50,087 nucleotides of DNA from a virus (Duplodnaviria; Heunggongvirae; Uroviricota; Caudoviricetes), in IMG/VR virus record IMGVR_UViG_2529292836_000016. One strand, written 5' to 3'. Below the pieces are notes generated by a model. It saw nothing but the letters and a program-made list of their open reading frames with translations. It did no database searches and was not told where the DNA came from. Positions 1 through 50,087 of the stretch are shown here, piece by piece; positions within the stretch are counted from its first letter, which is position 1; the number at the start of each line of letters is the position of its first letter. Made by a program: the position numbers and the translations under genes.

Positions 1-843
1 AAGCGTTTCAGAATCACTGTTGGTGGCGCTACTGAGCTGAACAAGGCCTTTTCGCGTTGTGGTGGCGTCCTGTGCAGTGTATTTCCCGTTAGCAAGGTCA
101 TATGCTGCCTTTACCGCTTTCGGCGTTGCGGCGAGCGTTTCAGACGTGCTGTTGGTGGCACTACTGAGCTGGACAAGGCCTTTTCGCGCTATGGTGGCGT
201 CCTGTGCGGTATATTTCCCGTTAGCAAGGTCATACGCGGCCTTTACCGCTTTCGGCGTTGCGGCCAGTGTTTCAGACGTGCTGTTGGTGGCGCTACTGAG
301 TTGAACAAAGCCTTTTGCGGTCAGCGAGGCGTCCGGGTGACGTCGTGACTGTTCATGTTCTTTCAGTTTGTCATTCACGTAATCCACTGTGGCCATAACC
401 ATGGTGTTATCCACGGTAAGCGCCACGGTGGCAGTGCTGGATACGGTCAGAATGGTGCGAAATGTTTGTACACGTCCGGATCCTTCGGCAACGGCTGGCT
501 TGTAACTTTCCGCAGTATTGCCCACCGCGATCAAATCGCCGTGCTCATCAAATACACCAATTTCCCGGATCCAGAATCCGCCCGTTTCAGGAGGAATAAC
601 CAGCTCCGCAATAATGCGGTTCTGATGTGTTGCGTCCAGGATGACGCGATTAACAGTATGTCGCCACACCTCATGCACCAGACGGGTCTGCTTACTGTCT
701 GGTGTGGGCAACGTGCCGCCACCGTCGCCCACGGCCATATGAGTCAGGCGGACAGGCTTACCATCTGGCGCGGCTGCCTGAGCTAATTTTTTTGCACCCG
801 TATCGGTGATAACGGTTTTAAATTTTCGTGTTGTGGTACTCAT
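1..843 (-). CDS. H: Tail fibre protein, P2 gpH-like; N-terminal part only, gene continues past window start
   Basis: Minus-strand frame opens at ATG 841-843 (MSTTTRKFKTVITDTGAKKLAQAAAP...), an N-terminus typical of P2-family tail fibres; contains 42-aa repeats '...LSSATNSTSETLAATPKAVKAAYDLANGKYT...'. Absent from ORF track because it is edge-truncated. Sits directly downstream of gpI as in P2. Confidence 0.75.
   Translation of the reverse strand, partial: MSTTTRKFKTVITDTGAKKLAQAAAPDGKPVRLTHMAVGDGGGTLPTPDSKQTRLVHEVWRHTVNRVILDATHQNRIIAELVIPPETGGFWIREIGVFDEHGDLIAVGNTAESYKPAVAEGSGRVQTFRTILTVSSTATVALTVDNTMVMATVDYVNDKLKEHEQSRRHPDASLTAKGFVQLSSATNSTSETLAATPKAVKAAYDLANGKYTAQDATIARKGLVQLSSATNSTSETLAATPKAVKAAYDLANGKYTAQDATTTRKGLVQLSSATNSDSETL
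19..330. repeat. 126-bp tandem repeat, about 2.5 near-identical copies, inside the tail-fibre gene
   Basis: Units starting near 20, 146 and 272 ('gttggtggcgctactgagctgaacaaggccttttcgcg...') differ by only a few substitutions; period is a multiple of 3 and encodes a repeated 42-aa fibre motif on the minus strand. Confidence 0.8.
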
Positions 844-845
844 GC

Positions 846-1376
846 TTAATCGTCCGGATAAATGGTAATGACTTCACCGTCGTAAGTTGCTGCCGCCGCG
901 AAAATATCCCCCGGAATCTCCTGAATGATATTCAGCCCTGTCATGTGGCGGCTGACCGGGCGGGCATCAGCAATCAACCGCTCCATTTCCAGATACATTT
1001 CCTCCGTCACGCCACTGTCCAGCGTGCCCACTTCAACGGTAAATGTTCCCGGTTCTCCGCCGAACTCCCACCACTCAGACACACGAATGAGGTATCCCAG
1101 CGGCTCAATGGCCCGGCGCAGTGCGCTGATGGTTCCCTTGTGTCGGTGTATCAGCCATGCATCACGAATCACCTGTCGTTTTGTCTCTTCCGGCCAGTTG
1201 CGATCCCAGCGGTCAACGGAAAATGCCCAGGCGAGATAAGGCAGCAGGTGCACCGGGCAGGTGTCCGGCGACCACAGCGTGTTGAGGTCTACCGGGATGT
1301 CTGTAATGCGCGTTCCGACAGCTTCGGCACAACGCATGAAATTGCTGGCTGATGGCGGTAACAGTGAATTACTCAT
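846..1376 (-). CDS. I: Baseplate/tail protein gpI-like
   Basis: Track ORF 846..1409 trimmed to ATG at 1376 (MSNSLLPPSASNFMRCAEAV...); overlaps J stop by 8 nt; position between J and H as in P2. Confidence 0.8.
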   Translation of the reverse strand: MSNSLLPPSASNFMRCAEAVGTRITDIPVDLNTLWSPDTCPVHLLPYLAWAFSVDRWDRNWPEETKRQVIRDAWLIHRHKGTISALRRAIEPLGYLIRVSEWWEFGGEPGTFTVEVGTLDSGVTEEMYLEMERLIADARPVSRHMTGLNIIQEIPGDIFAAAATYDGEVITIYPDD

Positions 1377-2265
1377 TACGCCCACCTTCGCTGATGGTGA
1401 ATGACTCACAGCGCGCCGCCTGTATGTCGCTGATGGCCATATTCTGTGTGGGTTCGATTATCTCCACGCGTTGCACGCCGTGTACATGAAGTGCGGCAGC
1501 AATGGCGGACAACGCCACGTCCTGACCGATAAGCCCCTGTTCAGCCAGCCACTTCCTGAATGACGATTCCGCCGCGGCCAGAATAGGTTCGGATTCCGGA
1601 CCGGGGTAAAAGTACAGTTTTGCATTCAGCCGCCATGTCACGATGCTGGCGCTCTGTACGGTCAGGCGGTCGGCCACCGGGCGGGTATCCTCTGCATTCA
1701 GAACGGCGCGAACGGTATTAAGCAACGCCTCCGTTGCTGTGCCGTCGCCCTCAGTGGACAGGATGGAAACCGTCACGTTGGCCGGAGACGGGCTGATGGC
1801 CCGCGCATCGCGTACCAGACCGCTGGCGCTGCGTGCAAAATACTCGTATGCACCTGACGGGCCAGCAACACTCAGACCGTCATATGCCCGTTGCGCCCGT
1901 AGTCTCAGCGAGGTGTCACTTTCCATCACTGCGTCGGTGGTATCCGTTGCCGGAGTGATAACCAGGCGCTTTGTGTTCATATTGCCCGCGAGGTTGTCCA
2001 GGTCTGTCCCGGCGCTGTGGCTTAGCATGCAGGCGCGTGCACCCTCATTGACCCGCTGGCGTAACAGCATTTCACGAAACGACATGGTTTGAGCGATAAC
2101 GTTAAGGGGTTCCGATTCCAGCTCCAGCGCGGCGGAAACGGCTTCACGCTGTTCGGCGGGATAGGACGCAATCATCATGGCCTTTGTGTCAGCCAGAATT
2201 GCCTCAAAGTCAGGCTCCGCGATGATGGCGGGGTCCGGTAACTGTGAAAGGTCAACGGCAGGCAT
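1369..2265 (-). CDS. J: Baseplate assembly protein J-like
   Basis: 298-aa ORF; baseplate-J family composition; synteny W-J-I-H. Confidence 0.85.
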   Translation of the reverse strand: MPAVDLSQLPDPAIIAEPDFEAILADTKAMMIASYPAEQREAVSAALELESEPLNVIAQTMSFREMLLRQRVNEGARACMLSHSAGTDLDNLAGNMNTKRLVITPATDTTDAVMESDTSLRLRAQRAYDGLSVAGPSGAYEYFARSASGLVRDARAISPSPANVTVSILSTEGDGTATEALLNTVRAVLNAEDTRPVADRLTVQSASIVTWRLNAKLYFYPGPESEPILAAAESSFRKWLAEQGLIGQDVALSAIAAALHVHGVQRVEIIEPTQNMAISDIQAARCESFTISEGGRNE

Positions 2266-2268
2266 GAT

Positions 2269-2619
2269 TTACTCCCTCAGCGTGATGGTTAATTCAACAT
2301 TCTGCATGGTCTGCATGACAGTGCCCGACAGCGTCACCCCGGCGCGGCCTCCTGCCTTCCAGACAACGTCGATAGCGTCCAGGGCAATGCGGGGTTCCCA
2401 TCGTGTCAGCGCAATCACGGCAGCACTCATGCATTGCAGACGCGTGGTGTTATTCATGGGTTCGTCAATCAAATCAGGCACAAGGCTGCCATATTCCCGT
2501 CGCATAACCCGGCTGGCCAGCGGGGTGGTCAGGATGTCCCTGACTGACTGTTTCAGGTGCTCCATATCGTTCAGGTTTCCCGTTCCGTCCGGGTTCATTC
2601 CTGTGTAGCGGGTTGTCAC
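2269..2619 (-). CDS. W: Baseplate assembly protein W (GPW/gp25 family)
   Basis: 116 aa, 'MTTRYTGMN...RVMRREYGSLVPDLIDEP' resembles P2 gpW; adjacent to V and J. Confidence 0.85.
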   Translation of the reverse strand: MTTRYTGMNPDGTGNLNDMEHLKQSVRDILTTPLASRVMRREYGSLVPDLIDEPMNNTTRLQCMSAAVIALTRWEPRIALDAIDVVWKAGGRAGVTLSGTVMQTMQNVELTITLRE

Positions 2620-3197
2620 TGCGGGCCTCCTGTCGAATCGCTGCCACCTTTAACGCCACCGTGCTTATGCGTATGCACTGTGATGCCGTTTGAGGTGAAA
2701 TCGCCGCCGCTGTGCGTGATATTGCCGCTCATCTTTCCCCCTTTTGTGACGTCAAGCGTCGCTGTTCTCAGAAGGTTTGTGCATTCCACGACGGGCGTAT
2801 CCAGTGTCACGCTGACGGATGCCTGCAGGGTGGCTGTTTTCATGCCGCTGGCGCTCAGTGCGCCAGCGTCTGCGTCGTAGCGGAACACCGCGCCATCCGG
2901 CGCGCTGACCACGATTTCTTTCAGGCTTTTGCCGGGGGCCGGACTGGCATCACTCCACAGGCTGCCAATTATCATGGCGGTTTCCGGGTTGCCGCCAATG
3001 CAGGCAATTACCACCTGTTCGCCTGGTGATGGCGGCAGCCATACATTGAAGGCTCCCGCGCGCGTGGTGTTCCAGCGCAACCAGCCTGTTTCCAGTTCGC
3101 CGCTGCGAACGCGCACGCTCCAGGACTTCTCATCAACTTCAGAGATGATCCCGGTGCGGATGATATTGCTCAGCAGTCGCATGAGTTCTGCGCTCAC
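2616..3197 (-). CDS. V: Baseplate spike/assembly protein V
   Basis: 193 aa, Gly/Ser-rich C-terminus typical of gpV spike; 4-nt overlap with W. Confidence 0.8.
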   Translation of the reverse strand: MSAELMRLLSNIIRTGIISEVDEKSWSVRVRSGELETGWLRWNTTRAGAFNVWLPPSPGEQVVIACIGGNPETAMIIGSLWSDASPAPGKSLKEIVVSAPDGAVFRYDADAGALSASGMKTATLQASVSVTLDTPVVECTNLLRTATLDVTKGGKMSGNITHSGGDFTSNGITVHTHKHGGVKGGSDSTGGPQ

Positions 3198-3829
3198 CGT
3201 ACAGCCTCCGCAATCCGGCCCAGCACCGTGTTATAAATCAGGCGCTCATCTGCCTGGCTGATACCCAGCAGCTCACGTACCGGGTAATCGGTGAAAATGC
3301 CCGGCGCAACCTGATCGCGCTCACCGAACTGATGAACGCGGGCAATACGTGCGGCCACGCCGCTGTAACCCACCGTCACACCGGAAGCATCTGCACGGGC
3401 TTTCAGGTAGCGGGCGGTGCGCAGTTTTACGAACATGGGGACGCGCTTTGTGCTGTCCTGGTTGATGCGCCGGGTGCGTATTTCCAGAAAACGGTCGATG
3501 TCATCCCGGTAAAACGTGCGGATATTGTTTTTATCCTCATCCCACCCGGTAATGGTTCGCCCGTATTTCCCCGTGTCGTGATGCCAGTTTTTCAGCGTGC
3601 GTGCTTCGTTATTCCAGATAAAGCGAATGCGCTCCTGTATCCGGGTTACGCGGCGTCTGCGTGGTGTCCACGCGGTCCCGTCCGGCGCTTTCTGTGACCG
3701 GATACGCGCCTGCTGGGCGCGGCGTAAATCCTGTGTCAGCTTTCTGGCGATGTTATTGATGGCCTGCTGATTCAGGCTGTCGCGGATGGCCTCAAAGGTT
3801 TCATCCACGCGGGTGAATGCCTTATCCAT
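3194..3829 (-). CDS. S: Virion morphogenesis / tail completion protein at the gpS position
   Basis: Track ORF 3194..3838 trimmed to ATG (MDKAFTRVDETF...); follows R and precedes V as in P2. Longer than P2 gpS, so family assignment is by position. Confidence 0.6.
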   Translation of the reverse strand: MDKAFTRVDETFEAIRDSLNQQAINNIARKLTQDLRRAQQARIRSQKAPDGTAWTPRRRRVTRIQERIRFIWNNEARTLKNWHHDTGKYGRTITGWDEDKNNIRTFYRDDIDRFLEIRTRRINQDSTKRVPMFVKLRTARYLKARADASGVTVGYSGVAARIARVHQFGERDQVAPGIFTDYPVRELLGISQADERLIYNTVLGRIAEAVR

Positions 3830-4289
3830 CGCTTTCACCCCACGTCACATCCTGGAATACATGCGACCAGTCGCCTTCGGGAGATGGCAGGCGGGGTTTT
3901 GGCTCCGGCAGGTGTTCTGCCTGCGGTGTCCCCTGACTGCTGCGCGTGATGCGAACGCGTTCCCGCAGGGGGAGCGTAAACAGGAGATCGGCGCTGTCAT
4001 CGTCATTGATAACGGCGGAGAATTTGATGTCCTGATTACGCTCAGGGTTGAGCAACAACTGTGGCTGATTTTCGGATAACCACGCCAGCAGCGGCAGCGT
4101 GAGGTCGTCCAGCTCCCCGGCGTAATCCATGACAAACATCACCATCTGATAGCGGTAAACAAACGAGGGCGTTTCTCCGGTCGTTTCAATGTTGCCGCTC
4201 TCCACGAAAATGGTGAATTTTTCCGGGTTGGCCTGACACCATCGGCATGAACGGGTCATGGCTTCACGCAGGGAATCAGTTTTCAGCAT
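3822..4289 (-). CDS. R: Tail completion protein gpR-like
   Basis: 155 aa 'MLKTDSLREAMT...', same length and N-terminal pattern as P2 gpR. Confidence 0.75.
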   Translation of the reverse strand: MLKTDSLREAMTRSCRWCQANPEKFTIFVESGNIETTGETPSFVYRYQMVMFVMDYAGELDDLTLPLLAWLSENQPQLLLNPERNQDIKFSAVINDDDSADLLFTLPLRERVRITRSSQGTPQAEHLPEPKPRLPSPEGDWSHVFQDVTWGESDG

Positions 4290-4566
4290 GGTTGTTGTCC
4301 TCGTTGTTCAGTCGTTGCAGCCTGCGCTGTTCCAGTAATTCAATGGCCCGTTTATCCGCGTTACAGGTTTCCAGTGCATCCAGAAGGCGGTCGCCCCATA
4401 TACCGAGATTTCCCCATGTGGGAGTATCAGGGAAGGGGGGCGGCGTTACCGGTATGGTCAGCGTCTGCGGTATAAGCCGGACTGACGGCGCTGGCAGTGG
4501 CGCGTTCTGCGTGCCTGCGCAGCCTGTCAGTAAAACGAGCGTCAGGCAAAGCGTGGGCGCATTCAT
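4276..4566 (-). CDS. lysC: Outer-membrane spanin lipoprotein (LysC/Rz1-like)
   Basis: Trimmed to 'MNAPTLCLTLVLLTGCAG...' (lipobox LTGC); Pro-rich; embedded out of frame in the lysB 3' region. Confidence 0.7.
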   Translation of the reverse strand: MNAPTLCLTLVLLTGCAGTQNAPLPAPSVRLIPQTLTIPVTPPPFPDTPTWGNLGIWGDRLLDALETCNADKRAIELLEQRRLQRLNNEDNNHAEN

Positions 4567-4834
4567 CTTTTGCAATATCGTTGCGTAGCTGTTCACGTCT
4601 TACCTCTCCGTCCTGATTGCGTTGCTGATTTTCCACGCGGAGTTGCGCCAGCACCTGCTGCATATCCTGTACCCCGGCGCTGATGATATTCAGGGTGTCG
4701 GCGGTACGTTTCAGGGTGCTGGCCTGCGCTTCGTTTCTGGCGTTCTCCCGGCCCAGCGACCATGACAGACGCATGGATGTTCCCCATGCGGCAATCAGAA
4801 GGAAAGCGACACCCAGCGTGGGCCAGAGCTTCAT
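4427..4834 (-). CDS. lysB: Inner-membrane spanin (LysB/Rz-like)
   Basis: Trimmed to 'MKLWPTLGVAFLLIAAWG...' (N-terminal TM helix followed by coiled-coil-like region); start overlaps endolysin stop. Confidence 0.65.
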   Translation of the reverse strand: MKLWPTLGVAFLLIAAWGTSMRLSWSLGRENARNEAQASTLKRTADTLNIISAGVQDMQQVLAQLRVENQQRNQDGEVRREQLRNDIAKDECAHALPDARFTDRLRRHAERATASAVSPAYTADADHTGNAAPLP

Positions 4835-5223
4835 GCCGGATAGGCTCCGTGTGGTAACTGAAAATGCGGTCCGTCTTTCAGGGTCTTCCAGTCGCCGCCC
4901 CATTCCACCGGAATATTCAGCTCCCGGCTGGCCTGTCTGAATGCTGCTGCGATTTTTTCGTACAGCGGCCATTCCCATGACACCTGGCTGCCGATATAAG
5001 CCACAACATCCACGGCATGTCCCGTAAGGTGGCGGCTGTTCATGGTCTGGCTCTTACCTGTGGCCACAAGTTGCTTCTGGCGGTAACGGCTGCGCAACCC
5101 TTCGGTGATACCAAAATCCACTTCCGAAATTTCCAGTGCCCGTCGGGTCACTTTCACCAGATCAGGATTTACGCCCTGCAAATTCTTTTCGCTCCGACTG
5201 CTGAATTTAAATGTGTTGCTCAT
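4831..5223 (-). CDS. Endolysin, peptidase M15-type (L-alanyl-D-glutamate peptidase-like)
   Basis: 130 aa with 'SRHLTGHAVDV...' zinc-binding H-x6-D-type motif of M15 peptidases; located in the lysis cassette. Confidence 0.7.
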   Translation of the reverse strand: MSNTFKFSSRSEKNLQGVNPDLVKVTRRALEISEVDFGITEGLRSRYRQKQLVATGKSQTMNSRHLTGHAVDVVAYIGSQVSWEWPLYEKIAAAFRQASRELNIPVEWGGDWKTLKDGPHFQLPHGAYPA

Positions 5224-5543
5224 TCGTCCTTCCCCTTCACCCTGCGATTAAAGGCCGCAATAACCTTGTCGCGTGCTTTCTCTGCGCCCATAAAACCGAT
5301 TGATGCGCCGATAAACGTCACGGCATCTTCAGGAAACCCGAAGAAGCGCAACGACCCGGCCACGGCCATGGCAAGAACGCCGCACGCCAGCGATCCCGTT
5401 ACGGTCTGAACCAGTGTTCGTCCGTCATAAAGACTCATCAGCGCGGAAATGCTGACCGCCGCGCCTACTGCATACACCGTTGGCAGGTGGTCAAAGAGCC
5501 ACGCAATAACCTGCTCTGTGATCCCTGTTTGAATGGTGCTCAC
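5220..5543 (-). CDS. Holin (putative)
   Basis: Track ORF 5220..5762 trimmed to a GTG start just after gpX stop, preceded by a GGGGGGAG-like RBS; about 107 aa with hydrophobic segments (IAWLFDHLPTVYAVGAAVSISALM..., LACGVLAMAVAGSL...). Confidence 0.55.
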   Translation of the reverse strand: MSTIQTGITEQVIAWLFDHLPTVYAVGAAVSISALMSLYDGRTLVQTVTGSLACGVLAMAVAGSLRFFGFPEDAVTFIGASIGFMGAEKARDKVIAAFNRRVKGKDE

Positions 5544-5545
5544 TG

Positions 5546-5752
5546 CTACTCCCCCCACAACTGAATCATTTCTCGTTTCTTCTTCTCCGGCTCCGGCATC
5601 TCCACGTCCTGCCCGGCGTCCAGAAATACCTGCTGACAGAGTCCGGGGTTGGCATCCAGCACCTTTTCGGTGACGCCCTGCGTCGTGCCGTAGTACCGGA
5701 AACAGAGCGAATCCACGGTGTCGCCTTCCAGTGCCTTCACTTTCATCAGCAC
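5546..5752 (-). CDS. X: Tail protein X (gpX-like, LysM-like)
   Basis: 68 aa, same size and position as P2 gpX, between L and the holin. Confidence 0.75.
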   Translation of the reverse strand: MLMKVKALEGDTVDSLCFRYYGTTQGVTEKVLDANPGLCQQVFLDAGQDVEMPEPEKKKREMIQLWGE

Positions 5753-6249
5753 AGCTCCGCAAAAATTCGCGGGCGGCGCAGAATGTCAGAGATGGCCCAG
5801 CTCACATCGCGCCACAAATCCGATGTCTGTATATCCAGTGCGTCCGCCCGGCGGTCGCCCTTATCCGTTGTGTCCGCATCGCGGTAACGCTCCAGAATCA
5901 GGGCGCGCGTGGCGGTATAAACAGCATTGCGCCAGTGCCAGAGATTGACGCTTTCTCCGTTAATTACGGGTGCCGGAACATCGGCCAGCGTCTGATGGCC
6001 AGCTGCCTGCTGTTCCTGCTGCCATGCTTCCAGCTCGCGGGTAACGTGTGCCACAGCCCCGGTGGCAGTATGTAGCAGGCGGGAGGTGGTCACGCGGCCC
6101 GGCAGTCGTACCGCCAGACGCAGCTCGCGCAGCACAATATCCGGCCAGAATGCACCCGCTGAAATGCGGGTATCGCCATCATCGGTATCGGTGATGTCGT
6201 CCTCTGCGGGTCTGGGTTCAGTTCTGGCAACCATACTCATGGGGTTCAC
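5746..6249 (-). CDS. L: Head completion/stabilisation protein gpL-like
   Basis: 167 aa; position downstream of terminase small subunit M. Confidence 0.75.
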   Translation of the reverse strand: MNPMSMVARTEPRPAEDDITDTDDGDTRISAGAFWPDIVLRELRLAVRLPGRVTTSRLLHTATGAVAHVTRELEAWQQEQQAAGHQTLADVPAPVINGESVNLWHWRNAVYTATRALILERYRDADTTDKGDRRADALDIQTSDLWRDVSWAISDILRRPRIFAELC

Positions 6250-6261
6250 TCCTGAAAAAAA

Positions 6262-6326
6262 TCGGGCGGTGGGTGCGCGGTGTAAACGGTCACGGAGTCA
6301 AACCGGAACACCGCGCACGCCGCCCG
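6262..6326 (-). other. GC-rich imperfect palindrome (stem about 18 bp) between M and L
   Basis: 'gggcggtgggtgcgcggtgt' ... 'acaccgcgcacgccgcccg'; on the transcribed (minus) strand followed by a T-run just before the L start. Confidence 0.35.
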
Positions 6327-6342
6327 CTGACGGGGTCAGTCG

Positions 6343-7143
6343 TTAACCGCGCTTCGCCTTCTGCGTCGCGGTGGTTTTTCGTGTTGCAGGCTTCCGCGTT
6401 GTCTTTTTACTTTTGCTGCTTTCGTCCTGCGTCTGCTGTGCGCTGGCGTCTTCTGGTGCGGCTGCGGAATCGGCTTTTTTCAGGGCGCGGGAAAGGGTTG
6501 CAATCTCGCGTTTCACACCTGCGTTCGGGTTCAGGTGCATTGCTTCGCGCAGCAGCTTCAGTGACAGGGCCATGCTGTCCGTATCACTCAGGCCACGGCG
6601 GGCAAAGGCGCACGCTTTGCATAATTTGGCGCGCACTTCGTCCGGCATGTCCTGGTCGGTGACAATCTCCCGGAGGGTGTCCAGTGGTTCGATAAAGGCG
6701 GACAAATCCGCGTCGGCATCCGTCCCGGCCTGCGTCAGTACCGGATTACAGATTTCTTCGGTCAGTACCGTGGCAGCAGTACGTCCAAAGTTATCCGGCA
6801 TGATGAGGTTGTGACGGACCACATATGCACCAATACGCAGCGCCAGCGGAAGATCGCCGCAGTCAATCGCCCAGACCATCAGCGTGGCAATCACTTCATC
6901 CTGCTGCCCGCCGTCAGCCTCCAGCGTTCCCTCAATCCAGCCGGAAAAGTCCGGCAATAACTCTTTTTTGATGGCGGCTTTCGCGCTTCTGGCCTGTACG
7001 CCCTTAAGCCGGGCCTGTGCCAGACGCAGACGATACAGCACCTCTTCATGCGCGGTACGCGCGGCGTGGTCCACGCCTTCATTCGCCCGGCCTGCGCGCT
7101 GTGCCATCACGTTCTGCCAGTGTTGCTGTGCAGGAGTAATCAT
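6343..7143 (-). CDS. M: Terminase endonuclease (small) subunit gpM-like
   Basis: 266 aa with basic Lys/Thr-rich C-terminus; position N-M-L. Confidence 0.8.
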   Translation of the reverse strand: MITPAQQHWQNVMAQRAGRANEGVDHAARTAHEEVLYRLRLAQARLKGVQARSAKAAIKKELLPDFSGWIEGTLEADGGQQDEVIATLMVWAIDCGDLPLALRIGAYVVRHNLIMPDNFGRTAATVLTEEICNPVLTQAGTDADADLSAFIEPLDTLREIVTDQDMPDEVRAKLCKACAFARRGLSDTDSMALSLKLLREAMHLNPNAGVKREIATLSRALKKADSAAAPEDASAQQTQDESSKSKKTTRKPATRKTTATQKAKRG

Positions 7144-7188
7144 TTTTTCTCTCCGTTACAGACGGGCATGATGCCCGCCGTGAGGTGA

Positions 7189-8241
7189 TTAGCTGTCGGC
7201 GAACTTCAGGCCAGTGACCATCGCGCACTTGCCATAGTCTTCAACGACATAAGCGTCATTGATGGACTGGTAGGTGGCGATGCGGTTGTATTCCGGCTCG
7301 TCTTTCATCAGGCGACGCATTGTTCCTTTCTGCCAGTAAATTGACAGGTTGTTGAACGAGGTGATCAGCATCGTTGCATCCGGGAAGAACGGCGCAAGGA
7401 ATACATCCAGCCCGCCAATGGCGCGCGATGACAGGATGAGCTGTCCGGCAAGTAATTCCGCATTGGGATTCTGGCCGCTGATGCTGTTCAGCACGGGCAG
7501 ACGCAGCGAGTTAAACAGGTTGCGCCCCATAATCACCACGAGGTCGTCAGCTTCCTTGTGCCATTCATCCAGCAGGGATGAGCGCGCGTCCTGTACCAGT
7601 GCATCAGCGTTCGCATATTTACCCGCGTGCGCCACGGTGTTGTCCATGTTGCGGGAGGTCAGCGTTACATCATTCATAACGCGCTCGCTGGCGTCGGTTC
7701 TGATGTGCTCCAGCCATCCCACGTTAACGTCCTGAAGCAGCTTGTTAGTGCTGAAGTTGGACTCATCCGCGTGAGACGTGCCGTTGAAACCGATCATGAT
7801 GCGGTCAAGCGCCACCTGCCGGGCAATCTGTGTGCTGACGCGGGACTGAAAATCAGGGTGTGCCGCCCAGGCATCAAGCTGCGGATACGAAATAAACGTG
7901 TCGTAGTTCACCTGTTCGCACTGGTATTTGCGGTTTTTCAGATCAACCACGTTATTCGGGTTACGGCGTTTTGTGCCGTCATAACTGGTATTCGTGCGCG
8001 CAATCGGCCCGGTGGTGTCCAGGAGGATTTTTTCGCCTTTCTGGTCAGTCACACCGAACACGTTAATTTTTTTTGTAAATTCAGTGCTCTCCTTTACTGC
8101 GTTTTCAAAACGCTGCTGCACCGAGGGTTCCACGGTAAATCGCGATACCAGTGCAGATACCGGGATATTGTTAAGCGACGCCTGCTGCGCCATATAGCAA
8201 CCCAGCTTGTTGCGGGTAATATCTGACATCACCAGATTCAT
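7189..8241 (-). CDS. N: Major capsid protein gpN-like
   Basis: 350 aa; position O-N-M. Confidence 0.85.
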   Translation of the reverse strand: MNLVMSDITRNKLGCYMAQQASLNNIPVSALVSRFTVEPSVQQRFENAVKESTEFTKKINVFGVTDQKGEKILLDTTGPIARTNTSYDGTKRRNPNNVVDLKNRKYQCEQVNYDTFISYPQLDAWAAHPDFQSRVSTQIARQVALDRIMIGFNGTSHADESNFSTNKLLQDVNVGWLEHIRTDASERVMNDVTLTSRNMDNTVAHAGKYANADALVQDARSSLLDEWHKEADDLVVIMGRNLFNSLRLPVLNSISGQNPNAELLAGQLILSSRAIGGLDVFLAPFFPDATMLITSFNNLSIYWQKGTMRRLMKDEPEYNRIATYQSINDAYVVEDYGKCAMVTGLKFADS

Positions 8242-8263
8242 AAAAATTTGCTCCTTTGTCTTA

Positions 8264-9100
8264 TCAGAAGTCAGCCAGCTGGTCGGAGGCTGCGCCCGTT
8301 GCGGTGAAGCGGTTCTGCGGATCGCCGTCCTGCGTGCGCAGTTTTTCCTTCAGTGCTGTCAGCTCTGTGGTCAGTGACGTGATTTTCTGGCGGTCCTGCT
8401 GATGGCGGGTTTCCAGCACATTAAAACGGTCGATAATGTCGGCCTGTGACGTTGCGACGCCTTCCACCGCTTCCTGAATACGGGAGAAACTGGCGTCATC
8501 CGCTTTGCGGCCATGACCAATAATCCCCATTACGCGGTTAAACCACTGGGTGCCTTCTTCCTGGCGTTGTTCTGCCATTTCGATGATTTCAGACTCGATG
8601 GCTTCGGAAATGAGCGGTGCTTCACCCTGGACACTGTTGAACGTCATCACCGCCTGACGTTGCTGTGCCGTGAATTTCAGGCGCTCAGTGCCCAGGCTTG
8701 CCGGGGTGTCGGTCATCGCCAGCCCGACCAGATAGGCGCGCCCGTTAACGGAGAACTGCGGGTGCAGTTCGATACTGGAATAGATTTTCTTGCCGTCCGC
8801 GACAAGCTGCTTCATGCGCTCGGTCGGTTCGATTTCTGCATACAGCGCAGTACGTCCGGCCAGCGGACCTTCCGTAATGTCTTCCGTACTCAGTGCGGTG
8901 ACATCGCCCATTGCGGAAAATTCGCTTGACGGGCATGGCGAGAGATAGTGCTCAACGTTCACGCGGGCAGCGTAAACATCCGGGTTGAAGTTCTCGGCGG
9001 CTTCACGCAGATGCACCGGACTGATTTCACGGCCATCAACAGTTGATCCGGAGACAGCCACGCGAAACTTTTTGCGGAATGTCTTTTTTTCATTAGCCAT
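8264..9100 (-). CDS. O: Capsid scaffolding protein gpO-like
   Basis: Track ORF 8264..9133 trimmed to ATG 'MANEKKTFRKKFRVAVSG...' with a GAGGGG RBS; divergent from P as in P2. Confidence 0.8.
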   Translation of the reverse strand: MANEKKTFRKKFRVAVSGSTVDGREISPVHLREAAENFNPDVYAARVNVEHYLSPCPSSEFSAMGDVTALSTEDITEGPLAGRTALYAEIEPTERMKQLVADGKKIYSSIELHPQFSVNGRAYLVGLAMTDTPASLGTERLKFTAQQRQAVMTFNSVQGEAPLISEAIESEIIEMAEQRQEEGTQWFNRVMGIIGHGRKADDASFSRIQEAVEGVATSQADIIDRFNVLETRHQQDRQKITSLTTELTALKEKLRTQDGDPQNRFTATGAASDQLADF

Positions 9101-9133
9101 AGTTTTTGCCCCTCTGACTGGTTCTTCAGTCAT

Positions 9134-9254
9134 GATGGCAAAGCGTAACAGGCTGATACAAAGGGCTTTTGTTGTAAGAAAACGGCCAGAACAGGGGGTT
9201 AAGGAGAACGGTTTCGCGCGCGGGTAATCTTCCTGTAATTACTCAGGGGGAGCA
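9134..9254. promoter_or_regulatory. Divergent late-promoter region between O and P
   Basis: 121-bp intergenic region separating divergently transcribed capsid and terminase operons; contains TGT...ACA dyad-like elements. Positional inference only. Confidence 0.3.
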
Positions 9255-11006
9255 ATGATTCAGGACGCTTTTGTGCGCCAGCGTGCGCGGCAACTTTACT
9301 GGCAGGGTTATCCGCCCGCAGAAATATCACGTCTGATGGGAATAAACCCGAACACGATTTATGCGTGGAAAAAACGCGACCAGTGGGATGAAACGCCACC
9401 CGTGCAGCGTGTCACGCAGTCCATCGATGCGCGCCTCATCCAGCTTACTGAAAAACAGAATAAAACAGGTGGTGACTTTAAGGAAATAGACCTGCTGACC
9501 CGGCAGCTTAAAAAACTGCATGATGGCCAGCCGGATGCGACGGCCACAGGAAAGAAAGGCCGGGCGAAAAAACTTAAAAATCATTTCACGCCGGAGCAGA
9601 TTGCCGCACTGCGGGAAAAAATCATCAGCAGGCTGGAGTGGCATCAGCGGGGCTGGTTTGACTCCCTGACCCTTTGCAGTGAAGCCGGGATACGTAACAG
9701 GATGATCCTGAAATCCCGACAGATTGGGGCGACCTGGTATTTTGCACAGGAAGCACTGCTGATGGCGCTGCGTGACGATGTGGCACAACCTTACCAGCGT
9801 AACCAGATTTTTTTGTCTGCGTCGCGTCGTCAGGCGTTCCAGTTTAAAAGCATTATTCAGAAGGCCGCGGCTGAAGTTGATGTGGAGCTGAAAGGGGGCG
9901 ATAAAATCATCCTCTCCAACGGCGCAGAACTGCATTTTCTCGGTACTTCTGCTGCGACGGCACAGTCCTACACAGGTAATTTTTATTTTGATGAATTTTT
10001 CTGGGTCAGTCGCTTTGCTGAACTGCGCAAGGTGGCTGGCGCTATGGCAACCCTCAGCGGACTGCGGCGCACCTACTTCTCCACGCCATCCACCGAAACG
10101 CACGAGGCATACGTCTATTGGAACGGCGACCGCTGGAACGAGAAAAAGGCCGCGCATAAACGCCAGCGTTTTTCTGTGGACTGGAAAACGCTGCATAACG
10201 GACTTATCTGCCCCGACCGGACGTGGCGGCAAATTGTCACGCTGGAAGATGTGGTTAATCACGGCTGGAAACACACCGATATTGATGAAATTCGTGATGA
10301 AAACACCGAAGACGAGTTCCGCAATCTCTATATGTGTGAGTTTGTCCGCGAAGGGGAATCGGCATTTAACCTGAATATCCTGATTGGCTGCGGTGTTGAT
10401 GGATACGACGACTGGAAAGACTGGAAACCTTTTGCTCCCCGCCCGATGGGGAATCGTCCGGTATGGATTGGGTATGACGCAAACGGCAGCAGTGGAAACG
10501 GCGACAGCGGCGCGGTGTCCGTGGTGGTTCCTCCGGCTGTTCCTGGTGGCCGTTTTCGAACGGTGGAGACGCGACGCGTTCAGGGGCTGGAGTTTGAAGA
10601 ACAGGCCAGAGTCATTGAAGAGTTCACGTGTCGCTACAACGTGGAACACATCGGCATTGATGCGACTGGCGGGCACGGGGATGCCGTTTATCAGATAGTG
10701 AAACGGTTTTTCCCTGCTGCTATTCCGTACACCTTCACGCTGTCATCAAAACGGTCGCTGGTACTGAAAATGCTGCAAATAATGCGTGCCGGGCGGTGGG
10801 AATACGATCGTGCCGAACGCGAGCTGGTCGCGGCCTTTAACGCCGTGCGTAAGGTGAAAACACCGGGCGGCTTTATCACTTACGAAACGGACCGAGCGAG
10901 GGGGATCAGCCACGGCGACCTTGCGTGGGCAACCATGCTTGCTGTCATTAATGAACCGATTGGCGGCGAAGGAGAAAACGAGCGTTTCACGGTTATGGAG
11001 TTCTGA
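9255..11006 (+). CDS. P: Terminase ATPase (large) subunit gpP-like
   Basis: 583 aa; P-Q translational coupling (ATGA overlap at 11003-11008). Confidence 0.85.
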   Translation: MIQDAFVRQRARQLYWQGYPPAEISRLMGINPNTIYAWKKRDQWDETPPVQRVTQSIDARLIQLTEKQNKTGGDFKEIDLLTRQLKKLHDGQPDATATGKKGRAKKLKNHFTPEQIAALREKIISRLEWHQRGWFDSLTLCSEAGIRNRMILKSRQIGATWYFAQEALLMALRDDVAQPYQRNQIFLSASRRQAFQFKSIIQKAAAEVDVELKGGDKIILSNGAELHFLGTSAATAQSYTGNFYFDEFFWVSRFAELRKVAGAMATLSGLRRTYFSTPSTETHEAYVYWNGDRWNEKKAAHKRQRFSVDWKTLHNGLICPDRTWRQIVTLEDVVNHGWKHTDIDEIRDENTEDEFRNLYMCEFVREGESAFNLNILIGCGVDGYDDWKDWKPFAPRPMGNRPVWIGYDANGSSGNGDSGAVSVVVPPAVPGGRFRTVETRRVQGLEFEEQARVIEEFTCRYNVEHIGIDATGGHGDAVYQIVKRFFPAAIPYTFTLSSKRSLVLKMLQIMRAGRWEYDRAERELVAAFNAVRKVKTPGGFITYETDRARGISHGDLAWATMLAVINEPIGGEGENERFTVMEF

Positions 11007-12052
11007 TGAGCAGAAAAAATAAAAAAGTGCGCATGAGTTCACGCATTGATCTCGCTGATGCGCTCAGGAAAGAATCATCGCTCAGTGCATTCACATTTGA
11101 TGGTCCTTATCGCCTGACCGGGCATGACCTGCTGGACAATATGTACTGTGCTGATAACGGGCGGTGGTATGAAACCCCGGTGGACTGGTACGGTCTGGCA
11201 AGAGCTGCCCGGCAAACGTCCTGGCATCAGTCTGCGCTTTACTTTAAGCGCAATGTATTGCTCGGCTGCTATATTCCGCACCCGCTGCTTTCCCGGCAGG
11301 ATTTCTCGGCGCTGGCGCTGGACTGGTTTGTGTTCGGTAACGCATTCCTTGAGCTTCGGAGCAATATGCTCGGCGAACCGCTTAAATTACGGCACGCCCT
11401 GGCGAAATACATGCGACGCGGAAGCGATCTTGAATCATGGTGGTATGTGCAGGATGGCAAGGACGCGTTTCAGTTTCGTCCTGGCAAAGTGTGCCACCTG
11501 ATGAATCCGGATATTAACCAGGAAATCTACGGCATGCCGGAATATCTTGGCGCATTACTCTCGGCCAGCCTTTCTCATTCGGCGGACATGTTCAGAAAAC
11601 TGTACTACGACAACGGATCCCACGCCGGGTGCATCATCTACATCGGTGCAGCGCAGGTAAACCGCGAAAGCATGGACTCCCTGAAAGAAACGCTACAGGG
11701 GGCACGTGGTGGTGGTGCGTTTAAAAACGTGCTCATTCATGCGCCCAACGGGGGCAAAGAGGGGGTGCAAATTTTGCCGTTCCAGCAGATCACCGCAAAG
11801 GATGAGTTCATGAATGTTAAGGCGGCATCCCGTGATGATGTGCTGGCTGCGCACCGCGTTCCGCCGCAACTGATGGGGGCGATGCCGGGCGAAAAAAGTG
11901 CGTTTGGTGATGTGGAGAAGGCCGCGCGGGTTTACGCAATTAACGAGCTGATGCCCGTCATGGAGGCCATGAAGCACATCAATGACTGGCTTGGCGAAGA
12001 GGTGATCCGCTTTAACCCTTACGCACTGTTAGATACCCAGCCCACATCCTGA
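11006..12052 (+). CDS. Q: Portal vertex protein gpQ-like
   Basis: 348 aa; follows P; matches P2 Q in length and position. Confidence 0.85.
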   Translation: MSRKNKKVRMSSRIDLADALRKESSLSAFTFDGPYRLTGHDLLDNMYCADNGRWYETPVDWYGLARAARQTSWHQSALYFKRNVLLGCYIPHPLLSRQDFSALALDWFVFGNAFLELRSNMLGEPLKLRHALAKYMRRGSDLESWWYVQDGKDAFQFRPGKVCHLMNPDINQEIYGMPEYLGALLSASLSHSADMFRKLYYDNGSHAGCIIYIGAAQVNRESMDSLKETLQGARGGGAFKNVLIHAPNGGKEGVQILPFQQITAKDEFMNVKAASRDDVLAAHRVPPQLMGAMPGEKSAFGDVEKAARVYAINELMPVMEAMKHINDWLGEEVIRFNPYALLDTQPTS

Positions 12053-12662
12053 CGCGCTTCGCTTGTCTGCTGCTTCGCCGGGGCATAAAAAATTTATGCC
12101 CCGACTCTCCAGCTCCTGTATCAGTCAGATAATTTCACGACGCTTTCCTGCTTATTGCCATCATCGACGGTCAGATTCTTACGCAATCCCACTGCGCTGA
12201 CTGCATGTTCTCGCCGCCTCAGTGCGATTTTGACGGCCTTACCTTTCACCCCATCAAACCAGAATCCCTCACGTATTTTTCACGCTCAGCGTGAGAAATA
12301 CGGCCATTCTGTCGTGTCGCTGCGACATCGTTAAGGGAACGCTATTTACCCCCTGAAACGCGGGCTGTTCCCCCGTCCCCTGCGCGCAGAAAAAACGCGT
12401 TTTTTTGTGCACGCACGGATCCCTGACGGATCCAGCCGCCACGCGGGCCGGAAGGGCAAAAAGTCCTTCAAAAAAATTGTGCAAATTTGTGCACTATTGT
12501 GCAGTAGAGCGATACATGATTTTCGCCTTTATTTCAGTGTGTTCAGGTGGTCATTCTCAATACCCATTTGGTGAGAGACAGGAATAAAAATGATCTTTAT
12601 CAGTAGGTTATGTGTGTGATTAAATTAGATGCAGCACGTTTAGTCCCCAGAACCCAAGACCA
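12053..12662. other. Q-proximal noncoding region, probable cos/packaging region and cargo boundary
   Basis: In P2, cos lies just beyond the 3' end of Q. Region has a 25-bp palindrome (12079-12103), an imperfect palindrome (about 12276-12306), AAAAAACGCGTTTTTT (about 12390-12408) and three TTGTGCA repeats (about 12475-12505). No canonical P2 cos 19-mer recognised. Confidence 0.3.
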
Positions 12663-13469
12663 ATGAAAGATAACAATCAGAAAAAAATGATATGGCATGT
12701 TGCCTGTGATGAATCTGGCGTTGATGGGCAGCCATTCTACGGATTTGGGAGTCTCTGGATGAGCTATCAGAGGCGCGCTGAACTCACTCGCATGGTACAG
12801 GATTTGAGAAAAAAGCATGGATGCAGTGATGAGCTCAAATGGCAGAAAGCACATTCAAAGCGTAATGCAGCTTTTTATAGCGACGTCATTGATGTGTTTT
12901 TTAGGCACAACTGGATGGCTTTTCACTGTATTATTGTTGAGAAGTCTAAAGTAGAAAAATCATATCATGGTGGGGATTATGATCTTGCAATGCGTAAGCA
13001 TTTTTGCAAGCTTATTGAAACCAAAATAGGTAACGTGATCCAAAGGTGGCCTCATGCGGAATGTGAGTTCCTTATAGAAGTTGATCCCCTGCCATCTCGT
13101 TACAAAAAAGCCGATGAAGAGTTTCACATAATTGCCAACCATTCTCTGGCCCGAAAATATGGGCGCAAGGACATAATTAAACTAGTTGAAACAAAAGACT
13201 CAAAAACATCGGAACATATTCAGCTTGTCGATTTTTTATTAGGGGCTGTAATGTGTGCATATCAAAGGAAAGCCACTTCTCCAGCGAAACTGGCTATGGC
13301 AGAGAAAATCGCTTCTTATCTTGGGTGGGAATCATTACGGCACGATACCTGGCCGACAGAACGAAAATTCAATATCTGGTTGTTTTTTGATAAAAAGAAG
13401 GGGCCAAGAGATATTGAAACGAAAGAGGTTAATTTGCGATATAAATTACCCCCTTTGCGTAAAAAATAG
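12663..13469 (+). CDS. DUF3800-like protein (cargo at the P2 old/tin-equivalent locus)
   Basis: 268 aa; N-terminal 'IWHVACDESGVDGQP' resembles the DUF3800 D-E-S-G signature; markedly lower GC than flanking phage genes; convergent with parMR. Confidence 0.5.
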   Translation: MKDNNQKKMIWHVACDESGVDGQPFYGFGSLWMSYQRRAELTRMVQDLRKKHGCSDELKWQKAHSKRNAAFYSDVIDVFFRHNWMAFHCIIVEKSKVEKSYHGGDYDLAMRKHFCKLIETKIGNVIQRWPHAECEFLIEVDPLPSRYKKADEEFHIIANHSLARKYGRKDIIKLVETKDSKTSEHIQLVDFLLGAVMCAYQRKATSPAKLAMAEKIASYLGWESLRHDTWPTERKFNIWLFFDKKKGPRDIETKEVNLRYKLPPLRKK

Positions 13470-13700
13470 CGCCAACCTCTCAGCTGGCGTGGTTGGAGTC
13501 CCAGTCTGACGACGAAGTTACCAACTAGGCGGTATCAACTTTTGGGGGGCCGCCTCTAAATCCCCAAAACCTTGAAATCTGCGTAAAACATAACGTTGAA
13601 AACGTTTAAATTCAATAAATTTTTCTGTGAATCGGGGCGTCTATATCTGCCCCTCTTAAGTTTAGCTTCACTTCCCCTGGGGATGCTTCACCGTATTGCC

Positions 13701-14012
13701 TTATTCGGGGAATAACGCCCTGATATTTCCGGCCATCTGACTGGTTATCTGTGCGGTTGGTACTGGCTGTGACACGGGGCGTTCTGTCCTGGTTTGTGTC
13801 ACGGATAACGCCTCATCGTCAGCCCATGCAGCTAGTCGGTAAGCCTCTGCTGGATTCATTTTCAGAAGTGCCAGCCCAGCCAGAAAAGCCACGCGTTGGC
13901 CGCTTTTGCGGGCTTCTGGTGTAAGGCTGTCCAGCCAGGCGCATGCTTCGCTTTCGTTCTTGACGGCCGCAGGCTTCAGATAGAAACTTATCCGTCTGGT
14001 TGGTGTCGTCAT
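13701..14012 (-). CDS. parR: ParR-like partition adaptor
   Basis: Trimmed to 'MTTPTRRISFYLKPAAVKNESEACAWLDSLTPEARKSGQRVAFLAGLALL...', resembling plasmid R1 ParR N-terminal RHH region; immediately downstream of parM. Start uncertain. Confidence 0.55.
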   Translation of the reverse strand: MTTPTRRISFYLKPAAVKNESEACAWLDSLTPEARKSGQRVAFLAGLALLKMNPAEAYRLAAWADDEALSVTQTRTERPVSQPVPTAQITSQMAGNIRALFPE

Positions 14013-14016
14013 TGGT

Positions 14017-14976
14017 TTACTCCTTGTCCATTGCGTACAGCCCATTAACCAGAGCAAACTGTGGCACCCCGTCCGCGATGAAAGTCGCATTAACTCCGCA
14101 GGCTTCGCGGATAGCGGGTGCCACAATCTCCGCCCCTCCACCGACAACCATCACCCGCCCGTAACCGGAAAAACCCGCCAGCGCGCGGATCACTCGTTGT
14201 TTCAGTGTCTCCTCCTTTTCACGAATAACCGCCATCAGGCTGTTGTAATGCGCGTCATTGTGAATGTGCTGGCGCAGCCAGGCTTCATCGTGACGGTGCT
14301 CAATAATGGTATTGGCGATGTGGTGACTGGTACGCATACCGTTAGTGGCCATCACCGACAGTACGGCATCGGCCATCAGGGAAACGCCTACGTGTGGATC
14401 GCAAAACACCTGGCTGATACCTGCCAGTTGTCCCTGAACCTTTGCCACATCCAGCGTGGTTCCGCCTAAATCCACAATCAGCAGGGATTCAAACGGACTC
14501 ATGTCAGCCAGTGCCTTAAAGCCAGCCGGAATGGATTCAGGCATAACCCGTACATTACGGATAGTGAATGCTTCGCCGTTCTGGTATTCCACCGGGCGCA
14601 TAACGTTCGCTTTTTTGCGGTTGATGTTGGCCATGTCCGGCTGTGCGTTTGTGTCGAAATACTCGCTCAGTGGCAGGGTGACAACCACATCCACCTCCTG
14701 TGGCGTGATGCCTGATTTGACCAGCGCGTGATGAATGGCAATGACATTCACATCACTGTACTGATATTGCGTGTCAGTCGTCTGGACAAAGCGATCGCTG
14801 ACCGGATCAAAACCATAGCGCACGCTATCAAGCATGTAGTTCGCGGGCTGCGTGCCACCGAACGGCGCAGACCATTCCGACTTGAAGCTGTTCGGGCTGA
14901 TGGCGTTGCGGCGTTCGCCGTTCTCAGTCCATGCCAGCTTGATGTTGGTGGAGCCGTCGTCGATACAAATTTTCAT
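14017..14976 (-). CDS. parM: ParM/StbA-family actin-like segregation ATPase
   Basis: 319 aa; 'ICIDDGSTNIKLAW', 'YSDVNVIAIHHAL', 'VMPESIPAG', 'LIVDLGGTTLD', 'VMVVGGGAE' match ParM (plasmid R1) motifs throughout. Confidence 0.85.
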   Translation of the reverse strand: MKICIDDGSTNIKLAWTENGERRNAISPNSFKSEWSAPFGGTQPANYMLDSVRYGFDPVSDRFVQTTDTQYQYSDVNVIAIHHALVKSGITPQEVDVVVTLPLSEYFDTNAQPDMANINRKKANVMRPVEYQNGEAFTIRNVRVMPESIPAGFKALADMSPFESLLIVDLGGTTLDVAKVQGQLAGISQVFCDPHVGVSLMADAVLSVMATNGMRTSHHIANTIIEHRHDEAWLRQHIHNDAHYNSLMAVIREKEETLKQRVIRALAGFSGYGRVMVVGGGAEIVAPAIREACGVNATFIADGVPQFALVNGLYAMDKE

Positions 14977-15004
14977 GTCGATTTTCCTTATGTTGATTAA
15001 TTAA

Positions 15005-15118
15005 TCGTTTACGGGATTTTTAAATCCCGTTTTCGCCTGTTTTGTGCGCGCTTCATATATCGCGGCGCGTTTTTTGCTCATTTACGGGATTTGTGAATCC
15101 CGTTTCTGTCTGTTTTTT
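15005..15118. repeat. Two copies of an about 38-bp direct repeat, each with a TTACGGGATTT/AAATCCCGT palindrome
   Basis: Copy 1 about 15007-15045, copy 2 about 15078-15116; located at the parM 5' flank and gene A 3' end. Confidence 0.5.
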
Positions 15119-17875
15119 GTTTCTACTGGTCAGGCCACCCCGCAGCAGGTCTGCTTTGCGGCGGGCGCGTTCAGTTGTTTCACTGATTCTCTGTGCGTGC
15201 TCTGCGTCACGAATGGCGCGCAGCATGTCAGAAAGCACGGTAACGGGGGTTTTCATGGTGTTCTGGTCCTGCTGAAGTGTGGATGCCAGACGTGCGGCGG
15301 CTTCGGGGTCTGATGCCCCCAGCTGTTCCAGATAGCTGGCGACCGGGTTATGGCGGATCTCCGTGCTGCTTACGCCGTGATTACGGCTCAGGTGCTGCCA
15401 GAGCTGCGTGATTCGGCTGTCCGGGCGGGTATCCGGTTTGCGTACAATTTCAAATCCCTGTGGTGCAATGATGCTGCCGTCAACGTACAGGCTGCCGCCC
15501 CGTAACAGGTGCTGCATCTGCTGTTCACCGATATGCAGGCCGAGAGATTCGGCAGATTCCCGCCATTCTTTAGCGAGTAATTCGTGGTTATCAGGCAAAG
15601 GCCGTGGCTGTTTGCGGCTCTGTGTCCAGTTCTGCATTTCATCACTGCTGTTTTTTGCCTGCTTGTCACGCAGCGAACGCATCAGCGCCCGGCGTTCGTG
15701 CCGTTTCAGTGAGCGCATCCATTCGTTCACTTCAACGCCGTCAGGGAGCTGCGGCCACGGTGCTGGCCGTTCTTCCGGCTGTTCTGTCCCGTTGTTGCCT
15801 GTTTCCTGTACACGGGGACAGTTATTGCCACGAGTCCAAGGGGCGGCAGGGCCGCCCTGAAGGTCAAAACCATTTTCGCGGGCGCTGTCTTCCGCTTCCG
15901 GTTTGCGTCTTACCAGCTTCCAGTTATCCGGATGCGTGCACACACGGGAGGATTCCCCGATGAGTGGTGACCAGATCCCGTAAATCTGTACGCTCTGTTC
16001 GCCGTAATCGTTCAGCTCATCTGCGAGGTCGTAGGCGGTGCGAATCAGGTAGTCTTGGCGTGGAACAAGTACGCCGCCCTGTTTCTCTATGTAGGAGGCA
16101 AAACACCCGGCATCAGCGGCAGCGAGCACTGCATCCATTGCGTCATCCTTCAGCCGTTGCGGGCCTTCCGGGTTGCGTGCCATCTGGCTGGCAAGGCGGC
16201 GCAGTTCACGCCACACCTGACGGGAGGGGATGCCAAAGAACTGGAACTGGCGGACCCGGTGAAGGCGCGCCCAGCCGATGGCGCGCTCCACGCTCTCGGC
16301 CATTGATTTTCCGGTTTCGTGGTCAACGCGTGGCTTGCCCGTTTTCGGGTCGATACCATCCACGGCGCGGCTGTCCAGGTTCTTTCCGATGTAGGTGGCG
16401 ATGTAGCTGGTCGGTGTGCCTTTTGAGCCGTCGACGTACTCTGCCTTAAAGCGTGGGGTAATATCATCACCCAGCTCGTGACGATCTTCCTGAATGGCAA
16501 TATCGCGGGTGTGGGACACAATGGTGTCGATTTCTTCCGGATGAGCAAAGACCATCATATGCCAGTGCACGGTGCCGTCATGGTGAGGCTCCACCGTGCG
16601 GATGCCATACCAGCGCAGGCCGTCGCGGTTCAGTTTCTTGCGGACCGCCGCAAAAAACGAGTTAACCAGGTAATCGCTGGAGTCGCGCATAGTGGCCCCG
16701 TTCCATTTGGGATTCGGATGACCGTTCTCCGTTGTTGCGTGGTACTTCGAAGGGGTGGTGACAGTCAGAAACACCGCTCTGTCGCCACGGGCTTCGGCCA
16801 GAAGTTCCAGCCCCTTCATGGTGGCCATCATTTCTGCCTTACGGTGAACCGGGTTACTTACTCCCGCGTAATACACTGTCTCAAGATCAATCGTGAACCC
16901 GTCTTCGTTTTCCAGCATGAAACTTTTCAGGAAATCGCGTGTTTTCTCGCGCTGTGCGCGAAACTCGCTTAACGCATCCTGGCTCAGATAGGGCGATGTT
17001 TTTCTGGAAACCAGACAGGCGGCGCGGAGTTGTTCTTCTCTCCACTCGCAACGTAACAGCCACAGTTTGCGTTTCCACCATTCCGCACAGGTCAGGCGAA
17101 GGATTGCGCCCGGCAGCAGCTCCGTGTCTGGTTCGTTCCTCCGGCCTTTGTCTGTTGTCAGTGCGTCATAATGCGGAGGCATGGCGTGCAGGTGTAACGC
17201 CATGCGGGCCAGCATCTGATACGCCTTCAGCGTTACATCCATGGTCAGCTCGCCATCAGTCGCACCAAAGCCATCGCAGAGTTTTTCGAAGGTGCTGCTG
17301 AACATCGCCGCCGTCATGGTGGCCAGCGTCTGTATCTGGTGTTTGTTGAGCTGCGGCAGGTAAAGCAAATCGTCCAGGCGTTCGCGTCCGGCAAGGGAGC
17401 GATAACCCGGTGTCAGCCAGTGTCCGTCAGTGCGATCCAGACGTTCGAATATTTTGCGCAGGGTTCCGCGTGCATAGCGTTCTGCCTGCCAGCTCTTTTT
17501 GCCTTTCCGGCGATCGACTTCCTGTTTTTTGCGCAGGAAGGAGAGGTGGCGAATAAGCGGATCGCGCAGATAGGACGGCAGCAGGCGCAGCGAGGCCATG
17601 GCTTCATCCACCGCGCCGCGTGCCTGTCTTCTGGCGTCTCCTGCCAGCGTGATGGTTTTGTCCTGTTTTTCCTGTGCGTCCAGGCTTTTATTAATCAGGT
17701 TGCCCAGTGGCGTGGCAGAGAACGCCGCATCAGCCTTTTCCTGTCGGCGCTCGTTCTCTGCCTGGTAGGCATCCAGCCAGGAGGAAAGCGCGGATTCAGG
17801 TGCGGGGATCCCCGTTCCTTCACGCCCCACTGCGTGGCGCGGTTGTTGCCAGTCCCTGATGTACTCTGTCGTCAT
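15053..17875 (-). CDS. A: Replication initiation endonuclease gpA-like (rolling-circle Rep)
   Basis: 940-aa ORF (true start may be internal); 'VEPHHDGTVHWHMMVF' HUH-type motif and 'YIATYIGKN' tyrosine motif typical of P2 A family. Confidence 0.8.
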   Translation of the reverse strand: MTTEYIRDWQQPRHAVGREGTGIPAPESALSSWLDAYQAENERRQEKADAAFSATPLGNLINKSLDAQEKQDKTITLAGDARRQARGAVDEAMASLRLLPSYLRDPLIRHLSFLRKKQEVDRRKGKKSWQAERYARGTLRKIFERLDRTDGHWLTPGYRSLAGRERLDDLLYLPQLNKHQIQTLATMTAAMFSSTFEKLCDGFGATDGELTMDVTLKAYQMLARMALHLHAMPPHYDALTTDKGRRNEPDTELLPGAILRLTCAEWWKRKLWLLRCEWREEQLRAACLVSRKTSPYLSQDALSEFRAQREKTRDFLKSFMLENEDGFTIDLETVYYAGVSNPVHRKAEMMATMKGLELLAEARGDRAVFLTVTTPSKYHATTENGHPNPKWNGATMRDSSDYLVNSFFAAVRKKLNRDGLRWYGIRTVEPHHDGTVHWHMMVFAHPEEIDTIVSHTRDIAIQEDRHELGDDITPRFKAEYVDGSKGTPTSYIATYIGKNLDSRAVDGIDPKTGKPRVDHETGKSMAESVERAIGWARLHRVRQFQFFGIPSRQVWRELRRLASQMARNPEGPQRLKDDAMDAVLAAADAGCFASYIEKQGGVLVPRQDYLIRTAYDLADELNDYGEQSVQIYGIWSPLIGESSRVCTHPDNWKLVRRKPEAEDSARENGFDLQGGPAAPWTRGNNCPRVQETGNNGTEQPEERPAPWPQLPDGVEVNEWMRSLKRHERRALMRSLRDKQAKNSSDEMQNWTQSRKQPRPLPDNHELLAKEWRESAESLGLHIGEQQMQHLLRGGSLYVDGSIIAPQGFEIVRKPDTRPDSRITQLWQHLSRNHGVSSTEIRHNPVASYLEQLGASDPEAAARLASTLQQDQNTMKTPVTVLSDMLRAIRDAEHAQRISETTERARRKADLLRGGLTSRNKKQTETGFTNPVNEQKTRRDI

Positions 17876-17881
17876 ACTGAT

Positions 17882-18247
17882 TTACTGCGTCATACCGTTC
17901 AGGGTGTCACGGCAAACGGCAGCCAGCCGCTGAATTTCCAGCACGGTGTCTTCTGTGTCGGCATAGCGATGTGTGATGCGGATGCTGTCGGCAATCACAT
18001 CGACGATTGCAGAGGATGGGCGCTGGTAAATGCCAATAACGGACGGAGTGCCACCTTCAATGCGGTAAAGCCTGTAATTTCCCTCGTGGCTGTCAATCAT
18101 GTAGCGACCATCAATAACAATCTTTCCGTCAGCGAGCTGCGGTACAGGCAGGGATTTCAGGTACATGTCATAACGTTCACGCACGCGAACGGCAAGATCA
18201 CGCTCTGTGTTGAGCAGGTATTCAAGAAAGTCGTTGGCGAGAATCAT
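17882..18247 (-). CDS. Hypothetical early-operon protein
   Basis: 121-aa ORF ending 6 nt before gene A start. Confidence 0.5.
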   Translation of the reverse strand: MILANDFLEYLLNTERDLAVRVRERYDMYLKSLPVPQLADGKIVIDGRYMIDSHEGNYRLYRIEGGTPSVIGIYQRPSSAIVDVIADSIRITHRYADTEDTVLEIQRLAAVCRDTLNGMTQ

Positions 18248-18319
18248 TGCGGCAATCCTCTTGTTACAGATGTGCGAAGGCCTCCTGCCGCAAGGTGCAG
18301 GAAAGGCCCGGAACAGGAA

Positions 18320-18550
18320 TTAATGGAGTTTGTTTTGCTGCTGGATGAGCTGCTGAAGCTCGCGCAGATCATCCGCCAGATAACTGAAAACAGCGGATGA
18401 GTAGAGGTTTGAAAGTTCGCAGCTACGCTCATGCAGCATATTGATGTGCATGATTTTAGCGACGCGGAATGCGCGGGAAAGTCTGCGGTTGATTTCAGTC
18501 TGGATGTGACGACGCTCCGCGATAGCGCGGTGCTGTTTGCGGTTTGCCAT
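18320..18550 (-). CDS. Hypothetical small basic protein
   Basis: 76-aa ORF with ATG start (MANRKQHRAIAERRH...). Confidence 0.4.
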   Translation of the reverse strand: MANRKQHRAIAERRHIQTEINRRLSRAFRVAKIMHINMLHERSCELSNLYSSAVFSYLADDLRELQQLIQQQNKLH

Positions 18551-18717
18551 GGTGTGGCCTCTTTGGTTGTAAGTTTTGAAAACTCACCATCCAGAGCTGC
18601 GAAACTGTGGGTGGCGAGACGTACGGGGTTCGCAGTACCGGCAACCAAAGAACCCGGCCCGACCGAAGTCGGCCCCGTACGCCCCGCCATAATTCTGACG
18701 CGAAAAAAACGTGGCAA

Positions 18718-18745
18718 TACAGTACGCACAAAAAAACCGCTGGCG
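18718..18745 (-). terminator. Putative intrinsic terminator downstream of the SPFH cassette
   Basis: Stem aaccgc/gcggtt preceded on plus strand by an A-run (U-tract on minus strand); a second hairpin ccggccag...ctggccgg lies at about 18886-18912. Confidence 0.4.
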
Positions 18746-18917
18746 CGGTTGTGCGCTTTGGTTGTCAGCAGGCTGCGAAACCCGGCACCCGTTTTATGAG
18801 GTGCAGCGAAAATGTAACCTGACTGATTGCGGCATGGCAAGCGGTTTTTTTGTGAGAACGGCATACTAAAAAATCCTGATACTGCTCCGGCCAGCGGTTT
18901 GCACTGGCCGGGTGTCA

Positions 18918-19748
18918 TTACTTCACGGGAACGAACGGAACAGCGGTGTTACTGGTCATGTATTGCGGCAGCGTGCCGTTCCATTTGTTGATTGCTTCCA
19001 GCTCCATAACGCCGGGATTCTGGCGCAGAGCTTCGCCGCGTAAACGAATGGCGTCGGCTTCAGCCTGGGCTTTTGTGCGAATGGCATCGGCCTGTCCGGC
19101 AGCTTCTGCGCGCAACATGTTGGCTTCTGCTTCGCGCTGCTTGACTTCCTGTTCGCGTTGCAGGGTTTTCTGGTTTGCCGTGACTTTGGCGTTAATGCTG
19201 TCGATAACGGTTGGCGGATATTCCGGTTTACCGACATAAGAGAGGCTCATGACCTGAATACCGATGGGGGTCATCTCTTCCTGAATATCTTTAAGTGCTG
19301 AATCCAGCAGTTCAGACTTACCACCGTCGATAAACTTATCGGTGGTCATTTTGCTGGCCAGTCGGTTGAGTGCATCGGCGATCTTCTGGCGCAGGTCAGT
19401 GTCGGTAATGTCGTCCACGCCTTTGCGGTAGGTCTGAAACACCGTGGTAACTTTGGATGGATCAACTTTGTAGGCCACGCCGATGTGATAGCCGATGGTT
19501 GTGCCGTCACTCATCTGGAAGTTGAACGGCTCATCGTAACTCTTCATTTGTTTGAAGGTCGGGAAGATGTAACCCTCTGTATTCCAGCCTGTCCAGTAGC
19601 GGCCAACGCCAACCACTTCACCGACGCCTTTGTCGTCGCCCAGTTTGTTGACTTTGATGCCCACATTACCTGGCTCAACGCGATCGCAACCAACCAGCAG
19701 GATGGCGGCAAAAAGCGGGAGAATCTGAAAGAGTCTGAATTTCTTCAT
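18918..19748 (-). CDS. SPFH/band-7 (HflC-like) domain lipoprotein
   Basis: 276 aa; signal peptide with lipobox 'LLVGC'; C-terminal Ala/Glu/Gln-rich coiled coil typical of SPFH proteins. Confidence 0.65.
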   Translation of the reverse strand: MKKFRLFQILPLFAAILLVGCDRVEPGNVGIKVNKLGDDKGVGEVVGVGRYWTGWNTEGYIFPTFKQMKSYDEPFNFQMSDGTTIGYHIGVAYKVDPSKVTTVFQTYRKGVDDITDTDLRQKIADALNRLASKMTTDKFIDGGKSELLDSALKDIQEEMTPIGIQVMSLSYVGKPEYPPTVIDSINAKVTANQKTLQREQEVKQREAEANMLRAEAAGQADAIRTKAQAEADAIRLRGEALRQNPGVMELEAINKWNGTLPQYMTSNTAVPFVPVK

Positions 19749-19948
19749 TGTTTGATTTCCTTGATGTACTTACTGAAAAGGCGAACAACGCCTGCCGGGT
19801 ACAGCATGGCAATGAAAATTCCCAGCAATACCAGGAAGGAGCTGTCTGATGAAATCATTCGGGGGAGTAGTCCTGCATACAGAATGAGAGAGACGAGGAC
19901 GCATACCAGCGCCCACATGTATGCGCGAAACCAGGTCTTTTTGTTCAT
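19745..19948 (-). CDS. Small membrane protein (two predicted TM helices), partner of the SPFH gene
   Basis: 67 aa, hydrophobic (WALVCVLVSLILYAGLL..., VLLGIFIAMLYPAGVV); 4-nt overlap with SPFH gene. Confidence 0.55.
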   Translation of the reverse strand: MNKKTWFRAYMWALVCVLVSLILYAGLLPRMISSDSSFLVLLGIFIAMLYPAGVVRLFSKYIKEIKQ

Positions 19949-19959
19949 ATCGCGGTCCT

Positions 19960-20259
19960 TTACTGGTTAAGGAAAAAATCGAAAACGTTGTCGATGCGTT
20001 GCAGCGGCTCCTGCTGCATTGCTTCCGGCGTTTCTGATTCACCTGGTGACTCCAGCGTCGCGCAAAAATCCTTGATTTCATGATGGAGCGTCAGACGAAT
20101 GGCAGGAGCCATGGTTCTGGCGTGCTCCAGCTCATCCAGCAGTGCCAGCACGGCAGATGGCGAGAGCATTGCGCGAAACGCCAGTAATTTTTGATGCGTT
20201 GCCATTCGTTGCAGGTCAGTCGCCAGCTCGCGTAATTCCTGGTGGTTGATGGCGCTCAT
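19960..20259 (-). CDS. Hypothetical early-operon protein
   Basis: 99-aa ORF in a tightly packed co-oriented gene string. Confidence 0.5.
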   Translation of the reverse strand: MSAINHQELRELATDLQRMATHQKLLAFRAMLSPSAVLALLDELEHARTMAPAIRLTLHHEIKDFCATLESPGESETPEAMQQEPLQRIDNVFDFFLNQ

Positions 20260-20522
20260 GCTCTGGCTTCCTTCAGTAGCAGGTTAAACATGTGAGTAAG
20301 TGGATTGCTACACCCGAACGGCATCGGGTTTACGTGGTAAGAAGCCTGGCCTCCTGCTTTGCGAGCGCGACCACCTGTGCTGCGGTTTGTTCTGATGACT
20401 AAGCCGCCGCGCCAGAGTCGGCGTAACTCAGCATTGATGGCTGTGGTTGGGGTATTCAGTGCTGCGGCGATTTCTCCGCCGCTACAACCCGGATGGGTAG
20501 CGATGTAGTCCAGAATGGTCAT
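20256..20522 (-). CDS. Putative winged-helix DNA-binding protein
   Basis: 88 aa, 'ILDYIATHPGCSGGEIAAALNTPTTAINAELRRLWRGGLV' HTH-like. Confidence 0.5.
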   Translation of the reverse strand: MTILDYIATHPGCSGGEIAAALNTPTTAINAELRRLWRGGLVIRTNRSTGGRARKAGGQASYHVNPMPFGCSNPLTHMFNLLLKEARA

Positions 20523-20722
20523 CTGCGTGACTCCTGTACCTGTCGGATAAGGTTTACCCGCACCACATTCGTGGCGCAGAAGTAAGTGCCGTCAGTGAGA
20601 TAGATGTGATGTGCATCCTTTTCCGAACGATGTTTGTCGATAGTGGTAATCAGTCGTTCGTCGACCTCGTATTCGCGGTCTCTGGAGGTGAAGCGAACGA
20701 CAGGAAAATGCTTAATTGCCAT
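20519..20722 (-). CDS. Hypothetical early-operon protein
   Basis: 67-aa ORF with overlapping stop/start with neighbours. Confidence 0.45.
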   Translation of the reverse strand: MAIKHFPVVRFTSRDREYEVDERLITTIDKHRSEKDAHHIYLTDGTYFCATNVVRVNLIRQVQESRR

Positions 20723-21039
20723 TACCCCCTCTTGGCTTTATGTCTGTATTTGAGCTTTTCTATTTCTTCTTTTTGTTCTTTTAATGTTCTTATGGCTGTG
20801 AAAACATTAAAGCCCATAAAATGTGCTCTGTTCGCTAATGTAATACTGGCACCTTTGTTAGCTATATCATCTTCAATATCAGTGAAATACTGACTGATTT
20901 CTTTTAGTGCGGCGCAAAGCTTTGCGAGATCTCGCCCCCTGTCAAAATATGCATCCTTCAGTATTTTTTGATTTGTCCTGAGCATGCTAACCTCGTGTTT
21001 ATATATATGGATACCTCCGCGAGTGCGGATTGTTTTCAT
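20722..21039 (-). CDS. Hypothetical early-operon protein
   Basis: 105-aa ORF, lower GC than neighbours. Confidence 0.45.
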   Translation of the reverse strand: MKTIRTRGGIHIYKHEVSMLRTNQKILKDAYFDRGRDLAKLCAALKEISQYFTDIEDDIANKGASITLANRAHFMGFNVFTAIRTLKEQKEEIEKLKYRHKAKRG

Positions 21040-21184
21040 GTTTTCTTATTTAATCGTGTGTTTTATTTGTGCTGTTATTCTTCAGTGAAAAAACGCTCAA
21101 TCTTTTTTATTGAATGAATAATTCGCATAATCCCAATAGCGCAGGCCACCGAAATAATCAGAACAAGCCATGAGATAAATATAC

Positions 21185-21430
21185 TCATGCGATATTCCCC
21201 AGCTTATACGGTTCAATATGTTCCCCGCATTCTGCGGCACAGATCAGCTCGGAAAGTTCGTTAAGTGCATCCAGATCATCAGCGTAAAAAGCTACGTCAT
21301 ACAGACTTCGGATTGCTCTGGTCAATGAGTCACGGGCCGCACGTTCAGCATGAGCGCCTGATGCACTTAAGCGAAAATAAAAACGCTCAAGTGCTTTGTT
21401 AATGAGAGTTTTATATTCTTTGCCCATCAC
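21185..21430 (-). CDS. Hypothetical early-operon protein
   Basis: 81-aa ORF. Confidence 0.45.
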   Translation of the reverse strand: MMGKEYKTLINKALERFYFRLSASGAHAERAARDSLTRAIRSLYDVAFYADDLDALNELSELICAAECGEHIEPYKLGNIA

Positions 21431-21438
21431 AACGCCCT

Positions 21439-21726
21439 TTAATCTGCTTTCTGTATTTCAGCTTCTGAATCCATACAAATAATTTCGATATAGGGTTCAT
21501 CGCCATTAACCTGGCGTGCCTTTTCAGCTTCGCTAATGATTTCTCGTACGGTCTGGTACGGAAGTTCCACAAGCAGTCGCGTGCCGTTCAGATAAACGTA
21601 AGTGGCTTCGTCGGCTCCGTTTTTCCCCGCCGGAGTCACTCCGTCAATAGCGGATGCACGTAATAACAGTTCACCGCGAAAATCAATAAAACGGATAAAT
21701 ACACCTTGTGCATGGTCTTTGGTCAT
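21439..21726 (-). CDS. Hypothetical early-operon protein
   Basis: Track ORF 21439..21840 trimmed to 'MTKDHAQGVFIRF...' to avoid overlap with upstream gene. Confidence 0.45.
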   Translation of the reverse strand: MTKDHAQGVFIRFIDFRGELLLRASAIDGVTPAGKNGADEATYVYLNGTRLLVELPYQTVREIISEAEKARQVNGDEPYIEIICMDSEAEIQKAD

Positions 21727-21736
21727 AAAGCACCTG

Positions 21737-22087
21737 TTATAAATCAGCCTGTTTAATAAAACTTTGCCCGCGAAGCAGACGATCAACCGTGCGAAGTGCT
21801 TCGTATAATGTGAAATCCTGCCCGAACTGATTGTCGCCACTGCTTAGAGCAAAAATGCGGTTTCCGGTAAACGGATTGCGTGGGCATTTGTGGACCACGA
21901 TTCCAGCTTTCTCAATCAGCCAGGCATGCTCGCCGATTTGTTTTACAGCGTGGCCATCCGGTGTTGCGTGCGTCTCGTTCAGGTTATAGCGACTGTTACT
22001 ACGTGATGCACTGGTAGCGACGTGGTGTACATGGCGTTCTACGCCATTACGAAATTTGGAGTATGGATTATTAGCGTTTTTTTTCAT
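21737..22087 (-). CDS. Hypothetical early-operon protein
   Basis: 116-aa ORF. Confidence 0.45.
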   Translation of the reverse strand: MKKNANNPYSKFRNGVERHVHHVATSASRSNSRYNLNETHATPDGHAVKQIGEHAWLIEKAGIVVHKCPRNPFTGNRIFALSSGDNQFGQDFTLYEALRTVDRLLRGQSFIKQADL

Positions 22088-22108
22088 GATGGTGCTCTGT
22101 TCATTGTT

Positions 22109-22312
22109 TTAGCTGTTAGTCAAAGCGTCTTTTAACATCGCCACAAGGTTTACTTCAGGCTTTTCCATTTTGGCGCGTTTGGGGCGGATAATAATTCGAC
22201 CGTCAGCCAACATCTTTTTGCATGTATTAAGAGGGATACCTGTTATCTCTGCATATTTCTGCAGGGATACATAGGGGGCATTCACATTGATATTGATGGT
22301 TATACCTGACAT
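22109..22312 (-). CDS. Cox/Apl-like small HTH protein (excisionase/regulator type)
   Basis: 67 aa; 'YVSLQKYAEITGIPLNTCKKMLADGRI' HTH; second gene of the early operon, divergent from the repressor. Confidence 0.5.
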   Translation of the reverse strand: MSGITININVNAPYVSLQKYAEITGIPLNTCKKMLADGRIIIRPKRAKMEKPEVNLVAMLKDALTNS

Positions 22313-22328
22313 CCCACTAGCCTCTTGA

Positions 22329-22535
22329 TCAGGAAGATTTGTTTTGTTCTTTCTGGGTTAGTTCTAGGCCGCGAAGGAAGATCATGCGCGCCATGTTAGA
22401 GGATGAGCGTTGTTCTTTAGCTGCCATTTCATCAATGACGGCTCGCTCCTCGAGGGACAGCCGAAGTGCCAGTCTTGGACCTGTGGCGGTGTTACGCGGA
22501 ATGCGTGATCTGGTATCGTGAAGAACTTGTTTCAT
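22329..22535 (-). CDS. First early-operon gene; putative small regulator
   Basis: 68 aa; first ORF of the early operon, 75 bp from the divergent repressor gene. Confidence 0.45.
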   Translation of the reverse strand: MKQVLHDTRSRIPRNTATGPRLALRLSLEERAVIDEMAAKEQRSSSNMARMIFLRGLELTQKEQNKSS

Positions 22536-22610
22536 AGTGGTATATTGTGATCATCTAATAGCTCGTGAAATCATTTTGGTATCAAAAAAGATACCTGTCA
22601 AGGTTTTTGT
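22536..22610. promoter_or_regulatory. Lysis-lysogeny switch region (divergent early and repressor promoters)
   Basis: 75-bp intergenic spacer between divergent repressor and early operon; contains GGTATC-AAAAAA-GATACC dyad. Confidence 0.45.
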
Positions 22611-23015
22611 ATGAAAAATGATATTGGTCAGCGGTTGCGTGAGGAAAGGGAAAGATTGGGACTTAGTCAAGTTGCCATGAGCGACATTGGTGGAGTCAAA
22701 AAGCTAACTCAGCTTAGATATGAGAAAGGAGATAGCTTTCCTGATGCTGCGTATTTGGCAGCGCTGTCTCGTTTTGGCCTTGATGTTCAGTATGTTGTGT
22801 TGGGAATTCACTCACCTGAAACTTATAACGATGATGAGCAGGAGTTGATTACTCGCTTTCGAGCAGCTTCGTTAGATGTGAAAAACGCGGTGATTGGGGC
22901 TTTAAAAGGTGCGATCAGTGAAAAGGAAACTCAGCCATCAGGACGTGAGTTAAATATTTCTGGTGGTAATAACCGTATCGCTGGTCGTGACTATAACGAA
23001 ACTAAGGGCAGGTGA
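22611..23015 (+). CDS. Immunity repressor, XRE-family HTH (C/CI-like)
   Basis: 134 aa; 'IGQRLREERERLGLSQVAMSDIGGVKKLTQLRYEKG' HTH_XRE; divergent from early operon; upstream of int. Confidence 0.8.
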   Translation: MKNDIGQRLREERERLGLSQVAMSDIGGVKKLTQLRYEKGDSFPDAAYLAALSRFGLDVQYVVLGIHSPETYNDDEQELITRFRAASLDVKNAVIGALKGAISEKETQPSGRELNISGGNNRIAGRDYNETKGR

Positions 23016-23030
23016 TAGTAGGGAGGTGAC

Positions 23031-23681
23031 ATGGCCGTCAACTCAAACGGTTCAAACAATCGCGTTGCTGGGCGTGATTTTCACGAAAAGAATATTCAGA
23101 TAGAGCGATATGATGGTTCTCATACCGTCAATATCGCAATCCCTTCGAATAATGATGATGACGATCGCCCTTTGCTTAAGGCTCAGCGTAAGGAGCTAAA
23201 TAGCTTGGTTGCTGCTATTGCAGAAGCTAGCAATACTGAAGCGTTTATTATTTGGCAAAAAGTACATGCGGAGATTGGTGTAGCTGGTATTGATGATATG
23301 ACAGTAAATCAATATAAAACAGCGGAGAGTTTTCTGCATGCAATGCTTGAGCGATGTAAAGATCATGATGCCTGTAAGGCTCTTGTAAGTTTATTACTAC
23401 GTAACAGTGAAGACTGTGGACTTCGACAAAAACTTCTGCGGTATTGCCATATCAATTTCGGTACAGGACGTTTAAACGATCTTACTCGTTCTCAGTTACA
23501 GTCTGCATTGTCGTGGTTAGAGCAACAATCGGCATCAAGCCACACAGAGAGTTCGACCTTACCAGAAGTCCGACTTCGTGCTTCAGAATTAATCCGACTT
23601 TATCCAAAAGAAATAATATTCTTTATCTGCGTAGGGGGTTTGGTAGGCGGTGTCATTTCTAGAGCGTTTTTTAATTTGTAA
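23031..23681 (+). CDS. Hypothetical tail-anchored membrane protein (moron between repressor and integrase)
   Basis: 216 aa; C-terminal TM 'IIFFICVGGLVGGVISRAFF'; N-terminus repeats the repressor C-terminal motif NNR[IV]AGRD[YF]. Confidence 0.55.
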   Translation: MAVNSNGSNNRVAGRDFHEKNIQIERYDGSHTVNIAIPSNNDDDDRPLLKAQRKELNSLVAAIAEASNTEAFIIWQKVHAEIGVAGIDDMTVNQYKTAESFLHAMLERCKDHDACKALVSLLLRNSEDCGLRQKLLRYCHINFGTGRLNDLTRSQLQSALSWLEQQSASSHTESSTLPEVRLRASELIRLYPKEIIFFICVGGLVGGVISRAFFNL

Positions 23682-23710
23682 TCTTACTTGAGCTAAATTG
23701 AGGTAATGAT

Positions 23711-24058
23711 ATGAAAGTTAAAAAGGTTCAACTATTAGTTACTTTTTTATCTATGTTTTCTTTTTCCGCCGTCGCAATGCCTTTTAAAACCATTGAACGT
23801 GAGAGTTTCAATGGGGTGTGGCCATTTAATACTGATGAGGTTCAATTACAGTGTCTTGATGGTAATCCTTATGTAATGAATTTTGACGATAATAAGTTAT
23901 ATGCACTTACAGGTTTGGCTCGAATAAAAGGTAAAACATTTGGTGCGTTACCGTTAGATAACAATAATCCATTTTGGCTAGATAATGATGCCACCCCAGG
24001 GTTAAAAAAGAGTCTGGGGGATGTCACTAAGGCTGCATTTGATTTATGTGATAAGTAA
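23711..24058 (+). CDS. Hypothetical secreted protein (moron)
   Basis: 115 aa with cleavable-looking signal peptide 'MKVKKVQLLVTFLSMFSFSAVA'. Confidence 0.55.
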   Translation: MKVKKVQLLVTFLSMFSFSAVAMPFKTIERESFNGVWPFNTDEVQLQCLDGNPYVMNFDDNKLYALTGLARIKGKTFGALPLDNNNPFWLDNDATPGLKKSLGDVTKAAFDLCDK

Positions 24059-24063
24059 CTAAA

Positions 24064-25065
24064 ATGTCGGTTCGTAAGATTCCATCAGGTAAATGGCTTT
24101 GCGAATGTTATCCCTACGGGGCATCGGGAAAACGCATTCGTAAACAGTTTGCGACAAAAAGTGAGGCGCTCTCTTATGAGCGCCGTTTAATGAATAGTAG
24201 AGTTGGAGACGAGTTTCAAGATGGTTCTGGTCCTCGTCTTTCTGAGTTGATTGCTCGTTGGTTTGAGATGTACGGTAAAACCTTGTCCTCTGGTGCAGAG
24301 CGCAAAGTCAAACTTGAGGCGATTTGTTCCAGGCTGGGAGATCCATTTGCTTCGCAGTTTGACAAAAATATGTTTGCTACTTATCGGGAAAGAAGGCTAT
24401 CAGGAGAATGGAATCCCAAGGGGAAGAAAAAACTTAGTGAAGCAACCGTTAATCGCGAGCAGTCATATCTACATGCTGTTTTTGCCGAACTGAAGCGCCT
24501 TGGGGAGTGGTCTGGTGAAAACCCCCTGACTGGTATTCGCAAGTTTCGTGAGGAAGAAAAGGAACTGGCGTTTCTGTATGTAGATGAGATTGAACGCCTT
24601 CTGATTGCGTGTGATGAGTCACGGAATAAAGATTTGGGGGTTGTTGTCCGTATTGGGCTTGCGACTGGTGCTCGGTGGAGTGAAGCAGAAGGATTAAAGC
24701 AATCTCAAGTACTGCCCGGTCGAATCACATTTGTTAAAACTAAAGGAAAGAAGAACCGCACTGTACCGATTTCACCTCAATTGCAGGCTATGCTTCCTAA
24801 AAAACGAGGAGCGCTATTTTCACCATGTTATGAGGCTTTTGACGCTGCAATTAAGAGAGCGAAGATCGAGCTTCCTGATGGGCAATTAACTCATGTGCTA
24901 CGTCACACGTTTGCCAGTCATTTTATGATGCGGGGCGGAAATATTCTTGTGTTGCAAAAAATACTGGGGCATAGCGATATAAAAATGACTATGCGTTATG
25001 CGCATTTTGCTCCAGGTCATTTAGAGGCTGCTGTTGAATTGAACCCTTTTGACAATAGAGGGTAA
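24064..25065 (+). CDS. int: Prophage integrase, tyrosine recombinase
   Basis: 333 aa; 'HVLRHTFASHFMMRGGNILVLQKILGHSDIKMTMRYAHF' carries the catalytic R/H/Y box; adjacent to att. Confidence 0.9.
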   Translation: MSVRKIPSGKWLCECYPYGASGKRIRKQFATKSEALSYERRLMNSRVGDEFQDGSGPRLSELIARWFEMYGKTLSSGAERKVKLEAICSRLGDPFASQFDKNMFATYRERRLSGEWNPKGKKKLSEATVNREQSYLHAVFAELKRLGEWSGENPLTGIRKFREEEKELAFLYVDEIERLLIACDESRNKDLGVVVRIGLATGARWSEAEGLKQSQVLPGRITFVKTKGKKNRTVPISPQLQAMLPKKRGALFSPCYEAFDAAIKRAKIELPDGQLTHVLRHTFASHFMMRGGNILVLQKILGHSDIKMTMRYAHFAPGHLEAAVELNPFDNRG

Positions 25066-25171
25066 AAAGTGGCGATAAAAAGTGACAATAGATTCAAATG
25101 GCGTTGTATAGAGCCATTTTCAAAGTTAATAAAATCATAAGGTTATGATTTATAAATGGTGGTTGATAGTT

Positions 25172-25226
25172 TTTAAAATCCCTCGGCGTTCGCGCTGTGT
25201 GGGTTCAAGTCCCACTCCGGGTACCA
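25172..25226 (+). other. Partial tRNA-Leu (UAA-type, leuZ-like) 3' segment, anticodon loop to CCA; prophage att core
   Basis: 'ttaaaatccctcggcgttcgcgctgtgTgggttcaagtcccActccgggtacca' gives T-arm GTGGG/TTCAAGT/CCCAC, acceptor TCCGGGT, discriminator A, CCA. No 5' acceptor strand (ACCCGGA) upstream, so not a complete tRNA. Confidence 0.7.
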
Positions 25227-25268
25227 TGGGAAACATCAGAATAATCAAAGCAATAAGCAGTGTCGTGA

Positions 25269-25291
25269 AACCACCTTCGGGTGGTTTTTTT
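25269..25291 (+). terminator. Intrinsic terminator downstream of the tRNA-derived segment
   Basis: ccacc-ttcg-ggtgg hairpin (UUCG loop) followed by TTTTTTT. Confidence 0.75.
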
Positions 25292-25467
25292 GTGCATGCA
25301 ATTCACGCCCTGTGCATATCCTGTGCTCACGGGGTGCAATGAGCTGCAATCTACAGCCTGGCAATGCCGAATTGAACGTGTCGCCTCCAGCATAGAGAAC
25401 CAGGCCGCTTTGCCTGTTTTCCGGTACTCTTCCGGGAAGGGGGGCCTGCTGAGCAAACTGTAATGCT

Positions 25468-26208
25468 CTAGCCACCCTGAGTACAAAGTTGCTTAATTCG
25501 TGCAATCACCTCATCTCTGTACTTCTGGTGTCCGCGCATAGCCCTTGGATGGGCAATTCTGAAACAGATTGCATTACCTGTTTTGAACTCCCATAGCTTC
25601 CCCGGAATGACTGCAGAAGTCTCATAGCCGCCCAGCTCAGTAAGCACCTGTTTTATGATGTAGTCTGTTCTCCGGGCTCCAGATGCAAAGATGATGAAAT
25701 CAGGCTCAAGGTGTTTAATTTGTACCGACAGCAGCTTCAGCGAGGCTAATATAACTTCCTGCACTTCATTTTGAGGGCGATTGAGAGGGGTCAGTCCGTC
25801 GTAATCCCACGCCAGTAGATTGGCATACACGATTGCCTGGGGAGAAATATTAAGCTCCCGGGCCAGCCTGAAATGATATTGCGTGAAGCGGCTACGTGAT
25901 TTGAGGTTGGCGGTGCCATAATTTTGTACCGGAAGATGTTTCCTGTAACGATCTACAGCTTCTTCAACCACCTGCCCGATGGTGACGTCAGGTATAAGTC
26001 CCAACCCCCGTGATATCGTATTCTTACCATTCAGCGTATTCCAGCCTGCGGTTTCACGTCCAACCAGCATGATTTTTACCGGTGAATGCCAGTATTCTTC
26101 AAAGGGCACGGGTAAAAATACGCCTGAGTATTTATCCTCATTCAGGTTAAATGACTGGGCGTTAACTTCCTGCAATATCCGTTTGTACGCGTCTAATAGC
26201 TTTTCCAT
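25468..26208 (-). CDS. Hypothetical protein; possibly uracil-DNA-glycosylase superfamily
   Basis: 246 aa; weak N-terminal 'GRETAG' and C-terminal 'HPR' motifs at positions compatible with UDG motifs A/B; pipolins commonly carry a UDG. Low-confidence guess. Confidence 0.3.
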   Translation of the reverse strand: MEKLLDAYKRILQEVNAQSFNLNEDKYSGVFLPVPFEEYWHSPVKIMLVGRETAGWNTLNGKNTISRGLGLIPDVTIGQVVEEAVDRYRKHLPVQNYGTANLKSRSRFTQYHFRLARELNISPQAIVYANLLAWDYDGLTPLNRPQNEVQEVILASLKLLSVQIKHLEPDFIIFASGARRTDYIIKQVLTELGGYETSAVIPGKLWEFKTGNAICFRIAHPRAMRGHQKYRDEVIARIKQLCTQGG

Positions 26209-26288
26209 TCTTCAATCCTGCCCCGTAATAAAAACACCTTCAGATATATATTATTTTCATGATATCAATCAGATACATGAGGATAAAT

Positions 26289-27488
26289 ATGCAAAAATCC
26301 TTCCGATTCACCAATTCATCCATCAAAGCCCTTCCGGCAAACACAGATACCAGATCTACAGAGCTAGAGGTATCTGATACCGAAGTTATTGGACTCAAGT
26401 GCCTCTCAGGTCGAACAGGCAACAAGCGCTTCCTTCTGCGGTATACATTCCACGGTACCAAAAAAAGTATCAGTATTGGCAGATTTCCTGAAATTGATGT
26501 GGGAACAGCCCGGCAAATAGCCCGTCGTCACAAAGAAGCGATTGCGCTGGGAAATGACCCTAAAGCGGAGCGAGATAACTACCGCGCGATGCCAACACTT
26601 GGTGAGTTTTTCCATCAAACCTATGTTCCTTATATAAAGCGCCATAAAAAGTCATGGGATAAGGATGTTCAGCGTTTCACGCAATACATTGAACCTCGTC
26701 TGGGAAAGATACGTTACTGCGATCTCAGGGCCAGAGAGATACAACAGGTGCTGTTTGACATGCTGGAGGGGCGTATTCACGGGCAGCAATATGCGCCGTC
26801 TACCTGTAACAGAGCCCTTGCTATTCTGAAAACGATGGGGCGTTATGCGTTGCGACAGGATGTGCTGGAAAAGAATGAAGCCGATAAGATCCCTTTACTG
26901 AAAGAGAATAATCAGCGGACGCGCTTTTTTGATGCTGATGAGATCAGGCGCATTCTTGACGCTGCTACCCAATATCCCAACAAAGCTGCCGGGGGATTGA
27001 TAGCCATGTTGTTGTTAACCGGTACACGCAAATCAGAAATGCTTAATGTCAGGCATGAACATATCGACCGGGCCAATCGTACTCTGTTCATTCCTTATAC
27101 AAAAAATGGTCGCAGTCGGACGGTATATCTAAGCGATGCCGCATTATCGATTATTGATGCTATCCCACGAGTTGGCAGTAATCCGTATCTGTTCGCCATT
27201 AAGGATAATGGAAAACCGATATCGGAACCCCGATGGGCATATGAAAAAATACTGGCACAGTGCGGTATAGACAAGAATGAAGTCTGTTTTCACACCACAC
27301 GTCATTCTGTTGCCTCTTTACTGGTTTCGAGTGGTCAATTCAGCCTGTATGACGTTAAAGCCCAACTGGCGCATGCCAGTATTCAGAGTACAGAACGTTA
27401 CGCGAAATTAACACCGGAACGTATGCGTCAGACAGGGCAGGGAGTGACTGACCTGCTTCTGAATACTGCGGCTACGAAGCAGATGTGA
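26289..27488 (+). CDS. int: P4-type integrase (tyrosine recombinase with DUF4102-type arm-binding N-terminus)
   Basis: Trimmed to ATG with GAGGA RBS; N-terminal 'FTNSSIKALPAN...FLLRYTFHGTKKSISIGRFPEIDVGTARQIARRHKEAIALGNDP', C-terminal 'CFHTTRHSVASLL...ERYAKL'. Confidence 0.85.
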   Translation: MQKSFRFTNSSIKALPANTDTRSTELEVSDTEVIGLKCLSGRTGNKRFLLRYTFHGTKKSISIGRFPEIDVGTARQIARRHKEAIALGNDPKAERDNYRAMPTLGEFFHQTYVPYIKRHKKSWDKDVQRFTQYIEPRLGKIRYCDLRAREIQQVLFDMLEGRIHGQQYAPSTCNRALAILKTMGRYALRQDVLEKNEADKIPLLKENNQRTRFFDADEIRRILDAATQYPNKAAGGLIAMLLLTGTRKSEMLNVRHEHIDRANRTLFIPYTKNGRSRTVYLSDAALSIIDAIPRVGSNPYLFAIKDNGKPISEPRWAYEKILAQCGIDKNEVCFHTTRHSVASLLVSSGQFSLYDVKAQLAHASIQSTERYAKLTPERMRQTGQGVTDLLLNTAATKQM

Positions 27489-27518
27489 CTACTTTTTAGC
27501 AAACTATAAATATGGAGA

Positions 27519-27761
27519 ATGAGGATGCATTTAAAATGCCCACAGTGTGGCAGTTGTAATACATTGATAAGTTCAGCAGGAAAACTGCCATCAATAACCG
27601 ATAATAAACGCTCTGGGTATATTAGCCTGGAGTTTTTACCTGAAATACTGAAAGAAATTATTAAGGCTATTAAAAAACTATTTGGATTCCTTGAACAGTG
27701 TGAAAGGAATAATGCGCCAGTGCTTATCTGTATGGACTGTGGGTATTATGAAAGAATTTAA
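27519..27761 (+). CDS. Small zinc-ribbon protein (two CxxC pairs)
   Basis: 80 aa; 'CPQCGS' and 'CMDCGY'; immediately downstream of integrase, followed by a strong terminator. Confidence 0.5.
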   Translation: MRMHLKCPQCGSCNTLISSAGKLPSITDNKRSGYISLEFLPEILKEIIKAIKKLFGFLEQCERNNAPVLICMDCGYYERI

Positions 27762-27804
27762 ATAGAAAACCAATAACTGTAAATAATAGTTATGCGGATG
27801 TATA

Positions 27805-27838
27805 AAAACCCCGATACGTTAATCGTATCGGGGTTTTT
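27805..27838. terminator. Bidirectional intrinsic terminator
   Basis: 10-bp perfect stem ccccgatacg/cgtatcgggg with A-run before and T-run after. Confidence 0.75.
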
Positions 27839-27856
27839 GTTTATGAGGATTATTCA

Positions 27857-28228
27857 ATGAAATTTGTCTCGAACTGGCAAGACCTGCCGTCGCTCCTTCT
27901 TCCGGAGTCAGTAATGAGTCTGTTGAAAACAGAGCTGGTACTCCCATTTGAAGATGAATACTCTGCAATGAGTTTCTGGGATGAAGTCGGGGTGACATTA
28001 ATATATGTCGAGCCCGATGATGTGCCTGAAGATATTAAAGCGCAGGTATTAAATGTGATTCATCAGTTAATTGCAAATCCAGAATTTGTAGTCCGTCTGA
28101 CAGATGACTATTACCTGATGCTTTCTGTTACGGAAGATAACGGGAACGGTATTTATCTGTTATTTCACCCCGATTGCCCTCTGAAGGGTATTGATTTATT
28201 AGTTTCTATGGCCGAATCACGCTATTAA
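27857..28228 (+). CDS. Hypothetical protein (gene 1 of a three-gene cassette)
   Basis: 123 aa, acidic, AT-rich codon usage; no recognisable motif. Confidence 0.55.
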   Translation: MKFVSNWQDLPSLLLPESVMSLLKTELVLPFEDEYSAMSFWDEVGVTLIYVEPDDVPEDIKAQVLNVIHQLIANPEFVVRLTDDYYLMLSVTEDNGNGIYLLFHPDCPLKGIDLLVSMAESRY

Positions 28229-28253
28229 ACACAAGCAAAACCAGGAACGCAAA

Positions 28254-28787
28254 ATGAGTAAATCAAAATTAGTTAAAAATAATGTTGAGTCAGTTTCGAA
28301 GGAGATTAAAAATGAGGCAGAGGTTATTCATGAAAATCTCAGTGCAGATGAACAAACATTATCTGATGTAAAAGACTATCAGTTGCTCATTGAAACAGGC
28401 CAGGCAGAAAAAATCAGTCCTAAGGCAAGTGGTATGCTGACATGGCAACTGGCGATATCAGAGGTGGACAATGAACTTTATCTTCGTCTGGTGGCAAATG
28501 GCTGTGGAGGGTTGTTCTCTAAGGACTGGATCTCACTTTCAAAGATTGCATCTGTTCTGGAAACACAACCTGCTACCGGCTTCTCATCCGGAGTATTCAG
28601 GCCGCTATTCAAAGGGACAAGCGCCAACAATGCAGGTTTTCTGGCTGCAGTTTTACGCTCCCCGGATATATGTCTGCTGGAGGCACATCCAGAGAAGTTA
28701 TTTACTCATGTATTATACCCGGACTGGAGGGAGCGGTTGAATAAACTTAATACGATCAGTAGCCAGGAAAAGATTACAGAGGATTAA
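28254..28787 (+). CDS. Hypothetical protein (gene 2 of a three-gene cassette)
   Basis: 177-aa ORF, short intergenic gaps to neighbours. Confidence 0.55.
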   Translation: MSKSKLVKNNVESVSKEIKNEAEVIHENLSADEQTLSDVKDYQLLIETGQAEKISPKASGMLTWQLAISEVDNELYLRLVANGCGGLFSKDWISLSKIASVLETQPATGFSSGVFRPLFKGTSANNAGFLAAVLRSPDICLLEAHPEKLFTHVLYPDWRERLNKLNTISSQEKITED

Positions 28788-28859
28788 TTTATTTCCTGCA
28801 CTGTTATACAACCAGAAATCACCACACACCACTATTTACTTTCTAAAGGAAAATTTATT

Positions 28860-29294
28860 ATGCAAACCCAATATGCCTTAAAACAGGCAGGATTAACTCT
28901 GCCTGTTACTAAAGAATTTCAGCAGCATATTACTACTCTTCTGGCAAATCAGGTTTTACAAAAAATAACTGAGGCAGTGGTTATTAATTTCCGTGATCCG
29001 GACTACAGTGCAGAATCCGGGGGCTTTCATCCCGTTGAAATACGGTTTATCCGTAAGAATAATGAATGGTATTTTGATTATGTCACAGATTTTAGTTATA
29101 TGGGGCGTGTCTACCCTGAGCTGGAAAAAGAAATTGATTTTTGCTGGTCGGGGAATTATGTCTTCCATTATCTGATTGGGGATATTTCACTGGCAGCAGA
29201 GAGGAATGAACTCTGGTCCCTGTGGGAGCGTAATTTTATGGAATATCTCTCTATGGGGATTTACCGGGTAACGGTAACTGTGGAAAGTTGTTGA
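28860..29294 (+). CDS. Hypothetical protein (gene 3 of a three-gene cassette)
   Basis: 144-aa ORF; followed about 110 nt downstream by an intrinsic terminator. Confidence 0.55.
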   Translation: MQTQYALKQAGLTLPVTKEFQQHITTLLANQVLQKITEAVVINFRDPDYSAESGGFHPVEIRFIRKNNEWYFDYVTDFSYMGRVYPELEKEIDFCWSGNYVFHYLIGDISLAAERNELWSLWERNFMEYLSMGIYRVTVTVESC

Positions 29295-29407
29295 CCCGTT
29301 ATGAACAGGAAGAAAGCGGGCGGCTTTGTAATCTACTGTATGTGGCGTGCATCACAGCATGGAGATGATGTCTCTTTTTCCTGGCTGTTCGCATAAACAA
29401 GTGCAGA

Positions 29408-29439
29408 CACGGGGGATCTCAGATCCCTCGTGATTTTTG
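29408..29439 (+). terminator. Intrinsic terminator after the three-gene cassette
   Basis: cacgggggatct...agatccctcgtg stem followed by ATTTTTG. Confidence 0.6.
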
Positions 29440-29467
29440 CCCCCTATGGTGCATTCTCCAGTAGCAG

Positions 29468-29510
29468 GGTGATAACGGTTAATCCATTACCCCAACGACA
29501 GTATTACACC
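29468..29510. repeat. Copy 1 of an about 43-bp imperfect direct repeat (core CATTACCCCAACGNCAGTNTTACACC)
   Basis: 'ggtgataacggttaatccattaccccaacgacagtattacacc'; second copy at 40255-40297. Confidence 0.6.
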
Positions 29511-29595
29511 GGTAATAAATGTTCATGAATACAGTCAGTTATGTGGGTTTTGAGGTGGACTATGTCATCGTTGACGATAACTGAAGGTTTTACAG

Positions 29596-29823
29596 ATGTA
29601 TAAAACTCGCGGTGAAAGGATCGCAGAAAGGCTGTGCTGGATATTACTACAACTGTATACCGGTAATACGGTATCGGTTAATGATATATGTCAGCGTTTC
29701 GCGGTCAGTCGCCGAACCGGACAGCGTGATTTGTTGAGAGTTGAAATTGTAACGGAAACTATTTCACCTGGAAGGGTAAGGCTGGCAAATTTGATAAGGG
29801 AACGAGTTAGACGAAATTTTTAA
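29596..29823 (+). CDS. HTH-only ORF; possibly a truncated WYL-type regulator remnant
   Basis: 75 aa 'RIAERLCWILLQLYTGNTVSVNDICQRFAVSRRTGQRDL' resembles the N-terminal HTH of the regulator at 30785-31687 but lacks a WYL domain. Confidence 0.35.
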   Translation: MYKTRGERIAERLCWILLQLYTGNTVSVNDICQRFAVSRRTGQRDLLRVEIVTETISPGRVRLANLIRERVRRNF

Positions 29824-29904
29824 TCGAATCCATATCAATTCTATAAAATATGAAACTTAACGGGAGTAAATATACACTCCCGTTATAATGCAACCTTTTT
29901 TTAA

Positions 29905-30723
29905 CTACTCAAATGATATTAATTTGGGTGCGACAGTGTTTTTATGACATGTTAAATTCGTAAGATCAATAATATCATGAAACAATTTTATGTCGTCGTC
30001 AGTGAGCTCTACGTCTGGATCAGCTAAATCGGCACAGGTAACATTTAACCAGTGTGTTAATGAATCAATCCTGTTTGAAGTAATATATTCAGTGTGACCA
30101 ATATCCCACTTCCAGTTGATCACCCGAGCAGGTCTGAATCTCACCTCCCGAACCCCAATTGGCGTTACTGACTCTACGAGAGGGTATATCGTGTTAAGTA
30201 CTTTATCATGTTCACTGTAGATATTTAAATGCCCCATTTTTGAACCGTAAACCATTTTCATTATGTTCTCTGTATAACTTGTTATTGGGGTGGCTCCGGC
30301 CATAGAGATTGTTAAGAGAATATTATCATTTTTAATATAGGGTAATGTATTGTTTATTAATCGAGTCCCTAAAGAATGACCCATTATGATCACATTACGC
30401 TTTTCTTTAACGTATATTTCGTTTATTACGTGTGCTAATTTTTCTCTGTTATTAACTGCTGCTTTCGTTGCATTATACCAGGCCTGACGCGCTTTAAATG
30501 GAATGGAGATTGATGACAATAAAGGAGATGTTCTCAGGGGGAAGAGAGTATATAACCCCCACTTGTTCGCTATGTCAGAACTTAATATGGATAGTAGATT
30601 TGCCGATTCCCATTTATAGTATCTGACATCAAGGCCACACCCTGCTTTAATTCGGTTAAACCATGATATATCATTTTCGGTCAGAAACCCTGATACAACA
30701 AGAAGAACGGGGCATTTTTTCAT
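29905..30723 (-). CDS. Alpha/beta-hydrolase-fold protein (GHSLG nucleophile elbow)
   Basis: 272 aa; 'VIIMGHSLGTRL' GxSxG motif; AT-rich; immediately downstream of and co-oriented with the WYL regulator. Confidence 0.55.
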   Translation of the reverse strand: MKKCPVLLVVSGFLTENDISWFNRIKAGCGLDVRYYKWESANLLSILSSDIANKWGLYTLFPLRTSPLLSSISIPFKARQAWYNATKAAVNNREKLAHVINEIYVKEKRNVIIMGHSLGTRLINNTLPYIKNDNILLTISMAGATPITSYTENIMKMVYGSKMGHLNIYSEHDKVLNTIYPLVESVTPIGVREVRFRPARVINWKWDIGHTEYITSNRIDSLTHWLNVTCADLADPDVELTDDDIKLFHDIIDLTNLTCHKNTVAPKLISFE

Positions 30724-30784
30724 GGTAACTCCATTTTTTAGCTTACAAAAATAGCACTCAATGAAAATTATATTATCCGTGTCA

Positions 30785-31687
30785 TTACGGGGCGTTACTT
30801 GGCTGGGTGTAACGTTTCAGTGCGGATTGTATATCTTCAGCAAATTGTTGACGGATTGAGGCCGGTTGTATTACTTCGACATCCGGTATCCAGTATTTCA
30901 TTAAAGGCATTATCTGATCTGTGTGTGTTACACGTGATATCACCAGTAAATCGCCAGACCGGGAAGTATGAATTATTTCCTGTCCTGGCAATAGATGACG
31001 GTGGGTAAACCACGGAGCAACATGTGCGGAAACTGAAATAAGAACTTCGATAAGGTCTTCGCTATACCAGATACCATCTGTCTTTTCTATTTTTTCATTA
31101 ATTTCGGGGATTATCCTGAAAGAGATATTACTCATGCAAACGTCTTTGACAGATGAGATAACAAAGCTTTTTAATGTACTGTCATGGACGGCAGCGAGAT
31201 ACCACAATCCGTTGTCATTAACCAGTCTGTATGGCTCAACAGCCCGAAACTCTTTATCTTTGTAATTAAAATTTACTTTCTTCTGTGACAGGATGGCATC
31301 GGATAATACATTCAGAATTGACATGAATGATCCGCAGTTTTCGTATGGACGTTGTTTTATCAGAAACGGGTTGTTTTTCGTGTTACCTAACAAAATACTC
31401 AGTAGTCTGTCATCCCAGCGAGGGAACAGCCCTTCAATACCCAGGATGCGCGTGAAATGACGTAAATCAGCATTGCTGCGTTGACCGAGAACACCGTCAG
31501 ACAGGCGATAGCGACCATTTTGTCGAATCAGATTAAGATAGGACAGGCGCTGAGTAAGATCACGACGGATAGTTTTTTCGCAAACGTTAAATTCCTCAGA
31601 TAACTCCCGGACGGCTAGTGACTCACCATTGTTCAGGCGAGTTAATATCAATCCGAGTCGATATCCAAGTTTATCGTGCTTACCCAT
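30785..31687 (-). CDS. WYL-domain transcriptional regulator (HTH + WYL + C-terminal extension)
   Basis: 300 aa; N-terminal HTH '[21 protein letters not shown]'; central '[30 protein letters not shown]' WYL signature. Confidence 0.7.
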
Positions 31688-31737
31688 TCGTTTATCCGGT
31701 TAATGCCAGCGAAGAGGATATTTTCAGCAAAGTAACG

Positions 31738-31846
31738 GACAGGATGAGTCCACTTTTACTGTGACGGAGAAAAAAATTAACTCATTAATTATCAATATAT
31801 TAAAACATTACTGGAATCATCGAATAACATGTGGACTCATCCTGTC
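31738..31846. promoter_or_regulatory. 16-bp perfect inverted repeat pair (GACAGGATGAGTCCAC / GTGGACTCATCCTGTC) upstream of the WYL regulator
   Basis: Arms at about 31738-31753 and 31831-31846, 77-bp spacer, within the divergent promoter region 31688-32066. Confidence 0.4.
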
Positions 31847-32066
31847 CATGTGTATTTTTACGTTCAGGGTGATAATTATTATCCTGACCTGTACATGACA
31901 TGTTTTTGCTGCATATTTGACCATGCACTTTTGCCATCAAGTCGGAGAGGCAGGGGGGAACGTAAGATCCGAAGGTTAGAGAGGTTATCAGCAATTACAA
32001 TGATGATTAATATTTTCATAATATCGGAGAACATCATATTAGTTGAAATAACATAAAGGTGGTTCT

Positions 32067-32393
32067 ATGTATTTACATATCAGAAAGTATCAACTAGTAA
32101 ATGCGAGATGGCGTGATGTCATTGATCTGACAGATTATGAAGAAACAATCAGGCAGGTTGTCGGTACATTATTTGGAAATGATTTTATTGAGGTCAGCGT
32201 TGAAACAAATTGTTTTACTCTGACAGTAAACAGTACAAGCAGTAAAATACCACACGGCATACTGGTGAATATGGGGAAAAGGCTGGCGGCTAATCTCCAG
32301 AGTATCACCTGTCATGCCATGCGGATCTATCATGTAAATGGCCATCCTGACGCGCGGCAGTTATTTCACTGTTTTGATGCCGATTGCCTGTGA
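32067..32393 (+). CDS. Hypothetical protein
   Basis: 108-aa ORF, convergent with the polymerase gene. Confidence 0.4.
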   Translation: MYLHIRKYQLVNARWRDVIDLTDYEETIRQVVGTLFGNDFIEVSVETNCFTLTVNSTSSKIPHGILVNMGKRLAANLQSITCHAMRIYHVNGHPDARQLFHCFDADCL

Positions 32394-32441
32394 TTAAGCC
32401 CCCAACTTCTGTTAAAGGAGTTGGGGGAGATTTAACGGTTA

Positions 32442-35042
32442 TCAGACTGGAAGACAGAATGTCGGATATTTACGGGCTATGATATCCATCAGTGACTTCA
32501 TTCGCGGTGTTACAGAACTAAATTTCATTTGGGGTATTTTTGCTCTTACCGCATTTTTTACATCAGTCACCGTTACTGAATAGCCTTCTGACGTCAGCCA
32601 TTCAGCAACCTCTTTACAGGAATAACTTTTTTTATCTTTCAGCATAAGCCCCCATTGGCACTGAGTCAGCGCCCGGAGAAATAGTCTGACTAAAATATCA
32701 TCACTACGTTTGCTTCCGACTTTTAGTTTCATATCAGAAAACACCGTCCGGCAATAGAGAAAATCACCCCAGTCATCCCAGTCAGCCAGGGTCTTCAGTG
32801 TATGCGTTTGCCGCCAGTCGTCGAAAAGAGAGCGTTGCTGCAGAGCCTCTTCCATATTATCCCACGGGCGGGAAAACATCAGTAAATGCCCTTCATTCAT
32901 GGCGGGCTGTACGGGCTGGCGTTTGAAATCGAATTCCAGATTAAGACGGATATCCTGTTCCCGGGATACCAGATCGCTTTCCGACAGCCACATCTCACGC
33001 GTTGATATCAACGTACTTCGGGATAACGTCTGACCGGGTAAACGATTAAGGTAAAGATCTACCATATAGTCGTTATAGTCACTGCGTGGAATATCGGCAG
33101 GAGGTTTGACGCCAGCCCTGGCATGAACAACCGGTTTTCCCTGAATAGCTCTATAGGTTAACTGCCCCCGGGTTTTCATGGCGATAAGCTGGCTGACCTC
33201 ATGCTTACATGTCAACATTGATGAACCCGGATCAACAATATCGCACAGCGACTGGAAGCGGGAAGACAGTGGACCGCTCATGTTTATCTTGTCAAGTGGG
33301 CAATTTGTCAAAAAGCCATCGGTTGTGACGCTGACAACCGATGAATCAGAAGGCAAAGCATTCATGAGTTCCCCGACAACGGCCCGGATAAATCCCGTCA
33401 CATGCGCAGCAAAGAATGGCTGAGTAACCGATGATGGTGGGAGGGATCTGTTTAATCCACGGGCTGTATCAAAGGCGGTTTTGGCGCGAAGGCCCTGAGC
33501 AAGTTTACCATAAAGCGAGTTGCCAATTTCTTTCCAGAATTTCTCCTCCAGAGAACCTTTAATATGGCGATTACGGTTCTCACGGACCTGTTGAACAAAG
33601 GGAAGAAACACCGATGTTGATTCGCTGTTATGTGGGGAGGTGTCACAGATCCAGGGGACGATGATCCCATTATGGATCGTCATCTCTGCCCCGAGCGACA
33701 GAGCAAGTTCGATTTCAGGTGCCGTTGCCCATGATTCGCCACTTAATGGAAAGAATAACCCATATTGATCGGTCCGAACCGGCAGGCTGGGATAGGGAAC
33801 TGATTCCGGGAACCGAAATGTGACAAGCGCAAATCCCATTACATGCCCACAGTAATCGTCCGGATTTTTACTGAGGCGGATGTTCCCGTAATCGGGTGTG
33901 AGGATATCTAATAGCCCGGTGGTATACGCTCCAGCCAGATCGTAGTCATACCAGTGATCAGACGGTGTAACCCCCATCATAAAACACTCATTGCGTCCGC
34001 CGTGGTAACAGTTGATCGGGAACGTTTCAAACAACTCTCTTGAAGGAACACTGGCGGGGTTTTTAATCGTCCGGAATGCCTGTTTCTCCGTGAGCCAGAG
34101 TTCACGGGTTTTAATGTGTGTCCCAAGGCAGACTTCAGGAGAAATATTGTTTTCTTTAAGTGTTTTGGTGAACCGTGAAACTGCCATCGCCCCGATGGTG
34201 GCGGGGACACGATCAATCATCAGCTCCCGGGCGCAAAAATTGCGAACCTGTAAAGCATAACGAACCGCAATCTCGGCATCCCGCAGAGCATAGGCTTCAA
34301 ACCCTGCTCTGTCGCCCAGAAGATATTCACGCATATTGGTTATGGAATAAGGTGCAGGAATGGTGAGTTTGGGAAGACCCAGTAATTCACCACATTCAGC
34401 CAGACCCATACCCCCGGGAGTGATAAGCAGTGTATCGATGAAAGCTACGTTACTGCAACGCGGAGGGGAAGTTCGTTTGTCAAACATTATCTGTTCAGTC
34501 TTTACGCGACGTTCCTGCTGTTCATCAAAATCGATACCGTAACGATTTTTGAAGCTGCTGACAGTACCGCGTATTCCTTTCAGAAGAATTTTGTAGTCTG
34601 ACCAGAAATTGGCAAAGGAGGCGATATCCGCACGAATGAAATGCGCATATATATTAATAATACCGGGCCATTTTGTAATCACACCCGTTTCAAGAAGCGG
34701 TGTAATCGTTTGACAGAGAAATTCCTTAAAAGACAGCCGGGATTTTTTCTGTGAGTCAGGTGGATAGATAATGTTCGATATACCTGTATTATCGGGTAAG
34801 ACAACATAACTCTGATATGACAGAATATCATTCTGTCGTGTTTCAGGGTTGAAAACATATTCGGTATCAAAACCGATATGGAGTGTCAGGTCACTTGAAA
34901 TAACAGATACTTTTTTTGATGCAGGTGGTATCACAGGATAATCATCAAGCGTTTTAGGTCTTTTACGATTGAGCGCAGGCTCTGAAGTCACGGACTGATA
35001 CCCCGAGGCGGCAGCGAGGATGTCCTGCAAATTATTGCTCAT
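32442..35042 (-). CDS. Family-B DNA polymerase, primer-independent (piPolB-like)
   Basis: Trimmed to 'MSNNLQDIL...' (GGAG RBS); 'IGFDTEY' ExoI D-x-E, 'KEIGNSLYGKLAQ' motif B (Kx3NSxYG), 'VTTDGF' motif C-like, 'KTRG' KxY-like. About 866 aa. Confidence 0.7.
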   Translation of the reverse strand: MSNNLQDILAAASGYQSVTSEPALNRKRPKTLDDYPVIPPASKKVSVISSDLTLHIGFDTEYVFNPETRQNDILSYQSYVVLPDNTGISNIIYPPDSQKKSRLSFKEFLCQTITPLLETGVITKWPGIINIYAHFIRADIASFANFWSDYKILLKGIRGTVSSFKNRYGIDFDEQQERRVKTEQIMFDKRTSPPRCSNVAFIDTLLITPGGMGLAECGELLGLPKLTIPAPYSITNMREYLLGDRAGFEAYALRDAEIAVRYALQVRNFCARELMIDRVPATIGAMAVSRFTKTLKENNISPEVCLGTHIKTRELWLTEKQAFRTIKNPASVPSRELFETFPINCYHGGRNECFMMGVTPSDHWYDYDLAGAYTTGLLDILTPDYGNIRLSKNPDDYCGHVMGFALVTFRFPESVPYPSLPVRTDQYGLFFPLSGESWATAPEIELALSLGAEMTIHNGIIVPWICDTSPHNSESTSVFLPFVQQVRENRNRHIKGSLEEKFWKEIGNSLYGKLAQGLRAKTAFDTARGLNRSLPPSSVTQPFFAAHVTGFIRAVVGELMNALPSDSSVVSVTTDGFLTNCPLDKINMSGPLSSRFQSLCDIVDPGSSMLTCKHEVSQLIAMKTRGQLTYRAIQGKPVVHARAGVKPPADIPRSDYNDYMVDLYLNRLPGQTLSRSTLISTREMWLSESDLVSREQDIRLNLEFDFKRQPVQPAMNEGHLLMFSRPWDNMEEALQQRSLFDDWRQTHTLKTLADWDDWGDFLYCRTVFSDMKLKVGSKRSDDILVRLFLRALTQCQWGLMLKDKKSYSCKEVAEWLTSEGYSVTVTDVKNAVRAKIPQMKFSSVTPRMKSLMDIIARKYPTFCLPV

Positions 35043-35088
35043 AGTTAACTCCGAAAAAATGCCGGGAGCTGTGTCCCGGCATAAAGAA

Positions 35089-35727
35089 TCAAGATTTAAT
35101 AACATTTACTACAGATTTGAAAATATCGGTTTTGTGTGATTCATCATCTACATGGATAAAGGAAACGAGTTTCCTGCCTACTTTAATCAGGATACCGCGT
35201 TGCGTCTTTTCCACAGACGGGGTAACGTGTGCAGATAACAGACAATGTTCATGTAAATGAAGAAACTTTTTTGAGGCGTAGCCGCCATGTAATCGGGCTT
35301 GAATGTCAAGATACATATCATCAAGAGAACCGGGTTCTCCTGATTCACTCAATACCGGATAACCCTTCTTATCAAAGAGGTTAAGGATAGATTTACTATC
35401 ATGTTCGAACAGGGTAACACCGTAAATGTATTTCATTCGAAAGGTGAGGGAATCGGTGGTGTAGACCTCCTCCTGACGATTGAAATTTTTGAGACGCCTG
35501 GCTAATTCATTAAAAACAGCACGAGCAGTAGCCGTGTCCTGCAGGGTGTAGGTATAAAGTACGAAGCCATCTGTGCCGATGAGCTTTACTAAGTTGTCCA
35601 TAATCGTGATAGCGAGAACTAATGCAAAGGACAGATATTTTTCATCGTTGTCTACAGCTGTGTTTGCTGCTTCAGGAAGAATGTTCAGTGCATTATTAGC
35701 ATTATTTGCTGTGTTCTTAGTAACCAT
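35089..35727 (-). CDS. Hypothetical protein, co-transcribed between alpA-like gene and the polymerase
   Basis: 212-aa ORF, AT-rich. Confidence 0.5.
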   Translation of the reverse strand: MVTKNTANNANNALNILPEAANTAVDNDEKYLSFALVLAITIMDNLVKLIGTDGFVLYTYTLQDTATARAVFNELARRLKNFNRQEEVYTTDSLTFRMKYIYGVTLFEHDSKSILNLFDKKGYPVLSESGEPGSLDDMYLDIQARLHGGYASKKFLHLHEHCLLSAHVTPSVEKTQRGILIKVGRKLVSFIHVDDESHKTDIFKSVVNVIKS

Positions 35728-35917
35728 TTATATCACCTTTAAGTTTGTTTTGACGATGTGCATTTTCCCACTCAACAATATCATCAAGAGAGAATCGTAT
35801 AGCCCGCCCAATTCTGATGAAGGGCGGGAGTTTTCCTGGGTTGCGCGATATATCTGACGCAACCGTGGATGCGGAAAGATTAAATCTTTCTGCAAACTGC
35901 TTAATGGTTAAATACAT
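35717..35917 (-). CDS. AlpA-family HTH regulator / excisionase-like
   Basis: 66 aa; 'LTIKQFAERFNLSASTVASDISRNPGKLPPFIRIGRAIRFSLDDIVEWE' matches the AlpA/Xis pattern. Confidence 0.65.
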   Translation of the reverse strand: MYLTIKQFAERFNLSASTVASDISRNPGKLPPFIRIGRAIRFSLDDIVEWENAHRQNKLKGDINGY

Positions 35918-36059
35918 AAACCTCCGGTTTTAGAGAAGAAGAAACCACGCGGATTTAATATCAATCCACATTCTTTGATGACTTAATGCAGGGCCCTGCA
36001 GAAGCATGCAATGACAATACCGTCCTTAAACGAGTGTTGCATCAATCACGAATCACAGA

Positions 36060-37196
36060 TCATAGGTTCATTTTTGTGTCATAACTTTCTATGACCTGAG
36101 AAACCACTGCGTGTGATGTCGCTGCATTGTGAAAAGCGTAGCGACGGGTCGCCGTGAGTGAATGGTGATTTAGCAGATGGGAAGCGATTGCAATATCCCC
36201 GGTCGCCTGTAGTACCCGGGTGGCAAAGGTACGGCGCAGGTCATGCATCCGCAGGTTATCAATGTTGGCATCCCGACAAATACGGGCAAAGGTTGCACGC
36301 GGATATGCCAGAGGGCGGGCATTGTCGGTTAGTTGTGGAAAAATGTAAGTTTTGCTGAGCATCAGGTCTTGCTGGCACTCGACAACTGCAATGGCTGGAG
36401 GTGCAAGTGGGCAGGTGAAAGGGTGTCCGGACTTTGTATCAGGCAGTATGAGTTGATGCATATCCGGGTGCCAGTACTCCCATTTCAGGGTACATACCTC
36501 ACCAATACGCATCCCCGTATAAAGAGCAAGCAATATAGAATCAGCTGCCGGTGTTTGCAGCGCTGTTGCCGCGTTAATAAAGCGCGGGATTTCTGTCGCT
36601 GACAGTGTGCGATAGCGAATGTTATTTTCTTTCAGATAGCGGACATGTGTCATCGGGGAATGCGTGATCCATCCAGCACGTACTGCCAGAGAGCATATTT
36701 TGGACAATATTGCGAGGATACGGTTTACTGTTGACGGACGTAATTTTTCCCGTAAGCCAGCAGCATATTGTTCTAGTTCTCCTGCCGTGATGTCGCGAAG
36801 TTGCCGCTTGCCCCAGAACGGGCGAACGTAGAGGTTGAGTTTTGACAACTCTGACTGAGGACTCTTTTTATACAACTGCAAATCCGGTAGCCACAGGTCA
36901 TTGATGGCCTGTTCCACAGTTAATCGACGGGACTGAACCGCAAGACGATTTTTATCAGCAAGCAGTTTCATCACATGCTGACGGGCATCCTCAACGCAGA
37001 GCTGAGGGAACTGACCCAGGGTTTCATATATACGCTGATTGTTTATAGTGGCACGAAAGGCCAGCGTGATCCGATTGGGATACACCAGAGCACGCAGGTT
37101 TTGGCAGTGAATATCACGGTATTCCTGACAACCCGTGAGGGGATGTGGAAGTTGGTGAAGTGATTTGTTGCTGAAACGCAGATCCAGAATAGGCAT
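36060..37196 (-). CDS. Tyrosine recombinase (XerC/D-like)
   Basis: 378 aa; 'LRMHDLRRTFATRVL...ASHLLNHHSLTATRRYAFH' catalytic R-H-R-Y box. Confidence 0.8.
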   Translation of the reverse strand: MPILDLRFSNKSLHQLPHPLTGCQEYRDIHCQNLRALVYPNRITLAFRATINNQRIYETLGQFPQLCVEDARQHVMKLLADKNRLAVQSRRLTVEQAINDLWLPDLQLYKKSPQSELSKLNLYVRPFWGKRQLRDITAGELEQYAAGLREKLRPSTVNRILAILSKICSLAVRAGWITHSPMTHVRYLKENNIRYRTLSATEIPRFINAATALQTPAADSILLALYTGMRIGEVCTLKWEYWHPDMHQLILPDTKSGHPFTCPLAPPAIAVVECQQDLMLSKTYIFPQLTDNARPLAYPRATFARICRDANIDNLRMHDLRRTFATRVLQATGDIAIASHLLNHHSLTATRRYAFHNAATSHAVVSQVIESYDTKMNL

Positions 37197-37339
37197 CGTA
37201 TTTCTCCTGTAAATGACACTGGAAAAATACGATGTGAGGTTATAGTCTGCCAGTTACAGCTTTCACAGTTCATCAGGTGAAAAAACGCAGATTCGGATAT
37301 AATGGCAACACAATTCCATGTCGCCATTATATTAAGAAA

Positions 37340-38470
37340 CTACAGTTTCATGATCTTGTTCGCTATTTTTTCGAAGTAAACCTCATTCTTAAGAAGAGTG
37401 ATATTGTTTGTTTGAACACCCAGACCACTGGAGGTTGACTGGAAGTTGAGTGAACCACTTATCACTGTGGACTTTCCTGATAAAAAGGAAATCAACTCCT
37501 TGGAAGATGGTGCCCACTCAGGGTTTAAGAGTAATGCAATATAGATATATGTCTTACGAAGCAATTGTTCTATATCTTTTTTATGCCCTGTAGTGTTTTG
37601 CTTACCTTTAATGCAAATAGATTTGATTATGAACTCATCAGGGCTGGTTAAAGGCGTTTTAAACTCACTCAGTGATCCATCGTTATGAATGACTTCATAA
37701 GGCAGCATAGATAAAATGATCAATGCAATCATTTTAGGATGATAAAGGTAGTTATCACGAATGATTTTTCCTGCCTTCATTGTATTGAGCGTTGTTTGAA
37801 TAAATACAAAAAGATATTCAGAGCAAAAGTAACAAAACACAAGCCAGGATAGGTCAATGGATGGAATGTTAATATCCTTAGGTAGTTTGTTTAGCCAGTA
37901 TTCAGACTTCAAAAAGGTCCTGATTTCAACAGTATATTCATGCATTTTTGCGCTGAAATCAAGCATTGCTACTTGACCTGATTGTTCCGTAACTGTGTGG
38001 TCTATAAATGTTAGTGTATTGCACATTTTATCCAGCGTGTTTTGAAAACAAGAAAGGAGTTCGGCATTATTATTACCATTAACCGCAGATGAAAGTTCAG
38101 TTTTAATAAATGCATCCAGTAGCATACAGATTTCTTTCGGAATGACATTTTTACGGGATTGCTGTGAATAGAAATGTACTGCCAGTAAATTAAAGGCAGT
38201 GCACTCCTTTTTTAACCATTGTTCGAGCACTGGGACGTGCTGAAAAAAATTGATATGCTTAGCAGTAGATGCTGATGGAGATAGTACATGAAGAATATCT
38301 ACAGCAGGCTTCATTTGCAATATTTGATCGGATTCGGTAGTCGTCATTAGTTCCAGTAATTGCTGTTCAGAAAATAGTTTAGACAGGTGATCAATGTCTT
38401 TTTGGTATTGATTAAGTTTTGTTAAATTCCCCGGTATACGGGTTACATTGTTTTTCATTTTCTCGAACAT
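37340..38470 (-). CDS. Hypothetical protein (AT-rich orphan)
   Basis: 376-aa ORF, very AT-rich; no recognisable motif. Confidence 0.5.
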   Translation of the reverse strand: MFEKMKNNVTRIPGNLTKLNQYQKDIDHLSKLFSEQQLLELMTTTESDQILQMKPAVDILHVLSPSASTAKHINFFQHVPVLEQWLKKECTAFNLLAVHFYSQQSRKNVIPKEICMLLDAFIKTELSSAVNGNNNAELLSCFQNTLDKMCNTLTFIDHTVTEQSGQVAMLDFSAKMHEYTVEIRTFLKSEYWLNKLPKDINIPSIDLSWLVFCYFCSEYLFVFIQTTLNTMKAGKIIRDNYLYHPKMIALIILSMLPYEVIHNDGSLSEFKTPLTSPDEFIIKSICIKGKQNTTGHKKDIEQLLRKTYIYIALLLNPEWAPSSKELISFLSGKSTVISGSLNFQSTSSGLGVQTNNITLLKNEVYFEKIANKIMKL

Positions 38471-38976
38471 AATTTTATCCTCGTTTGAATTATTACACTG
38501 ATTTAAAAAGTAGCATGTCGTGTTAGCGAGGTAATCCTAAAACGTGAATGGCAGCAGGGGCAAGCTTGAATCTGCGTAAGGATATGGCTTGAATTTAATG
38601 GTGTAATCAGTGAGTTAGAGGCTTATAGCCATTTAAATACAATAAGTTATGATAATATATGGCGGGTGTAAATCGGTTAGTTTTTATGGTTAAAATATGA
38701 GCATTGTGAGATTTGAGATATGATGGTTTTTAAATTACATACAAGTTACCCCTGATGATCAGTATTAATACCAGAATGATACATGCGAGCAGCACCCAAT
38801 CCTGTACTATTTATGATGGCTATACAAGGCTGAAACTTTGAGTCGTATGTTGCCAGGAGGATTAATGTCCACAAGGCCCAGATAGAATGATTTCTCAGAT
38901 ATTAAAGTTGAAACTTATTAACTATGTGAGAGGCTGATATTTATTCAGTCTCTCATTTGTTTTTATCGTTTTAAAG

Positions 38977-40212
38977 TTAAAAGGAAATAAATAATGCCTT
39001 CCGCCGATGAATCAGTGTACTGATTTCTCGAAAATCAGCCTCAATACTACCAACATCACCAAAGACTTCACCACTAATCTCTCTTCGATTTTTCATGAAA
39101 TTGGTGCTTAATAAGCTTTCTTTTTTTAGTGTCACTAATTTTGGTTTTATATCGTTATAGAAATGCTTACGGCTTACCCTGATGCTATGAATCGAGTAGT
39201 AAACTGTTTTATACATCAAAAATATAAGTAACTGGCCGAGAAGATATTCTTTTTCAATGTATTTATATTGAGAGGATTTTTCGCGTTTCGCCAGGTAGAA
39301 AACATGAGGTGCGATGATGGTGGGGATGAAATCCAGTGCTGGAGAGGTTTTTGTTTTTTCTGTTTTTCTTCCGGATTGAAGATGTTGAAGTACAGAGTAT
39401 ACAATGCTTAATATTATGGCATTGCTTATATTATTAATTTCAGTTGGGTAAATATGCAGGTTGCTTATCAATTCTGAAAGGCAAAGTAAAACACCAGTGA
39501 TGTTGGGTTTTCTGCCAGAGATTGTGGTGCTGTTGAAAATGTGACGATTCTTACGACTTATATTGACAAGTTTATGAGTGCAGAACTCTATATGTTCGAC
39601 GATTTTATCTTGACTATTTTTAATGTATTTTGAAATGTTAGTGATCCGGCCATTCAACGTTAGTTCATCAAGCAATATATCATTTTTAATATTGCGAATT
39701 TCATCGCAATGTTCACATTGAGAAACTATCTCATGTAATACATAACTCGACGTATTGCGGGGTGACGCTGATATGTAATCTAAAATAGAAGGTTCGATTT
39801 TGATTTTTTGTTTGTATTTTTTAATGCACTGTTTGATTGTTTTTTGTAGAGTATTTGAGATGTGTTTTTTATATTCTTTTAGAAAATCTTGCTCTAAAAA
39901 GAGTGAGGAGAAGATCAACTGCTGGCGAGATAATTTAATCTCAGGCTTGATCAATTTAATCCGAAAAACTCTTCCCTCCAACTCATAGCTGAACATGGAA
40001 GATAAGTCATAGTGGGGTGATAAATGTTCGAGTAACGACATTCGTGTATTCATTAGCCGCTTGAATTTATGGTCAGCATACATAAGTGTTTTTTTTATTT
40101 GCTCATCATAAAGTGGGCCGATAGCGCAGTTGGCAATACTCATTCTATCCGGAGACCTCCAGTCAGCAGGGGAATCACATTGACGGTCATCATTACTATC
40201 AAAGGGCATCAA
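38977..40212 (-). CDS. Hypothetical protein (AT-rich orphan)
   Basis: 411-aa ORF, Lys/Ile/Asn-rich; no recognisable motif. Confidence 0.5.
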   Translation of the reverse strand: MMPFDSNDDRQCDSPADWRSPDRMSIANCAIGPLYDEQIKKTLMYADHKFKRLMNTRMSLLEHLSPHYDLSSMFSYELEGRVFRIKLIKPEIKLSRQQLIFSSLFLEQDFLKEYKKHISNTLQKTIKQCIKKYKQKIKIEPSILDYISASPRNTSSYVLHEIVSQCEHCDEIRNIKNDILLDELTLNGRITNISKYIKNSQDKIVEHIEFCTHKLVNISRKNRHIFNSTTISGRKPNITGVLLCLSELISNLHIYPTEINNISNAIILSIVYSVLQHLQSGRKTEKTKTSPALDFIPTIIAPHVFYLAKREKSSQYKYIEKEYLLGQLLIFLMYKTVYYSIHSIRVSRKHFYNDIKPKLVTLKKESLLSTNFMKNRREISGEVFGDVGSIEADFREISTLIHRRKALFISF

Positions 40213-40254
40213 CGTTGCCGATTATGGATCATGTCAGCTCCACACACCAGAACG

Positions 40255-40297
40255 GGTGATATATGGATCATCATTACCCCAACGGCAGTTTTACACC
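40255..40297. repeat. Copy 2 of the about 43-bp imperfect direct repeat
   Basis: 'ggtgatatatggatcatcattaccccaacggcagttttacacc'; pairs with 29468-29510. Confidence 0.6.
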
Positions 40298-40515
40298 ATG
40301 GCTAATATGGATGCTATCTTACTAAGATAATTGGTTTTTAGCGAGTGACGAGCCAGGTTGTGTCAGTCTGTCTCATGTCGATATTACGGGGATGATGCAA
40401 ACCTGAATGCTGCGATATTGGCGTGTCAGGGGAGGCATCTTACGGTATCATTTACCGCAATTTTTAAGATGCAAAGCCCTGCATCGCTAGCTTTTTCTTC
40501 AGACCAGGATGATTC

Positions 40516-42039
40516 ATGAACGACAAAATCAGTCAGGACACGATCAACAAAGCCCTGTGGGCCGCGTGTGATACGTTCCGTGGCACCATCAGTGCTGATA
40601 CCTATAAAGACTTTATCCTTACCATGCTGTTCCTCAAGTACATTTCAGATGTCTGGCAGGATCACTATGACGAATACAAAGAACAGTATGGCGATGCGCC
40701 GGAACTGATTGAAGCGATGATGGCCAACGAGCGTTTTGTACTGCCAAAAAGTGCCAGCTTTTATGCGCTGTACGAACGCCGCCATGAGCCGGGTAACGGT
40801 GAGCGTATCGATCAGGCGCTGCATGCGATTGAAGAAGCCAACGGCACCAAACTGAAAGATGCCGGGAAAAGCGTGTTCCAGGATATTTCGTTTAACACTG
40901 ACCGCTTGGGTGAAGAAAAACAGAAGAACACCATCCTGCGCCAGCTGCTGGAAGACTTTGCCGGTGAAGATCTTAACCTGAAGCCAAGCCGTGTAGGTAC
41001 GCTGGACGTTATCGGTAATGCCTACGAATATCTGATTAAAAACTTTGCCGCCAGCGGTGGGCAGAAAGCCGGGGAATTCTATACGCCGCCGGAAGTTTCG
41101 GACCTGATTGCAGAACTGCTCGATCCGCAACCGGGTGATACCATCTGTGACCCTGCCTGTGGTTCTGGTTCGTTGTTAATGAAGTGCGGGCGTAAGATTG
41201 TCTCCGGGCATGAAAGCCGTAACTATGCTTTGTTCGGTCAGGAAGCGATTGGCTCCACGTGGTCGCTGGCGAAAATGAACATGTTTCTTCACGGCGAAGA
41301 CAACCACAAAATCGAGTGGGGCGATACCATTCGTAACCCGAAGCTACTCGATAAAAATGGCGACCTGATGCTGTTTGATATCGTTACCGCTAACCCGCCG
41401 TTCAGTCTGGATAAGTGGGGCCATGATGAGGCCGAGAACGATAAGTTTGGTCGTTTCCGTCGCGGTGTACCGCCGAAGACTAAAGGAGATTACGCCTTTA
41501 TCTCGCATATGATAGAAACCCTGAAACCGGGAACGGGTCGTATGGGCGTAGTTGTGCCACACGGTGTGCTTTTCCGTGGCTCCAGCGAAGGTAAAATTCG
41601 CCAGAAACTGATCGACGAAAATTTGCTGGATGCGGTAATTGGTCTGCCGGAAAAACTGTTCTACGGTACGGGGATTCCGGCTGCGATTCTGATTTTCAAA
41701 AAGCAGAAAGTTGATGATAAGGTGCTGTTTATCGATGCCAGCCGTGAATTCAAGGCAGGTAAAAACCAGAACCAGCTTAGCGAAGAAAACATTAAGAAAA
41801 TCGTCAAGACCTACCGTGATGGCGATAACGTCGAGAAATACGCCTATCTTGCCAGCCTGAAAGAGATTCAGGACAACGATTACAACCTCAATATTCCGCG
41901 CTATGTCGATACCTTTGAAGAAGAGGAAGAGATCGATTTGCTGGTCGTTCACGCTGAGCGGGAGGAATTGAAAGCGGAACTGGCGAAGCTGGAAACGGAG
42001 ATGGAAGGGTATTTGAAGGAGTTGGGTTATGGCGTTTAA
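40516..42039 (+). CDS. hsdM: Type I restriction-modification methyltransferase subunit
   Basis: 507 aa; 'DPACGSGSLL' AdoMet motif I and 'NPPF' N6-adenine motif IV; overlaps hsdS start. Confidence 0.9.
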   Translation: MNDKISQDTINKALWAACDTFRGTISADTYKDFILTMLFLKYISDVWQDHYDEYKEQYGDAPELIEAMMANERFVLPKSASFYALYERRHEPGNGERIDQALHAIEEANGTKLKDAGKSVFQDISFNTDRLGEEKQKNTILRQLLEDFAGEDLNLKPSRVGTLDVIGNAYEYLIKNFAASGGQKAGEFYTPPEVSDLIAELLDPQPGDTICDPACGSGSLLMKCGRKIVSGHESRNYALFGQEAIGSTWSLAKMNMFLHGEDNHKIEWGDTIRNPKLLDKNGDLMLFDIVTANPPFSLDKWGHDEAENDKFGRFRRGVPPKTKGDYAFISHMIETLKPGTGRMGVVVPHGVLFRGSSEGKIRQKLIDENLLDAVIGLPEKLFYGTGIPAAILIFKKQKVDDKVLFIDASREFKAGKNQNQLSEENIKKIVKTYRDGDNVEKYAYLASLKEIQDNDYNLNIPRYVDTFEEEEEIDLLVVHAEREELKAELAKLETEMEGYLKELGYGV

Positions 42040-43252
42040 TTACGAGATAAATCAACTAGAATTGATGCAGGCAAGAATTAAAAGCGTGCCTCACGGGTGG
42101 CAATTCACTTATGTAGGTAAGGCGTTTTGCATCCGTAATAACTTACGGAAGCCGATTAGCGAAGAAGAACGTAGTATGAGTCCGGGCAACTATCCTTATT
42201 ACGGACCGACTAAGATCCAAGGTTATATTGGCACTTTTGAACAAGATGGAAGTTATGCTTTGATTGGAGAAGATGGTGATCACTTCCTGAAGTTTGAAAA
42301 ACATTCAATGACGCAGTTGGTGGATGGGAAATGTACAGTTAATAACCATGCTCATATTATTGAAGGAACGAAAGAGGCCTCAAGAGAATGGTTTTACTAC
42401 TATTTTATGCATAGGGACATTTTCAGTTTCTTGAGTCGGCAAGGGGCGGGTAGGTACAAGCTAAACAAAGCATCCCTTGAAAAAATGCCTTTGTTGCTCC
42501 CTCCTATCGTTGAGCAAAAGAAAATCGCCCAAATCCTGTCAACCTGGGATAAGGCGATTTCGGTGACGGAAAAGCTTCTCGCCAACAGCCAGCAGCAGAA
42601 AAAAGCCCTGATGCAGCAATTGCTTACCGGGAAGAAACGGTTGCTGGATGAGAATGGGGTGAGGTTTAGTGGGGAGTGGTGTACGTGCACTTTGTCTGAA
42701 GTAGCACATATTATTATGGGATCATCACCTAAATCCGAAGCCTACAACGATAATGGCTTAGGTTTGCCATTAATACAGGGTAATGCCGATATAAAGTGCC
42801 GAGTTTCATGTCCCAGAGTTTATACGTCTGACATTACGAAAGAATGTACTCCTGGAGATATTCTTCTAAGTGTCAGGGCACCTGTAGGTACTGTTGCACT
42901 TTCTCAACATAAAGCATGTATAGGGCGTGGTATATCGGCTATAAAATCCAAGAGAAAAATGAGTCAATCATTTCTTTATCAATGGTTTCTTTGGTTTGAA
43001 CCAAAATGGTGTTACCTATCACAAGGTAGCACATTTGAATCAATTAATAGTGATGATATAAAGACATTAAAATTATCAGTGCCCAATTTTGAAGAACAAC
43101 AAAAAATTGCCGCCGTTCTGTCCGCAGCCGATGCTGAAATATCCACGCTGGAGAAAAAACTCGCCTGCCTGAGAGATGAGAAAAAAGCCCTGATGCAACA
43201 GCTACTGACTGGCAAACGTCGTGTTAAGGTCGATGAGGCGGTTGCCGAATGA
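42029..43252 (+). CDS. hsdS: Type I restriction-modification specificity subunit (two TRDs)
   Basis: 407 aa; conserved repeats 'KKALMQQLLTGKKRL' (central) and 'KKALMQQLLTGKRRV' (C-terminal) flanking two variable domains. Confidence 0.85.
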   Translation: MAFNYEINQLELMQARIKSVPHGWQFTYVGKAFCIRNNLRKPISEEERSMSPGNYPYYGPTKIQGYIGTFEQDGSYALIGEDGDHFLKFEKHSMTQLVDGKCTVNNHAHIIEGTKEASREWFYYYFMHRDIFSFLSRQGAGRYKLNKASLEKMPLLLPPIVEQKKIAQILSTWDKAISVTEKLLANSQQQKKALMQQLLTGKKRLLDENGVRFSGEWCTCTLSEVAHIIMGSSPKSEAYNDNGLGLPLIQGNADIKCRVSCPRVYTSDITKECTPGDILLSVRAPVGTVALSQHKACIGRGISAIKSKRKMSQSFLYQWFLWFEPKWCYLSQGSTFESINSDDIKTLKLSVPNFEEQQKIAAVLSAADAEISTLEKKLACLRDEKKALMQQLLTGKRRVKVDEAVAE

Positions 43253-43932
43253 AACTGACGAAAAGCGGGCCGCTGATTGACCGGGAAATCGACTGGCTGG
43301 AAGAGGTGTTGCTGAAATACGGCAATGATGACTCTGTGCTCTGTTTCTCTGAGCTGGATGGCTTTCTGACAGCGATTGTCTCTGGCCCGAATATGATCCC
43401 CCCTAATACCTGGCTTAGTGCTATCTGGGGGCGAGGTGATTACCACCCTCGCTGGACTACTGAAAAAGAGATGACGCGTTTTGTGGGGCTGTGTTTTCAG
43501 CATATGAACGATATCGCTGGCTGCCTGTATGAGGCCCCTGAACAGTTTGAACCGATTTTCAATGGACGTGAGGTGAAGGGGAAGACATATACCATCGTCG
43601 AAGAGTGGTGTTTCGGGTATATGAAAGGTCGGTCTCTGGATGACTGGTCAGCCTTGCCAGAGGCCTTACGTCCCTCGCTGGAGGCGATAGCCCTTCATGG
43701 TATTGAAAAGAACTTCCCAGTGGTTGAGAAAATGTCACCTGTTCAATTTGAACAGAGTATTACTCTCATTCAGCCTGCGGCACTGGCGCTTTACCAGCAC
43801 TGGTTGTCGGTGAGAATGTCAGAGGCATCATCCCGGCCTGTTCCCGTGAAGGGGGCAGAAAAACTGCCCGGTCGTAATGACCCGTGTCAGTGTGGCAGTG
43901 GTAAAAAATTTAAAAAGTGCTGCCTGCACTGA
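43249..43932 (+). CDS. YecA-like protein (UPF0149-type domain with C-terminal SEC-C metal-binding motif)
   Basis: 227 aa; C-terminal 'GRNDPCQCGSGKKFKKCCLH' is a SecA-type SEC-C motif; ATGA overlap with hsdS stop. Domain call from memory, not searched. Confidence 0.6.
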   Translation: MKLTKSGPLIDREIDWLEEVLLKYGNDDSVLCFSELDGFLTAIVSGPNMIPPNTWLSAIWGRGDYHPRWTTEKEMTRFVGLCFQHMNDIAGCLYEAPEQFEPIFNGREVKGKTYTIVEEWCFGYMKGRSLDDWSALPEALRPSLEAIALHGIEKNFPVVEKMSPVQFEQSITLIQPAALALYQHWLSVRMSEASSRPVPVKGAEKLPGRNDPCQCGSGKKFKKCCLH

Positions 43933-43954
43933 CAAAGCGGAAGGGGGCTTGCTC

Positions 43955-45739
43955 ATGGCAGTGAACAATCTGGATCGTTCCCGGTGGTACATGGGAAATG
44001 TTCTCTGGTTCGGAGGCTACAACAGCAAAACGGATCGGGAGAATAACTTTGGCTTTCTCTTATCAGAGAATGGTAATGAGCTGTTTTTTCATAAGAATGA
44101 GATAAGCCGGAACTATACACCCGCTGACAATGCACCTGTGCTGTTCAGGGAAGGTACAGGTAAAAATGGTAAGCCTACGGCTTTTAATGTTCACATTCTT
44201 GATAAAACAGATGAGGAGACGGCTGAGCTCCTTATTGAATATCTCCGGGCTATTATTGAGGAGGGCGTTGATTTCGCTCGTTGGCGTTATCGTGACTGCG
44301 TTATTAATTTTCTCACTCAGTCCTTTGGCGAAAGGGCTATAATTCGGTTAGTTACCAGTGATATAGCTGCTACAAAAGTCTTGCCGCTATTTTTAAAATC
44401 ACGTAACTACGATAACCAGTTTGCACTTTTCGCCTCTGATAAGAATTTTGATGATTTGACCGCACAACAAATATCTCCTGCGGTCATGCCTTCGTCATTT
44501 ATCGATAATAACATTGATCAGTTCGCTGTTTGGGTGAAAAGGTGTTCTGCGGCTACGGATTGCCAGGGGGCTTCAACATCGGACATCATCAATGAATTAC
44601 TCAGCCATATATCTATAAGTGCTATTCTCTACCTGGCATTTTACGATTGTATAAGCAGCGAGCGGATTCTTGAACATCGGCATGATGATATAGAGAATTT
44701 TGTTCGACGTAGTTTCACGAAAAATAAAATGGATATACAACCATTTGTCCGTGATGCCTATCAGCAGAAATTCTCATCGAGAGAGCAATTTTATAAACAT
44801 TCCGTGATTAGTCCTTTTGTCAATAATTATTTGATTAAACAGAAGATGTTTAGGAAAGATTTCAGTTTTGTTAATGATATTGAGTCGAATACTGAAATTT
44901 CTTCTGACCCTGAATACTTTATTCTGAGTAAATTGTTACCGCTGATTGGGCGTAACGATGAACAGTCCGTTCTGAGTATTATTCTGCATGAGATATGGCA
45001 GGGGGTGTTGTCGGGTAAAATCCCGGTAAGCCATCCTTCTGTTTTCAAATTGTTCCCACAGTGTAGCTCATTGAAAATTCGTTCCCGGAATTTAAAATTA
45101 TCCTGTGAGGCATTTCACTGGAATGCAAAACAACCTGACGGAACGATAGAGAAAAAATTCCTTTGTCGTTCGAAAATCTGCCATGATCCGCAGGTACTGC
45201 CCGACCTCAGTCGGGATTACATCGACTTCACTATTTATGACTGGCTTTCCCACTATGGCATGACCTATCTGATTGCAGGCGAACCTTCTAAGCGGGATTT
45301 CCCAATTAAACTGGCTGGGTATTTCAATCGTATCAGAGAATTACATTCCCGCTTGCATTGCCGAAGTTGTGGGGTGCTGATGGTTCCAGATATGAAATAT
45401 GCTCGTGTGGAAGTCAGCGTCTGGGATACAAAGTCGAAAGGATTTGTGAAAAAACCTTTCCAGGCCGCGTATCGCCTGACCGTCTTTAAATGTGCCAGTC
45501 ATTCGTGCGAACAGTTTGGTATCGGGCATTACATTAATCACTGTATTGGTTACAAATGCAGCGAAATAATTGACGCCAGGGATTTGCATGAAAAATGTTC
45601 AGAAGGACGATTTATTTGTGCATCCTGTGGTTCCTGCTGTACGACGCATCAGGAGAAATTTGGTAATGTAAACAAGGGCGAAACAGAACAGGTCAAGTAC
45701 AATCGCCTTTATCGGGACTCGCCGTTCTTTTCATCATAA
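43955..45739 (+). CDS. Large protein with cold-shock-like N-terminal OB fold and Cys/His-rich C-terminal putative zinc-binding module
   Basis: Track ORF 43877..45739 trimmed to ATG at 43955 (GGAAGGGGG RBS). N-terminus 'GNVLWFGGYNSKTDRENNFGFLLSENGNELFFHKNEI...KPTAFNVHIL' follows the CSD pattern; C-terminus 'CRSCG...CASHSC...GHYINHC...CASCGSCC'. Confidence 0.7.
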   Translation: MAVNNLDRSRWYMGNVLWFGGYNSKTDRENNFGFLLSENGNELFFHKNEISRNYTPADNAPVLFREGTGKNGKPTAFNVHILDKTDEETAELLIEYLRAIIEEGVDFARWRYRDCVINFLTQSFGERAIIRLVTSDIAATKVLPLFLKSRNYDNQFALFASDKNFDDLTAQQISPAVMPSSFIDNNIDQFAVWVKRCSAATDCQGASTSDIINELLSHISISAILYLAFYDCISSERILEHRHDDIENFVRRSFTKNKMDIQPFVRDAYQQKFSSREQFYKHSVISPFVNNYLIKQKMFRKDFSFVNDIESNTEISSDPEYFILSKLLPLIGRNDEQSVLSIILHEIWQGVLSGKIPVSHPSVFKLFPQCSSLKIRSRNLKLSCEAFHWNAKQPDGTIEKKFLCRSKICHDPQVLPDLSRDYIDFTIYDWLSHYGMTYLIAGEPSKRDFPIKLAGYFNRIRELHSRLHCRSCGVLMVPDMKYARVEVSVWDTKSKGFVKKPFQAAYRLTVFKCASHSCEQFGIGHYINHCIGYKCSEIIDARDLHEKCSEGRFICASCGSCCTTHQEKFGNVNKGETEQVKYNRLYRDSPFFSS

Positions 45740-45808
45740 GTCTTCGTTCATTTTGAGTATGTCCGTAAGGACATACAGTTTCACCTCTTAGCCAAGAAGG
45801 ATTACCGG

Positions 45809-48800
45809 GTGGATAAGCACTACCAACCTAAATTCCAGGAAGAATACAGCGCCAAAATTCCGGCACTGACGTTACTGACCAGCCTCGGCTGGACGTTTTT
45901 ATCTCCGAAACAGATTATGGATTACCGGGGCTATAAACAGGATGAGGTGGTGCTGCGTCCGGTTCTGCGTGAAGAGCTGTCGAAGCGTTCCTTTATGGCG
46001 GGTGGCAAAACCTGCCAGTTATCGGAAAAAGCACTGGATAACCTGATATCACAGGTCTGTTCTCCGGCGCTGAATGAAGGGCTGCTCAAAGCCAATGAAC
46101 GGATGTATAACCATCTGCTCTACGGTATCACCGTCACGGAGTTTGTCGATGGCAAGAAGGTCAACCCCCCCATTGCGCTGATCGACTGGGAACATCCGGA
46201 AAATAACCAGTTCCATTTTACCGAAGAATTTACGGTATTGCGGTCAGGCGGTGTCGAAACCCGCAGGCCGGATATTGTATGTTTTGTGAATGGTATCCCG
46301 CTGGCCGTCATTGAAGCGAAAAGCCCGGCGGGTCACGGCAAGAAAGGGCCAACCATTGACGAAGGGATATCCCAGAGTATCCGCAATCAGCTCAACGACG
46401 AAATCCCGCAGCTGTTTGCTTACAGCCAGATATTACTGTCGATTAACGGGCATGACGGGCGCTACGGTACCTGTCATACACCAATGAAATTCTGGGCGGC
46501 ATGGCGCGAAGAAGATATTACTTACGCGCAGATGTATGCGCTGCGCAACCATAAGTTATCGACTGAACAAATTCATGCGTTGTTTGATCATCGTCCTTCA
46601 GTCGATCTCAACTGGTATCAACAGTTAATCGATGGGGGGGAACTGGCAGTCAGCGGGCAGGATAAGCTGCTCATCAGTCTGCTTTCACCGGAACGTCTGC
46701 TGGAGATGACCCGCTTCTTCACCCTGTTTGATAAAAAAACCGGAAAAATTGTTGCCCGCTATCAGCAGGTGTTCGGGATAAAAAGACTGCTGGAACGCAT
46801 CAGTACCCGCAGACCAGACGGGGGCAGGGAAGGGGGGGTGATCTGGCATACCACGGGGTCAGGTAAATCTTACACCATGGTGTTCCTCAGCAAGGCGCTG
46901 ATTCTTCATGACAGCCTGAAGCGGTGTCGTATCGTGGTGGTGACGGACCGTATCGATCTTGAAGAACAGCTCAGCAATACCTTTGCATCCGGCGGCGAGT
47001 TGGCCGGGAAAAAAGACAAAGCCAATGCAATGGCGACATCCGGGCAGATGCTGGCGAAACAGATTGGCTCCGGTAAAGAACGCATCATTTTCACCCTAAT
47101 CCAGAAATTTAATTCAGCGACAAAACTTCCTGAATGCGTCAATACCAGCCCCGATATCATCGTTCTGATTGATGAAGGACACCGTAGCCAGGGTGGTGAG
47201 AACCATGTGCGAATGAAACTGGCACTGCCGAACGCCGCCTTTGTAGCATTTACTGGTACGCCATTGCTAAAAGAAGATAAGACCACCAATAAATTCGGAC
47301 CGATTGTCCACGCTTATACCATGCAGCGAGCGGTAGAAGATAAAGCCGTTACACCTTTGCTGTATGAAGAACGTATTCCCGACCTTGAGGTTAACGATCG
47401 GGCAATAGATGCCTGGTTTGATCGTATTACCGATGGGTTAAGCGAAGCGCAAAAAGCCGACCTTAAGCGTAAATATGCCCGTAAAGGTGAGGTTTATAGT
47501 GCAGATGATCGCATCCGTCTGATCGCACTCGATATCGCCACGCACTTCTCGAAGAATATTGATGAGGGACTGAAAGGCCAGCTTGCCTGCGACAGCAAGA
47601 TTTCCGCCATCAAATATAAAAAGTATCTTGATGAAGCCGGGTTGTTTGAGTCAGCTGTAGTTATCAGCCCGCCGGATACCCGGGAAGGGAATACTGAGGT
47701 GGATGAAAGCAAACTGCCGGAAGTGACGAAATGGTGGAAAGATAACGTCGGCACGCAGGATGAGTCTGTGTATACCCGCAATATCATCAGTCGTTTCGAT
47801 ACCGATGAGAAGCTCAAATTGCTGATAGTCGTTGATAAACTGCTCACCGGGTTTGATGAGCCGAAGAATACCGTGCTGTATATCGACAAGCCGCTTAAGT
47901 CCCACAACCTTATCCAGGCGATTGCGCGGGTGAACCGACTGCATCCACTAAAAAAGTTCGGTCTGCTGATTGATTATCGCGGTATTCTGGCTGAGCTGGA
48001 CACGACTATCGGCAAATATCAGGACCTCGCCTCCCGAACTCAGGGCGGATACGACATCAAAGATATTGACGGGCTGTACAGCGCCATGAGCTCTGAATAC
48101 AAGCGCCTGCCGCATCTGTATAACCAGCTGTGGGCCATATTTGCTGGTGTCAAAAACAAAAATGATACTGAGCAGTTACGTGCGGTACTGGTGCCTAAAA
48201 TGGAAGAACGTGACGGAGAGATGGTCGATATCCATCAGAAAACCCGTGATGATTTCTTCGAGGCGTTAACGGCCTTTGCCGGATGCCTGAAAGTGGCACT
48301 GCAGTCCGCCACCTTCTTCACCGACAAGAGCTTTACGGAACAAGACCGAAATCTCTATAAAGAAACCGTAAAACAGATGTCCAGCCTGCGCCAGTGGGCG
48401 ATGCAGGTAAGTGGAGAGCAGGTCAATTATGACGACTACGCTGAGCAGGTGAAAAAACTGCTGGATAAGCATGTCACCGGCGTTGAGGTTCGTGAACCGG
48501 ATGGCGTGTATGAAGTCGGTAAAATGGGCAAGAGCGAAAAGCCCGAAGAGTGGGACAACAATAAAACCCGCAATGAAACCGACATCATTAAAACCCGTGT
48601 GACAAAGATGATTGAGCAGGAGCTGCGTGATGACCCGTATGCTCAGGAAGCCTTTTCAAAACTCCTGCGTATGGCTATTGAAGAGGCTGAAAAACTGTTC
48701 GACCATCCGTTGAAACAGTATCTCTTGTTCCGTGAATTTGAAGAACAGGTTGAAGCCCGTAAGCTCAGCGATATCCCGGATGCACTGGCGGTAAACAAGC

Positions 48801-49093
48801 ATGCTCAGGCGTATTACGGTGTATTTAAAAAAGAGCTACCTGAGGTTTTTGCGGTAAACGACGTTCAGGTGCAGGATAAGTGGACGAAGCTGGCCTTTGA
48901 AGTGGACAGCATTATCGTTAGAGCGGTGGAAGAAAACTCCCTGAACCCTCAGGATATTGAGAAAGCCGTTAAGACTAATCTGTTACCGCTGCTGTTTACG
49001 GCCTGCCGGGAGATGGGTGCCGGAATGAATCAGGTAAACCGTATCGTGGAAACTATCATCCAGATCCTGCGCGTTGGTTTGATGAAATCATGA
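45809..49093 (+). CDS. hsdR: Type I restriction endonuclease/helicase subunit
   Basis: 1094 aa; Walker A 'TTGSGKS', 'DEGHRSQ' DEAD-box-like motif; probable GTG start. Confidence 0.9.
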   Translation: MDKHYQPKFQEEYSAKIPALTLLTSLGWTFLSPKQIMDYRGYKQDEVVLRPVLREELSKRSFMAGGKTCQLSEKALDNLISQVCSPALNEGLLKANERMYNHLLYGITVTEFVDGKKVNPPIALIDWEHPENNQFHFTEEFTVLRSGGVETRRPDIVCFVNGIPLAVIEAKSPAGHGKKGPTIDEGISQSIRNQLNDEIPQLFAYSQILLSINGHDGRYGTCHTPMKFWAAWREEDITYAQMYALRNHKLSTEQIHALFDHRPSVDLNWYQQLIDGGELAVSGQDKLLISLLSPERLLEMTRFFTLFDKKTGKIVARYQQVFGIKRLLERISTRRPDGGREGGVIWHTTGSGKSYTMVFLSKALILHDSLKRCRIVVVTDRIDLEEQLSNTFASGGELAGKKDKANAMATSGQMLAKQIGSGKERIIFTLIQKFNSATKLPECVNTSPDIIVLIDEGHRSQGGENHVRMKLALPNAAFVAFTGTPLLKEDKTTNKFGPIVHAYTMQRAVEDKAVTPLLYEERIPDLEVNDRAIDAWFDRITDGLSEAQKADLKRKYARKGEVYSADDRIRLIALDIATHFSKNIDEGLKGQLACDSKISAIKYKKYLDEAGLFESAVVISPPDTREGNTEVDESKLPEVTKWWKDNVGTQDESVYTRNIISRFDTDEKLKLLIVVDKLLTGFDEPKNTVLYIDKPLKSHNLIQAIARVNRLHPLKKFGLLIDYRGILAELDTTIGKYQDLASRTQGGYDIKDIDGLYSAMSSEYKRLPHLYNQLWAIFAGVKNKNDTEQLRAVLVPKMEERDGEMVDIHQKTRDDFFEALTAFAGCLKVALQSATFFTDKSFTEQDRNLYKETVKQMSSLRQWAMQVSGEQVNYDDYAEQVKKLLDKHVTGVEVREPDGVYEVGKMGKSEKPEEWDNNKTRNETDIIKTRVTKMIEQELRDDPYAQEAFSKLLRMAIEEAEKLFDHPLKQYLLFREFEEQVEARKLSDIPDALAVNKHAQAYYGVFKKELPEVFAVNDVQVQDKWTKLAFEVDSIIVRAVEENSLNPQDIEKAVKTNLLPLLFTACREMGAGMNQVNRIVETIIQILRVGLMKS

Positions 49094-49845
49094 GTGAAAA
49101 AGAGTCGCCAGCAATGAAAGCGTTACGCATTGTTTATGGTGATGAGGTCATCACCGTACAGTGTGTTCCGCGTCAGGTCGTAAAGGGCAGGGTGCTCATC
49201 AAGGTTTATCCGGACTGCCGGGTTGTGGCCTCTGTACCGCCTGAAACACCGGAGCACGAGGTATTGTCTGCGCTGAAAAAACGAGGGCGCTGGATATACC
49301 AGCAACTGCGTGATTTCAGGGAGCAACAGACACACATTGTTCCGCGTCAGTATGTCAGCGGAGAAAGCCATTATTATCTCGGTAAGCAATATCAGTTGAA
49401 AGTGACAGAAGACGCTACTGTGCCGCAACGAGTGAAAATGTTGCGTGGGCGTCTGGAAGTGACTGTCAGACACAAATCGGCAGAAAAGATTAAAGCCTTG
49501 CTGGCTGAATGGTATCGGGAACGTGCCAGAGATGTTTTTCAGCGCAGGCTTGATTTACTGATTCCGCAGACCCTTTGGGTCAGTGAGCGTCCTCCGATAC
49601 GTCTGCGGGCGATGCAAACGCAATGGGGCAACTGTTCAGCAAAAGGCTGTCTGACCCTGAATCCATGGCTGGTTAAGGCATCCTCAGAATGTATCGATTA
49701 TGTTTTGCTACATGAGTTATGCCATGTGGCTGAGCACAACCACAGCGAGGAGTTTTACCGTCTGATGGGGCAGGTTATGCCGGGCTGGGAAAAGGTTAAG
49801 AAGCGACTGGATGGTATGGCTGGGATGTTGTTGGCAGATATGTAG
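49090..49845 (+). CDS. DUF45/YgjP-like (WLM-type) zinc metallopeptidase
   Basis: 251 aa; 'LLHELCHVAEHNHSEEF' HExxH zinc motif; ATGA overlap with hsdR stop. Confidence 0.65.
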   Translation: MSEKESPAMKALRIVYGDEVITVQCVPRQVVKGRVLIKVYPDCRVVASVPPETPEHEVLSALKKRGRWIYQQLRDFREQQTHIVPRQYVSGESHYYLGKQYQLKVTEDATVPQRVKMLRGRLEVTVRHKSAEKIKALLAEWYRERARDVFQRRLDLLIPQTLWVSERPPIRLRAMQTQWGNCSAKGCLTLNPWLVKASSECIDYVLLHELCHVAEHNHSEEFYRLMGQVMPGWEKVKKRLDGMAGMLLADM

Positions 49846-49876
49846 TTTCTAACTTATTCCAATGGGCTCATTTGTC

Positions 49877-50087
49877 GGTGATGCTGCCAACTTACTGATT
49901 TAGTGTATGATGGTGTTTTTGAGGTGCTCCAGTGGCTTCCATTTCCATCAGATGTCCTTCCTGCTCCGCTACTGAAGGCGTGGTGCGTAACGGCAAAAGC
50001 ACTGCCGGACATCAGCGCTATCTCTGCTCTCACTGCCGTAAAACATGGCAACTGCAGTTCACTTACACCGCTTCTCAACCCGGTACG
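49877..50087 (+). mobile_element. IS1 insertion sequence, left end (element continues past window end)
   Basis: Left inverted repeat 'GGTGATGCTGCCAACTTACTGAT' at 49877-49899 followed by the insA frame. Confidence 0.85.
49932..50087 (+). CDS. insA: IS1 InsA (N-terminal part, truncated by window end)
   Basis: GTG start; translation '[52 protein letters not shown]' matches IS1 InsA zinc-finger region. Confidence 0.85.

What the first reader, a model, noticed from the sequence alone, without database searches (positions are those of the whole stretch)
43249..45739. Two-gene insert (YecA-like SEC-C protein + cold-shock-domain/Zn-cluster protein) between hsdS and hsdR
Seen: hsdM-hsdS-X-Y-hsdR-DUF45 on one strand; X overlaps hsdS by ATGA; Y starts 23 nt after X with a strong RBS; hsdR follows 70 nt later. 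Established: the prr locus places the latent anticodon nuclease PrrC between hsdS and hsdR, where the R-M complex holds it in check. Inference: X and Y may be an R-M-coupled backup effector or sensor pair. I do not recognise this CSD-plus-Cys/His-cluster architecture as a described defence protein.
Basis: partly seen in the sequence, partly recalled or inferred. Interest (0 to 1): 0.85.

Follow-up and report, generated by a model that had tools for sequence, protein, structure and literature searches.

The report
Two separate genes nested in restriction operon
Two extra genes sit inside a mobile E. coli restriction-modification operon, but they are independent add-ons rather than a pair: one is a restriction-specific copy of the chaperone-like YecA, and the other belongs to an unstudied family of nucleic-acid-binding zinc proteins that repeatedly turns up inside bacterial anti-phage operons.

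Summary
The layout is real: hsdM-hsdS-X-Y-hsdR-M48 peptidase on one strand, carried on an E. coli pipolin island.

**X** (227 aa) is a YecA paralogue, 58% identical to the core YecA.
- Its clade (67-90% identity) was found directly after hsdS in every case examined, with or without Y.
- It matches PADLOC candidate PDC-S12, which is untested. That model scores housekeeping YecA even higher.

**Y** (594 aa) has three parts: a cold-shock domain, a helical region, and a Cys/His-rich C-terminal domain with no structural match in the PDB.
- At 30-40% identity, and without X, Y homologues sit between hsdS and hsdR in Vibrio and Photobacterium.
- They also follow hsdS of an unrelated Type I family, and lie inside or beside BREX.
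- Of the 30 lineages with at least 6 kb of flank, 15 are linked to Type I R-M or BREX.
- In Providencia the same slot after X holds a GmrSD enzyme.

X and Y are therefore independent embedded modules. Y is most likely an autonomous defence-associated protein in a variable cargo slot. X is an accessory of this R-M family. A PrrC-like latent effector role is unlikely for Y and remains open for X. Both mechanisms are inferred, not shown.

Verdict: a new member of a known kind (defence candidates embedded in R-M/BREX). Interest is moderate.

The parts
40516..42039 (+). hsdM, Type I R-M methyltransferase subunit
   Evidence: Pfam N6_Mtase 4.1e-107 and HsdM_N
42029..43252 (+). hsdS, specificity subunit
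   Evidence: Pfam Methylase_S 9.7e-38, two stretches
43249..43932 (+). X: R-M-embedded YecA paralogue (227 aa). The UPF0149 domain is aa 15-185 (nt 43291-43803) and the SecA-type metal-binding SEC-C motif is aa 209-225 (nt 43873-43923). The start overlaps the hsdS stop (ATGA).
   Evidence: Pfam UPF0149 4.6e-30 and SEC-C 9.2e-8. NCBIfam PRK10396 2.8e-104. PADLOC PDC-S12 3.1e-97. 58% identical to core YecA. dN/dS 0.11-0.18.
43939..43947 (+). Shine-Dalgarno-like GGAAGGGGG upstream of Y
   Evidence: Read directly from the sequence
43955..45739 (+). Y: 594-aa protein with an N-terminal cold-shock domain, a helical middle and a C-terminal zinc-cluster domain
   Evidence: AlphaFold2 model, pLDDT 87. 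79 homologue clusters. dN/dS roughly 0.16-0.20 whole-gene.
43985..44197 (+). Y cold-shock / OB domain (aa 11-81). RNP1-like FGF and RNP2-like FFH are retained, with a 7-residue insertion after strand 1.
44213..45019 (+). Y helical middle region (aa 87-355); the most variable part, greatly expanded in the 850-1000-aa relatives
   Evidence: Secondary structure, alignment. Only a marginal trigger-factor C-terminal match, E 0.003.
45050..45649 (+). Y Cys/His-rich C-terminal domain (aa 366-565). Invariant in the family: C370, C384, C404, C409, C469, C472, C513, C518, H529, C530, C535, C548, C555, C558, C561, C562. Invariant across the wider superfamily: C469, C472, C513, Y526, C530, C535, D540, R542, C555, C558.
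45757..45776 (+). 8-bp hairpin (GUAUGUCC-GUAA-GGACAUAC) in the Y-hsdR spacer; it belongs to the Y-carrying segment and is absent from X-only cassettes
   Evidence: RNA fold, -22.7 kcal/mol for the 86-nt stretch, z -2.56. Spacer comparison.
45809..49093 (+). hsdR, restriction/translocase subunit (GTG start)
   Evidence: Pfam HSDR_N, SWI2_SNF2, T1R_D3-like, ResIII; RefSeq annotation
49090..49845 (+). YgjP-like (DUF45) M48/WLM/SprT-like metallopeptidase; its start overlaps the hsdR stop; conserved partner of this R-M family
   Evidence: Pfam YgjP-like 3.1e-58. The same gene follows hsdR in Vibrio, Photobacterium and a metagenomic cassette.

Best explanation
The locus is a mobile Type I restriction-modification cassette, hsdM-hsdS-[X]-[cargo slot]-hsdR-YgjP peptidase. 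It rides on an E. coli pipolin and also on Klebsiella conjugative plasmids. X and Y are two independent embedded accessory genes, not a pair.

X belongs to a YecA paralogue clade that, in every case examined, lies directly after hsdS and is translationally coupled to it. By analogy with YecA/AscA, its UPF0149 domain would bind client proteins and its SecA-type metal-binding domain would bind ribosomes and SecB. X most likely serves as an accessory or adaptor of this R-M family, in assembly, control of restriction, or sensing (inferred).

Y occupies a variable slot between X and hsdR. It belongs to an uncharacterised family that is repeatedly nested in methylation-based immune operons (Type I R-M and BREX). 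It most likely acts autonomously as a complementary defence protein. In that model its cold-shock domain binds single-stranded phage RNA or DNA, and its multi-zinc C-terminal domain, with invariant Y526, D540 and R542, acts as effector or second recognition module (inferred; no activity shown).
For: **Shown**
- Gene layout and domain content.
- The island is a pipolin with other defence cargo: piPolB, recombinases, DUF262 x2 and Hhe. PMC11551731 reports Type I R-M and PDC-S12 as frequent pipolin cargo exchanged with plasmids.
- X without Y occurs in ~219 E. coli records and ~213 plasmids, always annotated directly after hsdS.
- X-clade members at 71-81% identity are all directly after hsdS, followed by Y (P0225), by nothing (P0233), or by GmrSD (P0222).
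- X-clade identity drops from >=67% to <=59% for core YecA orthologues; X is 58% identical to this species' core YecA.
- Y without X:
  - hsdM-hsdS-Y-hsdR-YgjP in V. vulnificus and Photobacterium damselae. This is the same R-M family: HsdM 74%, HsdR 59%, Y 38% identical.
  - hsdR-hsdM-hsdS-Y in an unrelated Type I family: HsdM 28% identical.
  - hsdS fragment-RhuM-Y-PDDEXK_4.
  - BREX, as pglX-Y-pglZ-brxL or brxL-Y.
- Census: of 30 Y lineages (80% identity clusters) with at least 6 kb of flank, 7 are beside Type I R-M and 8 beside BREX.
- Two further lineages lie beside McrBC-like genes, a WYL regulator and a dynamin, or near a STAND NTPase.
- Both genes are under purifying selection.
- The Y cold-shock domain keeps its nucleic-acid-binding aromatic residues.
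- The CSD-plus-Cys-domain architecture persists in relatives with 29-40% domain identity.
- Intact Y and R-M genes coexist with a broken X in Citrobacter braakii (L013) and two metagenomic contigs (L058, L059).

**Precedent**
- Embedded genes in Type I R-M and BREX are often autonomous defences: TgvAB (PMC11411939) and the HEC/PDC candidates (bioRxiv 10.1101/2024.01.29.577857).
Against: - No experiment bears on either gene.
- Y has no recognisable catalytic motif, and its C-terminal domain has no structural neighbour. 'Effector' is therefore a guess; it could be purely a binding or regulatory protein.
- About half of the Y lineages show no R-M or BREX gene within the flank. One, in Erwinia, sits between ordinary regulators with no obvious defence context.
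- For X, the PDC-S12 model does not separate it from housekeeping YecA, so that label adds no functional evidence.
- X could be a hitch-hiking paralogue kept for reasons unrelated to restriction.
- The context census rests on contigs selected by two or three peptide patterns, and on my own phmmer probes for only Type I and BREX genes. It is a sample, not a survey.
Confidence: 0.6

Rival explanations
1. PrrC- or Ronin-like guard. X and/or Y are latent toxic effectors or sensors held inactive by the HsdMS or HsdR complex. A phage anti-restriction protein (Ocr, ArdA, Stp-like) that disables the R-M enzyme releases them.
For: - Position between hsdS and hsdR, the same place as prrC.
- Payne et al. 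describe PrrC as almost exclusively embedded in Type I R-M.
- In Ronin, a small effector is suppressed by HsdMS and triggered by Ocr and ArdA (bioRxiv 10.1101/2023.04.06.535777).
- X lies directly after hsdS with a 4-nt overlap in every case examined, which fits a stoichiometric physical partner.
- BREX and Type I R-M are both known targets of Ocr-type DNA mimics (established knowledge), so a Y that senses loss of methylation-based defence could serve both.
Against: - Y is found with two unrelated Type I families, at several positions in BREX, and in loci where no R-M or BREX gene was detected. This is unlike PrrC's near-exclusive embedding.
- Neither X nor Y matches any PADLOC model other than PDC-S12 (plus weak SEC-C-motif matches to E1/E2 models, for X), so there is no PrrC or other known abortive-infection effector match.
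- X is 58% identical to a non-toxic housekeeping protein.
- X and Y are not co-inherited.
Confidence: 0.2
2. Regulatory or maintenance accessories of the R-M enzyme itself, with no separate immune function. X would be a chaperone or adaptor for assembly or controlled proteolysis of Hsd subunits, perhaps with the downstream M48 peptidase. Y would be an RNA-binding post-transcriptional regulator of hsdR, for example delaying restriction when the cassette enters a new host.
For: - YecA/AscA is reported to be a holdase-type chaperone that binds ribosomes and SecB through its metal-binding domain (bioRxiv 10.1101/2020.07.21.215244).
- X is confined to one R-M family, which also always carries the YgjP-like peptidase.
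- Y sits immediately upstream of hsdR, and the Y-carrying segment brings a hairpin into the Y-hsdR spacer.
- Cold-shock domains commonly act as RNA chaperones or antiterminators (established knowledge).
Against: - Cassettes with neither X nor Y, or with only one, appear intact, so neither gene is needed for the core enzyme.
- Y occurs after brxL, between pglX and pglZ, after hsdS in R-M-S gene order, and outside R-M entirely. This does not fit a regulator of hsdR.
- A 594-aa protein with about four zinc sites is large for an RNA chaperone.
Confidence: 0.15
3. Cargo that benefits the mobile element rather than defending the host. Y and/or X would act as an anti-defence or establishment factor, or be neutral hitch-hikers sitting in a recombination hot spot next to the hypervariable hsdS.
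For: - All close copies are on mobile elements: pipolins, conjugative plasmids, and an SXT-like ICE hot spot.
- The hsdS-X region is mosaic, with recombination breakpoints inside X.
Against: - Purifying selection over long divergence.
- Tight same-strand operon placement inside immune operons in many unrelated lineages.
- Known anti-restriction genes usually sit in plasmid leading regions rather than inside R-M operons (established knowledge).
Confidence: 0.05

Closest known systems
Phage-defence candidates found by 'guilt-by-embedding' in Type I R-M, BREX and DISARM (Payne et al. 2024, bioRxiv 10.1101/2024.01.29.577857; PADLOC PDC systems)
   Same: Both genes are nested in a Type I R-M operon. 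X matches PDC-S12 at 3.1e-97. Y homologues are also nested in BREX, which is exactly the signal that study used.
   Different: Y matches no PADLOC 2.0.0 model. PDC-S12 is untested as far as the searched literature shows. Its model scores housekeeping YecA (366 bits) above X (323 bits).
YecA / AscA of E. coli (UPF0149 domain plus SecA-like metal-binding domain)
   Same: Same two domains over the full length, 58% identity. The C-terminal motif is CxCGSGKKFKxCC in both (CQCGSGKKFKKCC in X, CPCGSGKKFKQCC in YecA).
   Different: X is a separate clade (>=67% identity within the clade, <=59% to core orthologues). It is carried on mobile elements and directly follows hsdS in every case examined. Related genomes keep their own core yecA a few kb from the island.
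PrrC anticodon nuclease in the EcoprrI locus, and Ronin (RonA with HsdMS)
   Same: Gene position inside or next to hsdMS; a possible backup to a Type I enzyme.
   Different: No sequence match. X and Y lack the ABC-ATPase/ACNase architecture of PrrC and the 61-aa membrane peptide of RonA. Y is not restricted to Type I R-M.
TgvAB, BrxU and GmrSD Type IV enzymes embedded in Type I R-M or BREX
   Same: They occupy the same kind of slot. In Providencia a GmrSD gene sits exactly where Y sits, directly after an X-clade gene. TgvAB works independently of HsdR (PMC11411939). This is the model for an autonomous, complementary module.
   Different: Y has no DUF262/DUF1524 or other nuclease domain.
Proteins pairing a cold-shock domain with zinc modules: eukaryotic Lin28 (CSD plus CCHC knuckles), and CoCoNuT Type IV systems with CSD-fused CnuB (PMC11090510)
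   Different: Y's C-terminal domain is about 200 aa with roughly four sites and does not resemble CCHC knuckles or any PDB fold. Y has no McrB GTPase or McrC nuclease. The resemblance is in architecture only.

Membership tests
YecA family (UPF0149 + SEC-C) | Full-length match to the UPF0149 domain plus a C-terminal SecA-type Cys-rich metal-binding motif | tested here: met
   Pfam PF03695 4.6e-30 and PF02810 9.2e-8. NCBIfam PRK10396 347.9 bits against a 149-bit cut-off.
Housekeeping yecA orthologue | Orthologous identity and conserved chromosomal position (yecA beside tyrP, next to the tRNA-Leu site) | tested here: not met
   58% identity to core YecA. The core yecA is present separately, beside tyrP, in strains carrying the same island. 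X-clade members lie after hsdS on pipolins and plasmids.
PADLOC PDC-S12 (phage defence candidate) | Match to the PDC-S12 profile | tested here: met
   3.1e-97. However, core YecA scores higher at 1.7e-110, so the profile does not define an R-M-specific group.
PADLOC PDC-S12 (phage defence candidate) | Demonstrated anti-phage activity | not testable with these tools
   The full-text search found the term 'PDC-S12' in four papers, none with it in the title or abstract. The one read mentions it only as a detected system.
Cold-shock domain | Five-stranded OB barrel with RNP1 (FGF) and RNP2 (FxH) aromatic residues | tested here: met
Cold-shock protein (Csp), as RefSeq names Y | Small (~70 aa) single-domain protein | tested here: not met
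   Y is 594 aa and the CSD is 12% of it. The database name is misleading.
PrrC-type R-M-coupled anticodon nuclease | ABC-ATPase-like N-domain plus C-terminal anticodon nuclease domain | tested here: not met
   No PADLOC, Pfam or NCBIfam match of that kind for X or Y.
PrrC-type R-M-coupled anticodon nuclease | Location between hsdS and hsdR | tested here: met
PrrC-type R-M-coupled anticodon nuclease | Near-exclusive embedding in Type I R-M | tested here: inconclusive
   Met for the X clade in all cases examined. Not met for Y: 7 of 30 lineages in Type I R-M, 8 in BREX, 15 in neither.
PrrC-type R-M-coupled anticodon nuclease | Physical masking by the R-M complex and activation by a phage anti-restriction factor | not testable with these tools
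   Needs co-purification and Ocr/ArdA/Stp induction experiments.
GmrSD / BrxU / TgvAB embedded Type IV enzymes | DUF262 (GmrSD_N) and DUF1524 (GmrSD_C) domains | tested here: not met
   No such Pfam match in X or Y. A true GmrSD occupies the equivalent slot in Providencia.
Type I restriction-modification system (host operon) | HsdM, HsdS and HsdR genes with their characteristic domains | tested here: met
   Activity was not tested.
Pipolin (host island) | Primer-independent PolB gene, tyrosine recombinases, integration at tRNA-Leu between pgsA and yecA | tested here: inconclusive
   A type-B DNA polymerase gene (32442-35042) and recombinases are annotated in the identical strain. The tRNA-Leu/pgsA/yecA position is seen in related strains and matches PMC11551731. 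In this window a P2-like prophage lies between, and no tRNA gene falls within the window. The polymerase was not itself compared with piPolB.

The most novel reading that the evidence does not exclude
Y founds a new class of immune protein. A cold-shock domain reads out single-stranded phage RNA or DNA, and a previously unseen multi-zinc fold (with invariant Tyr/Asp/Arg) executes or signals the response. Y would plug into methylation-based systems (Type I R-M, BREX) as a second layer against phages that evade or inhibit them. X would be a dedicated chaperone-like adaptor that couples a Type I enzyme to the ribosome or to a client protein.
Probability: 0.3. Interest if true: 0.75.

Novelty: new member of a known kind. 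Interest (0 to 1): 0.5.

Why it matters
The cassette is common in clinically relevant bacteria. It occurs in about 9% of complete E. coli genomes (485 of 5426) and on several hundred Klebsiella conjugative plasmids. A function for X or Y would therefore bear on phage therapy and on plasmid spread.

Y is a well-conserved, confidently modelled protein whose C-terminal domain has no solved structural relative. It is repeatedly nested in two different methylation-based defence systems. That makes it a concrete, easily clonable candidate for a new defence activity.

There is also a practical warning. The PDC-S12 label in defence-system surveys will fire on every housekeeping yecA.

Tried and rejected
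- **Profile against PDB sequences.** Only cold-shock proteins were found, plus a marginal trigger-factor C-terminal match (E 0.003) that I do not regard as significant.
- **BLASTP of the Y N-terminus against CspA.** No alignment.
- **Family libraries.** PADLOC, NCBIfam and PHROGs gave nothing for Y.
- **Pfam on ten distant relatives of the C-terminal domain.** Hoped to reveal informative fusions; it found only another CSD and a sub-threshold HARP match.
- **Literature.** Searches for YecA with Type I restriction, for cold shock with hsdS and hsdR, and for cold shock domain with BREX found nothing about these genes. The supplements of the embedding preprint held no mention of PDC-S12, YecA or cold shock.
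- **Promoter-like sites.** Across 40000-50087 they are no more frequent than in shuffled sequence, so I make no claim about internal promoters.
- **Positive selection on X.** Considered and rejected: its extra divergence comes with high dS and a mosaic pattern, which points to recombination rather than adaptive change.
- **Recent capture of the neighbouring yecA.** Considered and set aside: 58% identity and a separate clade argue for an old split.

Full report
**Observation.** The six ORFs lie on the + strand as described.
- hsdM is 40516-42039 and hsdS is 42029-43252.
- X is 43249-43932 and Y is 43955-45739.
- hsdR is 45809-49093 and the YgjP-like/DUF45 M48 peptidase is 49090-49845.
- The hsdS stop and the X start overlap as ATGA.
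- Y starts 22 nt after X, behind GGAAGGGGG. hsdR (GTG start) follows 69 nt after Y.
- Pfam confirms the three Hsd subunits and the peptidase. It gives UPF0149 + SEC-C for X and a sub-threshold CSD for Y.
- The Y start at 43955, not the longer ORF from 43877, is supported in three ways. Homologues begin MAVN, one homologue uses GTG at that codon, and the RefSeq annotation of the identical strain uses it.

**Where the window comes from.**
- The window is 100% identical to E. coli NCCP 13717 over the 12-kb stretch compared.
- Its first 25 kb is a P2-like prophage.
- From about 25.4 kb onward it is an island with two integrases, a type-B DNA polymerase, DUF2787, a WYL-type regulator and this R-M cassette.
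- In sister strains, DUF262 genes and Hhe follow.
- In those strains the island sits at tRNA-Leu between pgsA and yecA.
- That is the pipolin site described in PMC11551731, which lists Type I R-M and PDC-S12 among frequent pipolin cargo exchanged with plasmids.
- The X-Y region matches 485 of 5426 complete E. coli genomes. In 199 of them at least 80% of the query is covered.

**X.**
- X is a full-length YecA-family protein: NCBIfam PRK10396 at 2.8e-104 and PADLOC PDC-S12 at 3.1e-97.
- It is 58% identical to the core YecA encoded a few kb from the island in sister strains.
- The PDC-S12 profile scores that housekeeping protein higher (366 bits against 323 for X). The PADLOC label therefore only says 'YecA family'.
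- PDC systems come from a guilt-by-embedding screen of BREX, DISARM and Type I R-M operons and are untested candidates.
- In the large protein collection, X's relatives form a clade at 67-90% identity. Identity then drops to 59% or less for core YecA orthologues of Enterobacterales.
- Every clade member whose context I could read lies directly after hsdS:
  - E. coli X-only cassettes, hsdMS-X-hsdR-M48.
  - The listed E. coli and plasmid rows with X-clade-level identity and an annotated feature under the match.
  - P0233 (71% identical), hsdMS-X-hsdR-YgjP.
  - P0225 (77%), hsdMS-X-Y-hsdR-YgjP.
  - P0222 (81%, Providencia), an hsdS remnant, then X, then GmrSD.
- X alleles are more diverged than the flanking hsdM and hsdR. 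They have high dS, dN/dS of 0.11-0.18, and a mosaic identity profile. This indicates recombination under purifying selection.
- YecA (AscA) has been reported to be a chaperone whose metal-binding domain binds SecB and ribosomes.
- X is thus a conserved, R-M-specific accessory of one Type I family. What it does there is not known.

**Y: structure.**
- With a 51-sequence alignment, AlphaFold2 gives a confident model (pLDDT 87).
- Residues 11-81 are a cold-shock/OB barrel.
  - The family profile hits bacterial cold-shock proteins at E 2.4e-9, with the Trp of strand 1, the RNP1 FGF and the RNP2 FVH aligned. There is a 7-residue insertion after strand 1.
- Residues 87-355 are helical and variable.
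- Residues 366-565 are a beta-rich domain with 15 invariant Cys and one invariant His, plus invariant E385, D448, N458, R459, Y526, D540 and R542.
- A phmmer scan of 1.84 billion representatives finds the domain in 405 clusters (54 at E <= 1e-30).
- Relatives with 29-40% domain identity, 250-1300 aa long, mostly begin again with one or two cold-shock domains. They have no other recognised domain.
- Across this superfamily the strictly conserved core is C469, C472, C513, Y526, C530, C535, D540, R542, C555 and C558.
- The pairing of a CSD with this zinc domain is therefore ancient and conserved. Its activity is unknown.

**Y: context.**
- Close copies (>=91% identity) are all in the same hsdMS-X-Y-hsdR-M48 cassette, in Klebsiella, Buttiauxella, Franconibacter, Citrobacter, Enterobacter and gut metagenomes. 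They are also on 132 plasmids, 129 of them Klebsiella and nearly all conjugative. These count as one event.
- The informative cases are the distant ones, none of which has X:

| Organism or source | Arrangement | Notes |
|---|---|---|
| V. vulnificus, Photobacterium damselae | hsdM-hsdS-Y-hsdR-YgjP | Y 38% identical. Same R-M family: HsdM 74%, HsdR 59% identical |
| Metagenomic contigs | hsdR-hsdM-hsdS-Y | Unrelated Type I family; HsdM 28% identical |
| Endozoicomonas | hsdS fragment-RhuM-Y-PDDEXK_4 | |
| V. cholerae island | Y plus an hsdR remnant | |
| Metagenomic contig | Six-gene insert between hsdS and hsdR that includes Y | |
| Tritonibacter, Cognatishimia, several metagenomic contigs | Y directly after brxL, between pglX and pglZ, or before pglZ | BREX |

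- Clustering Y at 80% identity gives 51 lineages. Of the 30 with at least 6 kb of flank, 7 touch Type I R-M and 8 touch BREX.
- Two of the remaining lineages lie beside McrBC-like genes, a WYL-WCX regulator and a dynamin (Pseudomonas), or near a STAND NTPase (Comamonas).
- Others lie in an SXT-like ICE hot spot after Fic, or beside Mrr and a NERD-kinase-helicase giant.
- One, in Erwinia, has no visible defence context.
- For a random gene, the chance of lying within a few kb of a Type I or BREX operon is of the order of a percent (my estimate). A rate of 50% is therefore a strong association.
- Y is under purifying selection in all three domains (dN/dS 0.06-0.28).

**Interpretation.** X and Y are not a pair.
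- X occurs without Y in about as many E. coli genomes and in more plasmids.
- Y occurs without X everywhere outside Enterobacterales.
- The place after X can be empty, hold Y, or hold GmrSD.
- A few cassettes have an intact Y and a broken X (L013, L058, L059). Sequencing error cannot be excluded for these.
- The cassette is best read as hsdMS + X (a family-specific accessory) + a variable cargo slot + hsdR + peptidase.
- Y behaves like other autonomous modules nested in Type I R-M and BREX, such as TgvAB, BrxU/GmrSD and the HEC/PDC candidates. It does not behave like PrrC, which is almost confined to Type I R-M.
- I therefore favour Y as an independent, complementary defence-associated protein. 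In that view its CSD binds single-stranded nucleic acid and its zinc domain provides the second function.
- The first part rests on context. The mechanism is inference only.
- For X, an adaptor or chaperone role tied to HsdS/HsdM/HsdR (or to the M48 peptidase) is the most economical reading. A Ronin- or PrrC-like sensor role cannot be excluded.

**Comparison with what is known, and novelty.**
- Genes nested in Type I R-M operons are a known kind: PrrC, RloC and RloF, TgvAB, and Payne et al.'s 3,231 embedded families.
- X's family is already catalogued as PDC-S12, though never tested as far as the searched literature shows.
- Y is absent from PADLOC 2.0.0, NCBIfam, PHROGs and the searchable literature. 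RefSeq mislabels it 'cold-shock protein'. I could not check newer PADLOC or DefenseFinder releases.
- The nearest architectural analogies are Lin28 (CSD plus zinc knuckles) and the CSD-bearing CoCoNuT systems, which are predicted to target RNA. Y is a member of neither.

**Verdict.** The finding is real and worth an experiment, but it is one more embedded candidate rather than a new principle. Novelty: new member of a known kind. Interest: 0.5.

Noticed in passing
window 49090-49845: The YgjP-like (DUF45) M48 peptidase, with weak WLM/SprT-like matches, overlaps the hsdR stop. It follows hsdR in every cassette of this R-M family seen, from E. coli to Vibrio and Photobacterium (45% identical). 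SprT/WLM proteases remove DNA-protein adducts (established knowledge), so it might clear stalled HsdR or control restriction. No PADLOC or NCBIfam match.
   Followed up: partly
window 37340-38470 and 38977-40212 (- strand): Two low-GC (0.33-0.36) genes of 376 and 411 aa lie divergently upstream of hsdM. They have no Pfam, PADLOC or NCBIfam match and are conserved in the same place in X-only pipolin variants (L002, L003). Function unknown.
   Followed up: partly
PADLOC model PDLC04917 (PDC-S12); L001 41261-41926: The PDC-S12 profile scores housekeeping E. coli YecA (366 bits) above the R-M-embedded copies (323-331 bits). Defence-system surveys that report PDC-S12, for example in Klebsiella genomes, are probably counting the core yecA gene.
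   Followed up: yes
L117/L118 7001-9723 (Providencia): An X-clade gene, directly after an hsdS remnant, is followed by a 644-aa GmrSD (GmrSD_N + GmrSD_C) in the position Y occupies here. This shows that the space after X is an exchangeable cargo slot.
   Followed up: partly
window 45757-45776: A perfect 8-bp hairpin with a GUAA loop lies in the Y-hsdR spacer. It is part of the Y-bearing segment and is absent from the 52-nt spacer of X-only cassettes. The fold z-score is modest (-2.56). It may be an RNA processing or stability element, or an attenuator.
   Followed up: partly
window 1-25065: A P2-like prophage lies in tandem with the pipolin. It carries non-structural cargo: a DUF3800 gene at 12663-13469, ParM-like and partition genes at 13701-14976, and an SPFH-domain gene at 18918-19748. 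Cargo regions of P2-like phages are known to hold defence genes (established knowledge). No tRNA gene falls within the window.
   Followed up: no
L004 8866-9270 (E. coli strain 32-4) and hits H56-H60: Several E. coli genomes keep only the last 210-270 nt of Y in front of an intact hsdR-M48. In strain 32-4 an IS3 element has replaced hsdM, hsdS, X and most of Y, leaving an orphan hsdR.
   Followed up: partly
L013 9282-9975; L058 4444-4773; L059 69-746: In Citrobacter braakii ATCC 51113 and two metagenomic contigs, X is split over frames or truncated while Y, hsdM and hsdR are intact. This is either real decay of X or assembly error.
   Followed up: no
window 43877-43954: RefSeq records disagree on the Y start. 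Some annotate a 620-aa product from the ATG at 43877, overlapping X by 56 nt (for example WP_235838383.1). Others annotate 594 aa from 43955 (WP_005758470.1). Homologues support 43955.
   Followed up: yes
L019 3913-7788 (Pseudomonas sp. v388): A distant Y homologue lies about 2 kb downstream of an AAA protein (754 aa) and a DUF2357 + PD-(D/E)xK protein (535 aa), which together look McrBC-like. A WYL-WCX regulator and dynamin-like genes are on the other side. Whether that McrBC is of the CSD-bearing CoCoNuT type was not examined.
   Followed up: no
L064 1278-15134 (metagenomic contig): A cassette of the same R-M family carries five genes between hsdS and hsdR (574, 587, 636, Y at 565, and 448 aa). 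The four non-Y genes were not identified.
   Followed up: no
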